Shown here piece after piece: positions 1 through 64,000 of a stretch of 64,000 nucleotides of DNA. The position numbers were made by a program, and so were the translations under genes. The notes below the pieces were generated by a model. It ran no database searches, was not told the origin of the DNA, and worked only from the letters and a program-made list of their open reading frames with translations. Within the stretch, counting starts at the first letter, position 1. Each line of letters opens with the position of its first letter. The stretch is from Syntrophales bacterium (GTDB lineage Bacteria; Desulfobacterota; Syntrophia; Syntrophales; UBA2210): positions 608,001-672,000 of the forward strand of contig CAXXNF010000001.1 of NCBI GenBank assembly GCA_963666365.2. The letters run 5' to 3'.

Positions 1-750
1 AATCGCATTGGCCACCAATTCCTTCCCCGTTCCGCTTTCACCCCGAATCAACACGGTGGCATTGCTCTTCGAAACCTGACCGACCAGTCCGTAGACTTCC
101 TCCATCCCCTTCGATTTGCCGATAATATTCGCCGGATGAAACCGCTCCTTCAATTCATTTTGAAGACGCAGATTCTCCTGAATCAGTATTTCGCGTTCCT
201 CCTGGTTCTCCTGGCGAAGCCGCACTGCCTGTGCGACCATGGAGGCGATTAGGGAAAGAAGCCTCACATCCTCCTTGAGCGTTATTGATTCTTCAAAAAG
301 ACGGTCCGCGCTCAGCGCACCGATGACCTCCGTTCCGATCTTGACGGGAACACAGATGAAGGATATATCCTTTTTTTTCAAACCTTTACGCGAGCCCGTT
401 CGATCGAGGAACTGGGGTTCCTCGGATATGTGGGGCACAATAACCGGCTGACCCGTTTCAACAACCTTGCCGATCACCCCTTCTCCGATCTGGTAGCGTC
501 CTCTCTTCTTCTGCATTTCCGAGAGACCGTGGGCGGCTTCAATCGATATTTCCCCGGTGCGCCTGTTGAGAAGGGCCAGCATTCCCCGGGTCATTCCCAT
601 CTGTTCGGCCAGAGCGTTCAGGAGGGGCCCCACTACCTCCCGGAGATCCATACTCCTCCCGAGCGCTTTATTAACCTCCCATAGAAGCGATAGTTCCTTT
701 ACCTCTCGATTGACTTTCGGTTCGTTTATAGTGGCTGCCTTTTTTTCCAT
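1..750 (-). CDS. NifA-like sigma54-dependent enhancer-binding protein (GAF + AAA+), runs off the left edge of the window
   Basis: Manual translation from ATG at 750 (absent from the ORF track): MEKKAATINEPKVNREVKELSLLWEVNKALGRS...AAHGLSEMQKKRGRYQIGEGVIGKVVETG...FICVPVK... (NifA-type GAF), then IIGKSKGMEEV...ATVLIRGESGTGKELVANAI (sigma54-activator Walker A). Confidence 0.93.
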   Translation of the reverse strand, partial: MEKKAATINEPKVNREVKELSLLWEVNKALGRSMDLREVVGPLLNALAEQMGMTRGMLALLNRRTGEISIEAAHGLSEMQKKRGRYQIGEGVIGKVVETGQPVIVPHISEEPQFLDRTGSRKGLKKKDISFICVPVKIGTEVIGALSADRLFEESITLKEDVRLLSLIASMVAQAVRLRQENQEEREILIQENLRLQNELKERFHPANIIGKSKGMEEVYGLVGQVSKSNATVLIRGESGTGKELVANAI

Positions 751-793
751 CGCCTGTTTCCTTTGTTTACATGCAGTATCGTCGTATTATTTG

Positions 794-815
794 ATAATCG
801 ACTTTTTGAGAAATC
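794..815. repeat. 22-bp element, exact reverse complement of 43151-43172
   Basis: ATAATCGACTTTTTGAGAAATC vs GATTTCTCAAAAAGTCGATTAT. Confidence 0.85.
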
Positions 816-830
816 CGCCTTGGCAAACAC

Positions 831-865
831 TGTCACACTACCACATTGTGGGAATTCTATCAAAT
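831..865. promoter_or_regulatory. Putative enhancer (UAS) for the NifA-like activator
   Basis: TGTCACACTACCACATTGTGGGAATTCTATCAAAT; contains TGT-N10-TCA (one mismatch to the NifA TGT-N10-ACA site) and aligns with 26637-26672. Confidence 0.6.
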
Positions 866-1031
866 GGGCATCGCAGCCGGATCCATTATTTTTACAAAGG
901 CAAAATAACACCAAATTGTAATATTCTATTATTATCAGTACTATTATGTAGCTTTTATTGGTAGCAATATTTCACACAACATACTATTATTATTATATTA
1001 TATTAAATATTTATATGTTTATTTCGGGATA

Positions 1032-1047
1032 TGGCACCTCATTTGCA
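1032..1047 (+). promoter_or_regulatory. sigma54 (-24/-12) promoter of amtB-glnK
   Basis: TGGCAC-CTCAT-TTGCA, a perfect TGGCAC-N5-TTGCW match, preceded by an AT-rich tract. Confidence 0.9.
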
Positions 1048-1095
1048 TCATACAAAAACGTAATTTAATTGCATACATTTTTTGGAGGTGTTCAC

Positions 1096-2319
1096 ATGAA
1101 TACAGGAGATACGGCATGGGTCATGGTAAGTGCTGCAATGGTTTTGATCATGACACCGGGAGTCGCCCTCTTTTACGGCGGGCTCGCACGAAGGAAAAAC
1201 ATACTTTCAATTTTAATGCAGTGTTTTGTGATTATGTGCATTGTCGGGCTTCAGTGGGTCCTCTTCGGGTACTCGCTGGCATTCGGTCCCGATATAGGCG
1301 GCATAATCGGAGGGCTTGACTGGATAGGATTACGCACTGTGGGCATGGAACCGGGTCCCTATGCAGACAACATTCCCCACCTAGCCTTCATGATCTTCCA
1401 GGCCATGTTTGCCATTATCACCCCGGCACTGATGGTCGGTGCCTTTGCAGAGCGCATGAAATTCTCGGCCTTTGCAATTATTACGCTCCTTTGGACCACT
1501 TTCGTGTACGACCCCATCGCCCACTGGGTGTGGGGAGGCGGATGGCTCAGCGGAATCGGGGCTCTCGACTTTGCAGGCGGCATCGTTGTGCATGTCAGTT
1601 CGGGCGTTTCGGCCCTCCTCCTGGCCATACTGATCGGGCGAAGAGTGGGCATGGAACAGCATGCCTTTGCCCCGCATAACCTGCCGCTGACCATTCTCGG
1701 AGGCGCACTCCTCTGGTTCGGATGGTTCGGCTTTAATGCGGGAAGCGCTCTCGGCGCCAACGGACTTGCGGCAAATGCCTTCGTCACCACCAATACTGCG
1801 ACTGCCGCAGCGGGACTGACCTGGGTGCTGCTGGAGTGGAAAATCCTTGGAAAGCCGACAACTCTCGGCGTCGTGAGCGGAGCGCTGGCAGGACTCGTCG
1901 CGATCACCCCTGCCTGCGGATTCGTGAGCCCGATGGCGGCCATACTTATAGGATTTCTCGCCGGTACACTCTGTTATCTGGCGGTTACGGTCCTGAAGCC
2001 GAAACTGGGATATGACGACGCGCTCGACGTGTTCGGCATCCATGGCGTCGGAGGGATCTGGGGAACCATTGCAACAGGGCTTTTTGCAACCGTAGCCATC
2101 AACGAAGCAGGCGCCGAAGGGCTTTTTTACGGAAACGTAAAACTCCTTCTCATACAGGGCTTTTATATGATCGCCTGCATCGCATACGCCCTGGTCGTCA
2201 CATTCATTATTTATAAAATAGTCGATGGTCTGATCTGCACAAGAGTCAAAAAGGAAGATGAACTGATCGGACTCGATCTTACACAGCACCAAGAAGGCGC
2301 CTACACGGTCATGGAATAA
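1096..2319 (+). CDS. amtB: Ammonium transporter AmtB
   Basis: GDTAW, FQAMFAIIT, DFAGGIVVH, WFGWFGFNAGS, DDALDVFGIHG motifs with both conserved His residues; GGAGG RBS before ATG 1096. Confidence 0.97.
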   Translation: MNTGDTAWVMVSAAMVLIMTPGVALFYGGLARRKNILSILMQCFVIMCIVGLQWVLFGYSLAFGPDIGGIIGGLDWIGLRTVGMEPGPYADNIPHLAFMIFQAMFAIITPALMVGAFAERMKFSAFAIITLLWTTFVYDPIAHWVWGGGWLSGIGALDFAGGIVVHVSSGVSALLLAILIGRRVGMEQHAFAPHNLPLTILGGALLWFGWFGFNAGSALGANGLAANAFVTTNTATAAAGLTWVLLEWKILGKPTTLGVVSGALAGLVAITPACGFVSPMAAILIGFLAGTLCYLAVTVLKPKLGYDDALDVFGIHGVGGIWGTIATGLFATVAINEAGAEGLFYGNVKLLLIQGFYMIACIAYALVVTFIIYKIVDGLICTRVKKEDELIGLDLTQHQEGAYTVME

Positions 2320-2330
2320 GGAGGCATATC

Positions 2331-2669
2331 ATGAAATATATTATTGCAATCATTCAACCGCACAAGCTGGAAGCTGCAAAGCAGGCCCTTGAAGATGTGG
2401 GGGTCAACCTTATTACCGTTTCGAGTGCACTGGGACGGGGTAGACAGAAAGGGATTACCGAAATATACCGGGGCGCCAGAGAAGTGGGGCTCTTGAAAAA
2501 GATCAAGATTGAAACCGCCGTCAATGAAGATTTTGTGGAACCGGCCATCCGGGCCATTGAAACATCCTGTCATACCGGACAAGTCGGTGATGGAAAGATA
2601 TTTGTGCTCGATCTCGGAGAATGTATCAGAATCGGCACGGGCGAAAGGGGGAATGTGGCGATAGGCTGA
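2331..2669 (+). CDS. glnK: P-II nitrogen regulatory protein (GlnK-type by linkage to amtB)
   Basis: GRGRQKG T-loop, TGQVGDGKIFV, IRIGTGERG; directly follows amtB. Confidence 0.95.
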   Translation: MKYIIAIIQPHKLEAAKQALEDVGVNLITVSSALGRGRQKGITEIYRGAREVGLLKKIKIETAVNEDFVEPAIRAIETSCHTGQVGDGKIFVLDLGECIRIGTGERGNVAIG

Positions 2670-2720
2670 AAATCCGCTACAGCGGCGAAATATAACCAGG
2701 CATATGGAACATACTCATTG

Positions 2721-2752
2721 TGCGGCAATGGCGAAAGCCCGGCATTGCCGCA
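2721..2752 (+). terminator. Hairpin after glnK (probable terminator)
   Basis: TGCGGCAATG/CATTGCCGCA 10-bp stem followed by TCTTT. Confidence 0.6.
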
Positions 2753-2856
2753 TCTTTACACAAAGAAATTTCTACCATAATGTGGGCAATTCAAAAGTAT
2801 TTATCTCATATATTCCCGTGAAAGACAGGTGAGCACAGCAGAATATCGCGACCTTT

Positions 2857-2872
2857 TGGCAAGCTTATGGCT
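2857..2872 (+). promoter_or_regulatory. Possible orphan sigma54 promoter with a UAS-like motif at 2772-2792
   Basis: TGGCAA-GCTTA-TGGCT (GG-N10-GC kept, 2 mismatches); upstream CTACCATAATGTGGGCAATTC resembles the amtB UAS. Confidence 0.35.
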
Positions 2873-2898
2873 TTTCCGAAACCATACAGGAATAAAAG

Positions 2899-2919
2899 AG
2901 GGACACCTTCCCTATTTAA
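2899..2919. repeat. Single copy of the REP-like motif found at 57457-57583
   Basis: AGGGACACCTTCCCTATTTAA vs AGGGACAC-TTCCCTATTTAA; overlaps the response regulator stop codon. Confidence 0.65.
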
Positions 2920-3290
2920 CTCAAATTCTGAATAATTTTCACCAGAACGGATTTTTCTACGTACTCGAGGTTGATCGGCTTGGTGATGTAATCGTCGGCA
3001 CCCAATGCAAGCGCCCTTTTGGCAAGCTCTTCATCTATGACGGCGGTGACCATGATGACCACCGTCTTTGGAGCGAGTTTTTTGATTTCTTTGAGCGCAT
3101 CGAGTCCCCCCATCCCGGGCATGATGATATCGAGAAGAACCACGTGCGGCTTTATTTCCTCGACTTTTTCAATTGCTTCCCTGCCATCCGCTGCCGTATG
3201 AACATGGTATCCCTTCGAAGACAGATACTGCTTCAGCAGACGCACGGTGTAGATTTCATCGTCAACTACAAGAATGGTTTCCATGTCCAT
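2916..3290 (-). CDS. Single-domain response regulator (receiver only)
   Basis: ILVVDDE, VLLDIIMPGMGG (phospho-Asp), VMVTA, YITKP motifs. Confidence 0.92.
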   Translation of the reverse strand: MDMETILVVDDEIYTVRLLKQYLSSKGYHVHTAADGREAIEKVEEIKPHVVLLDIIMPGMGGLDALKEIKKLAPKTVVIMVTAVIDEELAKRALALGADDYITKPINLEYVEKSVLVKIIQNLS

Positions 3291-3680
3291 GGCAGGCCTA
3301 TCCTCTTCCGAAAAAGCACTCACCCGGCGCTCCTTTCATCGGCAGTTCGACAGAAAAGCCGTTCTTTCTTATTTTGCCTATCTCTTTTTTAATAGCTGAA
3401 ATTACATAATATGGGATTGTATGTCAAATTGATTATTTTTCATTTTTTGCAGAGTGCCAGGCGGATACATTTTAGAAGATAGCTATGTTATTTCAACTTG
3501 TTCTCTCCCATCGCCTCAAAATTTATCCTGTACATAGAGATCTGACGACAGGGAGATTCATTTGACTTTATTACAAATATACAGTAGCTTTCCGGTAATT
3601 TTCACTTCATGGAGGGTAATTTCCTGACTGCAGATGTTCCACTACATTCCATGATTCCGTACCTCAAAGGGTAACCGCAC

Positions 3681-6167
3681 ATGAAAGACCAAGGAAAAAA
3701 GCAGGCAGAGCTGCTCGAAGAAAACTCCCGTTTAAGGTTTAAAATTCAAGAGCTTGCGCAAGTGATCGAAAAATCGATTCCGCGAGAAGACCTTGAAGAG
3801 CTTCAGCAACGTGAAGAACACATGCGCCTTATGTTGCGTTCAATCGGCGATGCGGTCATCGCTACCGACAGGAAGGGGCAGGTCATTCAGATGAACCCTG
3901 CTGCTGAAGCCATGACCGGATGGTCTGTCGACGAGGCGCTGGGAAAACCGCTTGCGGCGGTATTTCATATCGTCAATGCAACAACGCGCACCATAGTGGA
4001 AAACCCCGTGGACCGGGTGATTGAGACGGGTCACGTGGTGGACCTGGCCAACCATACGATGCTCATCGCAAGGGACGGCGCCGAATATCAGATCATGGAC
4101 AGCGCCGCGCCCATACGCAATGATTATGGAGAGGTGCGAGGCGTGATACTCGTCTTCTCCGATGTCACGGAGAAATACGCCATCCAGGAATCCCTCCGCA
4201 AAAGTGAAGAGAAATATCGGCTCGTAGTGGACAACGCCAATGACGTAATCTGGACCTTCGACCTGGAATCGATGTCCTTCACCTATGTTTCTCCATCGAC
4301 AACGCGAATATTCGGGTATACCCCCGAACAGGCAATGCAAAGGACGCTCGACGACGCCTGTCCGCCCGAAACCATCAAACAGCTATGGGACAACTTCGGG
4401 AAGCTACGAACCGGTCGCATTCGGGGAGACCGTCTGGTTATGGAGGTCAGCCATTATACCGTCACCGGCGACACCCGATTACTGGAACTGAGCGCCACAC
4501 CGATAAAAAACAAAGAGGGCGTCGTAGTGGGGTTCTCCGGAGTGAGCCGGGACATCACGGATCGCAAGCGGGCGGAACGGGAACGGGAGGAGGCGCTTCA
4601 GGCGCTTCGGTTAAGTGAGGAACGGTATCGATCAGCCTTTCACACAAGCCCTGACGCTCTCAGCATCGTCAGAACAGCGGACGGCCTTTATTTCGACGTA
4701 AATGAAGGATTCTCGACTCTCACCGGCTACAGCCGCGAAGAGGTTCTTGGGGAAACAACCGCTGAACTGAAAATATGGCATGATCCCGCGGACCGGGAAC
4801 GACTCTATTCCATACTTGCAGCAGAGGGATCCGTAACCAATATGGAGGCCCTGTTCCGGACAAAAGATGGGAGTATCAAAACGGGATTACTGTCGGCCGG
4901 TTTTTTGGAAATCGACGGTGAACCGCACATACAGGTTATCACACGAGACATCACGGAAGAAAAACAGCTGGAAGCCCAGCGAGAAACAGAGAGGAAAGAG
5001 CGGCTCGACCTGGAACGGCGCCTCCTGCACGCCCAGAAGTTGGAGTCCATCGGCACACTGGCCGGAGGCATCGCCCATGACTTCAACAATCTGCTTATGG
5101 GCATACAGGGCTGTGCATCCCTGATGCTGCTCGATCTAGACCCGGCGCATCCTCACTACAGGCGGCTTAAACATATTGAGGAGCAGGTGGCAAGCGGGGC
5201 CACCCTTACAGGACAGCTCCTGGGCTTTGCCCGCGGCGGGCGCTATGAGATTCGTCCCACCTCGATCAATGAAATTGTCGAAAAAACCGCCGACATGTTC
5301 GGAAGAGCGAAAAAGGAAGTATCCATCCACAAAAAGCTGTCTCTCCATTGTCGGCCCGTCGAAATTGACAGGACTCAGATGGAACAGGTCTTTATGAACC
5401 TCTATGTGAATGCCTGGCAGGCCATGCCTAAAGGGGGCGACCTGTTTTTGGAAACAGCGAATGTAGTGCTTGACGCCCGGCAGACCGCACCGTTTCAAAT
5501 AGAACCGGGTCGTTATGTAAAAATATCGGTTATGGACACAGGAATCGGAATGGATGAAAAAACCCGCGAGCGGATTTTCGACCCCTTCTTTTCCACGAAG
5601 GCCATGGGAAGAGGCGCCGGTCTGGGTCTCGCCACCGTTTACGGCATCGTCAGGGGACACAAAGGAATGATTAGTGTTTACAGTGAACCGGACAGGGGCA
5701 CATCTTTTTCAATTTATCTGCCGGCATTGGACCAGGTCGCGATCGAAAAGGAGGCAAGGGTACAGCAGCCGATTCTTTTACGAGGCGTCGAAACGATTAT
5801 GTTGGTCGACGACGAGGATGTGGTGCTGGATGTGAGCCGGGAACTTCTCGAATCGCTGGGATATCGCGTCTATACCGCGGGGGGCGGCCGGGAAGCGTTG
5901 GAGCTTTACAAAGAAAAAAAGGATGCCATAGATCTGGTGATTCTGGACATGATCATGCCGTGCATATCGGGAAGTATCGCCTTCGATCGTCTGAAGGAAA
6001 TGAATCCCGGGGTGCGGGTCCTTCTCTCCAGTGGATACAGTATAAACAGCGAAGCAAAAGAGATCCTGGACAGAGGGTGCAGCGGCTTTCTCCAAAAACC
6101 CTTTCATCTGTCGCTGCTCTCCAGAAAAATACGAGAAATTCTGGATGCGGAAGCGAATGTTATGTAA
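3681..6167 (+). CDS. PAS-domain hybrid sensor histidine kinase/response regulator
   Basis: Three PAS/PAC repeats, H-box [35 protein letters not shown]-terminal receiver (LVDDE, LDMIMP, QKPF). Confidence 0.95.
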
Positions 6168-6217
6168 TCAGCGTGCCTGTAATCGGCGCGCAACTAAATA
6201 GAGGAGTAAAAGGTAGA

Positions 6218-6871
6218 ATGAATTCCGAACACAGAGAGGACCTGTCAGTATTTTTAACGCCGACCTTTACCATCGAATCGGCCCATGAAACCATCGTGGA
6301 ATGTGCACACAACGTAACGGATACGTGCAAAAGCGACGCCGAAAAAGCCGTAAAGCTTTTCTATTTTGTGCGAGACTCGATCCGCTACAATCTCTTCATG
6401 ATTTCGGTATTTGAAGAAGATTTCAAGGCATCACGGATCCTTGAATGGGGAAAGGGGTATTGCGTGCAAAAGGCCGTCCTTCTCACCGCATTGGCCCGTG
6501 CTGCCGGAATTCCCGCGAGAATGGCCTTTGCACAAATAAGAAATCATCGTGTTCCTGAACATATTGTCCAGAAAATGGGGTCGAATATATTCCCCCGCCA
6601 CGGGTATAATCAGTTTTTCCTGAATGGACGGTGGATCAGTGCCGCTGCCACCTTCGACAAGGGACTCTGCGAAAAGAACGGCCTGCCGACGGTTGAATTC
6701 GACGGCACGTCAGATGCCATTCTGCCTGAAAAAGACTTGCAGGGAAGGCCCTATATCGAATATCTCGAAAAATTTGGCGCCTACGACGACCTTCCGTTTG
6801 AATGGATCGCCAGTATTATTTCAGAGCGTGTAGGCAAAGATAAGCGTCCCTGGCTCACAAGGGAAGGATAA
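6218..6871 (+). CDS. Transglutaminase-like domain protein
   Basis: LFYFVRDSIRY, GYCVQKAVLLTALARAAGIPAR (catalytic Cys), HGY; start set after the upstream purine-rich RBS region. Confidence 0.85.
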   Translation: MNSEHREDLSVFLTPTFTIESAHETIVECAHNVTDTCKSDAEKAVKLFYFVRDSIRYNLFMISVFEEDFKASRILEWGKGYCVQKAVLLTALARAAGIPARMAFAQIRNHRVPEHIVQKMGSNIFPRHGYNQFFLNGRWISAAATFDKGLCEKNGLPTVEFDGTSDAILPEKDLQGRPYIEYLEKFGAYDDLPFEWIASIISERVGKDKRPWLTREG

Positions 6872-6882
6872 GCGGACATTTC

Positions 6883-7692
6883 ATGACAAAGGATGAACGC
6901 AATTCAGTTACTGCATGGTTTGAAGAGTATGTCGATCTGTTCCGCGGCAGAGACGGGACATTACCTCCAGCGCTCGAATTGAAGCGGGAGCACAGCCTGA
7001 GGGTTGCCCACAATGCTCGGCTCATCTCAGAGACACTGAACATGCCCGAAAGAGAGCGATATCTTGCCGAAAGCGCCGGTCTGGTGCATGACGTGGGCCG
7101 CTTTCTTCAATTTAAAAATTACGGATCATTTCGGGACGTCGATACCGTCGATCACGGCGCCGAGGGGCGAAGGGTCCTGGAAGCTCATGCTCATTCATCT
7201 ATTCTCGACCCCGAAGAGCGAACCACGCTTTATTGCGCCGTGGCATTTCACAATCGCAACCAAAAAGATATTCCTCAGGATCTTACGGAGGGGCAGCGCA
7301 GGTTGCTTCATCTCATTCGAGATGCCGACAAGCTCGACATTCTGGAGCTTGTATTAAATTCTCTCGACGCTGACGGATTCCTCGAACTTCCCCAAATGCT
7401 GCCCCATATCAGACTGGATGGAACGGCAAGTCCCGCCGTACTTGATGAAGCCCTGACAACCCGATCTGTTTCGATGGGAGCACTTTCCTCTCTTGCTGAT
7501 TTTCTCGTGATGCTTGCGACGTGGTTTTACGACCTGAATTACGGACCTTCTCGAGAACTCGCCTATCAGAGAAATATTTTCCCCCGCCTTAGACAAAAGC
7601 TGCCCGATGAAGACGGCATAAATAAGCTCTTTTCGGACATTGACGAATTCACATCCACGTCTCGTAAAGAGTGGGTACACAACACCAACTGA
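6883..7692 (+). CDS. HD-domain phosphohydrolase
   Basis: KREHSLRV, LVHDVGRF, DHG, FHN, IRDADKLD. Confidence 0.87.
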   Translation: MTKDERNSVTAWFEEYVDLFRGRDGTLPPALELKREHSLRVAHNARLISETLNMPERERYLAESAGLVHDVGRFLQFKNYGSFRDVDTVDHGAEGRRVLEAHAHSSILDPEERTTLYCAVAFHNRNQKDIPQDLTEGQRRLLHLIRDADKLDILELVLNSLDADGFLELPQMLPHIRLDGTASPAVLDEALTTRSVSMGALSSLADFLVMLATWFYDLNYGPSRELAYQRNIFPRLRQKLPDEDGINKLFSDIDEFTSTSRKEWVHNTN

Positions 7693-7705
7693 AAGGATGT
7701 AATGT

Positions 7706-8098
7706 ATGAACAGTGATACGGCAACAATGATAAAGGAACTATGGGAGCAGCATGACGGCCCCATAGTGTTCAGCACCGTTGACAGAGCAGGCGTTCCGAA
7801 CGCCATATACGCAAGCTATGCAAAGCTGCTTGATGATGGAAAAATCGTCATCGCCGACAATTATTTTGACAAAACCAGGGCCAATATCAAAAACGGCAGC
7901 AAAGGCTCGGTGTTGTTCATCACAAAGGACATGAAATCCTATCAGGCAAAGGGACGCATCGAATATCTGACCGAGGGACCGGTCTATGAGGACATGCGTG
8001 CATGGGTGGATGAGAAGCATCCCCGTGTCGCCGCAGCAGTAATGTCGATAGAGGAACTGTACGCGGGATCGGAAAAACTGCTGTCACAGAAAATGTAG
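7706..8098 (+). CDS. Pyridoxamine 5'-phosphate oxidase-like FMN-binding protein
   Basis: FSTVDRAGVPN, IADNYFDKTRANI, SYQAKG. Confidence 0.85.
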   Translation: MNSDTATMIKELWEQHDGPIVFSTVDRAGVPNAIYASYAKLLDDGKIVIADNYFDKTRANIKNGSKGSVLFITKDMKSYQAKGRIEYLTEGPVYEDMRAWVDEKHPRVAAAVMSIEELYAGSEKLLSQKM

Positions 8099-8160
8099 GA
8101 ACCGGGCAAGAGGTTGCAGGTGTGGGAAATCCTGCCGCTTCGCCGCAGCAAGGCAATCCA

Positions 8161-9495
8161 ATGGCACATGAAGCATACCAGGTCGTAATCATCGGATCGG
8201 GTCCGGCGGGGCTTTTTGCAGCATTACGGCTTGAGCGGCTTGGGATAAAACGAATCGCCGTAATCGACCGGCATCCCTATCCCGCCGGTGGTCTTCTCAA
8301 TGACGGGAAGCTGAATTTCGATCATCGCATCGGCATAGATCCGGCAGAACTCGCCCTCAATCTTACACACACCCTTGATCTTATTGGGGAAGTTAAAGCT
8401 GTCTTTACCGGTTTTCCTCAATGCCGTCAGGTGACGGTCGTCGACAACAATGCAAGAATCAAGTCCCTGAAAAATATTGCGCAGGAGAACGGTGTCGAAT
8501 TCATTGCGCCGGAACAGTGGCACTGGGGTACCGATCAGGGAAAAGCGGTAGTAGATTACCTGAGGAATCTGCTCAAATCGACATCACTTATTCTGGGAAC
8601 GGAAGTGACAGCTATTGAACATGATGGCGGCACCAGTTTCCGCATCAGGGGAGCAACGAAGGGACGCACCCCTGTTTCCTACACGGCGGAGGCGGTTCTC
8701 GCCGCCCCGGGACGAAGCGGCGCCTATTGGTTCCGCGATGTGGCGGACAGTCTCGGAATCCATCATACATTCGGTCCCATCGATGTGGGCATACGTTTTG
8801 AGTTGCAGAAAATATTCTATGACGCCGTTACCGATGTCGTCTACGACCCGAAATTTATCTTTCATACCGCCCGTCACAACGACAGGGTGCGCACGTTCTG
8901 CACAAACCCGGGCGGAAGGGTCCGGGTGGAGCATTATCTTAATTTCAAACTGATAAACGGGGATGCCCTTTCAAACCGGAAAACGGCAAATACGAATTTC
9001 GCCCTCATCAATACGGTCGCCCTCACAAAACCCTTTTCCGACACCACCGAATACGGACGCATGATTGCCCAACAGTTCCATCTTCTGGGGGGCGGCGCAC
9101 CGATTGTGCAGCGGGTGGGAGATTTCAGAGAGGGAAGGAGAAGCGCTTCAGCAACATTTAACAGCCGAACCCGCCATTTCGAATCGCTCACGCCCTCGTA
9201 CCGCGCCGTTCCCGGAGACATCACGCTCGGCATGCCGGCCCGGATAATCGACAACCTCTGGGAATCACTAAAAACACTTGACAAGATAGTGCCGGGCATC
9301 CTCCACCCCTCCAGCCTCATGTACGCGCCGGAAATCAAATTTTTCGATACCCGCTTTCCCACCGGCACGCATCTGGAGACGAATGTGGAAGGCATGTTCG
9401 TGGCCGGCGACGGCACGGGAAAAAGCCGCGGCATAGTGGGAGCGGCCATATCAGGAATCATCGCGGCACAGGGCATCGCGAAAAGATGCGGTTGA
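8161..9495 (+). CDS. FAD-dependent oxidoreductase (uncharacterised family)
   Basis: IIGSGPAGLFAA Rossmann motif, RTFCTNPGG, C-terminal AGDGTGKSRGI. Confidence 0.85.
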   Translation: MAHEAYQVVIIGSGPAGLFAALRLERLGIKRIAVIDRHPYPAGGLLNDGKLNFDHRIGIDPAELALNLTHTLDLIGEVKAVFTGFPQCRQVTVVDNNARIKSLKNIAQENGVEFIAPEQWHWGTDQGKAVVDYLRNLLKSTSLILGTEVTAIEHDGGTSFRIRGATKGRTPVSYTAEAVLAAPGRSGAYWFRDVADSLGIHHTFGPIDVGIRFELQKIFYDAVTDVVYDPKFIFHTARHNDRVRTFCTNPGGRVRVEHYLNFKLINGDALSNRKTANTNFALINTVALTKPFSDTTEYGRMIAQQFHLLGGGAPIVQRVGDFREGRRSASATFNSRTRHFESLTPSYRAVPGDITLGMPARIIDNLWESLKTLDKIVPGILHPSSLMYAPEIKFFDTRFPTGTHLETNVEGMFVAGDGTGKSRGIVGAAISGIIAAQGIAKRCG

Positions 9496-9976
9496 CGCGT
9501 ACTGGAATGAAGAAGAACGGATTTTCGCGCAGGGGCGCTGGGAACAAGTGGAAACAAAAAAATGTTTTTCCTCTGCGCCTTGGCGTCTTGCGGGAGAAAA
9601 TAAATACGGTGCTTAGAAGTCCAAACAACAAACTGTATGAAACGACTTCGTAAAAACTCCAGAGGCAAGGCGGGCGAATCAGCAGTGTTTCGGGCGCCTG
9701 CCGTCGATACCCAACTGCCGGATTTCCCCCCATACAAGACCGATACTTTGTCCCTATTGACTCATTACCGATTTTTTTATATGGCGACCATCGGTGGGGT
9801 TGAACTGAATTTTACACCTTAAGATTCGCTCAAACCAACGTCTTCGCCATCCCTCTCGAAGGAAGTCGCAGGGAGAGAAAACGGGCAATGGATGGTGTGC
9901 GACGCCGTTTCCCCGCCAGGGATACGTTCTTTATAATATCGGGCTTGTGCATATAACCAATAAGGGAGGTTACAGC

Positions 9977-11482
9977 ATGAATATCGCACAATTAGCGGTA
10001 CAGGGAATCGAAACGTACGGGGAACACGTAAGCGTCGTGTTCGAAGCAAAGGAAATCACCAATGTAGAGATGGACCTTGCAGCCCGGAAACTGGGAAACG
10101 CTCTCAGGAACCTGGAAGTGACCCGTGGCGACAGGGTCATCCTGCAGATGCCGAATTGCCCTGAGGTACTTCAGGCTTTTCAGGCCGTCTGGAAAATCGG
10201 CGCCATTGTGATCCCTATCAACTACATGGTGGGAGAAGAAGAAATCGCCTATATTTACCGGGACTCCGGTGCGAACACCGTCATCACGTCACCCCTGTAT
10301 CTGCCCAAGGTTCAGGCGGCCATGACCACGTCGCCGGGCATCAAAAACGTTATTGTCGTGGCGCCCGAAGCGCCCGAAGGCACGCTGTCCTATGGGAAAC
10401 TCATTGAAGGGAGCTCCGATGAACTGGAGATGGTTGAAACCGAAAATGACGACATAGCCGCGCTCGTCTATACTTCGGGAACAACGGGGCAGCCCAAAGG
10501 GGTCATGCACACACATTTCGGACTTTACTCAAACGCAAAGGCGCAATGCGACTCAACCCCGTTTCCCCCCGACATGATCAGTCTTGCCGTGCTGCCCCTG
10601 TGCCACTCCTACGGCATCGCCGTTATGAACGGGGCGTTTCTGCGGGGAAAGAGCAAGACCATCGTCCTGCCGTCGGTGGACCTGGAAAAAATGTTTTCAT
10701 CCATCGAAAGGTACAAGATCGAATCGGTGGCCGCCGTGCCCACGATTTATGTGTACATGCTCCTCTATCCCGACGCCGGCAACTATAACGTAAGTTCTGT
10801 GAAATACTGGACGACCGGTTCGGCGCCCCTTGCCTATGAAACCTGGAAAGAGTTCAAGGAAAAATTCGGCGGCGAGATCACCGAGGGATGGGGGTTGACG
10901 GAGGCCGCGGCAAATAACACCATCAATCCTTATGACGAAAGAAAAAAACTCGGCTCCATCGGTCTTCCCATGAAGGGCATCGAGATGAGGATTTTCGACG
11001 ATGACGACAATGAACTGCCGCCGGGGAAAGAGGGGGAAATCGTCATTCGAGGTCCCATGGTCATGAAGGGGTACTGGAACAAACCGGAGGAAACGGCGGA
11101 TGTGATCAGAAACGGGTGGCTCCATACGGGCGATGTGGGATATGTCGATGAGGAGGGTTTTTTCTTCATTACCGACCGCAAGAAGGACATCATCATCAAA
11201 GGGGGCGAGAACATATCCCCCCGGACAATCGAAGAAGTCCTCTATCAGTATCCCAAGGTGTCGGAAGCCGCCGTCATCGGCATCAAGGATCCTGTCTACG
11301 GTGAAGACATCAAGGCCTTCGTGACGCTAAAGCCGGGAGAAACCGCGACCGTGGAAGAAATTATGGAATTCTGCACCAAAAACCTCAAGAGATTCCGGGT
11401 TCCCAAAGAGCTTGTGATTATGGACGCCCTTCCCAAGAACCTGGTGGGAAAAATCCTCAAGAAAGAATTGCGGAAGCTGTAA
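9977..11482 (+). CDS. Long-chain fatty acid--CoA ligase (AMP-binding enzyme)
   Basis: YTSGTTGQPKG, GWGLTE, WLHTGD, DRKKD, GKILK; GGAGG RBS. Confidence 0.93.
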   Translation: MNIAQLAVQGIETYGEHVSVVFEAKEITNVEMDLAARKLGNALRNLEVTRGDRVILQMPNCPEVLQAFQAVWKIGAIVIPINYMVGEEEIAYIYRDSGANTVITSPLYLPKVQAAMTTSPGIKNVIVVAPEAPEGTLSYGKLIEGSSDELEMVETENDDIAALVYTSGTTGQPKGVMHTHFGLYSNAKAQCDSTPFPPDMISLAVLPLCHSYGIAVMNGAFLRGKSKTIVLPSVDLEKMFSSIERYKIESVAAVPTIYVYMLLYPDAGNYNVSSVKYWTTGSAPLAYETWKEFKEKFGGEITEGWGLTEAAANNTINPYDERKKLGSIGLPMKGIEMRIFDDDDNELPPGKEGEIVIRGPMVMKGYWNKPEETADVIRNGWLHTGDVGYVDEEGFFFITDRKKDIIIKGGENISPRTIEEVLYQYPKVSEAAVIGIKDPVYGEDIKAFVTLKPGETATVEEIMEFCTKNLKRFRVPKELVIMDALPKNLVGKILKKELRKL

Positions 11483-11508
11483 AAAAATCTGCACACTTTC
11501 AACCAAGC

Positions 11509-11538
11509 GCCCGTTCCTGCTCCTTTCAGGGAACGGGC
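11509..11538. terminator. Hairpin between convergent genes
   Basis: GCCCGTTCC/GGAACGGGC stem. Confidence 0.5.
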
Positions 11539-11578
11539 CTGTGTTCCACAGACGGCGCAATCGGTAAAAAATATTATT

Positions 11579-13564
11579 CTATTCTATTTTCTTTTCCTCT
11601 TTTATTTCAAGTATGTTCATCGCCTTGTCAATTGCAATGTGACTTCCAAAAAGAACCAGTTGATCGGCCGCCTGTAACACAAAATCGCTGGGTGGATTGG
11701 TAATTGTCTGATTGTCGCGTATAATGTTTATAATCAGTGCTCCCGATCGGGCCTTGAGGTCTATGTCCCTGATGCTCTTGCCTATATTCATATTATTGCT
11801 GCCGACAAACCATGTTTCGATCGTTCCCTGCGCGAGAATCTGGTTGATCTGATCAAAGGCTTCCGGTGTAAACCGGACATCGCGGAACACACCGTATGAT
11901 CTGTTTCGGATGATATTGCCCTCGGCGAGAATGATGCTGTTGGGAATGTGAAACAACCGGAGAACGCGGCTGAAAATCTGAATAGAGGTTTCAAATTCCT
12001 CGGGAATCACATCGTTCGCTCCCAGTGCCAGCAGACCTTCAATATCTTCGACGTATCGTGTCCGGACAATGACATGCAGCCCCGGGTTGACGGCCTTGGC
12101 ACGGGCCAGGCAGATTTTTGTCACATAGCGATCTGAAATGGCGATTACCATTACACGAGCGGCTTTCACATTTGCCCGTTGGATAATTTCCATACTGGAC
12201 GCGTCACCCCATATCCTATGTGCATCCCCTCTGCGCTTTGATTTCTTTATTTTCCAGTAATTGAGATCAATAACCACATAATCAATGGCGGTATTTTTGA
12301 GAACCTTGACCAGATTGCGGCCATTGAGCCCCATACCGCATATAATCACATGGTTGAAAACATTTTCACATGAATCCCCGTTACCTTCCCGCAGGGAGAC
12401 ATGGTCGCTTCTTCTCGTCAGTACGTAACACACCAGAGAAATGAGCAGCGGAGTGGCAATAAATGTAAGAACGGCAGCAGCGATAAATGTTTGATAGAGG
12501 TAGCTGGAAATGAGGCTATGTGTAAACCCTTGAGACGCCAGTACAAATGAAAATTCACCTATCTGCGACAGCAGAACGCCCGAGAGTACTGCTACGCGCA
12601 GAGACTGCCCCAAGGCTTTGACCAGGCCGAAGACAATGACGGCCTTAACGACAATAATCATGGCCGAGGTGAAAAGGATGTAGCCGGTGTGTGCCAGCAA
12701 GAAATCAACATTGAGAATCATGCCGAAGGATACAAAAAACACCGACAACGATACATCCCTGAAAGGATTCACATCACTGATAATCTGATAGGTAAAATCG
12801 GTGTCGGACAAAGCCAGCCCGGCCAGAAAGGCGCCGATGGCCAGTGACAACCCCATAGATTCCGTAATCCAGGCAATCCCCATCGTAATGACCACGGAAG
12901 CAATCACCTGCATTTCGCGCATATTCATGCCGACCAGGCGTTCCATCACAAAAGGAATGACATAGCGGCCCGCTGCCATAATAACGGCAACAATCAGAAT
13001 TGATTTTACCAGTTTCCATAAAATCATCATTGCGTCGGCACTGATGTCGCCGGCAAGAAAAGGAATGAACAACATCATCGGCACCACCATCAGGTCCTGA
13101 AACAGAATGACGCCAACGGAAAATCTGCCCTGCAGTGAATCTTCATCCCCCCGGTCTTTCAGCATCTTCAGGATCAGGGCGGAAGAGCTATGGACCAGAA
13201 TGAATCCGATAAAAACAGACTGCCCGATATTCAGCTGCAGTGCACACCCGATTCCCGCGCCAATAAGAAATGTGCACAGGACCTGCAATCCGCCCGTCAG
13301 AAAAATATTGGACAAATTTTTTATAAAACGGGAAAGCTGGATGTCGATGCCGATAGTGAAAAGCAGAAAGGCCACACCCAGTTCTGCAAGAAAATGAATC
13401 CCCGCCATATCGTCAATCAGCTTCAGCCCGAACGGCCCGATAATAATGCCGGTTATGAGAAACCCAATGATGGAGGGCAGTTTGATTTTATTGAAGAGAT
13501 AAATAACCGGTATGGAAAACCCAAATATGATTACCAACTGTTGGATGAATTTAAGTCCTTCCAC
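11579..13564 (-). CDS. CPA2-family cation:proton antiporter (Kef-like) with TrkA-N and TrkA-C domains
   Basis: Multi-TM N-terminus with AELGVAFLLFTIG, LFQDL, GAFLAG, SQIGEFSFVL; ICGMGLNG RCK motif; C-terminal TrkA-C. Confidence 0.92.
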   Translation of the reverse strand: MEGLKFIQQLVIIFGFSIPVIYLFNKIKLPSIIGFLITGIIIGPFGLKLIDDMAGIHFLAELGVAFLLFTIGIDIQLSRFIKNLSNIFLTGGLQVLCTFLIGAGIGCALQLNIGQSVFIGFILVHSSSALILKMLKDRGDEDSLQGRFSVGVILFQDLMVVPMMLFIPFLAGDISADAMMILWKLVKSILIVAVIMAAGRYVIPFVMERLVGMNMREMQVIASVVITMGIAWITESMGLSLAIGAFLAGLALSDTDFTYQIISDVNPFRDVSLSVFFVSFGMILNVDFLLAHTGYILFTSAMIIVVKAVIVFGLVKALGQSLRVAVLSGVLLSQIGEFSFVLASQGFTHSLISSYLYQTFIAAAVLTFIATPLLISLVCYVLTRRSDHVSLREGNGDSCENVFNHVIICGMGLNGRNLVKVLKNTAIDYVVIDLNYWKIKKSKRRGDAHRIWGDASSMEIIQRANVKAARVMVIAISDRYVTKICLARAKAVNPGLHVIVRTRYVEDIEGLLALGANDVIPEEFETSIQIFSRVLRLFHIPNSIILAEGNIIRNRSYGVFRDVRFTPEAFDQINQILAQGTIETWFVGSNNMNIGKSIRDIDLKARSGALIINIIRDNQTITNPPSDFVLQAADQLVLFGSHIAIDKAMNILEIKEEKKIE

Positions 13565-13715
13565 CGATATCCCCGATATATAAAGGGCGCCATCTGTCGC
13601 CCATCTCTTGGAAACAGTTCTTCATATACTGGTTGCGTGAACAAAATGCAAAATATTTGGTGAACTGGAAGAACAGTCATTTCATACCGAAGCTGCCCGG
13701 GGAAACCCGGCGTTG

Positions 13716-16700
13716 CTACCTGTGAAAACAGATCACCTTCCGGTGCACTACATCGGCCATAATTTTTAAGTCAGCGCCGGCTACATCATATACGCCGATC
13801 ACATCTCTGTAGGCAGCGTAATCAGGCGCCAGTTCTTCCAGCTTGTTGGCAAAACCGGAAAGCCAATTGACATTGAAGCGAACTCCCTTATTGCCGGGGA
13901 AAACAGCAAGATAAAATATGCCTGTTTCCACCAGATCCTGGAAAAAATGCGTGCCGTAAGAAAGCTCGGGCATCAGGTTACCCATTGCATAGGCGATTTC
14001 TCCCAATACGCTTATGTTATTGATATCCGAAAACCGCACGGGCACTCCCAGCGAAGGAGTGGTCGACCCCCATCGTCCCGGTCCCAGAAGCATGACGGGA
14101 AGTTCACTCCTATCGGAGATCCGTCGGTTAAGACGGCCGATACAACGGGCGATATCGTGTTTCTGCGACAGTGAAAGTTCAGTATACTCCTTCGGATTGA
14201 CGTAGACAATTCTAAGGATCCGTTCTGAAATACTGCCGCCGAAGAAATTCCCTTCAAACTCGAAAAATATCCTGTCCATGGCCATTTTGCCGGGCAATTC
14301 CACCCTCTTCTCCTGCCCGATTGTCTGCAGGGGACGACACTGGAGAAGGTTAATCTTGAACTCATCCTTTCCGGAAAAATTTACCGTAAATTCCGTATCG
14401 ACGGGATATTGATAAATGGTCTCCAGTTTTTTCATCATGTTCTGCATGGTTCGGGCATAGGAAGAACGGGACAGTAATTCATCGAAGGTGATGATCCATG
14501 CCTCCTGATCTTTGATGCCCTGTTCCCGAATTCTCTCGTTTATCTCATGATCTCGCACGGCGATGAGGTCCAGATTTATCTCAAGCTGCTGCCCCATGAG
14601 ATTGAGCACGGAGATTGTCTCCAGCTCGCTTTTTTCCAGATTGAGCACATCCACTTCCCTTTGCGAAAATCGGCGCGTGTCTTCCATGCCGGCATGAGGC
14701 TTCTGTAATGGCGCATCGAGCGCTACAATGCGGGGATAATCTCCCTCGACACGATTGACGGCGCGGGTCCCCAGCCCCAACACGAGCCTGAGCATGCCCG
14801 CCTCGGGAATCATGTCCTTTTTCCAGGTAAAAATATTGTAGGACATGCCCACACCCGCCATATCAGGGAAGAAGTAGTGTTTGTGATGAGAACCGGAAAC
14901 CCGTTGCACCAGAAGGGCCATCTGTTCATCAATCTCGGAGAGCCCCCGCTGCAGGCGGTAGGTCAACGCATCTACATTCATGGTGCTGGCGTAAATGGCG
15001 CGCACCGCCTCTTCGAAGGTGTGGTACCGCTCTTCCGGCGATCCCTGGTTCGGCAGGAATATGCTGTCGTATTTTCCAGCAAAGGCATTGCCGAAATTGT
15101 CTTCCAGAAGACTGCTCGATCTGACGATTATGGGAGATTGGCCGAAATATTCAAGCATCCTCATAAACTGATCCTTGATTTCGTCAGGGAATATTCCTGT
15201 TTTCATCTTTTCTCTCAGTACCTGCGCTTTTTCGAAGTAGCCCCCCTTCGTCTTCTGATCCATGCGAAGGCGCCACCAGCCATTTTGCACCAGGTAGGTG
15301 TAGAATACGTCGGACCCGACATAGAACGAATCGTGGGCTTCGAGTTGACTGCGCCAGTCGAAGAGTTCGTCCTTTTCAAGGATTCTTCGAGCCATCAGCA
15401 TACCGACCGATTTACCCCCCACATAGCCGGTTCCGATCAGGCGCTCGCGAATTCTCAGCAGGTCCTCAAGAGAAAAATTCTCTTTTACCAGCATGGCCAT
15501 CCGCGGATCCCTGGTGATCATAATCTTGCAGATCCTGTCGATCATTTCCTCTTTCCGCACAGTTTCCCAGGGCTTTTCAAGAAGCTCCTCCGCATCGATA
15601 AAGAGGCGGTCCCAATAGTCAAGGCTCAATTCGCCTTTTTCGGTTCTTCGAAGGGAAAGTTCCGAAAAGAGTTTCGCTGCATCTACACTGTTGATGATCG
15701 GCACAAACCCCTCGTGTTCCTTCACATGGGGAAGGAACATGGTCGGCGAGTACCGCTGCCACACCTTCAGTGGATGCACATAGAGTTTGTTTCTGGCAGT
15801 GAATACATCGAGCAGGAGCTGTGTCGTTTCACGAATTCTGGCCACAGTTTGAAAGGCATGACTCTCACGGATCAGGGCAAAGTAGGCAATGGTGTTCAGC
15901 TCGAAAAGGTAGGGACAGGTGATGACAAAAAAATTACCGATCATCAAGTCGGTAGCCCATTCCGAAAGAAGATTCGACAGACAATCGAACACATAATAGA
16001 CACCGTCCCCCTCTTTGGTGACGATGTTGTATACTTCGGTGGAAAAAGATTCAAAACCGTTTCGAGGGTCGACACGGTACAGGATTACTCTCTCATCGTC
16101 CACCATTGGTTCGTGGTCCGCAAACCGGATATAGACGACCCTTTTATCATCCTTGAGCGCCGATTGCACAAAAAGGCCGGCGAAGTACCTGTAGTCCGCA
16201 AGATCATCAACCTGCCAGACCACATTGTCGCCAAGTCTGAGGCTGTCGATTACACCGTCGAAGGAGGCAATGCCCGTCGATACGGGCTGGGCGCTCTTGT
16301 TTCGCTCACGCTGCAGGCGCTGCCGCTCTTTCAAAGAAAACTCCTTCTCATCCTCTTCCTGCTGGCACGCACGCACGACCTGGGATATCATGGACGCAAT
16401 GATGGAGAGAAACCGCAGATCTTCCTGAAGCATCGACTCTTCGGCATTCTCCCTGTCGGCACTCAGCGTTCCCACCACTTCGTTCTGTACCTTGACGGGC
16501 ACACAGATGAAGGCAATATCTCTCGCGCCGAGATTCTTCCGCACACCGGTGCGGTCGAGAAACCTCGGGTCCTCCTCAACACGAGGCACTACCATCGCCT
16601 CACCCGTCTCAACCACCATTCCGATAATTCCTTCGCCCCTGCTGTATCGACCACGCTTCTTTTGAACTTCAGAAAGACCATGGGCCGCCACAATGGAAGT

Positions 16701-16895
16701 TTCGCCGGACCTGCGGTTTACCAGTGTCAGAATACCCCGTTTCATCCCCATAGTGTGCATGGTCCGCAAAATGGGATTGCCTATCTTATCTAACTCCCCG
16801 CTTCTTCCCAGCTTACGACTTATCTCCCACAGCAGCGACAGTTCCTGTGCATCCCTCTTCGACGGGAACTGTCCGTCCATATCGTCAGTCTTCAT
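13716..16895 (-). CDS. GAF domain + PEP/pyruvate-binding (PEP synthase-like ATP-grasp) fusion protein
   Basis: N-terminal NifA-type GAF; central STGIASFDGVI...GDNVVW segment; ATP-grasp motifs GGKSVG, VRSSSLLED, FAGKYDS, LLVQRV, GLGTRAV, DTEF, LLQCRP; C-terminal GPGRWGS...SYGTHFF. Confidence 0.88.
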   Translation of the reverse strand: MKTDDMDGQFPSKRDAQELSLLWEISRKLGRSGELDKIGNPILRTMHTMGMKRGILTLVNRRSGETSIVAAHGLSEVQKKRGRYSRGEGIIGMVVETGEAMVVPRVEEDPRFLDRTGVRKNLGARDIAFICVPVKVQNEVVGTLSADRENAEESMLQEDLRFLSIIASMISQVVRACQQEEDEKEFSLKERQRLQRERNKSAQPVSTGIASFDGVIDSLRLGDNVVWQVDDLADYRYFAGLFVQSALKDDKRVVYIRFADHEPMVDDERVILYRVDPRNGFESFSTEVYNIVTKEGDGVYYVFDCLSNLLSEWATDLMIGNFFVITCPYLFELNTIAYFALIRESHAFQTVARIRETTQLLLDVFTARNKLYVHPLKVWQRYSPTMFLPHVKEHEGFVPIINSVDAAKLFSELSLRRTEKGELSLDYWDRLFIDAEELLEKPWETVRKEEMIDRICKIMITRDPRMAMLVKENFSLEDLLRIRERLIGTGYVGGKSVGMLMARRILEKDELFDWRSQLEAHDSFYVGSDVFYTYLVQNGWWRLRMDQKTKGGYFEKAQVLREKMKTGIFPDEIKDQFMRMLEYFGQSPIIVRSSSLLEDNFGNAFAGKYDSIFLPNQGSPEERYHTFEEAVRAIYASTMNVDALTYRLQRGLSEIDEQMALLVQRVSGSHHKHYFFPDMAGVGMSYNIFTWKKDMIPEAGMLRLVLGLGTRAVNRVEGDYPRIVALDAPLQKPHAGMEDTRRFSQREVDVLNLEKSELETISVLNLMGQQLEINLDLIAVRDHEINERIREQGIKDQEAWIITFDELLSRSSYARTMQNMMKKLETIYQYPVDTEFTVNFSGKDEFKINLLQCRPLQTIGQEKRVELPGKMAMDRIFFEFEGNFFGGSISERILRIVYVNPKEYTELSLSQKHDIARCIGRLNRRISDRSELPVMLLGPGRWGSTTPSLGVPVRFSDINNISVLGEIAYAMGNLMPELSYGTHFFQDLVETGIFYLAVFPGNKGVRFNVNWLSGFANKLEELAPDYAAYRDVIGVYDVAGADLKIMADVVHRKVICFHR

Positions 16896-16909
16896 GAAAC
16901 GAATCTCCT

Positions 16910-19900
16910 TTATTCCTTCTTATATATTTCCTGCAGCGATTGTACAGATAATGATCCCTTCCTCAACACGCCGATCGCGTTCACCATTGCTCCGGCGGCC
17001 GAAACAGTGGTTACGATTGGAATGGCATGATCGATGGCACTGCCTCTGATCCGTATCTCGTCTCTACGGGGTTTGGGACCGCTCGGCGTATTTATCACAA
17101 GCGCCACGGTTCTGTTTTTAATGTAATCAAGAATATTGGGCCGTCCTTCGTCGAGCTTCGGAAGCTTCGTTACCGCTATGGCGTGATCCCTGAACAGTTC
17201 CGCCGTACCCGGGGTGGCCAGGATCTCAAATCCCATATCGGCAAACTGCCTGCCTATGGGCAGAATGGCATGCTTGTCATAATCCTTGACACTGATAAAC
17301 ACACTGCCCTTGAGGGGAACATCCTGTCCTGCAGCAATTTGGCTCTTTCCGAAGGCTACCCCCAAATCGGGATCATGCCCCATCACCTCTCCCGTCGATT
17401 TCATTTCCGGACCCAGGAGGGTGTCGGCACCTGCAAATCGGCTGAAAGGAAGGACCGACTCCTTGACGGCAAAATAGCGCGGCATCGGATCGTCCTTAAT
17501 TCCCTGCTCCTTCAGCGATATGCCCGCCATCACTTTGGTGGCGACCTTTGCCAGGGGAACCCCTGTTGCCTTTGATACGAACGGCACTGTTCTCGACCCG
17601 CGCGGATTGACCTCCAGTACGTAGATTTCGTCATCCTTCACGGCGTACTGTACATTGAGAAGTCCCTGAACCCCCAGCTCAAGGGCCATGCGCCGCGTTT
17701 GATCCTTGATTGATGCGATCAGCTCCCCGCTCAGGGAGTAGGCAGGAAGCACCATGGCGCTGTCTCCCGAGTGAATGCCCGCGTGCTCTATATGCTCCAT
17801 GACGCCCCCCACGATCACATGGCAGCCGTCGCCCACGGCATCCACGTCTATCTCTATGGCGTCTTCCAGAAATTTGTCGATGAGGATCGGGTGATCGGGC
17901 GATGCCTTGAAGGCCTCCCGTACAAAACCTTCCAGATCGGCCCGGCTCCAGACGGTGACCATGGCCCGTCCTCCCAGCACATAGGAGGGACGGATAAGGA
18001 CGGGATACCCGATTCGTTCGACAATGGATTCCACTTCCTCGAAAGTGCGAGCCGTGCCGCTTTCGGGCTGCCGAATATTGAGTGTGTCCACAAGCTCCTT
18101 GAAGAGCTGCCGATCCTCGGCCCGGTCGATCGCCTGCGGAGACGTCCCCAGTATCCGCACTCCCCGCACCGCAAGCGGCACGGCGAGATTCAGCGGCGTC
18201 TGGCCGCCAAGCTGCACGATGACCCCTTCCGGCTTTTCTTTTTCGATAATATTCAGCACATCTTCCAGCGTAAGGGGCTCGAAGTAGAGCCGATCAGATA
18301 TGTCGTAATCGGTGGACACGGTTTCGGGATTGGAGTTCACCATAATCGTCTCGTATCCCAGTTCCCGCAATACCATGGAGGCATGGACACAGCAGTAATC
18401 GAACTCTATCCCCTGGCCGATTCTGTTGGGACCGCCCCCGATAATCATGATCTTCTTTTTCTCCCCTCCGCGACTTTCATCCTCCTCGGCATAAGTGGAA
18501 TAGAAGTAAGGGGTGTAGGCCTCGAATTCGGCAGCGCAGGTATCGACAAGTTTGTAGACGGGCACAATCCCCGCCTCTTTTCTCCGCCGTCTCACTTCAT
18601 CCTCCGAGGACCCGATAACTGCGCCGATCTGGCGGTCGGAAAACCCGCACTCCTTTACCCGTCTCATCAGGTCCCGGGGCACACTCTCCAGGTCCCCGCA
18701 TGCGGCCAGCTCCTGTTCCGTTTCAATAATTTCCTGAATGTTGTCCAGAAACCAGGGGTCGATCCCCGTAAGCTCGGCGACTCGCTCCAGGGGCATTCCC
18801 TTTTCGAGGGCGTGACGGACATAGAAAAGTCTCTGCGGCGTGGGACGGGAAAGCAGGGCCACACCATAACTTTCAAAATCAATGGCATCGTCGGGTAGCT
18901 TTTCGAGACCGCCAAGACCGATCTCCAGTCCGCGGAGCCCCTTCTGCAGGGCCTCCTTGAATGTTCTCCCGATGGCCATGGTCTCGCCCACCGATTTCAT
19001 CGATATGGTAAGGGTATCGTCGGCGCCGGGAAACTTTTCAAAGGCGAAACGGGGTATCTTGACCACACAGTAGTCAATGGCCGGCTCAAAGGAAGCGGGC
19101 GTCTTTTTTGTAATATCGTTTGGAATCTCGTCGAGGCTGTATCCCACCGCCAGCTTAGCGGCTATTTTCGCGATGGGAAAGCCCGTGGCCTTCGATGCCA
19201 GCGCCGACGATCGCGAGACCCGGGGATTCATCTCGATCACTGCGATGCGGCCGTTTTCGGGGTGAACAGCGAACTGAATATTCGATCCCCCCGTGGCCAC
19301 GCCTATCTTTCGGATTACGGCGGCGGAGGCGTTCCGAAGCTGCTGATATTCCCTGTCCGTCAGAGTCTGGGCCGGAGCCACCGTAATTGAATCTCCCGTG
19401 TGGACCCCCATGGGATCAAGGTTCTCGATGGAGCATATAATCACGACATTATCCTGCTGATCCCGCATTACCTCGAGTTCGTATTCTTTCCAGCCAAGGA
19501 CGGATTCCTCAATGAGGATCTCGCCGATCATGCTCTGCTCGATCCCCCGATTGGCGAATTCCTCAAACTCCTCGGCATTGTAGGCCAGCGCGCCACCGGT
19601 CCCCCCCAGGGTATAGCTCGGTCTGATGACAAGAGGAAACCCGATGTCATGGGCAATGGCCCGCGCTTCGTCCATGCTATGGGCGACTTCGCTCAGCGGC
19701 GTCGCAAGACCGATTTCGGCCATGGCGGCCTTGAAGGAATCACGATTCTCGGCGCGTTCGATCGCCGCGATGTCGGCGCCGATCATCTCGACGCCGTACC
19801 GGGCAAATACGCCTCTTTCGGCCGCCTTGACGGCCGTATTGAGCGCTGTCTGTCCTCCCAGGGTGGCGAGCACGGCATGAGGCCGCTCTTTTTCGATAAT

Positions 19901-20128
19901 CTTTTCAAGAACCTCCGTCGTGATCGGTTCGATATAGGTATGGTGCGCCATGTCGGGATCAGTCATTATAGTGGCGGGATTCGAATTCAGCAGCACTACC
20001 TCATAGCCTTCTTCGATCAGTGCCTTACAGGCCTGTGTTCCGGAATAGTCGAACTCGCAGGCCTGGCCGATGACAATGGGACCCGATCCTATTATCAATA
20101 TTTTTTTTATATCCTCGCGTTTCGGCAT
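16910..20128 (-). CDS. carB: Carbamoyl-phosphate synthase large subunit
   Basis: [30 protein letters not shown], duplicated ATP-grasp domains, MGS domain. Confidence 0.98.
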
Positions 20129-20138
20129 AGATCCGTTC

Positions 20139-21677
20139 CTATTCCCACTCGATAGTACCCGGCGGTTTCGAGCTGATGTCGTAGACGACCCGGTTGACTC
20201 CCTTCACTTCATTGATGATCCGTGATGATATCCTGCTTAAAAGATCGGAAGGCAGTCTCGCCCAATCCGCCGTCATACCGTCCATGCTGGTCACTATCCT
20301 CAGGGCGATTACGCGTGCATACGTCCTTTCATCACCCATGACCCCCACGCTCTTCACCGGCAGAAGCACCGCAAATGACTGCCATATCTCATCATAGTTC
20401 TCGTACCGGGACATTTCGTCCTGCACGATCAGGTCCGCCGCCTGCAGGATGGCGAGGTTGTCCCAATTCACCTCGCCTACAATGCGCACCGCCAGTCCCG
20501 GCCCCGGAAAGGGCTGCCTCTTCAGCAGCCGGTCGGGCAGGCCCAGTTCTGTTCCCACTCTCCGTACCTCGTCTTTGAAGAGTTCCCGCAGCGGTTCGAG
20601 CAGTTCAAACCCCAGTTCTGCCGGGAGCCCCCCCACGTTATGGTGGCTCTTGATCAGGACGGAAGGTCCACCGTGGGCCGATTGACTTTCAATGACATCG
20701 GGATAGAGCGTTCCCTGGGCCAGAAACCGCGCATCCTTCATCCCGCGGGTCTGTTCTCTGAACACCCTGATGAAGGTTTCACCGATGATCTTTCTCTTGC
20801 GTTCGGGGTCGAGAACTCCGGCAAGCGCATCTACAAATTCACTCGCCGCATCCACTACGGTAATATTCATCGGATAATCCCGCGTAAAAATCGAACGGAT
20901 TTCCTCAACTTCATGTGCACGAAGAAGGCCGTTGTTTACAAAAAAGGACTTCGACTGTTCTCCGACGGCCCGATTGAGAAGGGCCGCCACTACCGCGGAA
21001 TCAACACCGCCGGAAAGAGCGCAGACCACTTCCGATTTTCCGACCGAATCTCGTATGCGGGCCACCGATTCTTCGATGAATGTGCCCATGGTCCACCCGC
21101 CGCGCAACCCGGCCACAGCGTAGAGAAAATTCTTCAACACCGCCGATCCCCGCGGCGTATGGACGACCTCGGGATGGAACTGGACACCGTAGCGCTTTCT
21201 CTTCTCATCGCCCATTGCCGCTACCGCACAGGCAGGCGTGGATGCAAGAATACGGAACCCTTCCGGCGGAATCACCACATGATCGCCATGGCTCATCCAG
21301 ACATCAAGACTTCCTCCCATTCCGGCAAAGAGCTCCGCATCATTTTTCACGTTTATCCTGGCAGGGCCGTACTCTCCGCTTTTTCCCCTTTCAACCTGCC
21401 CCCCCAACAGCAACCCCAGCAGCTGCATTCCGTAACAGATGCCGAATATGGGAATGGGGAGGTGCAATATGTCCGGATCGATATCGGGATGAACCGCATC
21501 AAGGACTGATGCCGGCCCCCCCGAGAACACCAGTGCCGACGGATTCATGGCCGTCAATTCATTTTTCGAAATTGTATGTCTCACGATCTCGCAATAGACG
21601 CCCAGCTCTCGAATCCGTCTCGCGATAAGCTGTGCGTATTGTGAACCGAAATCGAATACCGCTGCCATTTCCTTCAT
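20139..21677 (-). CDS. guaA: GMP synthase (glutamine-hydrolysing)
   Basis: [49 protein letters not shown] 8 nt before ATG 21677. Confidence 0.97.
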
Positions 21678-21753
21678 TATCTTCACTCCTGGATACGTGC
21701 CTGTTCCCGTTTCGTTGCCACCGCCCGCGGAATATTGCGTTTCCGCAAAGTCA

Positions 21754-22845
21754 TCATTGTTCACTTCTCTTCTTCATAGATTCGACAAAATCACTGAAGA
21801 GCGAACGGGCATCATGGGGACCGGGTCCCGCTTCGGGATGAAACTGCACCGAGAACACCGGCAGTACTTTGTGCCTGATTCCTTCCAGAGTTCCGTCATA
21901 AAGATTCACATGGGTTACTTTGATCACGTTTTTGTCAAGCGAATGTTCATCCACACAAAATCCATGATTCTGAACGGTAATATGAATTTTCCCCGTCGCC
22001 CTATCCTTGACGGGATGATTGCTTCCGTGGTGCCCGAATTTCAATTTATAGGTCTTTCCCCCCAGTGCCAGCCCCATGAGCTGGTGTCCCAGACAGATCC
22101 CGAAAAGAGGAACGTTCCCTTCGTTGATCAGCTCCCGAACCGTTTCCACCGCATAGGTGACGGCGGCCGGATCACCGGGACCATTTGACAGGAGCACGCC
22201 GTCGGGATTCAGTCGCATGATTTCATCAGCCGTGGCCCTCGCATTGAGCACGGTGACACGGCAGCCCGCTTCCTGGAGAAGCTGCAGGATGCTGGATTTC
22301 ACGCCGAAGTCGAGTACCGCTACCAGGGGACCTCCCTGCCGCCCAAGTTCGTAGGCATCGGGCGAACTGACCTCCCTTACCAGATCACGGCCCACAAGCC
22401 CCGGCGTCTTCTTCGCCCTTTCGACAAGCACCGCCGGATCGCTTTCGCGCGTCGATATGACGGCCCGCATGGCGCCCGCCTCCCTGATGTGTCTCGTCAG
22501 CGCCCGCGTGTCGACGCCGCAGATACCGGGTACGTCATGTTCCCTCAACAAGGAGTCCAGATCGCCGGAGGATCTCCAGTTACGCGCCCTGCGGCTCAGC
22601 TCACCGATCACGAACCCTTCCAGCCAGAGAGCGCGAGACTCATTGTCCTGATCATTCACACCGTAGTTGCCGATCAGAGGGTAGGTCATGGCGACAATCT
22701 GTCCCTTGTAGGACGGATCCGTCAACACTTCCTGGTACCCCGTCATGCCGGTATTAAAGACGATCTCTCCGCTCCGTTCGCCGGCGGCGCCAAAGGATGC
22801 ACCTTCAAAATACCTTCCGTCTTCCAGCGCAAGAATTGCTTTCAT
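21754..22845 (-). CDS. carA: Carbamoyl-phosphate synthase small subunit
   Basis: FNTGMTGYQE, SNGPGDP, GICLGHQ, QFHPE. Confidence 0.97.
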   Translation of the reverse strand: MKAILALEDGRYFEGASFGAAGERSGEIVFNTGMTGYQEVLTDPSYKGQIVAMTYPLIGNYGVNDQDNESRALWLEGFVIGELSRRARNWRSSGDLDSLLREHDVPGICGVDTRALTRHIREAGAMRAVISTRESDPAVLVERAKKTPGLVGRDLVREVSSPDAYELGRQGGPLVAVLDFGVKSSILQLLQEAGCRVTVLNARATADEIMRLNPDGVLLSNGPGDPAAVTYAVETVRELINEGNVPLFGICLGHQLMGLALGGKTYKLKFGHHGSNHPVKDRATGKIHITVQNHGFCVDEHSLDKNVIKVTHVNLYDGTLEGIRHKVLPVFSVQFHPEAGPGPHDARSLFSDFVESMKKRSEQ

Positions 22846-22914
22846 AATAAAACCCGTGGTTCAAGTTCAAGGATTCCGGGGACCAGGCACATTCATACTA
22901 CGGCCTGACAACAG

Positions 22915-24345
22915 CTATGTGGCGGCTTCGCCGAACCGTTCCTTATCGAAGTTCTTTGGCGTCGCCGTGGGATAGTCCCCGGTAAAACAGGCCCTGCAAT
23001 AGGCCGATCCGTCATTGACTGTTTTCAGCATCCCCTCCACTGAAAGGTAGGCCAGCGAATCGGCTCCCAGATATCTCCTTATCTCTTCTACACTATGAGA
23101 TGCGGCAATGAGTTCTTTGCGGTTCGAAATATCGATCCCGTAGTAGCAGGGATGGATCACGGGCGGGGAGCTTACCCGCACATGCACTTCCACGGCTCCT
23201 GCATCGCGAATCAGATGGATCAGCTGTCGCAAGGTGGTGCCTCTCACTATTGAGTCTTCAACCACTACCACACGTTTCCCCTTCAGCACACCGGAAACGG
23301 TGTTGAATTTAATCTTTACATCGAGGTCCCGCTCGTGCTGGTGCGGCTCGATAAAGGTTCTTCCCACGTAGTGATTTCGTATCAGACCGATCTCAAAACG
23401 AATTTTCGCCGTTCGCGCATATCCCAGTGCTGCCGTGTTGGCGGAATCGGGAACGGCGATCACAAGATCGGCGTCGCAGGGCGCCTCTTTTGCCAGCGTT
23501 GTGCCAAGCTTCCTTCGTATTTTATCCACCTTGTCGCCAAATATGATACTGTCCGGTCTCGAAAAGTATATAAACTCGAATACACAAAAGGACCGTGACG
23601 GCGCTTCCTGAAGATGGATCGAGGAGACTCCCGATTCATCTATGGAAAGAATTTCTCCCGGCGCCACCTCCCTGATATATTGAGCATTTATAATATCGAG
23701 GGCACAGGACTCGGAGGCCACCACATACCCGCCGTTGATTTTACCGACACACAATGGTCTGAAGCCGCGGGGATCCCGCACCGCAATTACTTTTGACGGA
23801 GTAAGAAAAACAAAACTGTAGGCCCCTTCTATTTTTTCCAGAGAATCGGCAATCATTTCCTCGATGGGGCCCTTTTTGGACCGCGCAATCAAGTGGAGCA
23901 CAATTTCACTGTCCGAGGTCGTCTGAAAAATCGATCCTTCTTCTTCCATCCACCTTCGCAGTTCAGCGGCATTGACCACGTTTCCATTGTGAGCGGCCGC
24001 AATTTTCCCGCCCTTGAAACGAATAAGTATGGGTTGCGCGTTTTCAAGCCCCGAGAGACCCGTGGTCGAATACCGGTTATGACCGATAGCGGAACACCCC
24101 GTCAGCGTATCCAGCACATCGCTTCCGGCAAAGACCGCAGACACCAGCCCCATACCTTTGTGAAGTGAAAGAGTGCATCCATCGGATGCAGCGATGCCTG
24201 CGCTCTCCTGTCCCCGATGCTGCAGGGAGTAAAGCCCCAAATATGTTTTGCGCACCGCTTCTTTATCACCGAAGATGCCGAATACGGCGCAGCACTCTTT
24301 GATACCGCCGTGCGTCTCGTGACAGGCCTCGTGGTAGCAGGGCAT
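22915..24345 (-). CDS. purF: Amidophosphoribosyltransferase (Fe-S type, with propeptide)
   Basis: KECCAVFG N-terminus, QHRGQESAG, HNRYST, VVVEDSIVRG PRPP motif, Fe-S Cys (FCVFE, PCYYG, YCRAC). Confidence 0.96.
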   Translation of the reverse strand: MPCYHEACHETHGGIKECCAVFGIFGDKEAVRKTYLGLYSLQHRGQESAGIAASDGCTLSLHKGMGLVSAVFAGSDVLDTLTGCSAIGHNRYSTTGLSGLENAQPILIRFKGGKIAAAHNGNVVNAAELRRWMEEEGSIFQTTSDSEIVLHLIARSKKGPIEEMIADSLEKIEGAYSFVFLTPSKVIAVRDPRGFRPLCVGKINGGYVVASESCALDIINAQYIREVAPGEILSIDESGVSSIHLQEAPSRSFCVFEFIYFSRPDSIIFGDKVDKIRRKLGTTLAKEAPCDADLVIAVPDSANTAALGYARTAKIRFEIGLIRNHYVGRTFIEPHQHERDLDVKIKFNTVSGVLKGKRVVVVEDSIVRGTTLRQLIHLIRDAGAVEVHVRVSSPPVIHPCYYGIDISNRKELIAASHSVEEIRRYLGADSLAYLSVEGMLKTVNDGSAYCRACFTGDYPTATPKNFDKERFGEAAT

Positions 24346-24349
24346 CGTC

Positions 24350-25540
24350 TTATTCCTCCTCCCCGCGCCGGGTTATTGTGATACCCTGGAGGCGATTCAG
24401 TGCCGTTTCCAGACGATCCTCCGGCATGGTCAGGCTCATGCGGATGAACCCCTCGCCATGTGTTCCGAAGCCGACACCCGGCGTACACACAACACCGGTT
24501 TTTTCGAGAATATGGGCACAGAAATCCATGGATTTCCACCCTGCGGGCACAGGCGCCCATACATAAAAAGTGGCCGTCGGCATTTGGACATTCCAGCCCA
24601 TTTCGTTCAACCCGTTTACGAATCGTCTGGACCTCGATTCAAAAATGCCGCATAGTTTCTGAAGATCCTCCTCACATTCAGAAAGGGCCGTCACGGCGGC
24701 TTCCTGCACCGGCAGAAAGATTCCCGAATCCAGATTGGTTTTCACCCGGGCAAGGGCATCGATTATCTCGGCATTTCCCACGGCGAATCCCACCCTCCAG
24801 CCGGGCATGCAGAACGTTTTTGAAAGGGAATGGAATTCCACCCCCCACTCCTTCCCCCCCCGTGTTTGAAGAATGCTCGGTGATCGATTTCCGTTGTATA
24901 CAATCTCCGCATAGGCGGCATCATGACATACCGCCAATTGATGATCAGCAGCAAAGTCAATTACCTTCTGAAACATATCGAGATCGGCACAGGCCGCGGT
25001 GGGATTGGAAGGATAATTAATCCACATCAGTTTTGTATTGGACGACACAAGGAGAGTAAGTTCCTTTATATCGGGAAGAAAGCCGTTTTTCTCCCTCAAG
25101 GGAAAGAACAGCGGGACTCCGCCGGCAAGAGTGGTCCCCGCCGTATACACGGGGTATCCCGGATCGGGAAGCAGTACTTCCTGACCGGGATTGACAAGAG
25201 ACAAAAACACATGACCGATCCCCTCTTTGGAACCCAGCAGCGGCAGCACTTCCCTGTCCGGATCGAGGCTGACCCCGTAGCGCTTTTCAAACCACCGGGC
25301 GAAGACGGACCTCAGTTTCGGCAATCCGTCATAGGATGAATAATGATGGCTGCCCGCCCTTTTCACACTTTCAATGAGCGACTCAATAACCGCCTTGGGA
25401 GGACCCAGATCGGGATCACCGATCCCGAGATCAATCACATCGATGCCCCGCTTACGGGCATCGGCCTTCAATGTATCGATGCGCGCAAAAAGGTAGGGAG
25501 GTATCTGCTGAATTCTCTGTGATGCAATAGTACCCGACAT
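24350..25540 (-). CDS. dapL: LL-diaminopimelate aminotransferase (class I/II PLP)
   Basis: IPPYLFARID, LGIGDPD, NYPSNPT, HDAAY, SLSKT; adjacent to dapF. Confidence 0.82.
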   Translation of the reverse strand: MSGTIASQRIQQIPPYLFARIDTLKADARKRGIDVIDLGIGDPDLGPPKAVIESLIESVKRAGSHHYSSYDGLPKLRSVFARWFEKRYGVSLDPDREVLPLLGSKEGIGHVFLSLVNPGQEVLLPDPGYPVYTAGTTLAGGVPLFFPLREKNGFLPDIKELTLLVSSNTKLMWINYPSNPTAACADLDMFQKVIDFAADHQLAVCHDAAYAEIVYNGNRSPSILQTRGGKEWGVEFHSLSKTFCMPGWRVGFAVGNAEIIDALARVKTNLDSGIFLPVQEAAVTALSECEEDLQKLCGIFESRSRRFVNGLNEMGWNVQMPTATFYVWAPVPAGWKSMDFCAHILEKTGVVCTPGVGFGTHGEGFIRMSLTMPEDRLETALNRLQGITITRRGEEE

Positions 25541-25542
25541 TT

Positions 25543-26427
25543 CTACTCCTCAGGGAGAGGCGCAAGCCCCTCGTATACCCAGGAAATTATTCCGCTGAGC
25601 CATACGTCGCTATAATAGGAATTTTGATCACGAAAGCGGACGGAAAGTTCACCACCGGCCACCTCAACCGTCAGAGATTCCGCCGTTGTGCCGCCTATCA
25701 TCGTAGCCGCAATGGCCGATGCAACAATGCCGGTGCCACAGGCCAGCGTCTCCCCCTCTACACCCCGCTCATAGGTGCGTACACGGATTCTGTCGGGTCC
25801 CACAATTTCGACAAAATCCACATTTGCGCCCCTGGGACTGAAAAGGGAGTGAAAGCGGACTTCTCTTCCGATTTCCCGTATGTCGTCATCCCGAACCGCC
25901 ATCAACGGTCCTTTTAATACGGACGCATCCTCCGCATCTTTCATGAATATGACAGCGTGAGGGACTCCGGAATCGATAAAATGGAAGGGAACTACCCTGC
26001 CTCGTTCCAGCGTAATGATACGTCCTCCCTCGCTCTTTTGAACATCGGTCAGCTTGATCGACACATTCTTTTCGTCTACAAGCGCTTCTATAATTCCGGC
26101 AAGGGTTTCGAATTTAAGGGGGGAACCGGCGATGTTCCGTTCAAGTGCAAAGGCCGCGGCGCATCGCGCTCCGTTTCCGCACATCTCCGCTTCGCTTCCG
26201 TCTGCATTAAAAATCCTCAGGTTGAAATCCGCCTGATCAGACGGTCCAAGCACAAGTATGCCGTCAGCGCCGATTGAACGGCGTCGTTCGCACAACTGAC
26301 GGGCGCATAAGTACCATGCAATATCAAACTCACCGGACATATTATCCACTACAATAAAATCGTTTCCATGACCGGACATCTTTGAAAAAGAAAGGTGCCC
26401 CGGTTCGCTGTGCCACATCATCTTCAT
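25543..26427 (-). CDS. dapF: Diaminopimelate epimerase
   Basis: KMSGHGNDF, GADG, EMCGNGARC, GVPH, TYERG, TLACGTG. Confidence 0.95.
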   Translation of the reverse strand: MKMMWHSEPGHLSFSKMSGHGNDFIVVDNMSGEFDIAWYLCARQLCERRRSIGADGILVLGPSDQADFNLRIFNADGSEAEMCGNGARCAAAFALERNIAGSPLKFETLAGIIEALVDEKNVSIKLTDVQKSEGGRIITLERGRVVPFHFIDSGVPHAVIFMKDAEDASVLKGPLMAVRDDDIREIGREVRFHSLFSPRGANVDFVEIVGPDRIRVRTYERGVEGETLACGTGIVASAIAATMIGGTTAESLTVEVAGGELSVRFRDQNSYYSDVWLSGIISWVYEGLAPLPEE

Positions 26428-26531
26428 GCTCCACCTCCTGCAGGCCGTTTTTCACGTATCGCTCTAGCAAAAACACTTCATATGCGTATATACCCGTTCC
26501 AACCTACAAGGTCAAACTTCTTGGAATATAC

Positions 26532-26547
26532 AGCAATATCAGTGCCA
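26532..26547 (-). promoter_or_regulatory. sigma54 (-24/-12) promoter of the dapF...carB operon
   Basis: Reverse complement reads TGGCAC-TGATA-TTGCT, a perfect consensus, about 105 nt upstream of dapF. Confidence 0.85.
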
Positions 26548-26636
26548 AAAATCCGCAGAACAAGAAAACGTCCTATCATATTGTGATCATTAACAGTATT
26601 ACAATCCAACCGTAAAAAATGACATCCAAGCACAGG

Positions 26637-26672
26637 TGTCACTACTACGATATGGTAGGATTACGGACAATT
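26637..26672. promoter_or_regulatory. Putative UAS shared with the amtB promoter
   Basis: TGTCACTACTACGATATGGTAGGATTACGGACAATT; 25/36 positions match 831-865 by manual alignment; contains GGT-N10-ACA. Confidence 0.6.
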
Positions 26673-26705
26673 ATCTACTGAAATGTGAGAAATAGAAGCG
26701 ACAGC

Positions 26706-26736
26706 TTGACATTGTTTTCCTCCTGGTGTATATATT
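26706..26736 (+). promoter_or_regulatory. Putative sigma70 promoter of the methyltransferase operon
   Basis: TTGACA followed 17-19 nt later by TATATA/TATATT. Confidence 0.4.
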
Positions 26737-26810
26737 TCAGCAATGAATATTTCAATTAGTATCTTAAGTGCCTGTCTGGTATTCCATAGACATCGAGGGT
26801 AGGTAACACA

Positions 26811-27509
26811 ATGGAACGAATAGAAGCGACTATAAAATCAAGTCTTCACTCTCGCCCACTGGAAAGCGCCGAAGTAGCACAATTGTTGAAGGGACGGCAC
26901 GGCCGAAGGCTCGCGAGATCTTTTCGACACAGCGAAATGAACCACCTGCTGGACCGGTGGATCGAACCTCGATTGAGCTTTTGCGTCAAACACATTCTCT
27001 TCGTAGAAAACGGCGTCGTGGGTCTCGAGGGAAACGTGGAGTTGAAAAGCCCGACACTGGCCCGCGTCCTGCGGGACTGCAAAACGGCGGTATGTTTTAT
27101 TGCCACCATCGGCCCTGCTATTGACCAGGCTGTCAAACAGGCAAATTCGAAACATAACCTCACAGAGGCCTATCTCGTAGACAAAATCGGTTCCGCTGCC
27201 GTTGAAGATGTAGTTGATGCGTTTCAACGTCTTATGGGCGCACACGCTCAAAAGAGGCATGAAGGCATGACCTATCGCTTCAGTCCCGGCTATTGCGACT
27301 GGCCCCTTGGGGAACAGAAAAAACTCTTCTCCCTGGTCGACACAACCAGAATCGGCGTGTCTCTTTCCTCATCATGCCTGATGACACCGCGCAAAACGGT
27401 TTCGGGAATATTCGGGGTGTTGCCGCCGGGGCACGTTCCCTACAACCCCTGTATATCCTGCGGAAAAAAACAGTGCACTGCGAGACGGCTGCGCATGCGG
27501 TTGACGTGA
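26811..27509 (+). CDS. Stand-alone B12-dependent methionine synthase activation (AdoMet-binding) domain protein
   Basis: FIATIG, D.IGSAAVE, RFSPGYCDWPL, LMTPRKTVSG; C-terminal CxxCxxxxC. Confidence 0.85.
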   Translation: MERIEATIKSSLHSRPLESAEVAQLLKGRHGRRLARSFRHSEMNHLLDRWIEPRLSFCVKHILFVENGVVGLEGNVELKSPTLARVLRDCKTAVCFIATIGPAIDQAVKQANSKHNLTEAYLVDKIGSAAVEDVVDAFQRLMGAHAQKRHEGMTYRFSPGYCDWPLGEQKKLFSLVDTTRIGVSLSSSCLMTPRKTVSGIFGVLPPGHVPYNPCISCGKKQCTARRLRMRLT

Positions 27510-27555
27510 CGTTGCGCACCGCTCCCTTTTCTCTATTCCTTAGGAAGACAGACGC

Positions 27556-28428
27556 ATGAAGATAAAAGATATTTTTAATATCCACAAACCAGTACTTTCC
27601 TTCGAAGTGTTTCCCCCGGTTCGTGACGGCACGTCGGATCGGCTTTTTACGGTCATTGAACGGCTCTCGGAACTCAACCCCGATTTCATTTCAGTTACCT
27701 ACGGCGCCGGTGGAACCACCCAGGATATGTCGGTAGATATTGCCAGAGCGCTCAAGAAAAAAGGAACCGCTGAAGTAATGGCTCATTTGACCTGTGGCGG
27801 CGCCACCGTTGATGAAATAGAGCAGGTGCTTGGCGACCTGACCCGGGGCAACGTAAAAAATATTCTGGCCCTTCGCGGCGATCCTCCTGCGGATCAGACC
27901 TGCTTTGTAAAAAGAGAGGGTGGATTTGAATATGCCTGTGAGCTGGTGGCATTTATCAACAGTTACAATTTTTTCTCAATAGGGGTGGCCGGGTATCCGG
28001 AAGGACATTCAGAAGCGCCCAGTTTCGAAGCCGATATCGAAAATCTCAGGAAAAAGGTAGATGCCGGGGCCGACTTCGTAATCACCCAGCTTTTCTATGA
28101 TAATGACGATTTCTACAGATTCAGAGACGCTGCCCTTCGGGCGGGGATTCAGGTTCCCATCATCCCCGGAATCTTTCCTATATTCAATTATCGCCAAATT
28201 CAAAAAATTGCATTACTTTGCGGCGCCACGATCCCCTCCTCGCTTCATGACAGGCTTTGCCGCGTAAAGGGCGACAGCGATCTGGTCGAAGAATACGGCA
28301 TCGACTATGCACTGTGTCAAAGCGAGGATCTCATAAAAAACGGGGTTCCGGGGCTTCATTTTTACAGCATGAACCGAAGCAGGCATGTGGAGAGGATCGT
28401 GCGCAATCTTTCCTGGGAAAGAGGATAG
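27556..28428 (+). CDS. metF: 5,10-methylenetetrahydrofolate reductase
   Basis: SFEVFPP, SVTYGAGG, AHLTC, LALRGD, AGYPEGH, ITQLFYD, HFYSMN. Confidence 0.95.
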   Translation: MKIKDIFNIHKPVLSFEVFPPVRDGTSDRLFTVIERLSELNPDFISVTYGAGGTTQDMSVDIARALKKKGTAEVMAHLTCGGATVDEIEQVLGDLTRGNVKNILALRGDPPADQTCFVKREGGFEYACELVAFINSYNFFSIGVAGYPEGHSEAPSFEADIENLRKKVDAGADFVITQLFYDNDDFYRFRDAALRAGIQVPIIPGIFPIFNYRQIQKIALLCGATIPSSLHDRLCRVKGDSDLVEEYGIDYALCQSEDLIKNGVPGLHFYSMNRSRHVERIVRNLSWERG

Positions 28429-28432
28429 GGGC

Positions 28433-29887
28433 ATGAAGAATAAAAATTTTTACCAAGGCGGCGCCTATCGCCCTCTCACCAATGAGGATATTGAAAAGAT
28501 ACACAATGCCTCGCTCAAGGTATTCGAGGAAGTGGGCATAGAAGTCAGACTGCCGGAAGCCCGGGAACTCTTTCAGAAGGCCGGCGCAGCTGTTGCCGCC
28601 GACGACCCGGTTGTCAAGATCCCCGCGGTTCTCGTCGAGGAACTTTTGCGCCATGCACCGCCCTATGTGATCCTTTGCGGTCGGGATGAAACAGGGGTCT
28701 TCGATTGCGAGATCGGGGGGCGAAACGTCTATATGGGAACAGGGGGGACGGCACTGAACGTGCAGGATTCAGGCGCCTCTGACTCCCGCAGGGCTACCAT
28801 CGACGATGTGGTTGCCATGGCTCGACTGGTGGAACGGCTTGATAATATACATTTTTACATGTTGAATGTCTATCCCAACGAACTGCCGGCCGATACAGTG
28901 GACGTGAACCGCTTCGGCGCCGCGCTGAAGTATACCCGAAAACACATCATGGGGGGCGTGTACACCAAAGAAGGGGTCAGAGATGTGATTAAAATGGCCG
29001 AAATCATCGTCGGCGGCGCCCAGGCATTGCGGGAGCGTCCCGTGATTTCCATGGTTACCTGCGTGGTAAGCCCGCTTCGGCTGGACGAACATTATTCCGG
29101 TCTTACCATCGAAGTGGCCCGTCAGGGAATTCCGGTGGTCGTACCGGCCGAACCGCTCTGCGGCGCCACAGGCCCCGTGACGCTGGCGGGTACACTGGTG
29201 GTACAGAACGTGGATACGCTGGCCGGCGTCATGCTGGCGCAATTGGCAAATCGAGGAACGCCGGTGATCTATGGAAGCGTTGCATCGGTGGCGGATCTTG
29301 CAAGTATGAAATACCTGTCCGGCGCCGTCGAAATGGGCCTGTTGAATGCCGCAGCCGCTCAGATGGCGCAGTATTATAGGCTTCCCTACTATGCGACGGC
29401 GGGAATGACCGATTCGAAGGTTCCCGATGCACAGGCAGGCTACGAGTCGGCGCTCACCAATCTCATGGTGGCCCTGGCGGGAGGGAACTTCATTCATGAC
29501 GCAGCAGGGTTCATAGAATTCTGTATGACCGCTTCATATGACAAACTGGTCATCGACAATGAACTCATCGGCATGGTGATGCGGGCCGTTGCCGGCATCG
29601 AAGTGAACGAAGAAACAATTGCCCTTGATGTGATCAAAAAGGTGGGCCCCGGCGGGCATTATGTAGCCCAGCGGCACACGCGTCGCCATATGCGCACGGA
29701 ACACTACGTACCGCAATTCGGCGACAGGAGCGACCGCGTCGAGTGGGAGCGAAAGGGCGCTGCCGATGCGAGGGCAAGAGCAACAGCAAAGGTACGCGAA
29801 ATACTTGATGAACCGCCAAGATCATATATTCCCGACGGCACAATGAAGGAGCTTTTTGCAACAATTCCGAATCTTAGAAACCTTTAG
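28433..29887 (+). CDS. MttB-superfamily (trimethylamine methyltransferase family) corrinoid methyltransferase, non-pyrrolysine
   Basis: IEKIHNASLKVFEEVGI, SPL, GATGPVTLAG, TDSKVPDAQAGYE, VGPGGHY; no in-frame TAG. Confidence 0.92.
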   Translation: MKNKNFYQGGAYRPLTNEDIEKIHNASLKVFEEVGIEVRLPEARELFQKAGAAVAADDPVVKIPAVLVEELLRHAPPYVILCGRDETGVFDCEIGGRNVYMGTGGTALNVQDSGASDSRRATIDDVVAMARLVERLDNIHFYMLNVYPNELPADTVDVNRFGAALKYTRKHIMGGVYTKEGVRDVIKMAEIIVGGAQALRERPVISMVTCVVSPLRLDEHYSGLTIEVARQGIPVVVPAEPLCGATGPVTLAGTLVVQNVDTLAGVMLAQLANRGTPVIYGSVASVADLASMKYLSGAVEMGLLNAAAAQMAQYYRLPYYATAGMTDSKVPDAQAGYESALTNLMVALAGGNFIHDAAGFIEFCMTASYDKLVIDNELIGMVMRAVAGIEVNEETIALDVIKKVGPGGHYVAQRHTRRHMRTEHYVPQFGDRSDRVEWERKGAADARARATAKVREILDEPPRSYIPDGTMKELFATIPNLRNL

Positions 29888-29989
29888 AAAAAAAACGGTC
29901 TCGCCCAGAGAGACAGCCAATAAGAATTTCAAATAATATTTTTCCCCTGCGAGCTCTGCGTTCCTGCAGGAGAAATAGGGAGTGTGCAT

Positions 29990-30796
29990 ATGCTGATTAT
30001 AGGAGAAAAGATCAATGCATCCATTCCATCGGTAAAAGAGGCTATTGTCAAAAAAGACGAGGCCTTTCTTGCCGGCCTCGCCCGGGATCAGGCGGATGCA
30101 GGCGCCGATTTCATTGATGTCAATGCCGGAGAGGGGATCGGCGGGCGTACACCTGTGGCAATAATGAAATGGCTTGTCGAAATTGTGCAGAATGCCACGG
30201 ATAGACCGCTCTGTTTCGACAGTGATGATCCGGTTGTTCTCGAGGCGGCTCTCTCACAATACCGGGAAGAGCGGGCAATGATCAATTCGGTCAATGCCGA
30301 ACCGGAAAAACTGGAACCGGTGGGACGCATCGCCGCTGAGCGGAAGACCGATCTCGTGGCCCTGGTCATGAAAGAAGGGGGCGTCCCCCGACTGATCAGT
30401 GAGCGTCTCGAAGCGGCGGACATAATCATGGAGCATCTTGGACGCCTTAATGTGTCGGAAGAGCAGGTCCTTTTCGATCCGCTGGTTCTTCCCATATCCG
30501 TCGATTCGATGCAGGGAAAGGTCACCCTGAAGACGATCGAAAGTCTCAAAGATCGCTATCCCCGCGCAAAAACCGTCATGGGACTCAGCAATATATCCTA
30601 CGGTCTCCCGGCCCGGGCCATCGTGAACAGATCGTTCTTTCTCATGGCGGCAGCATACGGCCTTGACGGGGCTATCCTGAATCCTCTCGACACCCGTCTC
30701 ATGAGCCTGGTCAAGGTGGCCGACATGCTGACGGACAGAGATCCCCGGTGCAAGAAATTCACCAATGCCTACCGGAAGGGGCTGCTGGTGCAATAA
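29990..30796 (+). CDS. Methyl-THF:corrinoid methyltransferase (pterin-binding, AcsE/MtqA-like)
   Basis: IIGEKIN, FIDVNAG, CFDS, INSV, FDPLV, MGLSNISYGLP, AILNP. Confidence 0.9.
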   Translation: MLIIGEKINASIPSVKEAIVKKDEAFLAGLARDQADAGADFIDVNAGEGIGGRTPVAIMKWLVEIVQNATDRPLCFDSDDPVVLEAALSQYREERAMINSVNAEPEKLEPVGRIAAERKTDLVALVMKEGGVPRLISERLEAADIIMEHLGRLNVSEEQVLFDPLVLPISVDSMQGKVTLKTIESLKDRYPRAKTVMGLSNISYGLPARAIVNRSFFLMAAAYGLDGAILNPLDTRLMSLVKVADMLTDRDPRCKKFTNAYRKGLLVQ

Positions 30797-30817
30797 TTTT
30801 ATGAAAGGAGCGATATT

Positions 30818-32371
30818 TTGCCGAGAGAAGGTATTCTCATAGAAAACCCTTTTGAACGATTGTCGAAAGACGAACTCGACCGCATTCATCGGGCCTCGCT
30901 GGATCTGCTGATGGATCCCGGTCTTGTCTGTTACAATGAGGAAGCCGCGTCCATATTCGCAGACGGCGGCGCAGAGGTATCGCCGATTCTCGACACGTCA
31001 CCCCCCTGCCGAATCGTGAAAATTCCCGAGCGACTGGTGCGAAAAGCCCTCGATCGGGCACCTTCGAAAATCGTACTGGGCGCAAGAAAGCCGGAACAGG
31101 CACTGGTCATGGACGGATACGAACCCCGGGTGCATTTTGTGACCGGCTCTGAGACAAACATATGGCTTGATGTCGAATTCCATGATTATGTAAAAAAATC
31201 AGACCCTTCAAAAGAAATAAGGGTGCCCGAATTTCTTTTCCGCCGTGGAACTGTCGAAGATCTCTGCAACTCCGCCCGCGTATCGGAACATCTGGACACG
31301 CTGGACGGCTTTATCCGCAACGTCAATATTCAGGATGTCGACATCACCGAAGAAAACAAAGACGTCAACAAAGTATTCGCCTCACTCAACAATACGACAA
31401 AACATGTCATGGTGGGCCTCACCAATATTCACCAGTTGGACAATGTGGTCAACATGGCCGCCCGTATTGCAGGCGGCAAAGATGCATTGGAAGCCAACCC
31501 TTTGATATCCTTCATTACGTGCCTGGTCAAAAGTCCGCTGCAGTTCGTAGACGACACAACTCATTCCTTTATGGAAATATGCAGAAGAGGCCTGCCCGTC
31601 GTCGTCTCATCGTCCCCTCAGGCGGGAACGACTGCGCCCATTAAGGAAGCGGGAATCATCATCCAGATAAATGCAGAGGTGCTTGCCGGCATTGCCCTGG
31701 GCCAGCTGGTCAATCCGGGAACGCCCATCATGTACGGCACCGTGCCCGTGAGAACCAGAATGGACACACTGGCCGACTCCTACGGGGCTGTCGAGACAAG
31801 CCAGTACAATATCGACTGTGTCCAGCTGGCGCGGTATTACGGCATTCCGAACTATTCCACTTCGGGAGTCTGCGATCCGAAGATACCGGGACAGCAATCG
31901 TCCATCGAGCGTCTCTTTTCGAATATACTGGTGGCCTTGAGCGGACCCCAGTATCTGCACTGCGCATACGGCCTCCTGGACTGCAACTCGGTTTTTTGTC
32001 TGTTGCAGGCCGTCCTCGACGACGCCCACTTTCAAATGATCAGATTTTTCCTGCAGCCGCCCCGGATGGGAGAGAGTGAAATGAACGACATGCTGCGCCA
32101 GATCAGGGATGTGGCGGCGACACCCCAGAAACTCTACATTCGCACCATTCGGAAGGTGCTGCGAAGCGGCCTTTTATCGCCAGCCTACCCATTTGAGGGC
32201 GATGCCGACAGTGACGAGGTCTTCGCCCGCGCGCGCGTCCGGATGGAGGAATTGCTGAGGACGCCGGTAGAGCACATTAATGAAGAAATAACAGCACAAA
32301 TTTTCAGGGAGATTCCCGGTCTGCTGCCGCGACTCAACCTGTATGGGAAGAAGGGGGATTACCATGAGTGA
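30818..32371 (+). CDS. Second, divergent MttB-superfamily methyltransferase, non-pyrrolysine
   Basis: LDRIHRASLDLL, KSPL, AGTTAP, NAEVLAGI...QLVNPGTP, ARYYGIP; TTG start with AAGGAG RBS. Confidence 0.85.
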   Translation: MPREGILIENPFERLSKDELDRIHRASLDLLMDPGLVCYNEEAASIFADGGAEVSPILDTSPPCRIVKIPERLVRKALDRAPSKIVLGARKPEQALVMDGYEPRVHFVTGSETNIWLDVEFHDYVKKSDPSKEIRVPEFLFRRGTVEDLCNSARVSEHLDTLDGFIRNVNIQDVDITEENKDVNKVFASLNNTTKHVMVGLTNIHQLDNVVNMAARIAGGKDALEANPLISFITCLVKSPLQFVDDTTHSFMEICRRGLPVVVSSSPQAGTTAPIKEAGIIIQINAEVLAGIALGQLVNPGTPIMYGTVPVRTRMDTLADSYGAVETSQYNIDCVQLARYYGIPNYSTSGVCDPKIPGQQSSIERLFSNILVALSGPQYLHCAYGLLDCNSVFCLLQAVLDDAHFQMIRFFLQPPRMGESEMNDMLRQIRDVAATPQKLYIRTIRKVLRSGLLSPAYPFEGDADSDEVFARARVRMEELLRTPVEHINEEITAQIFREIPGLLPRLNLYGKKGDYHE

Positions 32372-33038
32372 GGACATACTTGCCCTGTTGAAAGAAAATG
32401 TCATTCAGGGAAGAATCACCGAAGAAGACGAGGGGATCGACGAGGAACTTTCCGGTCCTGGAGTGGTTGAGCTGACACAAAGTGCAATCGAACAGAAAAT
32501 TCCTGTTCAGGATATCATTACACAAGGATTGACGGCGGGGATGGAAATAGTAGGAGCGCGGTTCAGTGCAAAAGAATATTTCGTACCGGACATGCTTGCT
32601 TCGGCGGAAGCAGTCAGCGCCGCCATGGACCTCTTAAAGCCGCTCCTTGAAGAGTCGCAGATGGAACCCAAGGGTATCTTTGCCATCGCCACGGTCAAGG
32701 GCGACATCCACGATATCGGCAAAAATATTGTGGCAACCCTCATCAAGGGGGCGGGCTACGAGGTGGTCGATCTGGGCATTGATGTACCCACCGAGAAAAT
32801 TGTCGACTATGTCCGCGAAAATAAACCCGCTTTTCTCGGCCTCTCGGCCCTGCTCACCACCACGATGCTGGTCATGGGTGATGTGATCGAAGCACTGAAA
32901 GCCGCCGGCATACGAGATATGGTTCGGGTGTTTGTGGGAGGCGCCGCCGTCTCGAAGGAATTCGCCGATGATATCGGCGCCGACGCCTATTGTGCCGACG
33001 GCTTCGAGGCAGTGAGAATTCTGGATTCAAGGGGATAG
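32364..33038 (+). CDS. Methyltransferase cognate corrinoid protein (MttC/MtgC-like)
   Basis: Cap domain plus KGDIHDIGKNIV (DxHxxG), LSALLTTT, VGGA. Confidence 0.94.
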   Translation: MSEDILALLKENVIQGRITEEDEGIDEELSGPGVVELTQSAIEQKIPVQDIITQGLTAGMEIVGARFSAKEYFVPDMLASAEAVSAAMDLLKPLLEESQMEPKGIFAIATVKGDIHDIGKNIVATLIKGAGYEVVDLGIDVPTEKIVDYVRENKPAFLGLSALLTTTMLVMGDVIEALKAAGIRDMVRVFVGGAAVSKEFADDIGADAYCADGFEAVRILDSRG

Positions 33039-33081
33039 GGAATATGGGTAACGGGTCACGCAAAAAAGGAGAGTGAAATCT

Positions 33082-34569
33082 ATGTCGGGAATCGCAGGAC
33101 TATATGGAGATGAACCATCAACGGTTGATCGCATGCTCGATACCATTGCTTATCGGGGACCTCAGGGCACATGGAGATTTGATGAAGGACTCGTGCATCT
33201 GGGAATCAGAGAACTGAATGTGGGAGGAATCGGCTCAGAGAACGCGCATTTCACTTCGGACGGAAAAAAAACGGTAGTGATCGACGGCCGGATATATAAC
33301 GCAGGTCTTGAGAATTTGAGCGATGCGGAAGCGATCCTTTCACTCTATGCTCGTTTCGGCGATCGTTTTGCCGAAAAAATTGACGGGGATTTCGCCTGCG
33401 CCCTGAGCGACAATGGTTCACTCATTCTGGCCCGTGATGAAGCAGGCATCAAGCCCCTCTACTACGGCCACGATGAAAAGGGCAATCTATGCTTTGCCTC
33501 CGAGGCGAAGGCATTGGTTGATATCGCATGCGATGTCCGGGAGTTCCCTCCGGGGTATACCTATTCCCGAGAAATAGGATTCCGTCGATCCGTAAACAGT
33601 GCCGTGGAAACACCGGGGTGCGAAACCTACGATCAGGCAAAAGGAGTGCTCAGGGACCTCCTCGAAAAGGCCGTGGAAAAGAGAATGCGCGACAAGGCGG
33701 TAACGGGGGTGCTGCTCAGCGGCGGACTAGACAGCAGTCTCATCGCCGCCATGGCCTGCCGGCATAGGCCGGATATCGACTGCTTCACTGTCAGTATGGA
33801 AGACGGAGTCGACCTTCCCCTCGCCCGTGATGTCACGGCCGCGCTGAAACTTCCCCATCATGTGCATATGTTCGGGAACAGCGATATAGGTGAAATTCTT
33901 CCGGCGGCAATTCACCACCAGGAGATGTATGAGGAAAGCTGCGTTCACGGCGCAATCGCAAATTTCCTGGCAGGACGGTTCATTAAGGGAAAATCAGCCT
34001 GTGTGCTTACAGGGGAAGGGGCAGACGAGTTTTTCGCCGGCTACGACGGGCAGTACAAGGCCGGATCGAATCCGGAAGAAGTTGCCGCTATCTGTGACAG
34101 TCTCATTATTGTGGCGCACAATACGGCACTCCAGCGTCTGGACAGATTGAACGCAGCAAACGGATACGAAAGCCGCACCCCCTTCCTCGACACGGCAGTC
34201 ATGCAATTCGCCCGGAAGATACCGCTGTCCTGGAAGATTCATGGAAAGGAACGCACCGGCAAGTGGATTCTTCGACAGGCCTTTGAGAATGTGCTGCCCG
34301 ATCATGTCATTTATCAGACCAAGCGGTTTTTCGCCCAGGGCTCCGGTGTGGCCTATGTCATGCGGCAGGAGGCGGAAAAGGTCGTTTCACCGGAAGAACT
34401 TGACGCATTCAACAGGGAACCGGGAAATCCGCTGCTCTCATCGGTAGAGGAACTGTATTATTACCGATTTTTCAAAAAAACCTTCCCCCACAACTCCTTC
34501 GATCGTCTCGTGGGACGCTGGGATCCCCTGCGACCGGGCTTTTTTCCACGATGGGAAAAGAGGAATTAG
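33082..34569 (+). CDS. Asparagine synthetase B-like ATP-dependent amide ligase (N-terminal Cys replaced by Ser)
   Basis: MSGIAG start, YRGP, ARD..GIKPLYY, LSGGLDSS, TGEGADEFFAGY, RTPFLD. Confidence 0.88.
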   Translation: MSGIAGLYGDEPSTVDRMLDTIAYRGPQGTWRFDEGLVHLGIRELNVGGIGSENAHFTSDGKKTVVIDGRIYNAGLENLSDAEAILSLYARFGDRFAEKIDGDFACALSDNGSLILARDEAGIKPLYYGHDEKGNLCFASEAKALVDIACDVREFPPGYTYSREIGFRRSVNSAVETPGCETYDQAKGVLRDLLEKAVEKRMRDKAVTGVLLSGGLDSSLIAAMACRHRPDIDCFTVSMEDGVDLPLARDVTAALKLPHHVHMFGNSDIGEILPAAIHHQEMYEESCVHGAIANFLAGRFIKGKSACVLTGEGADEFFAGYDGQYKAGSNPEEVAAICDSLIIVAHNTALQRLDRLNAANGYESRTPFLDTAVMQFARKIPLSWKIHGKERTGKWILRQAFENVLPDHVIYQTKRFFAQGSGVAYVMRQEAEKVVSPEELDAFNREPGNPLLSSVEELYYYRFFKKTFPHNSFDRLVGRWDPLRPGFFPRWEKRN

Positions 34570-34803
34570 GTAATGGATTATAGGTAATGGGGAATTTACT
34601 TTTTCTCGTACCTATAGCCTCTCGCCCATCACACACCGCCAATTTCTTGTTGCAGAATCGAGCAATTGCTGTTTAAATAGTTTTTTTAAGGGACGGCATT
34701 TGACCTTGGACCGTTGTCTGAATCGCATATATACCCGGGTCCTGTCTGAAATCACGTCTTTCCCATAAATTCGCAGTGACTGCGCCACAGTGGAGGAAAA
34801 TCA

Positions 34804-36879
34804 ATGAACCGTAGTGAACGTCTCCCATATGACACCATTAACACCATACGATTTCTCGCGGTCGATGCCATAGAGAAGGCTCAATCAGGACATCCGGGGC
34901 TTCCCATGGGGGGCGCCGCCACGGCATATGCCTTATGGACAGGGCATCTCAGGCACAACCCCGCCGATCCCCAATGGTTTAATCGCGATCGTTTCGTCCT
35001 TTCCGCGGGACACGGTTCAATGCTGCTCTACGCGCTCCTCTACCTTACAGGGTATGACATTACTCTTGACGATATAAAAAATTTCCGGACCTGGAGAAGC
35101 AAGACGCCGGGACACCCGGAATATAAAATCACTCCGGGGGCTGAAGTGACTACGGGACCTCTGGGCCAGGGAGTCGGCAATGCTGTAGGAATGGCTATCG
35201 CAGAGGCATACCTGTCTGCACGATATAATCGGCCGGGCTACCCTGTGGTGGACCATTGCACCTATGTCCTTGCCGGCGACGGCGACCTGATGGAGGGAGT
35301 GACTGCTGAGGCCTGTTCCCTGGCCGGCCACCTCCGCCTGGGCAAGCTTGTAATGCTCTATGACGACAACCACATTTCTTTGGCCGGCGCCACGGGGCTT
35401 TCCTTCACGGAGGATACAGGGAAACGGTTCGAGGCATATGGATGGCACGTGCACTACGTCGGCGACGGCAACGACATAGAGGCCATCGATCGAGCTATCC
35501 TGTCGGCAAAGGAAGAGACGACCCGTCCTTCCCTGATCGCGATTCGCAGCATCATCGGATACGGTTCTCCGAAAAAGCAGGGCTCCTCAAAGGCCCACGG
35601 TTCACCTCTGGGCGCCGAAGAAGCATCGGCTGCAAAAGAGCGCCTCGGCTGGCCCCAGGAACCGAAGTTCCGAGTTCCCGATGACGTGCATGCTTTCACC
35701 CGTGAAGCGCTTGAAAAAGGGGAAAAACTCCAGGCGCAATGGAATTCCCTTTACGAAGAATACCGCACAGACCATGGAGACTGCGCTGCAGAACTCGATA
35801 GAATCATAAAGGGAGAACTTCCTCCCCATTGGGAAAAGGCGTTGCCCTCTTTTACGGAAGCCGGGACGGCCGTCGCCACGAGAAAAGCATCGGAAGAGGT
35901 AATGCAGGCTCTTGGCCCACTGATGCCGGAACTGGTGGGAGGCACGGCGGACCTGAATCCCTCGACCCTTGCCTGGGTCAAGGGGGCCGGGGATTTTCAA
36001 GCTCCCGGAACCCTTCCACCGGAGGGAATCGAGGGATCTGTGGGCGGTCCATGGGGCTATGAGGGAAGAAATATTCACTACGGCGTGCGAGAGCATGCCA
36101 TGGGCGCCATAGCTGCGGGGTGCGCCCTTCATGGCGGCATCATCCCCTATACAGGAACGTTTCTTACCTTCTCCGATTACATGCGACCGTCGATTCGTCT
36201 GGCCGCCCTGATGGGAATAAGGATAGTCTATGTCTTTTCCCACGACAGTATCGGCGTTGGAGAAGACGGCCCAACTCACCAGCCGGTAGAACAGATTATG
36301 AGCCTCAGGTGTGTGCCCAATCTTACCGTCATTCGCCCTGCCGACGCCAATGAAACCGTAGAGGCCTGGAGGCAGGCACTGACTCGAAAAGAGGGTCCCA
36401 CAGCCCTTGTTCTTTCCCGACAGACGCTTCCGCTAATGGATAGAACTCGTTATGCGCCCGCGGAACACCTCTGCCGCGGCGGGTATATACTGTGGGAATC
36501 GTCAAAAGGGACCCTCCCGGAGGCGATTTTCATCGGTACCGGTTCCGAATGTGAGATCGCCCTTGCCGCAGGCGAAAGTCTTGCCGGGGAGGGCGTTGCC
36601 GTCCGCGTCGTCAGCCTTCCCAGCTGGGAGCTTTTTGACGCCCAGCAGGCAGAATACCGGGACGCGGTGCTCCCCCCGTCGGTATCGGTCCGCATAGCCG
36701 TCGAAGCGGGCATTGCCCTGGGATGGGAACACTACGTGGGCAGAGAAGGAAGGATAATCGGAATGGAAAGTTTCGGTGCAAGCGCGCCGGCCGGAATTCT
36801 CTATGACGCCTTCGGGATCACAGTGGAGACGGCTCTCCAGGCCGCCCGCGAGCTTCTTGAAAAGAAAGGCATTGTATGA
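34804..36879 (+). CDS. tkt: Transketolase
   Basis: [41 protein letters not shown]. Confidence 0.97.
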
Positions 36880-38579
36880 AAACAGCACTGCATATCTCCG
36901 GACTTGATAACTACCGGCAGATTATCAGCGAAACAGCCAGAAGACTGCAGGATGAAAATTTTGTAAGCAGAGTCAAGACCCGCGATCATTCCCTCTGGAA
37001 ACCTGCTCCCGACGAAATTGTTAATCGCCTCGGCTGGCTCGATGCCCCACACCTCATGAAGGATCGAATCGGCCAAATTCAGCAACTTGTCAATGACGCC
37101 CGAGATGAGCGATACACTCATGCAATTCTGCTGGGCATGGGCGGATCGAGTCTGGCTCCGGAAGTACTTAAAAACACGTTCGGATTCAAAGAAAGTTATC
37201 TCGATCTTTCAATCATCGACAGTACCGAACCGGCGGCAATTCTTCATCAAACAAGCAGGCTTAAAGTGGGACGCACGCTTGTGATTGTGTCTACCAAGTC
37301 GGGCTCCACCGTGGAAACGCTCTCCTTATTTAAATTTTTCTATAATGTGATGGGCGATGCCATCGGGCCGACAACAGTGGGTAGTCATTTTGTGGCCGTT
37401 ACCGATCCCGGATCGGGTCTGGCAGAACTGGCGAAACGATATAATTTCAGGGAAATTTTTTTTAACCCACCGGACATCGGGGGACGATACTCGGCACTTA
37501 CCTTTTTTGGCCTGGTCCCGGCGGCACTTACCGGCATCAATGTATCGTACCTCTTGATTCGCGCAGCTTCGGCTGCCCAAAGCTTCGAAGAAGCGGGCCC
37601 ATTGTCGAACGAAAAAAATCCCGGCGCTTTTCTGGGTATGCTTATGGGCGCTATGGCCCTGGTCGGCCGGGACAAGCTGACCTTTCTCATATCCCCTCAG
37701 GTAAAAAGTTTCGGCCCATGGCTGGAGCAGCTTATTGCAGAGAGTCTCGGGAAAGAAGGTACGGGCATTGTACCGATCGTCGATGAACCGCCCGCATCGC
37801 CTGTAAAATACGATGACGACCGCCTCTTCGTGTATCTCCGCCTCAAATGGGATTCCACCCTCGAAAAAACAGTTCAGGCGCTCAGGAAGGCGGGACATCC
37901 CATCATAACTGTGGAGATTGAGGACCTGTACGAACTGGGCTCACAGTTTTTCCTCTGGGAGGCGGCAACGGCCGTTGCCGGACATATTCTGGCCGTCAAT
38001 CCCTTCGACCAGCCTGATGTGGAAGCCACAAAGGCGATGACGAAGGTGATAATCGCTGAATATGGGGAAAGGGGGGCGCTCCCCGAAGAAAAATCTTCAC
38101 ATGCGGACCATCACATTACCCTCTACGGCGCCGTTGAGGCGGACGCTCCCCTCCAGGCCTTCACGAAATTTCTGGACAGGGCGGAACGGGGCGACTATAT
38201 AGCCCTTCAGGCTTATTTACAACCGAAGGACGATACCGACGCGGCGCTTGCCCTCCTGCGGAAGGCAATTCTGAACCGGTACAGGAGGGCCACCACGGTC
38301 GGCTACGGCCCTCGTTTCCTTCATTCAACGGGTCAGCTTCATAAAGGCGATGCAGGCAAAGGACTCTTCATCCAGATTACCTGCGATACAGTGCAGGACG
38401 TCCCCATCCCCGACGAGGCAGGGGAAATGCCTTCTACCCTCTCTTTCGGCATATTAACGTCGGCGGAGGCTCGGGGAGACAGAATGGCGCTCCTCAAAGC
38501 GGGGCGAAGGGTGCTGAGGGTTCATTTGGGGAAAGACGTTATGGGAGGGCTGAAATATCTGGCGGACGCCATAGCATGA
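36876..38579 (+). CDS. pgi: Glucose-6-phosphate isomerase (type resembling the Pgi half of Tal-Pgi fusions)
   Basis: [55 protein letters not shown]. Confidence 0.85.
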
Positions 38580-39196
38580 TGGAAGGGGCAACGATTTTTG
38601 ACAGAATTGTCATAGCTGTTCCTCGGGAAAAGATTTACCGTCGCCTGGGATATCGTCGCGGCATTACGGCATTGTCTGCAATGGAGCGCGCATCGGTCGA
38701 CGAGGCAATTGAGGATGCCTGCAGCCGGCTTCATCTCAGGGGAGCGGGAAAACGCCTTTCAATCAAAGCACAAACCCCCGAGCAAATTATCCTCTCTGAA
38801 GGAACGGCATTTCGCAGTACCGCACTGTCACGATTTATTGATGGCTGCCGGGAGATCATTCTGCTTGGCGCCACGGGGGGCACACAGATCATCGATGCGA
38901 TTCACGATGAAACCACACGGGACAATCTGAGTCGCGCCGTTGTGTATGATGCCACGGCAAGTGAGATGGTCGACGGCGCCCTTGAATGGATCATGCGCTA
39001 CTACAGGGGAATCCTGAGGCGGGAGGGCAGAGGACTTTTGAAGCGGCGCTTTTCTGCGGGGTACGGCGACTTCGCCCTGGAACATCAGAAAATAATATAC
39101 GATCTTTTGGGGTTTGACCGTATCGGAGTGAGCATCAGCAACAAGTCGATTCTCATACCTGAAAAATCGGTTACGGCGGTCACGGGAATAACATAA
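38576..39196 (+). CDS. Stand-alone methionine synthase activation domain
   Basis: LGATGG, DATASE, RFSAGYGDF, LIPEKSVTA; immediately upstream of the truncated metH. Confidence 0.85.
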   Translation: MMEGATIFDRIVIAVPREKIYRRLGYRRGITALSAMERASVDEAIEDACSRLHLRGAGKRLSIKAQTPEQIILSEGTAFRSTALSRFIDGCREIILLGATGGTQIIDAIHDETTRDNLSRAVVYDATASEMVDGALEWIMRYYRGILRREGRGLLKRRFSAGYGDFALEHQKIIYDLLGFDRIGVSISNKSILIPEKSVTAVTGIT

Positions 39197-39219
39197 TTTT
39201 GGGACAAGGAGTATACACT

Positions 39220-41640
39220 TTGGCACAGAAGACCGGCATTCACAACATCCTAAGAAGGCGCATCGTTATTCTCGACGGTGCAACGGGCACGGAGCTTCAA
39301 AAAAGGGGGATGCCTGCCGGGGCATGTCCGGAACTATGGTGCATCGATCATCCGGAAGCGATATGTGCAATCCATAAAGACTATCGAAGGGCCGGCGCAG
39401 ACATTGTCTACAGCTGCACTTTCGGTGCAAACCGAATCAAGCTTGCACAATACGGCACCTCCGATGTGAAGGGAATCAACAGAGCGCTCGCTCTTTATGC
39501 ACGAAAAGCCCTCGGGAAGAAGGGATTTGTGGCAGGCGACATAGGTCCCACCGGGCGTTTTGTGGAACCCTTCGGCGATCTCGCCTTCGAAGAAGCGGTG
39601 GCTGTTTTCAAGGAGCAGATCACAGGCCTTCTCGAAGGCGGCGTTGACATGCTCGTCATCGAAACGATGATAGATATTCAGGAGGCACGCGCCGCGCTTA
39701 TCGCAGCACGTGAACTCAGCGATTGTTTTGTGATGACCACTATGACCTTTGAAGAAAACGGCCGAACCCTGAACGGAACCGATCCGATATCGGCCCTCGC
39801 TACCCTGCAGAGTCTCGGCGCCGATGCCGTAGGATGCAATTGTTCCACAGGCCCGGCCGAGATGAGAGCACTTATTGCCGCAATGAAGCCCTTTGCCACA
39901 GTTCCACTGGTGGCAAAACCGAACGCCGGCATGCCTGAATTACAAGCAAACGAAACGATATTCACTATGACTCCGGAGGAATTCGGCAACTACGGGAAGG
40001 AATTCGCCGCCCTCGGCGTGGACTTGATGGGAGGCTGCTGCGGCACCACACCGGATCACATCCGCACTCTCAAAGAATCGCTTGCCGGAGAAAGGGGGAT
40101 TCCACCCCGTCTCAATGCCCTCGGCGCCGTCAGCTCTTGCAGGCGCACGGTCTTGATCGACAGGGAAGGAACGCTCAAGATCATAGGCGAGCAAATCAAT
40201 CCCACGGGCAAAAAAGATCTCCAGGAAGCATTGCGCAACAAACAAACCGGGCCTGTCGGCGCCATGGGCAGGCAGCAGGAAAAGAAAGGGGCCGATCTCC
40301 TCGATGTCAATGTGGGCGCACCCGACGTCGATCAGCGGGCAATGATGAGGGAGGCGGTTAAAACGCTTTCCCTCACAACAACGGCGCCCCTTGTGATCGA
40401 CTCCGCCGATCCCGACGCCATCGAAGCGGGACTTCGGATCTATCCGGGCAGGGCCCTCATCAATTCGATTTCCGGTGAAACGGCGAAGCTGGAAAAGTTG
40501 CTCCCCCTGGCGGCCCGCTACGGCGCCATGTTCATACTGCTTCCACTTACGGAAAAAGGTGTACCGGAAACGGCAGATGCCAGAAAAGCGGTCATACAGG
40601 AGGTGTACAGAAAGGCGCAGGCCTTTGGATTTCGCAAACCGGATATTGTGGTTGACGGACTTGTAATGACGGTTTCGGCGGACCCGCAGGCACCGCGCGA
40701 GACATTGAAAACAATCGAGTGGGCGCACCGTTCTTTCCGGTGCGCCACGCTATTGGGACTTTCCAATGTCTCCTTCGGGATGCCCGCCCGTCCCTGGCTC
40801 AACGCCGCCTTTCTCGGAATGGCAGCCTCACGGGGACTGACCATGGCAATTGCCAACCCTGAAGTGGAAGAAATCATGCATGTTAAGGCGGCCTGCGATC
40901 TTCTGAACGACAAAGATCGTGATGGAGCGAGCTATCTGGCGCATTTTTCTACCGGCACCCCGGGAAAAAAGACCGGTCCGGAAAATAACGCTCCCCTGAC
41001 TCCGGGTGAGAAAATCGTCCATGCCGTCATCGAGGGAAATCGTGACGAAATCGAAAGCGCCCTGGCAGCAGCGCTCAAGACGGGCGAGGCCCCGCAGGAT
41101 CTGGTCAATACCTACATGATCCGTGCAATCACGGAGGTAGGAAACCGTTATGACCGGAAAGAGTATTTCCTTCCCCAGTTGATTGCAGGGGCAGAGACGA
41201 TGAAACGGGGCATAACCTATCTGGAACCGCTTCTCAGAGAAAACCGGCAGGAATCAGCACAGAGAGGGACGATCATTATGGCCACGGTCGAAGGCGATAT
41301 TCATGATATCGGGAAAAATATCGTGGTCCTCCTGCTGAAAAACCAGGGATACGACATCATAGATCTGGGAAAAGATGCACCCGCCGAGCTAATCATCGAA
41401 GAAGCAAAGCGATCGAAGGCAGCGCTCGTCGGACTTTCCGCTCTCATGACCACCACGATGGTGACGATGGAAACAACCATCGTCCTGGCGCGTCAACAAA
41501 AGCTTGCCTGCGACTTCATGGTGGGCGGCGCCGTCGTCACCCCGTCCTACGCCTCTTCCATAGGCGCTCACTATGCGAAAGACGGCGTTGATGCCGTACG
41601 TCTCGCGGAACGCCTCATCGCAAAGAGGCTTTCGAAATAA
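39220..41640 (+). CDS. metH: Cobalamin-dependent methionine synthase core (Hcy-, pterin- and B12-binding domains; no reactivation domain)
   Basis: LDGATGT, GCNC, GGCCGT, IGEQINPTG, GLSNVSFG, EGDIHDIGKN; TTG start after AAGGAG. Confidence 0.93.
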   Translation: MAQKTGIHNILRRRIVILDGATGTELQKRGMPAGACPELWCIDHPEAICAIHKDYRRAGADIVYSCTFGANRIKLAQYGTSDVKGINRALALYARKALGKKGFVAGDIGPTGRFVEPFGDLAFEEAVAVFKEQITGLLEGGVDMLVIETMIDIQEARAALIAARELSDCFVMTTMTFEENGRTLNGTDPISALATLQSLGADAVGCNCSTGPAEMRALIAAMKPFATVPLVAKPNAGMPELQANETIFTMTPEEFGNYGKEFAALGVDLMGGCCGTTPDHIRTLKESLAGERGIPPRLNALGAVSSCRRTVLIDREGTLKIIGEQINPTGKKDLQEALRNKQTGPVGAMGRQQEKKGADLLDVNVGAPDVDQRAMMREAVKTLSLTTTAPLVIDSADPDAIEAGLRIYPGRALINSISGETAKLEKLLPLAARYGAMFILLPLTEKGVPETADARKAVIQEVYRKAQAFGFRKPDIVVDGLVMTVSADPQAPRETLKTIEWAHRSFRCATLLGLSNVSFGMPARPWLNAAFLGMAASRGLTMAIANPEVEEIMHVKAACDLLNDKDRDGASYLAHFSTGTPGKKTGPENNAPLTPGEKIVHAVIEGNRDEIESALAAALKTGEAPQDLVNTYMIRAITEVGNRYDRKEYFLPQLIAGAETMKRGITYLEPLLRENRQESAQRGTIIMATVEGDIHDIGKNIVVLLLKNQGYDIIDLGKDAPAELIIEEAKRSKAALVGLSALMTTTMVTMETTIVLARQQKLACDFMVGGAVVTPSYASSIGAHYAKDGVDAVRLAERLIAKRLSK

Positions 41641-41736
41641 AGGCATCTCTCCCGCAGAGTCCACTGAGAAAACCTCTACTATTTTTTATTCTTCTCTTAC
41701 CCTCTGCTTTACTGCGCGCGGCTTCCTCACGGGTGC

Positions 41737-41766
41737 AAAAAAGGGCGCCCTTCGGCGCCCTTTTTT
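41737..41766. terminator. Bidirectional intrinsic terminator
   Basis: AAAAAAGGGCGCC-CTTC-GGCGCCCTTTTTT between convergent genes. Confidence 0.85.
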
Positions 41767-41767
41767 G

Positions 41768-43072
41768 TTACTTTGACGATTCGATGTATTCGACGACTTT
41801 TTCTGCGACGATGTTCATAGTCTCTTCAAAACGTCCTACATCCTTTTCGAGCAGCGTCAGCCTGAATCCGGGAAGCGCCGTAAAGAAGGATGTAAGTGGC
41901 ACCAGACATATCCCCGTGGCGCCCAGGAGATAGTAGACAAATCTTTTATCGTTCTCGATCTTGCCGGCTACAATCTTTTCCACGTATTCTCGAATCGCCG
42001 GTTCTTCGATATGGAGTGTCTGCCGCCCGTTCAGCACGGCTTCGTTGAATACAATAGTCATGTAAAAGGCGCCGTTGGTCCTGTTCACGACAATGTAGGG
42101 CACATCCTTGAGGATGCTGAAGGCAATATTGGACAGCTTTTCGTAGTGACGATTGCGACTCTCCAGATATTTCTGATACTCCGGATGTGCCATAATCCTC
42201 GGGATGGCAAGCTGCGGCAGCGTGGTGGAACAGACTTCCGACATCTTCTGGGTCAGTATGGCCGAGATATAGCGGGCGAATGTGTCATCCTTATCGGCGT
42301 TGTAAACCTCTATCCAGCCGCACCGTGCCCCGGGCCATGGAAATTCCTTCGATATCCCTTTCATGCTCATTCCCGGCACATCCTCAATGATATCGGAAAG
42401 GGGAAGCGTTTCCTGACCGTTGTAGATGATGTTACGGTATGTCTCGTCGAAGATGAGAAAGAGGTCGTATTCTTTGGCAATACCGACCACTTTCCTCAAT
42501 GTTTTTTCAGGATAGACGAAACCTGTTGGATTGTCTGGATTGATCACCAGGGCGCCTACGATCGTATTGTGGCTCTTTACCTTCCGCTCCAGCTCGGCGA
42601 TATCGGGGTGCCAGTTATGATAAGGATTCATCCGATAAGTATTGGGCGGAAAGGATGCATGGTGTATCTCCGCCAGAAGGTGCGTGGAATAGGTCGGCTC
42701 AGGCATGATGATGCGGGCATCGATTCTGATTGCACTGTAGGATCGTGCAATGGCGTCTCCCAGCCCGTTGAAAAAAATAATATCATCCATGTTGAGGGTA
42801 TAACACCCCCGCTTGGTCACCTGATCGGCAATAAATTCGCGTGTTTCATTCACACCCTTTGTGGGCGAATAGGCATAGGAGATATCATCACCCAGAATAT
42901 CCATCAGGGTATCCTTCATCCACTGGGGGATCTGTTCTCCCTTTGCGATGGGATCGCCGATGTTTTCCCAGAGGATATTCTTGCCGTATTCTCTCAATTT
43001 GTCGGCAACACCCACGATATTTCTAATTTCATACGTAAGGCCGGTGCCGCTCTTTGCAATGTCAAACCTCAT
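41768..43072 (-). CDS. PLP-dependent class I/II aminotransferase (AlaA/aspartate aminotransferase-like)
   Basis: YEIRNIV, NIGDP, INPDNPTG, DETY, GISKEFPWPGARCG. Confidence 0.88.
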   Translation of the reverse strand: MRFDIAKSGTGLTYEIRNIVGVADKLREYGKNILWENIGDPIAKGEQIPQWMKDTLMDILGDDISYAYSPTKGVNETREFIADQVTKRGCYTLNMDDIIFFNGLGDAIARSYSAIRIDARIIMPEPTYSTHLLAEIHHASFPPNTYRMNPYHNWHPDIAELERKVKSHNTIVGALVINPDNPTGFVYPEKTLRKVVGIAKEYDLFLIFDETYRNIIYNGQETLPLSDIIEDVPGMSMKGISKEFPWPGARCGWIEVYNADKDDTFARYISAILTQKMSEVCSTTLPQLAIPRIMAHPEYQKYLESRNRHYEKLSNIAFSILKDVPYIVVNRTNGAFYMTIVFNEAVLNGRQTLHIEEPAIREYVEKIVAGKIENDKRFVYYLLGATGICLVPLTSFFTALPGFRLTLLEKDVGRFEETMNIVAEKVVEYIESSK

Positions 43073-43108
43073 ATATACCCCTCACATCAAAGTCATAGTA
43101 AATGTTTG

Positions 43109-43137
43109 ATTATGTATTGCAATTTTGTCAATGTCAA
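43109..43137 (-). promoter_or_regulatory. Putative sigma70 promoter of the aminotransferase
   Basis: Minus strand TTGACA-17 nt-CATAAT. Confidence 0.6.
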
Positions 43138-43150
43138 AAGAAATTTTGAC

Positions 43151-43172
43151 GATTTCTCAAAAAGTCGATTAT
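43151..43172. repeat. 22-bp element, exact reverse complement of 794-815
   Basis: GATTTCTCAAAAAGTCGATTAT. Confidence 0.85.
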
Positions 43173-43218
43173 GAAGCGTCATTGAATACGACCACCTCCG
43201 AAGCTGTCTCACGGGTAA

Positions 43219-43872
43219 TCAGGCAAAGGCGATAATATAACGGTACATCATCCAGAAATGAGAAAAGGACCCCATCATGACAAATATATGAAATATTTCA
43301 TGAAACCCGATGCAGGGCGGCCAGGGATCCGGCTTCTTGAGGGCATAAATCACGGCGCCCGCCGTATAAAACAGACCGCCGGCCACAAGCCACACCAGGG
43401 CGCCGGGCTGAAGAGTCTGTATCAGCGGCCATATGCCCACAAGGGCCATCCACCCCATACCGATGTAAATCGATGTCGAGAGCCAGCGCGGCGCCTTCAT
43501 CCAGAAAAGCTTGGTAAAAATCCCGGCTACGGCCAGTCCCCAAATCGTCCCGAAAATGCTCCACCCCCAGGGTCCCCGAAGCGGCGCCAGACACACCGGC
43601 GTATAGGTGGCTGCAATGAGCACAAATATCATCATGTGGTCGATTTTCCGTAATATGAGGGTGTCCTTCTCTGACAGAGGAAGCCAGTGATAGAGGGTGC
43701 TCGCCGTATAGAGAAGTATCATTCCGGCGCCGAATATGGAAAAGGAAACAATATGCCAGGGCGTACCGACAAAAGAAGCCTTGCATACCAGAAGCACCAG
43801 ACCGGCGACGGCAAGACATGCACCGATGCAATGGGTCAAACCGCTTATAGGATCTTTCACTTTAATCTTCAC
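43219..43872 (-). CDS. Hemolysin III / PAQR-family membrane protein
   Basis: SGLTH, ASTLYH, IDHMMIFVLIAATYTP, HEIFHIFV; GTG start after GGAGAGG. Confidence 0.9.
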   Translation of the reverse strand: MKIKVKDPISGLTHCIGACLAVAGLVLLVCKASFVGTPWHIVSFSIFGAGMILLYTASTLYHWLPLSEKDTLILRKIDHMMIFVLIAATYTPVCLAPLRGPWGWSIFGTIWGLAVAGIFTKLFWMKAPRWLSTSIYIGMGWMALVGIWPLIQTLQPGALVWLVAGGLFYTAGAVIYALKKPDPWPPCIGFHEIFHIFVMMGSFSHFWMMYRYIIAFA

Positions 43873-44378
43873 TGCTGCAGCCTCTCCGAATTGTGTGACT
43901 GTCTTCTGTGTATCCGAAGCCGAATCAAAATGCAAGGGACCTCTCAAAAGGGTCGCCTCACACAAAAATCATCATGACCACCGGTCACGAAAAAAAACAC
44001 GTCATAACAGCCTATTATAATACTAAAATCCCCCTGGTCAATGAGACAATTTTCACTTTTTGTTTGACCCGCCTTTCACAATATAGTAGATAAAAGCGTT
44101 TTTGGATCTGATATTCGAGGTGTGTAAACACCCCGTTCTTTCATACTGTGTTCTCCCCTTTCACAGCCGCGCGGAGGGGGATCATGCCATGTGAGAATCA
44201 TTGTGAACCGCCGGGAGAAGGGCGATTCGCATCAACAGGATCTTGATTATCAGCATTACCGCACAACCCCTTTCCTGAAGCGAGAATCGAGTGGGGAAAA
44301 GGCTTTTACAGACACCATACAGTCATGTGCGGCATACATAAGGATTATTCGGGTTCCTGATGTGGAGGAAAGAGTGTT

Positions 44379-44588
44379 ATGGCCAAGAAAAACTACAAGG
44401 TTACCGTGAATCGCAAAGCCTGCAAGGCCTGCGGTATTTGTGTCGCCTTTTGTCCGGTGTCAGTATTTACGACGGATCACGACGACAAGGCCGTCCCAAG
44501 CAACGTGGAAAAATGCACCGGATGCAGACAGTGCGAGCTTCTGTGTCCCGACTATTGTGTAGAAGTCGAGGAGGTTGCCAATGGCTGA
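44379..44588 (+). CDS. 2-oxoacid:ferredoxin oxidoreductase delta subunit (2x[4Fe-4S])
   Basis: CKACGICVAFCP and CTGCRQCELLCP. Confidence 0.9.
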   Translation: MAKKNYKVTVNRKACKACGICVAFCPVSVFTTDHDDKAVPSNVEKCTGCRQCELLCPDYCVEVEEVANG

Positions 44589-45708
44589 AGTTCAATTGCT
44601 ACAAGGAAACGAGGCCTGCGTGTTTGGTGCCCTGGCAGCGGGGGTGCGCTTTTTTGCAGGATATCCCATTACCCCATCCACTGAAATTGCAAATATTTTC
44701 GCCCGCGAACTCCCCAAAATAGGGGGAAAATTTATGCAGATGGAAGACGAAATCGCGAGTATGGGGGCAATCATCGGGGCATCCTGCACGGGGACGAAAG
44801 CGATTACCGCGACAAGCGGACCGGGCTTCACCCTGAAGCAGGAAAATATCGGATTTGCCGCCGAGGCGGAAATACCCTGCGTCATTATAAATGTAATGCG
44901 TTATGGTCCGAGCACGGGGCTTCCCACCTGCCCGTCTCAGGGCGATTTTATGCAGGCACGATGGGGAACCCACGGCGATCATCCCATTATTGTGATCGCC
45001 CCCTACACCGCACGGGAGGCCTACAGGGAATCGGGAAGAGCAGTAAATCTCGCCGAAAAATATCGTGTGCCCGTTATTATCCTGATGGACGAAATACTGG
45101 GACATTTACGGGAACGGGTCGAATTTAAGGATGAAGACATCGTCCGAGTGGTGGATCGTAAAGGGCCAACGGGGGATGCCCCCTATTTCCCTTACGAGGA
45201 GACCGACGACGGGGTGCCGCCTTTTGCCAATTTCGGCTCAGGACACCGCTACCACATCACCGGCCTTATTCACGACAGAACGGGATTTCCCACCAATGAC
45301 CCGGAAACGGTCGACAGGATCATGCGACGAATGAACGGAAAAATCGACAAGCATATCGACGATATCACCCGTACGTCCATGGTTGAAATGGATGATGCAG
45401 AAATTGTGATCATCGCATTCGGCAGCGTAGCCAGATCCGCGGCGGAAGTAGTGAGAAACATGCGCCGTGCAGGCAGGAAAATCGGGTTGATCCGTCCCGT
45501 GACCCTCTGGCCGTTTCCCGATCGTGAAATCAGAGAAGCCACCGCCGGCAAAAAGGCCGTAATCGTAGCGGAAATGAACCTTGGGCAAATGGTTCGCGAG
45601 GTGGAGAGGACCATTGCCGGACAGACACCCGTGTACCCCCTGAACAGGATAGACGGACAGATGATCACGCCACACGATATAAGTGGCCGTATCGAGGAGA
45701 TAGAGTAA
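44581..45708 (+). CDS. korA: 2-oxoacid:ferredoxin oxidoreductase alpha subunit (2-oxoglutarate type likely)
   Basis: QGNEA, GYPITPSTE, QMEDEIAS, TATSGPG, R.GPSTG. Confidence 0.9.
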   Translation: MAEVQLLQGNEACVFGALAAGVRFFAGYPITPSTEIANIFARELPKIGGKFMQMEDEIASMGAIIGASCTGTKAITATSGPGFTLKQENIGFAAEAEIPCVIINVMRYGPSTGLPTCPSQGDFMQARWGTHGDHPIIVIAPYTAREAYRESGRAVNLAEKYRVPVIILMDEILGHLRERVEFKDEDIVRVVDRKGPTGDAPYFPYEETDDGVPPFANFGSGHRYHITGLIHDRTGFPTNDPETVDRIMRRMNGKIDKHIDDITRTSMVEMDDAEIVIIAFGSVARSAAEVVRNMRRAGRKIGLIRPVTLWPFPDREIREATAGKKAVIVAEMNLGQMVREVERTIAGQTPVYPLNRIDGQMITPHDISGRIEEIE

Positions 45709-45710
45709 TC

Positions 45711-46541
45711 ATGGATGCCATCCACAAAAAATACCTGCGCATGGATAAGCTTCCCCACATCTGGTGTCCCGGTTGCGGGAACGGCACGATTATGGGTGCC
45801 TTTATCCGTGCAATCGACACGCTCGGCTACGAACAGGATGATGTAGTGGCGGTGTCGGGCATCGGTTGTTCCGGCCGTATTACCGGTTATCTAAATTTTA
45901 ATACGCTCCATACAACCCATGGAAGGGCACTGGCCTTTGCAACGGGCGTTAAAATGGCAAATCCGCGGCTCAAGGTGTTTGTATTCATGGGCGACGGCGA
46001 TGCGACCGCTATCGGCGGCAATCATTTGATCCACTCATGTCGAAGGAACATCGACATTACGGCGATCATATTCAATAATCATATCTACGGAATGACGGGC
46101 GGTCAGTATTCCCCCACGACATTCAGAAATAAGTATGCCACCACCGCCCCCTACGGCACCACGGACCCTGATTTCGATATCTGCAATCTCTGCATCGGGG
46201 CCGGCGCTTCCTATGTGGCCAGAGGGACGAGTTATCACGCAAAGATGCTCACGGATCTGATCGTTGCAGGCGCACGCCATGAGGGATTTTCGGTCATAGA
46301 AATCATCACGCACTGTCCCGTAAATTTTGGAAGGCGCAATGACTTTGATACCCCGGTCGACATGCTCCGCTGGCAGAAGGATCATGCCGTCAGGGCCTCC
46401 AGGGCTGAAAAGATGCCTCTGGAAGACATGGAAGGTAAATTTGTCATCGGCGAGCTCATGAAAACCGACAAGCCCGAATACGTGGCAGAATATGACCGTT
46501 TGATAGATGAGGTCCGGAAAGGAGTAACAGGCCGTGGGTAA
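45711..46541 (+). CDS. korB: 2-oxoacid:ferredoxin oxidoreductase beta subunit (TPP-binding)
   Basis: WCPGCG, SGIGCS, HGRA, GDGD...NN, YGMTGGQ. Confidence 0.92.
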   Translation: MDAIHKKYLRMDKLPHIWCPGCGNGTIMGAFIRAIDTLGYEQDDVVAVSGIGCSGRITGYLNFNTLHTTHGRALAFATGVKMANPRLKVFVFMGDGDATAIGGNHLIHSCRRNIDITAIIFNNHIYGMTGGQYSPTTFRNKYATTAPYGTTDPDFDICNLCIGAGASYVARGTSYHAKMLTDLIVAGARHEGFSVIEIITHCPVNFGRRNDFDTPVDMLRWQKDHAVRASRAEKMPLEDMEGKFVIGELMKTDKPEYVAEYDRLIDEVRKGVTGRG

Positions 46542-47076
46542 GCGATGGGAAGTACGATTGATCGGAACGGGCGGCCAGGGAATTGTAACAGTAAGCATCA
46601 TTCTTGCCAACGCAGCCCTCAATGAAGGAAATAACGTAGTGCAATCGCAGAACTATGGACCGGAAGTGCGGGGAGGCCATAGTACTGCCTACGTGATTGC
46701 GTCGGACAACAGCATACTTTACCCCAAAATTGATTCACCTAATGTGATGCTCGTCATGTCCAATACAGACTACGAAAAATATTTGCCGGATATATCCGAT
46801 GACGGGATGCTTATCATGAACGGCGATGCCGGCGAGAGGGACCTCCCTGACAATGTCTATTTCGTGCCGATCACCGACATTGCCCATGACAAGGTGAAAC
46901 GGCCCATTACCGCTAATATTGTTTCACTGGGCGTGCTTGTGGGCATCACCGGCATGGTGTCGGAAAAGACGGCTCTGGAGGCAATGAAAAATGCGGTTCC
47001 CGCAAAGGCGGTTGTCATCAATGAAAAGGCTTTCATGCTCGGCGTTGAGGCGGGGAAAGCAGCCCTGATACGATAA
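46534..47076 (+). CDS. 2-oxoacid:ferredoxin oxidoreductase gamma subunit
   Basis: GTGGQG, YGPEVRGG, ANIVSLG, N.KAF. Confidence 0.9.
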   Translation: MGKRWEVRLIGTGGQGIVTVSIILANAALNEGNNVVQSQNYGPEVRGGHSTAYVIASDNSILYPKIDSPNVMLVMSNTDYEKYLPDISDDGMLIMNGDAGERDLPDNVYFVPITDIAHDKVKRPITANIVSLGVLVGITGMVSEKTALEAMKNAVPAKAVVINEKAFMLGVEAGKAALIR

Positions 47077-47143
47077 GATATGGAGCAGGCAGGTTCCCGA
47101 AACACCTGTTTATTTCAGGCTTTACTGAGAGCAGGCATCGAGA

Positions 47144-48211
47144 GTGTACACGCTTCACTACCATATGCATAGGCATCGACTTTCCACATTTTTTGCCGTG
47201 GCACTACTCCTGCTCCCTGTCTGCACCGCCTGCACAGGATCAACGGATGCCGGTCTTTTTGTTGAAGACCAGCCGGCCCTTCTTACGCCGGAGGAACATC
47301 ATCGTTTAGTCCGAACGGGAGAAGCAATCCTCCGCGACCTCGATATTCATATTAAAACGGTTATCCTTAAAGAACAGGCGGACAACATAGAGCGAAGGGC
47401 CACGGAAATATTCGGCGCCGAAGCCCTTGGAAGCAAAACCGCCGGATCACGAGGCGTACTTTTTCTTATCGATCCCATGGGCAGGCAGGTCCGCCTGGAA
47501 ATAGGCTATGACCTTGAACCCCTGTTCCCCGATGGGTTCATAGGGTACATCGAGCGGCGCCAAATGCTTCCTTTTTTCCAAAGCGGCAAGGTCGGTCCGG
47601 GCATTGAAGCAACAATGGAACTGATCGTGGGAAAGGCACTCGGCAGGATTGACGAAAGCCGATACCGCATCGATCCGATACCGGAGCCGCACCAGCAGGG
47701 GCATTATTCGGGCGGTGCAGGAGCACGTATCGCCGTGGAAATTGATTCGCACGTTCCTCTCAGGGAGAAGACGGATCGACAAGAGGAATTCGGCCCTCAG
47801 GAATCGCCGTTGCGCACACTGGAACTGTATCGGAGCGTGTTGGCGCATCACATAAAAGATCCCTGCCTGAAACTCTACACTCCCGAAACACGGCAGTTTC
47901 TTGCCTCATGGACAGTAACGGACGCACAGCAGGACAATGAACTGCGCACACTGGAGTCGGTCAGCGGTCAAGAAACGGTAGTGTACGAAAAGGACCGAGC
48001 AGTGATCAGATTCCCATTGGACAATCGAAAGGCGCCCCCCTACTTCTTTCGAAGAAAAGACTCCCGGTGGATGCTCGATCTTGCAGGCATGAACGGAATC
48101 ATAGGGTTTAACCACCTGAATCAGTGGCACTTTCTAAAAACCGACCATCCGTGGCGTTTTTCCTTTTCCGATGTCCGCATCGATAAAAACGGATTCCCCC
48201 ATGCCCGATAA
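47144..48211 (+). CDS. TPM-domain exported protein (possible lipoprotein)
   Basis: Signal-like N-terminus (LLLPVCTAC); EDQPALLT, RGVLFLI, VRLEIGYDLE, C-terminal of the domain SGGAGA; start uncertain (47144 or 47165). Confidence 0.7.
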   Translation: MYTLHYHMHRHRLSTFFAVALLLLPVCTACTGSTDAGLFVEDQPALLTPEEHHRLVRTGEAILRDLDIHIKTVILKEQADNIERRATEIFGAEALGSKTAGSRGVLFLIDPMGRQVRLEIGYDLEPLFPDGFIGYIERRQMLPFFQSGKVGPGIEATMELIVGKALGRIDESRYRIDPIPEPHQQGHYSGGAGARIAVEIDSHVPLREKTDRQEEFGPQESPLRTLELYRSVLAHHIKDPCLKLYTPETRQFLASWTVTDAQQDNELRTLESVSGQETVVYEKDRAVIRFPLDNRKAPPYFFRRKDSRWMLDLAGMNGIIGFNHLNQWHFLKTDHPWRFSFSDVRIDKNGFPHAR

Positions 48212-50461
48212 ATGGAGGTATTATACGTGACCGACAAAAAGCAACGGGCAATGTCCGCCATCATGTCCGCATTTCCCACGATCGAATCATTTACCGAGTT
48301 TTGCTCACATATCGATAATTCATCTATCGTTGATTCCTTCATAGGCTTTGCCGCAAGGAATAGGGTCATCGATTCCGCCGAGCAGGAAAGTCTGGAACAG
48401 TGGGTTCTTCACAACACAGTCTCAAATATCTGTCCCGCCTCTCCCCAAAAGATCACCTTCGAGGAACTACTCAATAAAAAGGGGGAAACGCTTCGACTGA
48501 ATCTTTCCCTGCGTGCATTGTGCACCCGCATCAATACGGTTCTTGATTCTCAACACATCGCCCTGCCTCGCGTCACCAATTCCATGCTGATCAGGTTAAA
48601 AAAGGAACCTCTGGATACGGCCCATAAACAAAATGTGCTGCGGAGTTTTGCATTCTGGATGGGATTTGAGCGACCGGACATCGCCGCAACGTGGCATTTT
48701 GAATCACTGGCAAATTTATTTCGTGGAGGCCGCCCGGCGCGTAATTACACAGAGGGTGTACGCATCGGGTTTGCGCTTTCCAGCAGGGGAGATGTCATAG
48801 ACCATGAAGTCGTCGGATGGCTGAAAAAAGCGATCAAAGAGTATATCGGGCAATCCATCACCAGGTTTCTTTACGGGAAATGGGGCAAGGTCAAGGCACA
48901 CGACATAATGACCTTGTACGTTGATTTTCCAAAAGAAGAGAAAGGAGGCAATCTCGTCTATTATAGGAATTGCATGCAAAGCGCGGTCATGCTGGCCCAT
49001 CAGATTTCACTTCGCTGGGCACTCTCCAGGTTTGCCACAAAAAACAGATTTCTCTCTATCGCCATAGTGGCGGGAGAATATGCGAACCTCGATAATTACC
49101 TCCTGCAGCTTCTTTCGACGCGCCTCCCCGGCGACCCGGTCATCAGGCTTTCCGACTATGCCCGCCAATGTCTTCTGATTAATGACATCCGTGCGATTCT
49201 TTGCCCGAATCCTGCGGAGACCACGTTATTCAACGGCGAATCACTCCCCGTCTGGTGGATTACGGGTCTATGGACAACACTGTATTTTGAATTTATTTCA
49301 GAGCTGCTCGATGACGAAGCATTGCAAAACACCCCCTCATCGATTGAAACACTAGACCGTCTGCTCTGGCCTATCAGTGAAGGCGGCGAAGCACCGTCGG
49401 GCATACTGTCCGAAGACCATGCCATCGCCACATTCTTTAAGTCTCCCCATAATTCTATGCTGGGCGTGGAAATTGCGAAGACGCTGTACTATCGGAAGAG
49501 ATGCGCCGAGGCCGCTGAAATTCTGCGAATTGTGCTGTCCATTAACCCTATGGATCTTGTCGCACGGACACTGCGTATGATCCTGTTTCGCAATATGGCG
49601 CTTGATACACCGTCGTACCGGACGGCGGCGGCGATTTTCCGTCAAGCCGAACAGGAGGCCGACAACATTCAGAAACACTGTGACTGTCATTCCGAGGATT
49701 TTTATTGTGAATACGGTATTTTGTGCCTGGCGGAAGCCTTGTCCATCGTCAGGCACCTGCGCGCATCTTCCGAAATTGTTTCGCCTATGAACGAAATGGA
49801 AAAACTGAAGCAAGGGGTCTACGCCGCATTGGAACGCTCGAAATATTTTTTTGAAAAAGGGATATCCCTCTCTCCTTCGGCCACCCGGTCTTCCTACTTG
49901 CTAAAAAGCGCCGCCATTTTGAAAGCGATCTTCGAAAATGATGAGGAACTCTTCATCAACCCGGTAAAACCGTTGACCGCGGAAGCGCATGTCGGCCAGA
50001 AAGAATCCATGGACGTCCAGTGGCAGGTCGGATATCGCCGCAGCGACTTACCAATCCATAAGCAGGATGAGCTGGCAGAAACAACGATGATTCACAACGC
50101 CACCACTCACGGCGAATCGATTGTCCTGTTGGGATATCAACCCGCGGCCCATTTCTGCTATGCCGTCGCATTGTGGGATTTCCTCTCTCCTCATACGGTT
50201 TCAAGGGCACGGATTGTAAGAGATAAAATACAATGCGCGCTGGAAACGGCCCAACAGGCACAGGAAAAAAATGTGTACATCTATTCATTTACCCGCATCT
50301 ATGGCGAGATGATTCCTCCCGGGGAATTCATTGAACACATGCAACGGGCAATGCAAATGATCAGCGAAGAAGTGGGAGGCGACCTGGAGGGACGACAGGA
50401 TAATGAAATCATCACGAGCGGAAAACGCCGGCCGCCAAAACTGTTTACACTGAATTTTTAA
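48212..50461 (+). CDS. Hypothetical protein with a possible degenerate class III nucleotidyl-cyclase fold and a TPR-like helical region
   Basis: 749-aa ORF; central pattern resembles the cyclase core; helical repeats (EIAKTLY...AAEILRIVLSINP). Confidence 0.6.
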   Translation: MEVLYVTDKKQRAMSAIMSAFPTIESFTEFCSHIDNSSIVDSFIGFAARNRVIDSAEQESLEQWVLHNTVSNICPASPQKITFEELLNKKGETLRLNLSLRALCTRINTVLDSQHIALPRVTNSMLIRLKKEPLDTAHKQNVLRSFAFWMGFERPDIAATWHFESLANLFRGGRPARNYTEGVRIGFALSSRGDVIDHEVVGWLKKAIKEYIGQSITRFLYGKWGKVKAHDIMTLYVDFPKEEKGGNLVYYRNCMQSAVMLAHQISLRWALSRFATKNRFLSIAIVAGEYANLDNYLLQLLSTRLPGDPVIRLSDYARQCLLINDIRAILCPNPAETTLFNGESLPVWWITGLWTTLYFEFISELLDDEALQNTPSSIETLDRLLWPISEGGEAPSGILSEDHAIATFFKSPHNSMLGVEIAKTLYYRKRCAEAAEILRIVLSINPMDLVARTLRMILFRNMALDTPSYRTAAAIFRQAEQEADNIQKHCDCHSEDFYCEYGILCLAEALSIVRHLRASSEIVSPMNEMEKLKQGVYAALERSKYFFEKGISLSPSATRSSYLLKSAAILKAIFENDEELFINPVKPLTAEAHVGQKESMDVQWQVGYRRSDLPIHKQDELAETTMIHNATTHGESIVLLGYQPAAHFCYAVALWDFLSPHTVSRARIVRDKIQCALETAQQAQEKNVYIYSFTRIYGEMIPPGEFIEHMQRAMQMISEEVGGDLEGRQDNEIITSGKRRPPKLFTLNF

Positions 50462-50507
50462 ACGGTTTTTTAACTCACCACCCCTTTGAGAAGCAGTGCA
50501 ACATAAC

Positions 50508-50539
50508 GGGCGGGAGACCTGCCCTTCGCCCCCCCGCCC
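50508..50539. terminator. Hairpin between convergent genes
   Basis: GGGCGGG/CCCGCCC stem. Confidence 0.45.
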
Positions 50540-50600
50540 TGCTATCTTTTCTCTTTGCCGTCATTTATGCACTTGCGGCGACGGCTCAGCATCTCTTTTC

Positions 50601-51950
50601 TCACTTCGCACATCTGTCCAGGTCCTCCGGCACAGGAGGCGTACAGTACTGCGCAGGAACTATAAACACTTTGTCGTACCCGGCAACCCCTTCGTACCAC
50701 TCATTCGGATAGACAAGTTCCGCCACCGCCATGTCTCTCACGACCTGGTGATCGCAGGCTCTCATCTTCACTACGCCGTTAATCGCTTTGTATTCATCAC
50801 CTTCCCAGGTAGCAATAATTTTCTCTGCATCGAGGCTTCCGGCCCTTTCAATAACATCCATAAGCCAATAGTACATCGCCGTGGTTGCACCGGGAGGTCC
50901 CTGGGGATATTTCCACAGCACATTCGTATAGTCTCCGCCCCATTTCGGCCACTGATCGGCCCATGCCTTGGCCAATGCCTTCATTTCCGGCGTGTCAATG
51001 GCGAGACAATGATCGGAGCACACAACTGTTCCAGCACCCGCCTCTCCCTTGAGGTGACCCTGGATCGGCGGGTTGTCCGTTTCATACCCTGCGATCGGCT
51101 GAGTGATGCCCAGTTCGCGCGCCTGTTTCATCAGATTCGTGATATCGGCGCCCCAATTACTGGAAATAAGAACCTCCGCGCCACTCCCCTGAATTTTCGT
51201 AAGATAGGGAGCAAAATCTTTCAGGAACAGCGGGTGATATTCCTCACCCACAATTTCCGCATCAGGCTTATACTTTTTCAAGCTATTCTTTACCGCATCG
51301 GCCCAGGCATGGCCAAAGGCATAGTCCTGACAAAGAAAATAGAATTTCTTCTCCGGCCTTTTTGAGTAGAAATAGCCGAGTGCACCCAGCATGGTCGTGT
51401 TTTGTCTGACCCTGAAGGTGTAGCGATTAAAATTCGCCCCATTCATCAACTCGTCTGAATAACCGGCATAGCTCATGAAAATTGTTTTGTATTTCTTTGC
51501 CACATTCTGCACTATCAGCGTATGGTGGGTTCCGACAACTCCCGCCAGGATATCGACTTTGTCTTCCAGACAGAGCTTTTCCGCCACTTTTTTCGTGACA
51601 GCCGGCTTGAATTGGTCATCAGCTTTTATTATCTGAATCTTTTTCCTTTTCCCGTCAACGACGATGCCGCCCCGCTTGTTGATGTCATGCACAACCCAGG
51701 CCGAAACGAGATTGTAGCAGACGCCGGCTATCGCCCCGGGACCTGAAAACGCCTCAATCAATCCGATCTTGATCGTGTCCCCCGTGGAAACGACAGGGTT
51801 GTTCGGATTAAAGTCGGACATGTCCGACATTTTAGCGGCATCAAAGCCGGGCATAGCCACTGACTGCCCTGTCAAAAGGAACAGCAGGGCCGCTGCCATG
51901 CACAGGCAGCCTATTATGACATTCCCCTGGTACCTTCTACGTGTTCTCAT
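50601..51950 (-). CDS. ABC transporter substrate-binding protein, LivJ/K-like (paralog 1)
   Basis: Signal peptide, IKIG...FSGPGA, INKRGG, DYAFGH, DFAPY, MRACDHQ. Confidence 0.88.
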   Translation of the reverse strand: MRTRRRYQGNVIIGCLCMAAALLFLLTGQSVAMPGFDAAKMSDMSDFNPNNPVVSTGDTIKIGLIEAFSGPGAIAGVCYNLVSAWVVHDINKRGGIVVDGKRKKIQIIKADDQFKPAVTKKVAEKLCLEDKVDILAGVVGTHHTLIVQNVAKKYKTIFMSYAGYSDELMNGANFNRYTFRVRQNTTMLGALGYFYSKRPEKKFYFLCQDYAFGHAWADAVKNSLKKYKPDAEIVGEEYHPLFLKDFAPYLTKIQGSGAEVLISSNWGADITNLMKQARELGITQPIAGYETDNPPIQGHLKGEAGAGTVVCSDHCLAIDTPEMKALAKAWADQWPKWGGDYTNVLWKYPQGPPGATTAMYYWLMDVIERAGSLDAEKIIATWEGDEYKAINGVVKMRACDHQVVRDMAVAELVYPNEWYEGVAGYDKVFIVPAQYCTPPVPEDLDRCAK

Positions 51951-51990
51951 ACATGCCTCCTTTGCGGTCTTACACCTTTTTCGGTTCATA

Positions 51991-53658
51991 CTATTTTTGC
52001 TTCCCCTTCTGCTTTTGAATCTCTTCATCTCTCAACATTCTTCTCAGCACCTTCCCGACAGCCGACTGCGGGAGGGTATCCCGGAACTCAACCGTCTTCG
52101 GCACCTTGTAGCCGGTCAGCTTTTCACGGCAGAACGAGATGATGTCATCCGCCGTGGCCGCCTCGCCCTCTCTCAGCACCACAAACGCTTTGACCGTTTC
52201 ACCCCTGTACTCATGAGGGACACCGACCGATATCGCCTCTTTGATCTTCGGGTGCCCATGCAGGACCTCGTCAATCTCCCGGGGATAAATATTGAATCCA
52301 CCGGCAATGATCATGTCTTTTTTCCGGTCGACGATGAAGAAGTACCCGTCTTCGTCCTGTATGGCGACATCACCGGTATAAAGCCATCCGTCCTTGATCT
52401 GCCCGGCGGTTTCTTCCGGTTTATTCCAATAGCCCTTCGTCACCGTGGGACTCTTTATTATCATCTCGCCCGGTTCGCCACGCGGGACTTCATTGACGCC
52501 CGCGGTAAGATCTACAAGGCGTATATCCGTATCAATGACGGGAATGCCGATGCTTCCATTCTTTGAAAGACCGAGAAGGGGATTTAATGTGCCGGCACAG
52601 GTGGTTTCGCTCATGGACCATCCCTCGCTGTAGAAAATACCCATATTGTTTATACGATTAATCGTTTCGACAGGCATGGGCGCGCCACCGGAGTTTAAAA
52701 GCCCCAACTTACGGTCGAGACCGAGCGCTTCCGCCCTCGGATGATTGATGATTGCGGAAATCATTGTAGGCACTGTGGGAAAAGAGAAAATCTCCTTGTA
52801 GTGTGCCAGAAGCTCCATCATCTCATCGATCTGAAATTCAGGCACAAGTATCTGGGTTCCGCAATTGAACATGGCGATGTTGAGAACACCGATATTCCCA
52901 TAGATATGAAAAAAAGGAATCGCACCCATCCAAAACCGACGTTCCGGCGGTATCAACTGCATTACTGGACCCAGCCAAAGCGAGAGGCCCACCGTTGCGG
53001 CAATTACGTTGGCGTGGGACAGAACGGCCCCCTTGGGCACTCCCGTGGTACCTCCCGTAAATTGAATAAGCGCAGGATCTTCCGGTCGGATGTTCACTCG
53101 GGGACGGCGCGTGTCGGTACATTCCTCAAGAATCTTGGAATAATAGCACCAGCCGGCTTCCAGTTCCGGAGGCGTTTTCGACTCACCTGACTTTGCGAAA
53201 TCCCGCAGCCTTGTTACAATTACCCCTGTGATTTCCACATGCTTTGAAAGGGTACTCACCGTCGGAAGCGCCGTATCGATAGTAAAAAGGGTCGTAATGC
53301 CGGTAGACTCAAAAACTCCTCTCAGCTCTTCAGCCGTGTAAAGGGGGTTGAGATTGACCACAATTGCCCCGAGAGACAGCACCGCATAATAGGCGATGAC
53401 ATATTGAGGACACGTGGGCAGATGCATTCCGACGCGATCCCCCTGTCGCACCCCCATGGCGCCCAGTGCATTGGCCATGCGCAGCACCTGGCACCGCAAT
53501 TGCCAGAATGTGATTTCGGCCCCCAGAAAGTGCACCGCCGCCTTGTCGGGATAGGCATTGGCGGGAATCTGAAGCAGATCGGATACGGCAAGACGGGGAA
53601 TGCGAGTGGTGATGGGTACGTTATAATCATAATGCCTATGCCATAACCTATGCTCCAT
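51991..53658 (-). CDS. Long-chain fatty acid--CoA ligase
   Basis: FTGGTTGVPKG, WSMSET, WLYTGD, DRKKD, GKVLR. Confidence 0.92.
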   Translation of the reverse strand: MEHRLWHRHYDYNVPITTRIPRLAVSDLLQIPANAYPDKAAVHFLGAEITFWQLRCQVLRMANALGAMGVRQGDRVGMHLPTCPQYVIAYYAVLSLGAIVVNLNPLYTAEELRGVFESTGITTLFTIDTALPTVSTLSKHVEITGVIVTRLRDFAKSGESKTPPELEAGWCYYSKILEECTDTRRPRVNIRPEDPALIQFTGGTTGVPKGAVLSHANVIAATVGLSLWLGPVMQLIPPERRFWMGAIPFFHIYGNIGVLNIAMFNCGTQILVPEFQIDEMMELLAHYKEIFSFPTVPTMISAIINHPRAEALGLDRKLGLLNSGGAPMPVETINRINNMGIFYSEGWSMSETTCAGTLNPLLGLSKNGSIGIPVIDTDIRLVDLTAGVNEVPRGEPGEMIIKSPTVTKGYWNKPEETAGQIKDGWLYTGDVAIQDEDGYFFIVDRKKDMIIAGGFNIYPREIDEVLHGHPKIKEAISVGVPHEYRGETVKAFVVLREGEAATADDIISFCREKLTGYKVPKTVEFRDTLPQSAVGKVLRRMLRDEEIQKQKGKQK

Positions 53659-54145
53659 AATCTCACCTCGATTAATAGTTGTGGGCTTTTTCTCTACAGT
53701 GTGGTGACCCCTGCCAACATATTACAGTAGTGCAGTCTACAGCACTGAAGAAATATCTGTCAATTTGATATGGTGATTTACAATAAATAGTGTTTTATCA
53801 TAAATCAGTTCACTATTATTTTATCAGGGGAGGAAGACAGGCACTTAAATTCTGAAATGTAAAATTTTTGTGACTACTTGAAATATTTGGATTTGGATAC
53901 CAGACGCAACGTGCAAACCGGGCAATACAGACACGCGTTCCCCCATTCCAAAGGAGCAATTTGTTTCCGCTGCTTTATCATTATCCGATAAATCAGATCC
54001 CATCTACTCCCCTTTCTATTTTACCGGATGAAACGACGCCATCGATTCCGCCGCGTTGAAAAAATCGTTCAAAGGCACCGCAACAGTATGAAAACCAACA
54101 AAATATTATACACACACTCCATATAAGGATTGTGTGTTGTTAGAA

Positions 54146-54179
54146 AAGGGCGGAAGACCTTATTCGGTTTCCCGCCCTT
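54146..54179 (-). terminator. Terminator downstream of SBP paralog 2
   Basis: AAGGGCGG/CCGCCCTT stem with a minus-strand T-run. Confidence 0.6.
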
Positions 54180-54224
54180 CGCTTCACATAACTGCCGCCC
54201 AATTCCGGCGCAGCACCGTCTTTT

Positions 54225-55574
54225 TTATTTCTTACACCTTTCCAGATCCTCAGGAATCGGCGGCGTACAGTATTCGGCCGGAATCGTCACAACCTTTCCG
54301 TAACTCGCGGCGCCTTCTCCCCAGAAGCGACCGGGATACTCAAATTCGGTGGCATACATGTTCTTGACCGCCTGGTGATCGCAGGCCCGCATCTTCATCA
54401 CGCCCGTGAGTCCCTTGTACTCATCCCCTTCAAACTTGGCAATGAACTTCTCGGCATCGGTGGAACCGGCTCTTTCAAAGACATCAAGCATCCAATAGAG
54501 CTGATCGACACAGGAACCAAGCACCGTAATGGGATATTTGTATTCGATAGTGTCGTAAGGGCTCTTCCAGTTCTTCCACTCTTTGTGCCAGGCCGCCACG
54601 AAGGCCTTGTTCTCGGGGGTGTCGCAGGTGATCAAGTAATCGTTGACATTGACATGCCCCTTGCCGGCTTCTCCAAGGGCCTCGTAATTCTGAGGGGTAT
54701 CGCCATAAAGATGGGCTACGGGAATATTGGTCTGGAGGCTTTTAAGCGTGAGCATCAGATTTACTGAGTCCGGCTTCCAGTCTGCCGTATAGAGCACCTC
54801 GGCCCCGGAACCTTTGACACGTGTAACGTAAGGGGCAAAGTCTTTCATGAAAAGGGGATGATAGACTTCATCAAGGATTACCGCCTGCGGTTTGTACTTT
54901 TTCAATCCGTTCTTGAAAGCATCGGCCATTTCGTGACCGAAGAGATAATCCTGATCCAGAATGTAAAATTTCGTCTCCGGCCGCTTTGAATAGAAATAGG
55001 CCATGGCATCGCCGAACATGGAGGAATTCAGGCAGGTTCTAAAGGAATAGCGGTTGAAATTCTTCCCGTCCAGGAGGTTTGCCGAATTGGCGCACATAAC
55101 CACATAGGGAGTTTTGTATTTCTTGGCAACGCTCTGAAGCACCAGCGAAATATGGCTTCCGTTGGTCCCTACCATCAGATTTACTTTTTCTTCGAGACAC
55201 ATTCTCTCGGCCATCTTTTTTGCCGGAGACGGTTTTCCCTGGGTATCGCCTTTGATGATCTCTATCAATTTTTTCTTGCCGTCCACCGAGATGCCGCCCC
55301 GCTTGTTCAGATCGTGGGCAACCCACCCCGACTGACACCAATACAACTCTCCGTTCCCGGCGCCCGGTCCGGAAAAAATCATCATAATCCCGATCTTAAA
55401 CGTATCGCCTGTCGGAATGTTCTGATTGCTTGGATCATATCCGGTCATATCTGACACTTTCGTCATGTCATAGCCGGGCATTGCAGCCGCCGGCATGCTG
55501 ATCCCCATAGTCATAAGTGCCAGCAATGAACAAACAGCCATTAACTTCCCCACACTTTTAAACGATCCCTTCAT
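54225..55574 (-). CDS. ABC transporter substrate-binding protein, LivJ/K-like (paralog 2)
   Basis: Same motifs as paralog 1; start may instead be 55580 or 55583. Confidence 0.88.
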   Translation of the reverse strand: MKGSFKSVGKLMAVCSLLALMTMGISMPAAAMPGYDMTKVSDMTGYDPSNQNIPTGDTFKIGIMMIFSGPGAGNGELYWCQSGWVAHDLNKRGGISVDGKKKLIEIIKGDTQGKPSPAKKMAERMCLEEKVNLMVGTNGSHISLVLQSVAKKYKTPYVVMCANSANLLDGKNFNRYSFRTCLNSSMFGDAMAYFYSKRPETKFYILDQDYLFGHEMADAFKNGLKKYKPQAVILDEVYHPLFMKDFAPYVTRVKGSGAEVLYTADWKPDSVNLMLTLKSLQTNIPVAHLYGDTPQNYEALGEAGKGHVNVNDYLITCDTPENKAFVAAWHKEWKNWKSPYDTIEYKYPITVLGSCVDQLYWMLDVFERAGSTDAEKFIAKFEGDEYKGLTGVMKMRACDHQAVKNMYATEFEYPGRFWGEGAASYGKVVTIPAEYCTPPIPEDLERCKK

Positions 55575-55734
55575 TCTCACCACATCCTTTCTTAAAGTCG
55601 TTGAGTGATTTATATACTGTCTTTTGAAACATATAAGAATATGGCGATAAGTCGTAGAGGATGATTACCCTATTTTGACTGCTCCAAAACCTTAGTGCGG
55701 GCAGGTATTCGGAGCATATTGCTTCTGAAAAAGA

Positions 55735-55775
55735 AAAGGCCCCGCGGGAAGTATCACACTTCCCGCGGGGCCTTT
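55735..55775 (-). terminator. Strong hairpin terminator downstream of SBP paralog 3
   Basis: 18-bp perfect stem AAAGGCCCCGCGGGAAGT/ACTTCCCGCGGGGCCTTT with a minus-strand T-tract. Confidence 0.8.
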
Positions 55776-55810
55776 GTCTACCCCCCGACGTCAAATCACT
55801 TGAGATGACG

Positions 55811-57145
55811 CTATTTGTTGCAGCGAGGGAGATCGGCCGGCACCGGCGGCGTACAGAATTCCGCCGGAATGGTGATGGCCTTTCCGTAACTGGCAGCGCC
55901 TTCAAAGAAGGGGCTGGGATATACGAATTCGGTGGCATACATGGGTTTGATCGCCTGATGATCGCAGGCGCGCATCTTCATGACCCCGGTCAGGCCCTTG
56001 TACTCGTCATCCTCGAATTTCGCAATAAACTTCTCTGGATCAGTTGAACCGGCGCGTTCAAACACATCAAGAATCCAGTACATCTGATCGCTGGCGGAAC
56101 CGAGAACGGTAATGGGGTACTTATATTCGATCGTATCGAATGGGCTCTTCCAGTTCTTCCATGCGGTGTACCAGGCGTTCACAAAGGCTTTGTTTTCCGG
56201 CGTATCGCAGGTAATAAGATAATCGTTGACGTTGACCTTTCCCTTTCCCATGGGACCGAGAGCCCGGTAATTTTCCGGATTGTCGGCATAGAGATTGGCC
56301 ACGGGGAGAGCGACCTCAAGACTTTTCAGGGTCATCAGCAGATTTTCCGAATCGGGTTTCCAGTCCCCCGTATAGATCACCTCGGCGCCAGAACCTTTAA
56401 TCTTTGTCACATAGGGAGCAAAGTCTTTCATAAAGAGCGGGTGATAAACTTCGTCAACAATCACTGCCTCGGGCTTGTACTTCTTCAACCCCTCTTTGAA
56501 TGAATTCGCCATTTCATGCCCGAAGAGATAATCCTGGCAGAGGATGTAGAATTTCTTCTCAGGTCGTTTTGAATAGAAATAGGCCATGGCATCGCCAAAC
56601 ATGGAAGAATCCAGGCAGGTCCTGAAACTGTGGCGGTTGAAATTGGTACCACTCATGAGGTTTTTCGCATTTGCCGCCAGCACCACGTAAGGTGTCTTAT
56701 ACTTGTCGGCAACACTCTGAAGGACGAGCGAAATATGACTGCCGTTGGTCCCCACCATCAACTGCACCTTTTCCTCGAGACACATCCGTTCGGCCATCTT
56801 CTTGGCCGGAGCGGGCTTGCCCTGGGTATCCGCCTTTATCAGTTCAATCAATTTTTTCTTTCCGTCCACCGCAAGGCCGCCCCGTTTATTGATGTCGTAG
56901 GCAACCCAGGAAGACTGAGACCAAAAAAGCCTGCCGTTGCCGGCGCCGGCGCCCGAGAAAATCCACATTAAGCCAATTTTGAATGTATCATCCGCCTTGG
57001 GATTTTCATAGGTGGATGGATCAAAACCGCTCATGTCGGAAACCTTGGCAAGATCATACCCCGGCATTGCAAGAGCGGGAACGGCTAATCCGAGAACCAA
57101 AACCAGGCTGCACAATCCGACGCACCATACAAAATACTTTCTCAT
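55811..57145 (-). CDS. ABC transporter substrate-binding protein, LivJ/K-like (paralog 3)
   Basis: Same motifs; very similar to paralog 2; GGAGG RBS. Confidence 0.9.
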   Translation of the reverse strand: MRKYFVWCVGLCSLVLVLGLAVPALAMPGYDLAKVSDMSGFDPSTYENPKADDTFKIGLMWIFSGAGAGNGRLFWSQSSWVAYDINKRGGLAVDGKKKLIELIKADTQGKPAPAKKMAERMCLEEKVQLMVGTNGSHISLVLQSVADKYKTPYVVLAANAKNLMSGTNFNRHSFRTCLDSSMFGDAMAYFYSKRPEKKFYILCQDYLFGHEMANSFKEGLKKYKPEAVIVDEVYHPLFMKDFAPYVTKIKGSGAEVIYTGDWKPDSENLLMTLKSLEVALPVANLYADNPENYRALGPMGKGKVNVNDYLITCDTPENKAFVNAWYTAWKNWKSPFDTIEYKYPITVLGSASDQMYWILDVFERAGSTDPEKFIAKFEDDEYKGLTGVMKMRACDHQAIKPMYATEFVYPSPFFEGAASYGKAITIPAEFCTPPVPADLPRCNK

Positions 57146-57456
57146 AAACCCCTCCTTTTTTCCCGTAGACCATTATAATATTGAAGAAAAGACGCACTCC
57201 CAAAAAGTTCGCGCTCCCCTCCCCTAGAGCTGAGGCTGGGACATCATTTGACCTCAACACTCCGAAACCCCAGCCGTCTACGCTTTTTCCTTAGATTGTG
57301 TAAGATATTTACTTATACACACAGAAAACGTTCAAATGCAATAGCAAAACAGAATTTATTGCCCTTCATAGTCATTCTTTCTGTTGCTCAATGCGGCTAC
57401 CATGAAAGATTTGAATGATGCCATTGATGCTATCGCTGCAGATGACCACATAAAGC

Positions 57457-57583
57457 AAATAAAGGGACACTTCCCTATTTAAACAGCGTTTAGAGCGTTT
57501 GGGACGTTTAGACAACAGCAATCTGAACGTTCATAACGTTACTAACGATCCTCACGATTTAATAGGGAAGTGTCCCTTTATTT
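57457..57583. repeat. REP/REPIN- or MITE-like element with 23-bp perfect inverted repeats
   Basis: AAATAAAGGGACACTTCCCTATT (57457-57479) / AATAGGGAAGTGTCCCTTTATTT (57561-57583); interior has degenerate 9-nt tandem units. Confidence 0.8.
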
Positions 57584-59140
57584 AAGAATGTATCCCTCGG
57601 CAAGTGCGGTGAATTCCTCAATCTGGACTTTCTGCCACCGGCGTCGGCGTCCCAGTTCCTTTGCCATGAGGCGGGCCACTTCCGGGGCCATTCGAATGGC
57701 GGCCCTGGCATCGAGAAAAAGCGCCCTGGTCCTTCGCGCCAGCACATCCTCCACTGTTCTTGCCATTTCGTGCCGTGCGGCCCAGACTACTTCGGCTTTC
57801 ACCGTGGGAAGGGCCTCGTCAAGTTTTTCTCCCAGTTTGGGAGTGCGTTCGATCATGCGGCGAATGGCAATGGAATCGGAACCGTAGGCATGGAGAAAAT
57901 CACCCTTGTCCAGGTTTTTTAGCCACCCGTGGATTCGAAGATGGGCTGATGTGCTGGGACGTTCATCGAGACCGGCCACAAGGACCGCTTTGTCAATCGT
58001 ATCCTGCCCCATTTTACGGTAGGTGGTCCATTTTCCTCCTACCAGCGTCACCAAGCCCGAAAGCGATACGAGAATCTTGTGGCTTCGGGAAATTTCCTTG
58101 GTCGGCTTGCTCTCGTCATGGGTTGCCGCCAGAGGACGAAGGCCGGCAAAGACACTGAGGACATCGGTTCGTTTCGGCGTCTTCTCCAGATATCGCGCCG
58201 CGTTGTTCAATATGAAGTCGATCTCTTCGTCCAGGGCGCGGGGCTCGAGGCTCGGTCTTTCGACGGGCGTATCGGTGGTCCCGACGACCACCTTGTCATA
58301 CCAGGGAACGGCGAAAAGCACCCTCCCGTCGTCGGTATGGGGAACCATAATCGCCGTTTCACCGGGAAGGAACTCCTTAGCAAGGACCAGATGAACCCCC
58401 TGGCTCGGGGTCACGATATTGAGCGCGTCGGGATCATCCATTTGCAGTATGTCGTCGACGAAAACCCCTGTGGCGTTCACCACTACTCTCCCGTATACCC
58501 GGTATTCCTTACGCGTTTCCAGATCCAGGACACGAACTCCGTTGACCATGTCGCCCGATTTCAACAACCCCGTCACCTTCATGTAATTAAGGGGAGTCCC
58601 CCCCAGGTCGGCCGCGGTCTGCGCCAGATTGAGGGCCAGACGCGCATCGTCGAACTGACCGTCCTGATAAATGATTCCTCCTCGAAGCCCCTCGGTTTTC
58701 ACAGTGGGTATATATTTGAGGGTTTCCTTTTTCGTCAGGCTTTTGGAGGGTCCCAGCCCCAGTTTTCCCGCAAGCATGTCGTACACTTTCAGTCCTATGC
58801 GGTAAAAAGGTCCGTCCCACCATTCGTAACTGGGAACGACGAAATTTTGATTGCTGACGAGATGGGGCGCATTCTGTCGCAGAAGCCCCCGCTCGTGCAG
58901 TGCCTCCAGCACCATGGATACATCCCCCTGCTGGAGATATCGCACCCCTCCGTGAATCAGTTTGGTGCTTCGGCTCGATGTGCCCTTTGAAAAATCTGAT
59001 TGTTCCAGCAGAAGGCAGGTGTAGCCCCGTGAACTTGCCTCCACGGCTGTTCCCAGGCCGGAAGCGCCTCCTCCTATCACAATAATATCCCATACCTCAT
59101 CAAATGCCTCCAGGGTGGCGATCATATCTTCTCGTATCAT
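57578..59140 (-). CDS. glpD: FAD-dependent glycerol-3-phosphate dehydrogenase
   Basis: VIGGGASG, GTSSRSTKLIHGGVRYL, DDARL, AGLRPL, GGKWTTYR. Confidence 0.94.
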   Translation of the reverse strand: MIREDMIATLEAFDEVWDIIVIGGGASGLGTAVEASSRGYTCLLLEQSDFSKGTSSRSTKLIHGGVRYLQQGDVSMVLEALHERGLLRQNAPHLVSNQNFVVPSYEWWDGPFYRIGLKVYDMLAGKLGLGPSKSLTKKETLKYIPTVKTEGLRGGIIYQDGQFDDARLALNLAQTAADLGGTPLNYMKVTGLLKSGDMVNGVRVLDLETRKEYRVYGRVVVNATGVFVDDILQMDDPDALNIVTPSQGVHLVLAKEFLPGETAIMVPHTDDGRVLFAVPWYDKVVVGTTDTPVERPSLEPRALDEEIDFILNNAARYLEKTPKRTDVLSVFAGLRPLAATHDESKPTKEISRSHKILVSLSGLVTLVGGKWTTYRKMGQDTIDKAVLVAGLDERPSTSAHLRIHGWLKNLDKGDFLHAYGSDSIAIRRMIERTPKLGEKLDEALPTVKAEVVWAARHEMARTVEDVLARRTRALFLDARAAIRMAPEVARLMAKELGRRRRWQKVQIEEFTALAEGYILK

Positions 59141-59171
59141 TGCCTGTGACTCCCTTCCTTCTCCAAGGCAT

Positions 59172-60668
59172 TCATTCTTCAATCCACCGTTCGGACCGCC
59201 CGCGAGCCTTCTCCCAATTCCGGCAGAGCATCATCACCTCTTCATGGGCCATGGCGGCATGGAATGTTTCGTCGCGCTTCCATTGAGCGGCAATTTCATC
59301 GTACCCCTGCCAGTACCCCACGGCCAGGCCCGCAAGATAGGCGGCCCCCAGGGCCGTTGTTTCGAGGATCACGGGACGCACCACGGGAATCTTCAGGATG
59401 TCGGCCTGAAACTGCAACAGCAGGTCATTCGATGCGGCGCCTCCATCCACTCGAAGTTCGGCAGCGTCAATGGACGCGTCGGCGCTCATTGCTTTTATCA
59501 CGTCATGTACCTGAAAGGCGATGCCTTCAAGGGCAGCCCGCGCAAGGTGTCCCGCAGTGGTCCCCCGGGTGACGCCGACTATGGTCCCCCGGGCATACTG
59601 GTCCCAGTGCGGCGCGCCGAGGCCGGTAAACGCCGGCACCAGATACACGCCCCCATTGTTTTCGACGGTGCGCGCCAAGGCCTCCACGTCGCCCGATGCC
59701 GCGATCAGTCCCATACCGTCCCGAAGCCACTGAACGACGGCGCCGGCCACAAAGATGCTCCCTTCCAGGGCATAGGTCGTCGTTCCGTCTATCTGCCATG
59801 CAATTGTTGCAAGCAGCTTGTTCTTGGAGAAGATTCGTTCTTCGCCGGTGTTCATCATGACGAAACTGCCCGTACCATAGGTGTTCTTTATCATCCCCCG
59901 CCGGGTGCACATCTGACCGAAGAGGGCCGCCTGCTGGTCCCCGGCAATGCCCCCCAGGGGAATCTTCCTGCCGAAAAGCGCTTCCTCTGTGTACCCGTAT
60001 ATCTCACTGGAGCTTGCCACCTCGGGGAGGATGGACCGAGGAATGTCCATAAGGTTACAGAGTTGTTCGTCCCAGCAGAGATCTTCAATATTATACAGCA
60101 TCGTCCTGCTTGCATTGGATACATCGGTGAGATGCCGTTTCCCGCCCGTCAGATTCCAGAGAAGCCAACTATCGATCGTCCCGAAGGCCAAATCTCCCGC
60201 TTCCGCCTTCCTTCGAGCCCCTTCGACATGTTCCAATATCCAGCGGATTTTCGGTCCTGAAAAATAGGCATCGATGACAAGACCGCAGACATGCCCGATC
60301 ATATCCTCGTATCCCCGATCCTTCAGATCATCGCAGTATGCCGCAGTGCGTCGGTCCTGCCATACAATGGCATTATAGAGAGGTTCTCCGGTTTTTCTGT
60401 CCCAGACCACAGTGGTTTCCCGCTGATTGGTGATGCCGATGGCGGCGATACACTCGACGCCGATTCCCGCCGATGCGATCGCCTCGCGGGCCGTGGAAAT
60501 CTGAGAGTCCAGAATCTCGCGGGGATTCTGTTCCACCCACCCCAGTTGTGGAAAATACTGGGGAAACTCCCGCTGAGACAGGGCAACAACCGCACCCCGG
60601 CGATCGAACAGAATCGCCCGTGAACTGGTCGTCCCCTGATCGAGCGCCAAAATGTACGTTTCCATCAT
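59172..60668 (-). CDS. glpK: Glycerol kinase
   Basis: [41 protein letters not shown]. Confidence 0.96.
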
Positions 60669-60937
60669 CTCACCCCCTGGACCTGTTGTAAGGAACCCGC
60701 CTTCGTCGCATCCCCATTCATCACACCTTTTATTGCAATGAGATGTGCTCATGTACGCATCCTGAAGGACTATTGCCCACAACGATATTTTTATCGGAAG
60801 TCTTTATGAACCGCTTCTACGGAATATGTGATAGGATCAAATTTCTCTGAAGTCAAGACAAATCACTGTGCGCACTCTACACCTCAGCACGAAACGTCTT
60901 TGCAGGATTTGCCGCACCATAAGGAATAACGAACAGA

Positions 60938-60966
60938 GGGGCGACGGGGAATTTCCCCGCCGCCCC
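60938..60966 (-). terminator. Hairpin downstream of SBP paralog 4
   Basis: GGGGCGACGGGGA/TCCCCGCCGCCCC stem. Confidence 0.6.
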
Positions 60967-61039
60967 TTCTGGCATCAATGGCACACCCTCTATTCCGTTC
61001 TCAACTGCGCCGGAACAGACCTGCCTGTCCGCGCACTGC

Positions 61040-62389
61040 CTACTTCTTGCATCTATCCAGATCTTCCGGCATCGGGGGCGTGCAGTACTTCGCGGGAATC
61101 ACAACCACATCGCCTGCATTCGACATTTCGTCATACCACTGGTTGGGATGAACATAGACGGTAGCGTAGTGATCCATCACCGCCTGATGATCACAGGCCC
61201 TCATGGTCAGCGGCCCCACGATCGAGTTCCACACATCGCCTTCCCATACTTTGATAATCTTGTCCGGCTTTGTGCTTCCCGCCCTCTTGACCACATCCAT
61301 CAGCCAGTAGGTCTGGGACAGCGTGGCGCCGATGGTGCCGCTGTTCCATTTATACAGAGGGGTGTCGTAAGGCTTGGCCCACTTATTCTTCCACTGATCG
61401 TTCCATTTCTTCAGCCACAGGGCCTTTTCAGGCGTATCGGGGGCGCACAGAAACTGGTTCACATGAATAAGTCCCTTGGTGCCTTCGGGACCGACGCCCG
61501 CCAGTGAATTAGGCTCATCCATAAAGAGGTTCACAAAGGAAAGTTTCATTCCCAGATCACGGGACTGTTTGAGCAGATTGCCTGAATCGGGGAGCCAGTC
61601 GGCAGTATAGACGACTTCGGCGCCGGAACCCATGATCTTGGTAATGTAGGGGGCGAAATCCTTCAGGAAGAGCGGATGATATTCCTGACCCACGATCTCG
61701 ACATCCGGTGCGTACTTCTTCAGACCCTTTATAAATCCTTCCGCCATGTCATGACCGAATAGATAATCCTGACAGAGAATGTAATACTTCTTCTCGGGCC
61801 GCGTGGAGCAGTAATAGGCAGCGGCAAGTCCGTGCATACTGGTGTTCAACATGGTCCTGAAGGTGTAGCGGTTGAAATTCTTGCCGTCCATGAGTCCATC
61901 GGAAAGTGCCAGGACATTCACGAAGATTCTTTTATATTTCTTGGCCACATTCTGAATAATAAGGGCCAAGTGGCTGCCTGTGGTTCCCCAGAGGATGTCT
62001 ACCTTTTCTTCCAGACAGAGTCGTTCGGCTATTTTCTTGCAGACGGCCGGCTTCCCCTGCGTGTCGCCCTTGATTATTTCAAGTTTTTTCTTTTTGCCGT
62101 CCACAAGAATCCCGCCACGCTTGTTCATGTCGTAGGCAATCCAGGTGCATACCAGCCAATAGATCTCGCCGTTGCCGGCCCCTGGTCCCGAAAAAATATT
62201 CATGAGCCCCAGCTTGAGCGTATCTCCCTTGGGATTTTCAAAGGTGTTCGGATCAAAATCCGACATATCGGACATCTCGTGGATGTTAAACCCGGGGGTG
62301 GCAGCGCATACTTCCACTGCCGACAGTCCCAGCGCCATCACACACAAAACCAGCAATGTCACAATGCCATTCATTAAAATTTTCTTCAT
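61040..62389 (-). CDS. ABC transporter substrate-binding protein, LivJ/K-like (paralog 4)
   Basis: Same motifs as paralogs 1-3. Confidence 0.9.
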   Translation of the reverse strand: MKKILMNGIVTLLVLCVMALGLSAVEVCAATPGFNIHEMSDMSDFDPNTFENPKGDTLKLGLMNIFSGPGAGNGEIYWLVCTWIAYDMNKRGGILVDGKKKKLEIIKGDTQGKPAVCKKIAERLCLEEKVDILWGTTGSHLALIIQNVAKKYKRIFVNVLALSDGLMDGKNFNRYTFRTMLNTSMHGLAAAYYCSTRPEKKYYILCQDYLFGHDMAEGFIKGLKKYAPDVEIVGQEYHPLFLKDFAPYITKIMGSGAEVVYTADWLPDSGNLLKQSRDLGMKLSFVNLFMDEPNSLAGVGPEGTKGLIHVNQFLCAPDTPEKALWLKKWNDQWKNKWAKPYDTPLYKWNSGTIGATLSQTYWLMDVVKRAGSTKPDKIIKVWEGDVWNSIVGPLTMRACDHQAVMDHYATVYVHPNQWYDEMSNAGDVVVIPAKYCTPPMPEDLDRCKK

Positions 62390-62721
62390 AACTTCCCCTT
62401 TCTTCTGTTTCGATACCACGTCGTTTATGATTCACAGCTCCGCGCACTCATCACTCACAGCGTAATCTCTGTGGGTGATTGCAATACTACCCTGCGAAAG
62501 GGGTGAAATATATGCTCCTATGTGGGATTTCTATCGTCTCTTTTGCCTATGTAACACTCAGGATCGACCTTATTCCCGATTAAGAAAACATCGTTGCGCA
62601 CCTGTGTTATCCTGAGTTTCGTTAACTTCGCTGCATCGCACCGTTGTGAGACCCCATTAAAGATAAGCAGAGACTTTCCCGATAGTATCTGCTAGAAAAA
62701 AATAAACGAGGTTAGGATTCA

Positions 62722-63999
62722 ATGACTGCACAAAGAATCATCACTGCCATCAGCGCGGCCATACTGTGTATAGTATGCGCCCTCTGTTCATTCGCCGGTC
62801 CGGCGCTGGCCGGAGAACTGGGATTAATCCCCATGGACCGTAAGATCTACGAATCATACCTTAAAAGGAAGCCCTTCCGAAAGCCGCTCGCGGCCCTTCC
62901 CGCACACTACGACTGGCGCACCTCCGACGCCGTGACGCCCGCAAGGGATCAGGGAAAATGCGGCTCATGCTGGGCCTTCAGTGCAACCGCCGCCTTCGAA
63001 TCGAAGATACTCATCGGTTTCGGCATCGAGTACGACCTTGCGGAGCAGATGCTGGTCTCCTGTTACGGCCCCCCGAAGGCCTTCGGCTGCTGCGGAGGAG
63101 AATTGGATGCCGTCCGTTTTTATGAAACCGCCGCCCCCCGCGAAGAAAGTTGCTATCGGTACGGCGACGGCTGTTTTGCCGATATCCATCAGGACTGCCC
63201 CCCCACCACCGACATGGCTGCGCACTACGCCTGTCCCCCCGTCTGTTACCACGTGCAGGAGTTCTATACCCTTGAAAAGGATTATCCGGGCAAGATAAAG
63301 CAGTCATTACTGGAAGACGGTCCCGGCCTGATGGCCTTCTTCGTCTATGAAGATTTTAAAACCTACTGGAAAGAGCCTGCCGGCGCCTCTCCCTGGTCGG
63401 ACGGAGCATACTCCCATGAATCGGGTGAAAACATCGGAGGACATGCCGTGCTGGCAATCGGCTGGGACGATGCCACGGAAAGTTATCTCTGCAAAAACAG
63501 CTGGGGCGCCGAGGGCGGTCCCTTCGGCGACGGCACCTTCAGGATTCGGTACGACCAGATACTCTCCTTTGCCAATTTTACCATTGCTGAAGGGATCTGC
63601 GACTACTACACTATCGCCCTTACGCGCCAGAAAGCGAGATTTGCCGCCATTCGCGATTATATTGAAGAACGGGGGTCTTCAGTGGAACTTACAACCAGGG
63701 TTGTCACCTCCTTCCCCGAATATATCGCAGGCGGCTATGCCCATATCTCCCGTGCATACTCTTCCCGGGAGGATCGCGTACCCAGTTATCAGCCTATCCC
63801 CAACGGCAGCTCCTGCCGGTGGGATGAAAAAACAGGTGAATTGGTCCTGAACGTTGCTGTGGACTGGCAAGACAGCACATGGGTCGACCTGGAATCGTGG
63901 ATCGTCGATGCGCAGGGTATCGAATCGGAGCATCAGGGACTTCGCCTGTATCGTCCGGGAAGACGAAACCAGCCGCACCGCCAAAGAGCTTTCCCTTAA
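62722..63999 (+). CDS. Secreted papain-family (C1A) cysteine peptidase
   Basis: Signal peptide, YDWR, QGKCGSCWAFS, GHAV, KNSWG. Confidence 0.9.
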   Translation: MTAQRIITAISAAILCIVCALCSFAGPALAGELGLIPMDRKIYESYLKRKPFRKPLAALPAHYDWRTSDAVTPARDQGKCGSCWAFSATAAFESKILIGFGIEYDLAEQMLVSCYGPPKAFGCCGGELDAVRFYETAAPREESCYRYGDGCFADIHQDCPPTTDMAAHYACPPVCYHVQEFYTLEKDYPGKIKQSLLEDGPGLMAFFVYEDFKTYWKEPAGASPWSDGAYSHESGENIGGHAVLAIGWDDATESYLCKNSWGAEGGPFGDGTFRIRYDQILSFANFTIAEGICDYYTIALTRQKARFAAIRDYIEERGSSVELTTRVVTSFPEYIAGGYAHISRAYSSREDRVPSYQPIPNGSSCRWDEKTGELVLNVAVDWQDSTWVDLESWIVDAQGIESEHQGLRLYRPGRRNQPHRQRAFP

Positions 64000-64000
64000 A

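Follow-up and report, generated by a model that had tools for sequence, protein, structure and literature searches.

The last gene of a biosynthetic operon in the 64 kb stretch of DNA analysed here (the window) encodes a protein, P0001, which on balance is probably a sensor-gated, ATP-dependent, histidine-mediated phosphotransferase of an uncharacterised family, placed at the GDH/glutamate node of nitrogen metabolism. The assimilation of ammonium is controlled by one of the best-studied regulatory networks in bacteria, yet this family, which has thousands of members and whose genes occur within gdh, gltBD, glnA, amtB-glnK, and carAB clusters, has no assigned function. The GAF-fused form found here is its most informative member, because its sensor domain is the same as that of the local nitrogen activator, which names a likely input and thus provides an experimental handle in the form of ligand-dependent activity. 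Should GDH or a metabolite of the glutamate node prove to be the acceptor, nitrogen assimilation would gain a new point of control, either post-translational or metabolic, in syntrophs, sulfate reducers, planctomycetes, clostridia, and methanogens.

The domains of P0001 and the features that surround its gene are listed in Table 1. The Pfam scan of the protein recovered a GAF domain at residues 35-174 and PPDK_N at 491-866, with no match to PEP-utilisers_N, PF00391, or the PEP-utilizers_C barrel (PF02896), which confirms the absence of the pyruvate/PEP barrel noted in an earlier, sequence-only reading of this DNA. The ten motifs quoted in that reading were all located, six in the GAF part (ELSLLWE 18-24, AAHGLSE 70-76, QKKRGRY 78-84, FLDRTG 112-117, FICVPVK 129-135, and LSADR 144-148), two in the KaiC-like part (STGIASFDGVI 206-216 and GDNVVW 222-227), and two near the C-terminus (GPGRWGS 938-944 and SYGTHFF 979-985), which lies 76 residues past His983.

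Table 1. Coordinates (in the window) of P0001, its domains, and the surrounding genes and signals.
Feature	Position	Strand	Basis or remark
P0001 ORF, 1059 aa, ATG start	13716..16895	-	GAF + KaiC-like + ATP-grasp + C-terminal His domain
GAF sensor and helical linker, residues 14-206, paralog of activator GAF	16278..16856	-	Pfam GAF/GAF_2, BLASTP, trees
KaiC/RecA-fold domain without Walker A, residues 207-416	15648..16277	-	Structure comparison, Foldseek
Helical connector, residues 417-455	15531..15647	-	DSSP of model; boundaries read from aligned ranges
PPDK_N-type ATP-grasp, residues 456-866	14298..15530	-	Pfam, structure comparison, invariant columns
C-terminal domain, residues 867-1059, with GPGRWG 938-943 and His983	13719..14297	-	Model, conservation
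His983 codon (GTHFF), candidate phospho-acceptor	13947..13949	-	Conservation and domain model
RBS AGGAG, 9 nt before P0001 ATG, within 14-nt gap	16905..16909	-	
Terminator-like hairpin, ~115 nt past P0001 stop	13585..13602	-	Consensus scan only
carB	16910-20128	-	Pfam, NCBIfam equivalogs
guaA	20139-21764	-	Pfam, NCBIfam equivalogs
carA	21754-22845	-	Pfam, NCBIfam equivalogs
purF	22915-24345	-	Pfam, NCBIfam equivalogs
dapL (LL-DAP aminotransferase)	24350-25540	-	Pfam, NCBIfam equivalogs
dapF	25543-26427	-	Pfam, NCBIfam equivalogs
Perfect sigma54 -24/-12 element TGGCACTGATATTGC, upstream of dapF	26533..26547	-	1 of 3 perfect matches
Activator (NifA family), N-terminal 250 of 521 aa	1..750	-	Rest before window start
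Second sigma54 element	1032-1046	+	
amtB	1069-2319	+	Downstream of second sigma54 element
P-II gene	2331-2669	+	After amtB

The ATP-grasp domain, already described as complete from the sequence, is intact. It matches PF01326 (PPDK_N) with 177 bits (E 6.5e-52) over positions 3-319 of the 328 of the profile, and contains the motifs GGK 494-496, VRSSSLLED 591-599, FAGK 605-608, DTEFT 833-837, and QCRP 852-855, while GGK, RSSS..ED, GK, E636, and QCR (core numbering) are invariant in all 50 family members aligned. In the structure comparison, this domain superposes on the rifampin phosphotransferase (RPH) 5hv1 with Z 27.3 (rmsd 2.7, 295 residues aligned) and on the PEP synthase 2ols with Z 25.5, the RPH ATP domain (5hv6_A) matches residues 257-658 of the model with Z 23.4, and Foldseek links P0001 to RPH at E 1.7e-13. 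The ATP-grasp fold and the catalytic motifs are common to P0001 and to PEP synthase and PPDK, whereas P0001 has no barrel and no recognisable canonical mobile domain.

The C-terminal domain (190 aa, model pLDDT 94.1) is the candidate carrier of the phosphoryl group. His983 is invariant in two alignments of the family (50/50 and 66/66 members), as are GPGRW, E966, and S979 in the second, and the local motif, G-T-H in P0001, is G-[ST]-H across the family. In the model of the domain, this histidine is the first residue of a helix (124-132) that is followed by a strand, which is the layout of the TSH-type phosphohistidine domains. The best structural match of the isolated domain is a DRTGG domain (Z 6.1), with the carrier domain of PPDK at Z 5.3 and the His domain of RPH (763-867) at Z 5.2, and the phosphohistidine domains of PPDK, RPH, EI, and pyruvate kinase are within the top 16 of 48,161 chains (Z 4.9-5.3). 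The assignment to the swivel domains is weak, given that the best hits of unrelated structures typically reach Z 7-8 with this tool. Pfam returned nothing for the domain at E<=10, PF00391 included, Foldseek nothing at E<=1e-3, and a profile search of the PDB sequences two chance matches alone (E 0.49 and 0.75). The GTHFF histidine of the sequence-only reading has thus held up as an invariant residue, while the swivel domain in which it was placed is not recovered by profile and persists as a weak likeness of fold. The whole model aligns from end to end with RPH 5hv2 (model 225-860 against chain -4..867) and, over residues 267-860, with residues 14-466 of PEP synthase, through its His domain, as judged from the aligned ranges only.

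The segment between the GAF and the ATP-grasp has the fold of the KaiC/RecA-superfamily ATPases (KaiC CII, FlaH, and PH0284, Z 19-22), as had been suspected. Matches to KaiC CII reach Z 20-22 over model residues 1-217 (about 190-208 residues aligned), one of them with Z 22.0 and an rmsd of 2.6 over 193 residues, and Foldseek supports the likeness at E 1.4e-9, while Pfam found no match to the domain at E<=10. In contrast with the KaiC ATPases, the family conserves GDNVVW and FDCLS rather than the Walker A motif (G....GK[ST] or [AG]....GK[ST]), which is absent from this domain in 50 of 50 members, and the domain is therefore unlikely to hydrolyse ATP.

The GAF domain is a paralog of that of the activator at the start of the window, with 106 identities in 194 positions (55%, E 4e-68) by BLASTP, which upholds the likeness noted earlier while lowering the hand count of about 60%. 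A set of 27 activators has 42 columns with a conservation of 90% or more, of which the GAF of P0001 retains 37, and this GAF also matches Aquifex Nlh1 (4g3k) and A. vinelandii NifA (9qq6), each with an E of about 1e-19. While the GAF is common to P0001 and the NifA/Nlh-type sigma54 activators, P0001 has no AAA+ or DNA-binding domain, and its output would be an enzyme rather than transcription; the Pfam scan found no Sigma54_activat domain in P0001, and the NifA model TIGR01817 scores 113.7 bits against a cut-off of 528.85, on residues 17-217 only. The 17 fused GAFs group in a single clade (SH-aLRT 100) that lies inside the activator GAFs of the order. Three subclades are common to the GAF tree and the tree of the core, both of which are quick trees with SH-aLRT as their measure of support, and 11 long-branch rows other than GAF activators were left out of the final GAF trees. 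A recent copy from the activator of the same genome, the possibility that a GAF phylogeny had been proposed to address, was rejected (AU p=0.0012), and the trees instead indicate one old fusion event followed by at least two losses. The NifA GAF is reported to bind 2-oxoglutarate (PMC12998190), and certain NifA GAFs are reported to act via P-II instead (PMC3854208). By analogy, 2-oxoglutarate is probably the ligand of the GAF of P0001.

A number of known enzymes provide points of comparison. The “short dikinases” that lack the PEP barrel, RPH (PDB 5hv1/5hv3), the HpeI subunit (9goj), and Cj1418, whose domain layout we take to be of this type, share with P0001 the PPDK_N ATP-grasp, a C-terminal domain with a single conserved His, and the absence of the pyruvate/PEP barrel, and P0001 differs from them in its N-terminal additions, the KaiC-fold and GAF domains. 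Unlike RPH, P0001 has no rifampin-binding domain, and the RPH equivalog NF041857, which has a cut-off of 999, gives 27.7 bits, on residues 556-666 only. The C-terminal domain of P0001 is about twice the size of a swivel domain and is undetectable as one by profile. According to PMC10971088, Cj1418 of C. jejuni is an L-glutamine kinase, an example of how enzymes of this kind, formerly annotated as PEP synthase, can phosphorylate a nitrogen metabolite.

A further parallel is PtsP (Enzyme I-Ntr), which, like P0001, joins a GAF domain to a His-phosphotransfer enzyme (a candidate one in P0001) of the PEP-utiliser world, with a link to nitrogen status. According to PMC13104625, the PtsP GAF binds glutamine and alpha-ketoglutarate, tuning autophosphorylation. 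The likeness of the two GAFs is weak (18.3 bits for the PtsP model, E 0.0067 for the PtsP GAF structure 3trc), and P0001 is an analogue of PtsP in its logic, not a member, because its donor would be ATP via the ATP-grasp rather than PEP via a barrel, it has no Enzyme I core, another protein of the genome is PtsP-like (776 aa, L143:481-2811) and has PEP-utilisers_N, PF00391, and PF02896, and no HPr, a possible acceptor, was found in this genome, which is 94% complete. The architecture had been taken as unrecognised, which has to be qualified, given that PtsP is a characterised analogue of the combination of GAF and phosphohistidine enzyme, and that the core without the GAF is a huge family.

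This core (KaiC-like, PPDK_N, and His domains, ~860 aa) is found in at least 12 phyla, with 3717 representative clusters matching it at E<=1e-3 and identities of 50-60% between phyla. The 120 listed relatives cover 99-100% of residues 200-1059 with 48-98% identity, and relatives are annotated publicly as “PEP/pyruvate-binding domain-containing protein” (about 862 aa) or “phosphoenolpyruvate synthase”; literature searches found no paper on the core family. The survey of neighbourhoods suggested earlier revealed a strong nitrogen linkage. Of the 80 core loci, which come from 12 named phyla, 51 have one or more nitrogen-assimilation genes (GDH, GOGAT, GS, P-II, AmtB, NrpR, CPS, or CTP synthase) no further than 8 kb away, as against 5.5% of random places in one genome, that from which the window comes (G000). 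A strict gene set gives 46/80 against 1.7% of random places, with neighbour clusters named from one representative each. The context is heterogeneous, in that the other 29 loci have no nitrogen gene within 8 kb, which counts against the nitrogen reading.

The commonest neighbour of the core is GDH (24 loci), and the core gene is also found in gltBD, glnA, and carAB operons without GDH. A new observation is the adjacency to GDH of paralogs that share the ATP-grasp and C-terminal domains alone and have other, variable N-terminal regions. In 15 of 18 such loci, GDH lies within 1.5 kb, and it is on the strand of the paralog in all 17 that were scored (L145-L166); six of the 24 paralog representatives scanned carry a Pol-beta-type nucleotidyltransferase domain, and one locus is a gdh-X-metallophosphoesterase row. 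In 151 genomes of the order, GDH is present in 84 of the 88 with the core and in 29 of the 63 without it (hand cross-tabulation; Fisher p=2.5e-12, relatedness ignored). Given that the family travels with GDH and the ammonium-assimilation genes, it probably marks a point in nitrogen metabolism, either a step or a control, that is gated by a signal, and the GDH linkage over three architectures narrows the search for an acceptor. A point against placing P0001 at the GDH node is that its gene has no GDH neighbour in this genome or in its taxonomic family.

In the proposed mechanism, the ATP-grasp would bind ATP, the phosphoryl group would pass to His983, and the C-terminal domain would deliver it to an acceptor at the node formed by GDH and the glutamate, glutamine, and 2-oxoglutarate pools. 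The variable N-terminal region would be regulatory, consisting here of the GAF followed by the KaiC-fold domain. As the GAF appears to have been copied once, long ago, from the NifA-family activator of the lineage, with its conserved core retained, the same nitrogen/carbon signal (probably 2-oxoglutarate, if NifA and PtsP are a guide) would set both the transcription of the operon and the activity of P0001. The acceptor has close to an even chance of being a small nitrogen metabolite, which is preferred because the characterised enzymes known to us that are built on a PPDK_N-type ATP-grasp have small molecules or a glucan as their substrates; a protein acceptor is possible, at somewhat longer odds.

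If the protein modifies other proteins, its His domain would phosphorylate GDH, or else another assimilation protein such as GS, GOGAT, or P-II, and anaerobes would thereby have a covalent switch with a role like that of GlnE on glutamine synthetase. The tight, same-strand pairing with gdh across architectures, the co-occurrence with GDH in the order, and the variable N-terminal regions, as expected of regulators, would fit this role, and the nucleotidyltransferase paralogs and the metallophosphoesterase neighbour resemble a writer/eraser set. We know of no PPDK_N-type enzyme with a protein acceptor, however, GDH is encoded on the other contig of this genome, and is likewise apart in its taxonomic family, and the operons that contain the core without GDH also count against this role, which is rather unlikely. 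More tentative still is the broader idea that the ATP-grasp and His domain form the catalytic centre of a so far unrecognised system, driven by ATP, that works as a partner of GDH, either a covalent GDH switch, with the nucleotidyltransferase and phosphoesterase variants as writer and eraser, or the phosphorylation of a GDH-node metabolite that couples ATP to ammonium assimilation, wired here to 2-oxoglutarate through the activator-derived GAF. With such a system, anaerobic bacteria and some archaea would have a new level of nitrogen control beside GS adenylylation and P-II signalling.

The relay through a phosphohistidine may itself be questioned, given that ATP-grasp enzymes are generally ligases, that the C-terminal domain has no significant match to the phosphohistidine domains, and that the prodigiosin ligases PigC and RedH are among the weak NCBIfam matches (36 and 28 bits). 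P0001 might then be a ligase or an ATP/AMP sensor, with a C-terminal domain that only binds substrate or partners, but this is improbable in view of the invariant His983 at the start of a helix, the aligned ranges with RPH (end to end) and with PEP synthase (through its His domain), and the PPDK_N type of the ATP-grasp, which to our knowledge always operates with a His carrier. It is far less probable that P0001 is a PEP synthase or PPDK of the usual kind that has gained a sensor, as the PPDK_N domain and the names given to its relatives might suggest, since the barrel and the PF00391 match are missing, none of the PEP synthase equivalog models exceeds 51.9 bits, where the cut-offs are 598 or higher, and the identity to the complete PEP synthase, barrel included, encoded elsewhere in the genome is 24% over 164 aa. 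An assembly chimera or a mis-called gene, a concern raised in the sequence-only reading in case homologs were missing, has a negligible chance, with no point found in its favour. The gene is a single open frame with its own RBS, the combination of GAF and PPDK_N recurs at ~1055-1061 aa in 14 of the 120 listed homolog clusters, on independent contigs of up to 248 kb, the fusion is also present in G147, another genome of the family, and at locus L013, and the GAF and core trees agree in their subclades.

Like many members of its family, the gene of P0001 is encoded among genes of ammonium assimilation. As had been noted, it begins 14 nt after carB and closes a tight operon (gaps between genes of -11 to 69 nt) headed by the TGGCACTGATATTGC element, one of three perfect sigma54 elements in the window; only perfect matches are meaningful here, since sites with up to two mismatches are not enriched (66 against 58 expected). 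The term “NifA-type” stands as a family name, the 521-aa GAF-sigma54 activator scoring 542 bits against the TIGR01817 cut-off of 528.85, and not as a sign of nif control, because no NifH was found in the genome (best score 40.8 bits), and the TGT-N10-ACA sites of the window (8 against 8.3 expected) include none near either sigma54 promoter. The amtB, P-II, and activator genes lie 11-16 kb from the gene of P0001, with pyrG and gltBD-like genes just before the start of the window.

The protein P0001 combines a GAF domain (residues 35-174), a KaiC-like domain, a PPDK_N ATP-grasp (491-866, E 6.5e-52, positions 3-319 of the 328 in the Pfam profile), and a C-terminal domain bearing the histidine of the GTHFF motif (His983), in this order. 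The complete PPDK/PEP-synthase ATP-grasp described in the sequence-only reading was confirmed by this match and by its invariant motifs (GGK, RSSS..ED, GK, E, and QCR), as was the lack of the PEP/pyruvate-binding barrel, given that Pfam recovered no PEP-utilizers_C domain in P0001; all the motifs quoted in that reading were also found. Residues 200-490 and 867-1059 have no Pfam match. In NCBIfam, the N-terminus (17-217) matches the NifA model at 113.7 bits, against a cut-off of 528.85, and the PEP synthase, rifampin phosphotransferase (RPH), PigC/RedH, and PtsP models give only sub-threshold matches. The kinship with the neighboring NifA-family activator is evident in BLASTP, with 106 of 194 residues (55%, E 4e-68) identical to the activator fragment encoded at 1-750 on the minus strand.

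An AlphaFold2 model of residues 200-1059, based on a 50-row alignment (pLDDT 88.6, pTM 0.84), places its residues 1-217 on the CII domain of KaiC (Z 20-22; 7s65_B, for example, with an rmsd of 2.6 over 193 aligned residues) and residues 257-658 on the ATP-binding domain of RPH (Z 23.4). The model scores Z 27.3 against RPH (5hv1) and 25.5 against PEP synthase (2ols), and Foldseek recovers both RPH (E 1.7e-13) and KaiC (E 1.4e-9). Walker A is lacking in all 50 of the family members aligned. The C-terminal domain, modeled alone from 66 rows (pLDDT 94.1), returned no Foldseek match at E<=1e-3, no profile match among the PDB sequences, and no Pfam match at E<=10. Its best score in the comparison with 48,161 chains was Z 6.1, for a DRTGG domain, followed at Z 4.9-5.3 by the carrier domains of PPDK (2fm4, 1vbg), the His domain of RPH (5hv1 763-867), Enzyme I (2wqd), and the C-domain of pyruvate kinase (2e28). 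Apical domains of chaperonins, cyclase, and RraA are also among the matches, and the folds concerned all fall into the swivelling beta/beta/alpha class. Since none of these scores reaches the level that the tool regards as meaningful, the modeled likeness to a swivelling fold is no more than a hint. Alongside GPGRW, E966, and S979, His983 is invariant; in the model it opens a helix that is followed by a strand.

The GAF-less part of the protein, the core of some 860 aa, forms a variant of its own in the dikinase superfamily. All 8000 of the candidates scored match the core, and the search of 50%-identity representatives recovered 3717 clusters at E<=1e-3, 879 of them also passing E<=1e-30; at least 583 core stretches were confirmed in species genomes. 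No paper on the family was found in the literature within reach of the search, which did not extend to preprint supplements or subscription journals. Homologs of 1459-1513 aa (P0005-P0017, Geobacter sp. OR-1, for example) are tandem forms, and P0005 has an extra unit of ATP-grasp and His domain ahead of a complete KaiC-like/ATP-grasp/His-domain unit. One Syntrophales genome contains the core gene in duplicate; the additional copy (G100:C20:1-2411) is fragmented, with 4-5 in-frame TGA codons in each fragment, and is probably decayed.

The survey of homolog neighborhoods that the sequence-only reading had proposed covered 80 loci from 12 phyla by label, including one archaeon, in which the ORFs within 8 kb were clustered and one representative per cluster was identified by Pfam. 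The most frequent neighbor is GDH (24 loci), followed by gltD (13), GAF-sigma54 activators (12), gltB (11), P-II and AmtB (10 each), NrpR (8), carA, archaeal-type GltB, and GS-I (7 each), carB and CTP synthase (5 each), and GS-III (4). At least one listed nitrogen gene, with sigma54 activators excluded, is present at 51 of the 80 loci, against 5.5% of 20,000 random places in the window's own genome (G000), and a strict gene set at 46, against 1.7%, with this single genome as the only control.

The nitrogen link is to GDH, and is a property of the catalytic core. Other architectures, of approximately 600, 780, and 1060 aa, have only the ATP-grasp and C-terminal domain in common with it, the last of these carrying a C-terminal Pol-beta-type nucleotidyltransferase (6 of the 24 representatives scanned). 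In one genome (G074, L144:6914-12364), a gene for GDH is followed after 33 nt by that for a 1070-aa protein (unknown N-terminus, PPDK_N, His domain, and Pol-beta nucleotidyltransferase) and, after another 56 nt, by a metallophosphoesterase gene, an arrangement suggestive of a writer/eraser set next to GDH. The 1070-aa protein was searched for in 301 genomes of the phylum, and 30 loci were taken with a flank of 1.5 kb each; this flank contains GDH at 15 of the 18 loci without the KaiC-like domain and at 6 of the 12 with it. The 17 GDH genes at L145-L166 all share the strand of the match and lie upstream of it in 15 cases. The GDHs beside the two kinds of locus are only 30-35% identical, so that two GDH subfamilies are involved. 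Within the order (151 genomes, counted by eye), the core matches strongly in 88 (best E<=1e-140) and GDH is present in 113. Of these 113, 84 belong to the 88 core-bearing genomes and 29 to the other 63 (Fisher p=2.5e-12, uncorrected for relatedness); the two genes are no more than about 7 kb apart in some 40 of the 88, also by eye.

Mechanistically, P0001 is best modeled on the dikinases that lack the barrel: RPH and the glutamine kinase Cj1418, the latter formerly annotated as a PEP synthase (PMC10971088). The phosphoryl group would pass from ATP to His983 and then to an acceptor, and the GAF domain would gate the protein. As regards regulation, PtsP comes closest: its GAF domain reads glutamine and alpha-ketoglutarate and sets autophosphorylation (PMC13104625). 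The GAF domain of NifA binds 2-oxoglutarate (PMC12998190). A small-molecule acceptor at the GDH node is tentatively favored, at somewhat below an even chance, over a protein acceptor, which appears rather unlikely. The existence of the nucleotidyltransferase and phosphoesterase variants keeps protein modification alive as a reading. G000 has a complete PEP synthase elsewhere, as well as a PtsP-like GAF-Enzyme I of 776 aa (G000:C2:370572-372902; L143:481-2811). HPr/NPr (PF00381) was not found in this 94% complete genome, which would leave the PtsP-like protein an EI-Ntr with no known carrier.

The GAF fusion is real, single, and old, and represents a lineage-specific elaboration. GAF and PPDK_N occur together at 1055-1061 aa in 14 of the best 120 homolog clusters, on independent contigs, and the same fusion is found at the locus L013 and in a second genome (G147), which argues against the assembly chimera envisaged earlier. 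Among the matches listed for the 151 genomes of the order, P0001 is matched over its full length only in G000 and G147, both of the window's family. In the GAF tree (44 rows, with 11 long non-GAF rows left out), the 17 fused GAFs are split off by a single branch (SH-aLRT 100), and their clade sits inside the activators from families f1, f6, and f20. The recent duplication from the window's own activator was rejected, as holding this activator together with the P0001 subclade costs 36.1 log-likelihood units (AU p=0.0012). The GAF of the own activator shows 84% identity to the GAF of an activator from another family, compared with only 55% to that of P0001. In the core tree, one clade (SH-aLRT 99) contains all 15 fused proteins as well as 12 unfused ones, the latter 871-898 aa long. 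This tree requires three changes of fusion state, read as one gain and two losses, consistent with the one origin that the GAF tree indicates. Of 42 alignment columns conserved to at least 90% among 27 activators, P0001 retains 37. The losses include two columns of the linker to the AAA+ domain, both missing from every fused form.

Coordinates of features in the window
Feature	Position	Strand	Context
P0001 gene	13716-16895	minus	ORF, 1059 aa
Terminator-like hairpin	13585-13602		3' of the P0001 gene
Perfect sigma54 -24/-12 element TGGCACTGATATTGC	26533-26547		5' of dapF
Second perfect sigma54 -24/-12 element	1032-1046		5' of amtB and the P-II gene
Third perfect sigma54 -24/-12 match TGGCACCGCAATTGC	53489-53503	plus	
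9-mer ATTGTAATA	915-923; 26597-26605		5' of the amtB and dapF sigma54 promoters
10-kb block	3681-11482	plus	between amtB/P-II and the P0001 operon
Methyl-transfer cluster	26811-33038	plus	diverging from the sigma54 operon

The start codon of P0001 follows the carB stop by 14 nt, with AGGAG 9 nt upstream of the ATG, and the same-strand genes 5' of it are dapF, LL-diaminopimelate aminotransferase, purF, carA, guaA, and carB, with intergenic gaps of -11 to 69 nt. The three perfect sigma54 matches are the only ones in the 64 kb. Besides the 9-mer, which may be shared by chance because both regions are AT-rich, the regions upstream of the amtB and dapF promoters have no common same-strand word of nine or more nucleotides. 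The 521-aa activator scores above the NifA equivalog cut-off (542 vs 528.85 bits). As G000 (4.0 Mb, 94% complete) has no real NifH (best 40.8 bits), and neither promoter has a TGT-N10-ACA site, this activator, a member of the NifA family, regulates nitrogen assimilation or consumption and not nif genes. Searches by tblastn with the neighbor-cluster representatives located pyrG, gltD-like, and archaeal-type gltB-like genes at G000:C1:599717-605128, 3-8 kb before the window start and directly before the activator, which makes the entire stretch of 600-634 kb an island of nitrogen assimilation; GDH and GS-III of G000 sit on the other contig.

The 10-kb block encodes a PAS-histidine kinase-receiver hybrid and transglutaminase-like, HD, PNPOx-like, FAD, and acyl-CoA ligase proteins; L013 has no block of this type, and its two nitrogen units abut. 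The methyl-transfer cluster comprises a Met_synt_B12-like protein, MTHFR, two MttB-family methyltransferases, a pterin-binding protein, and a corrinoid protein.
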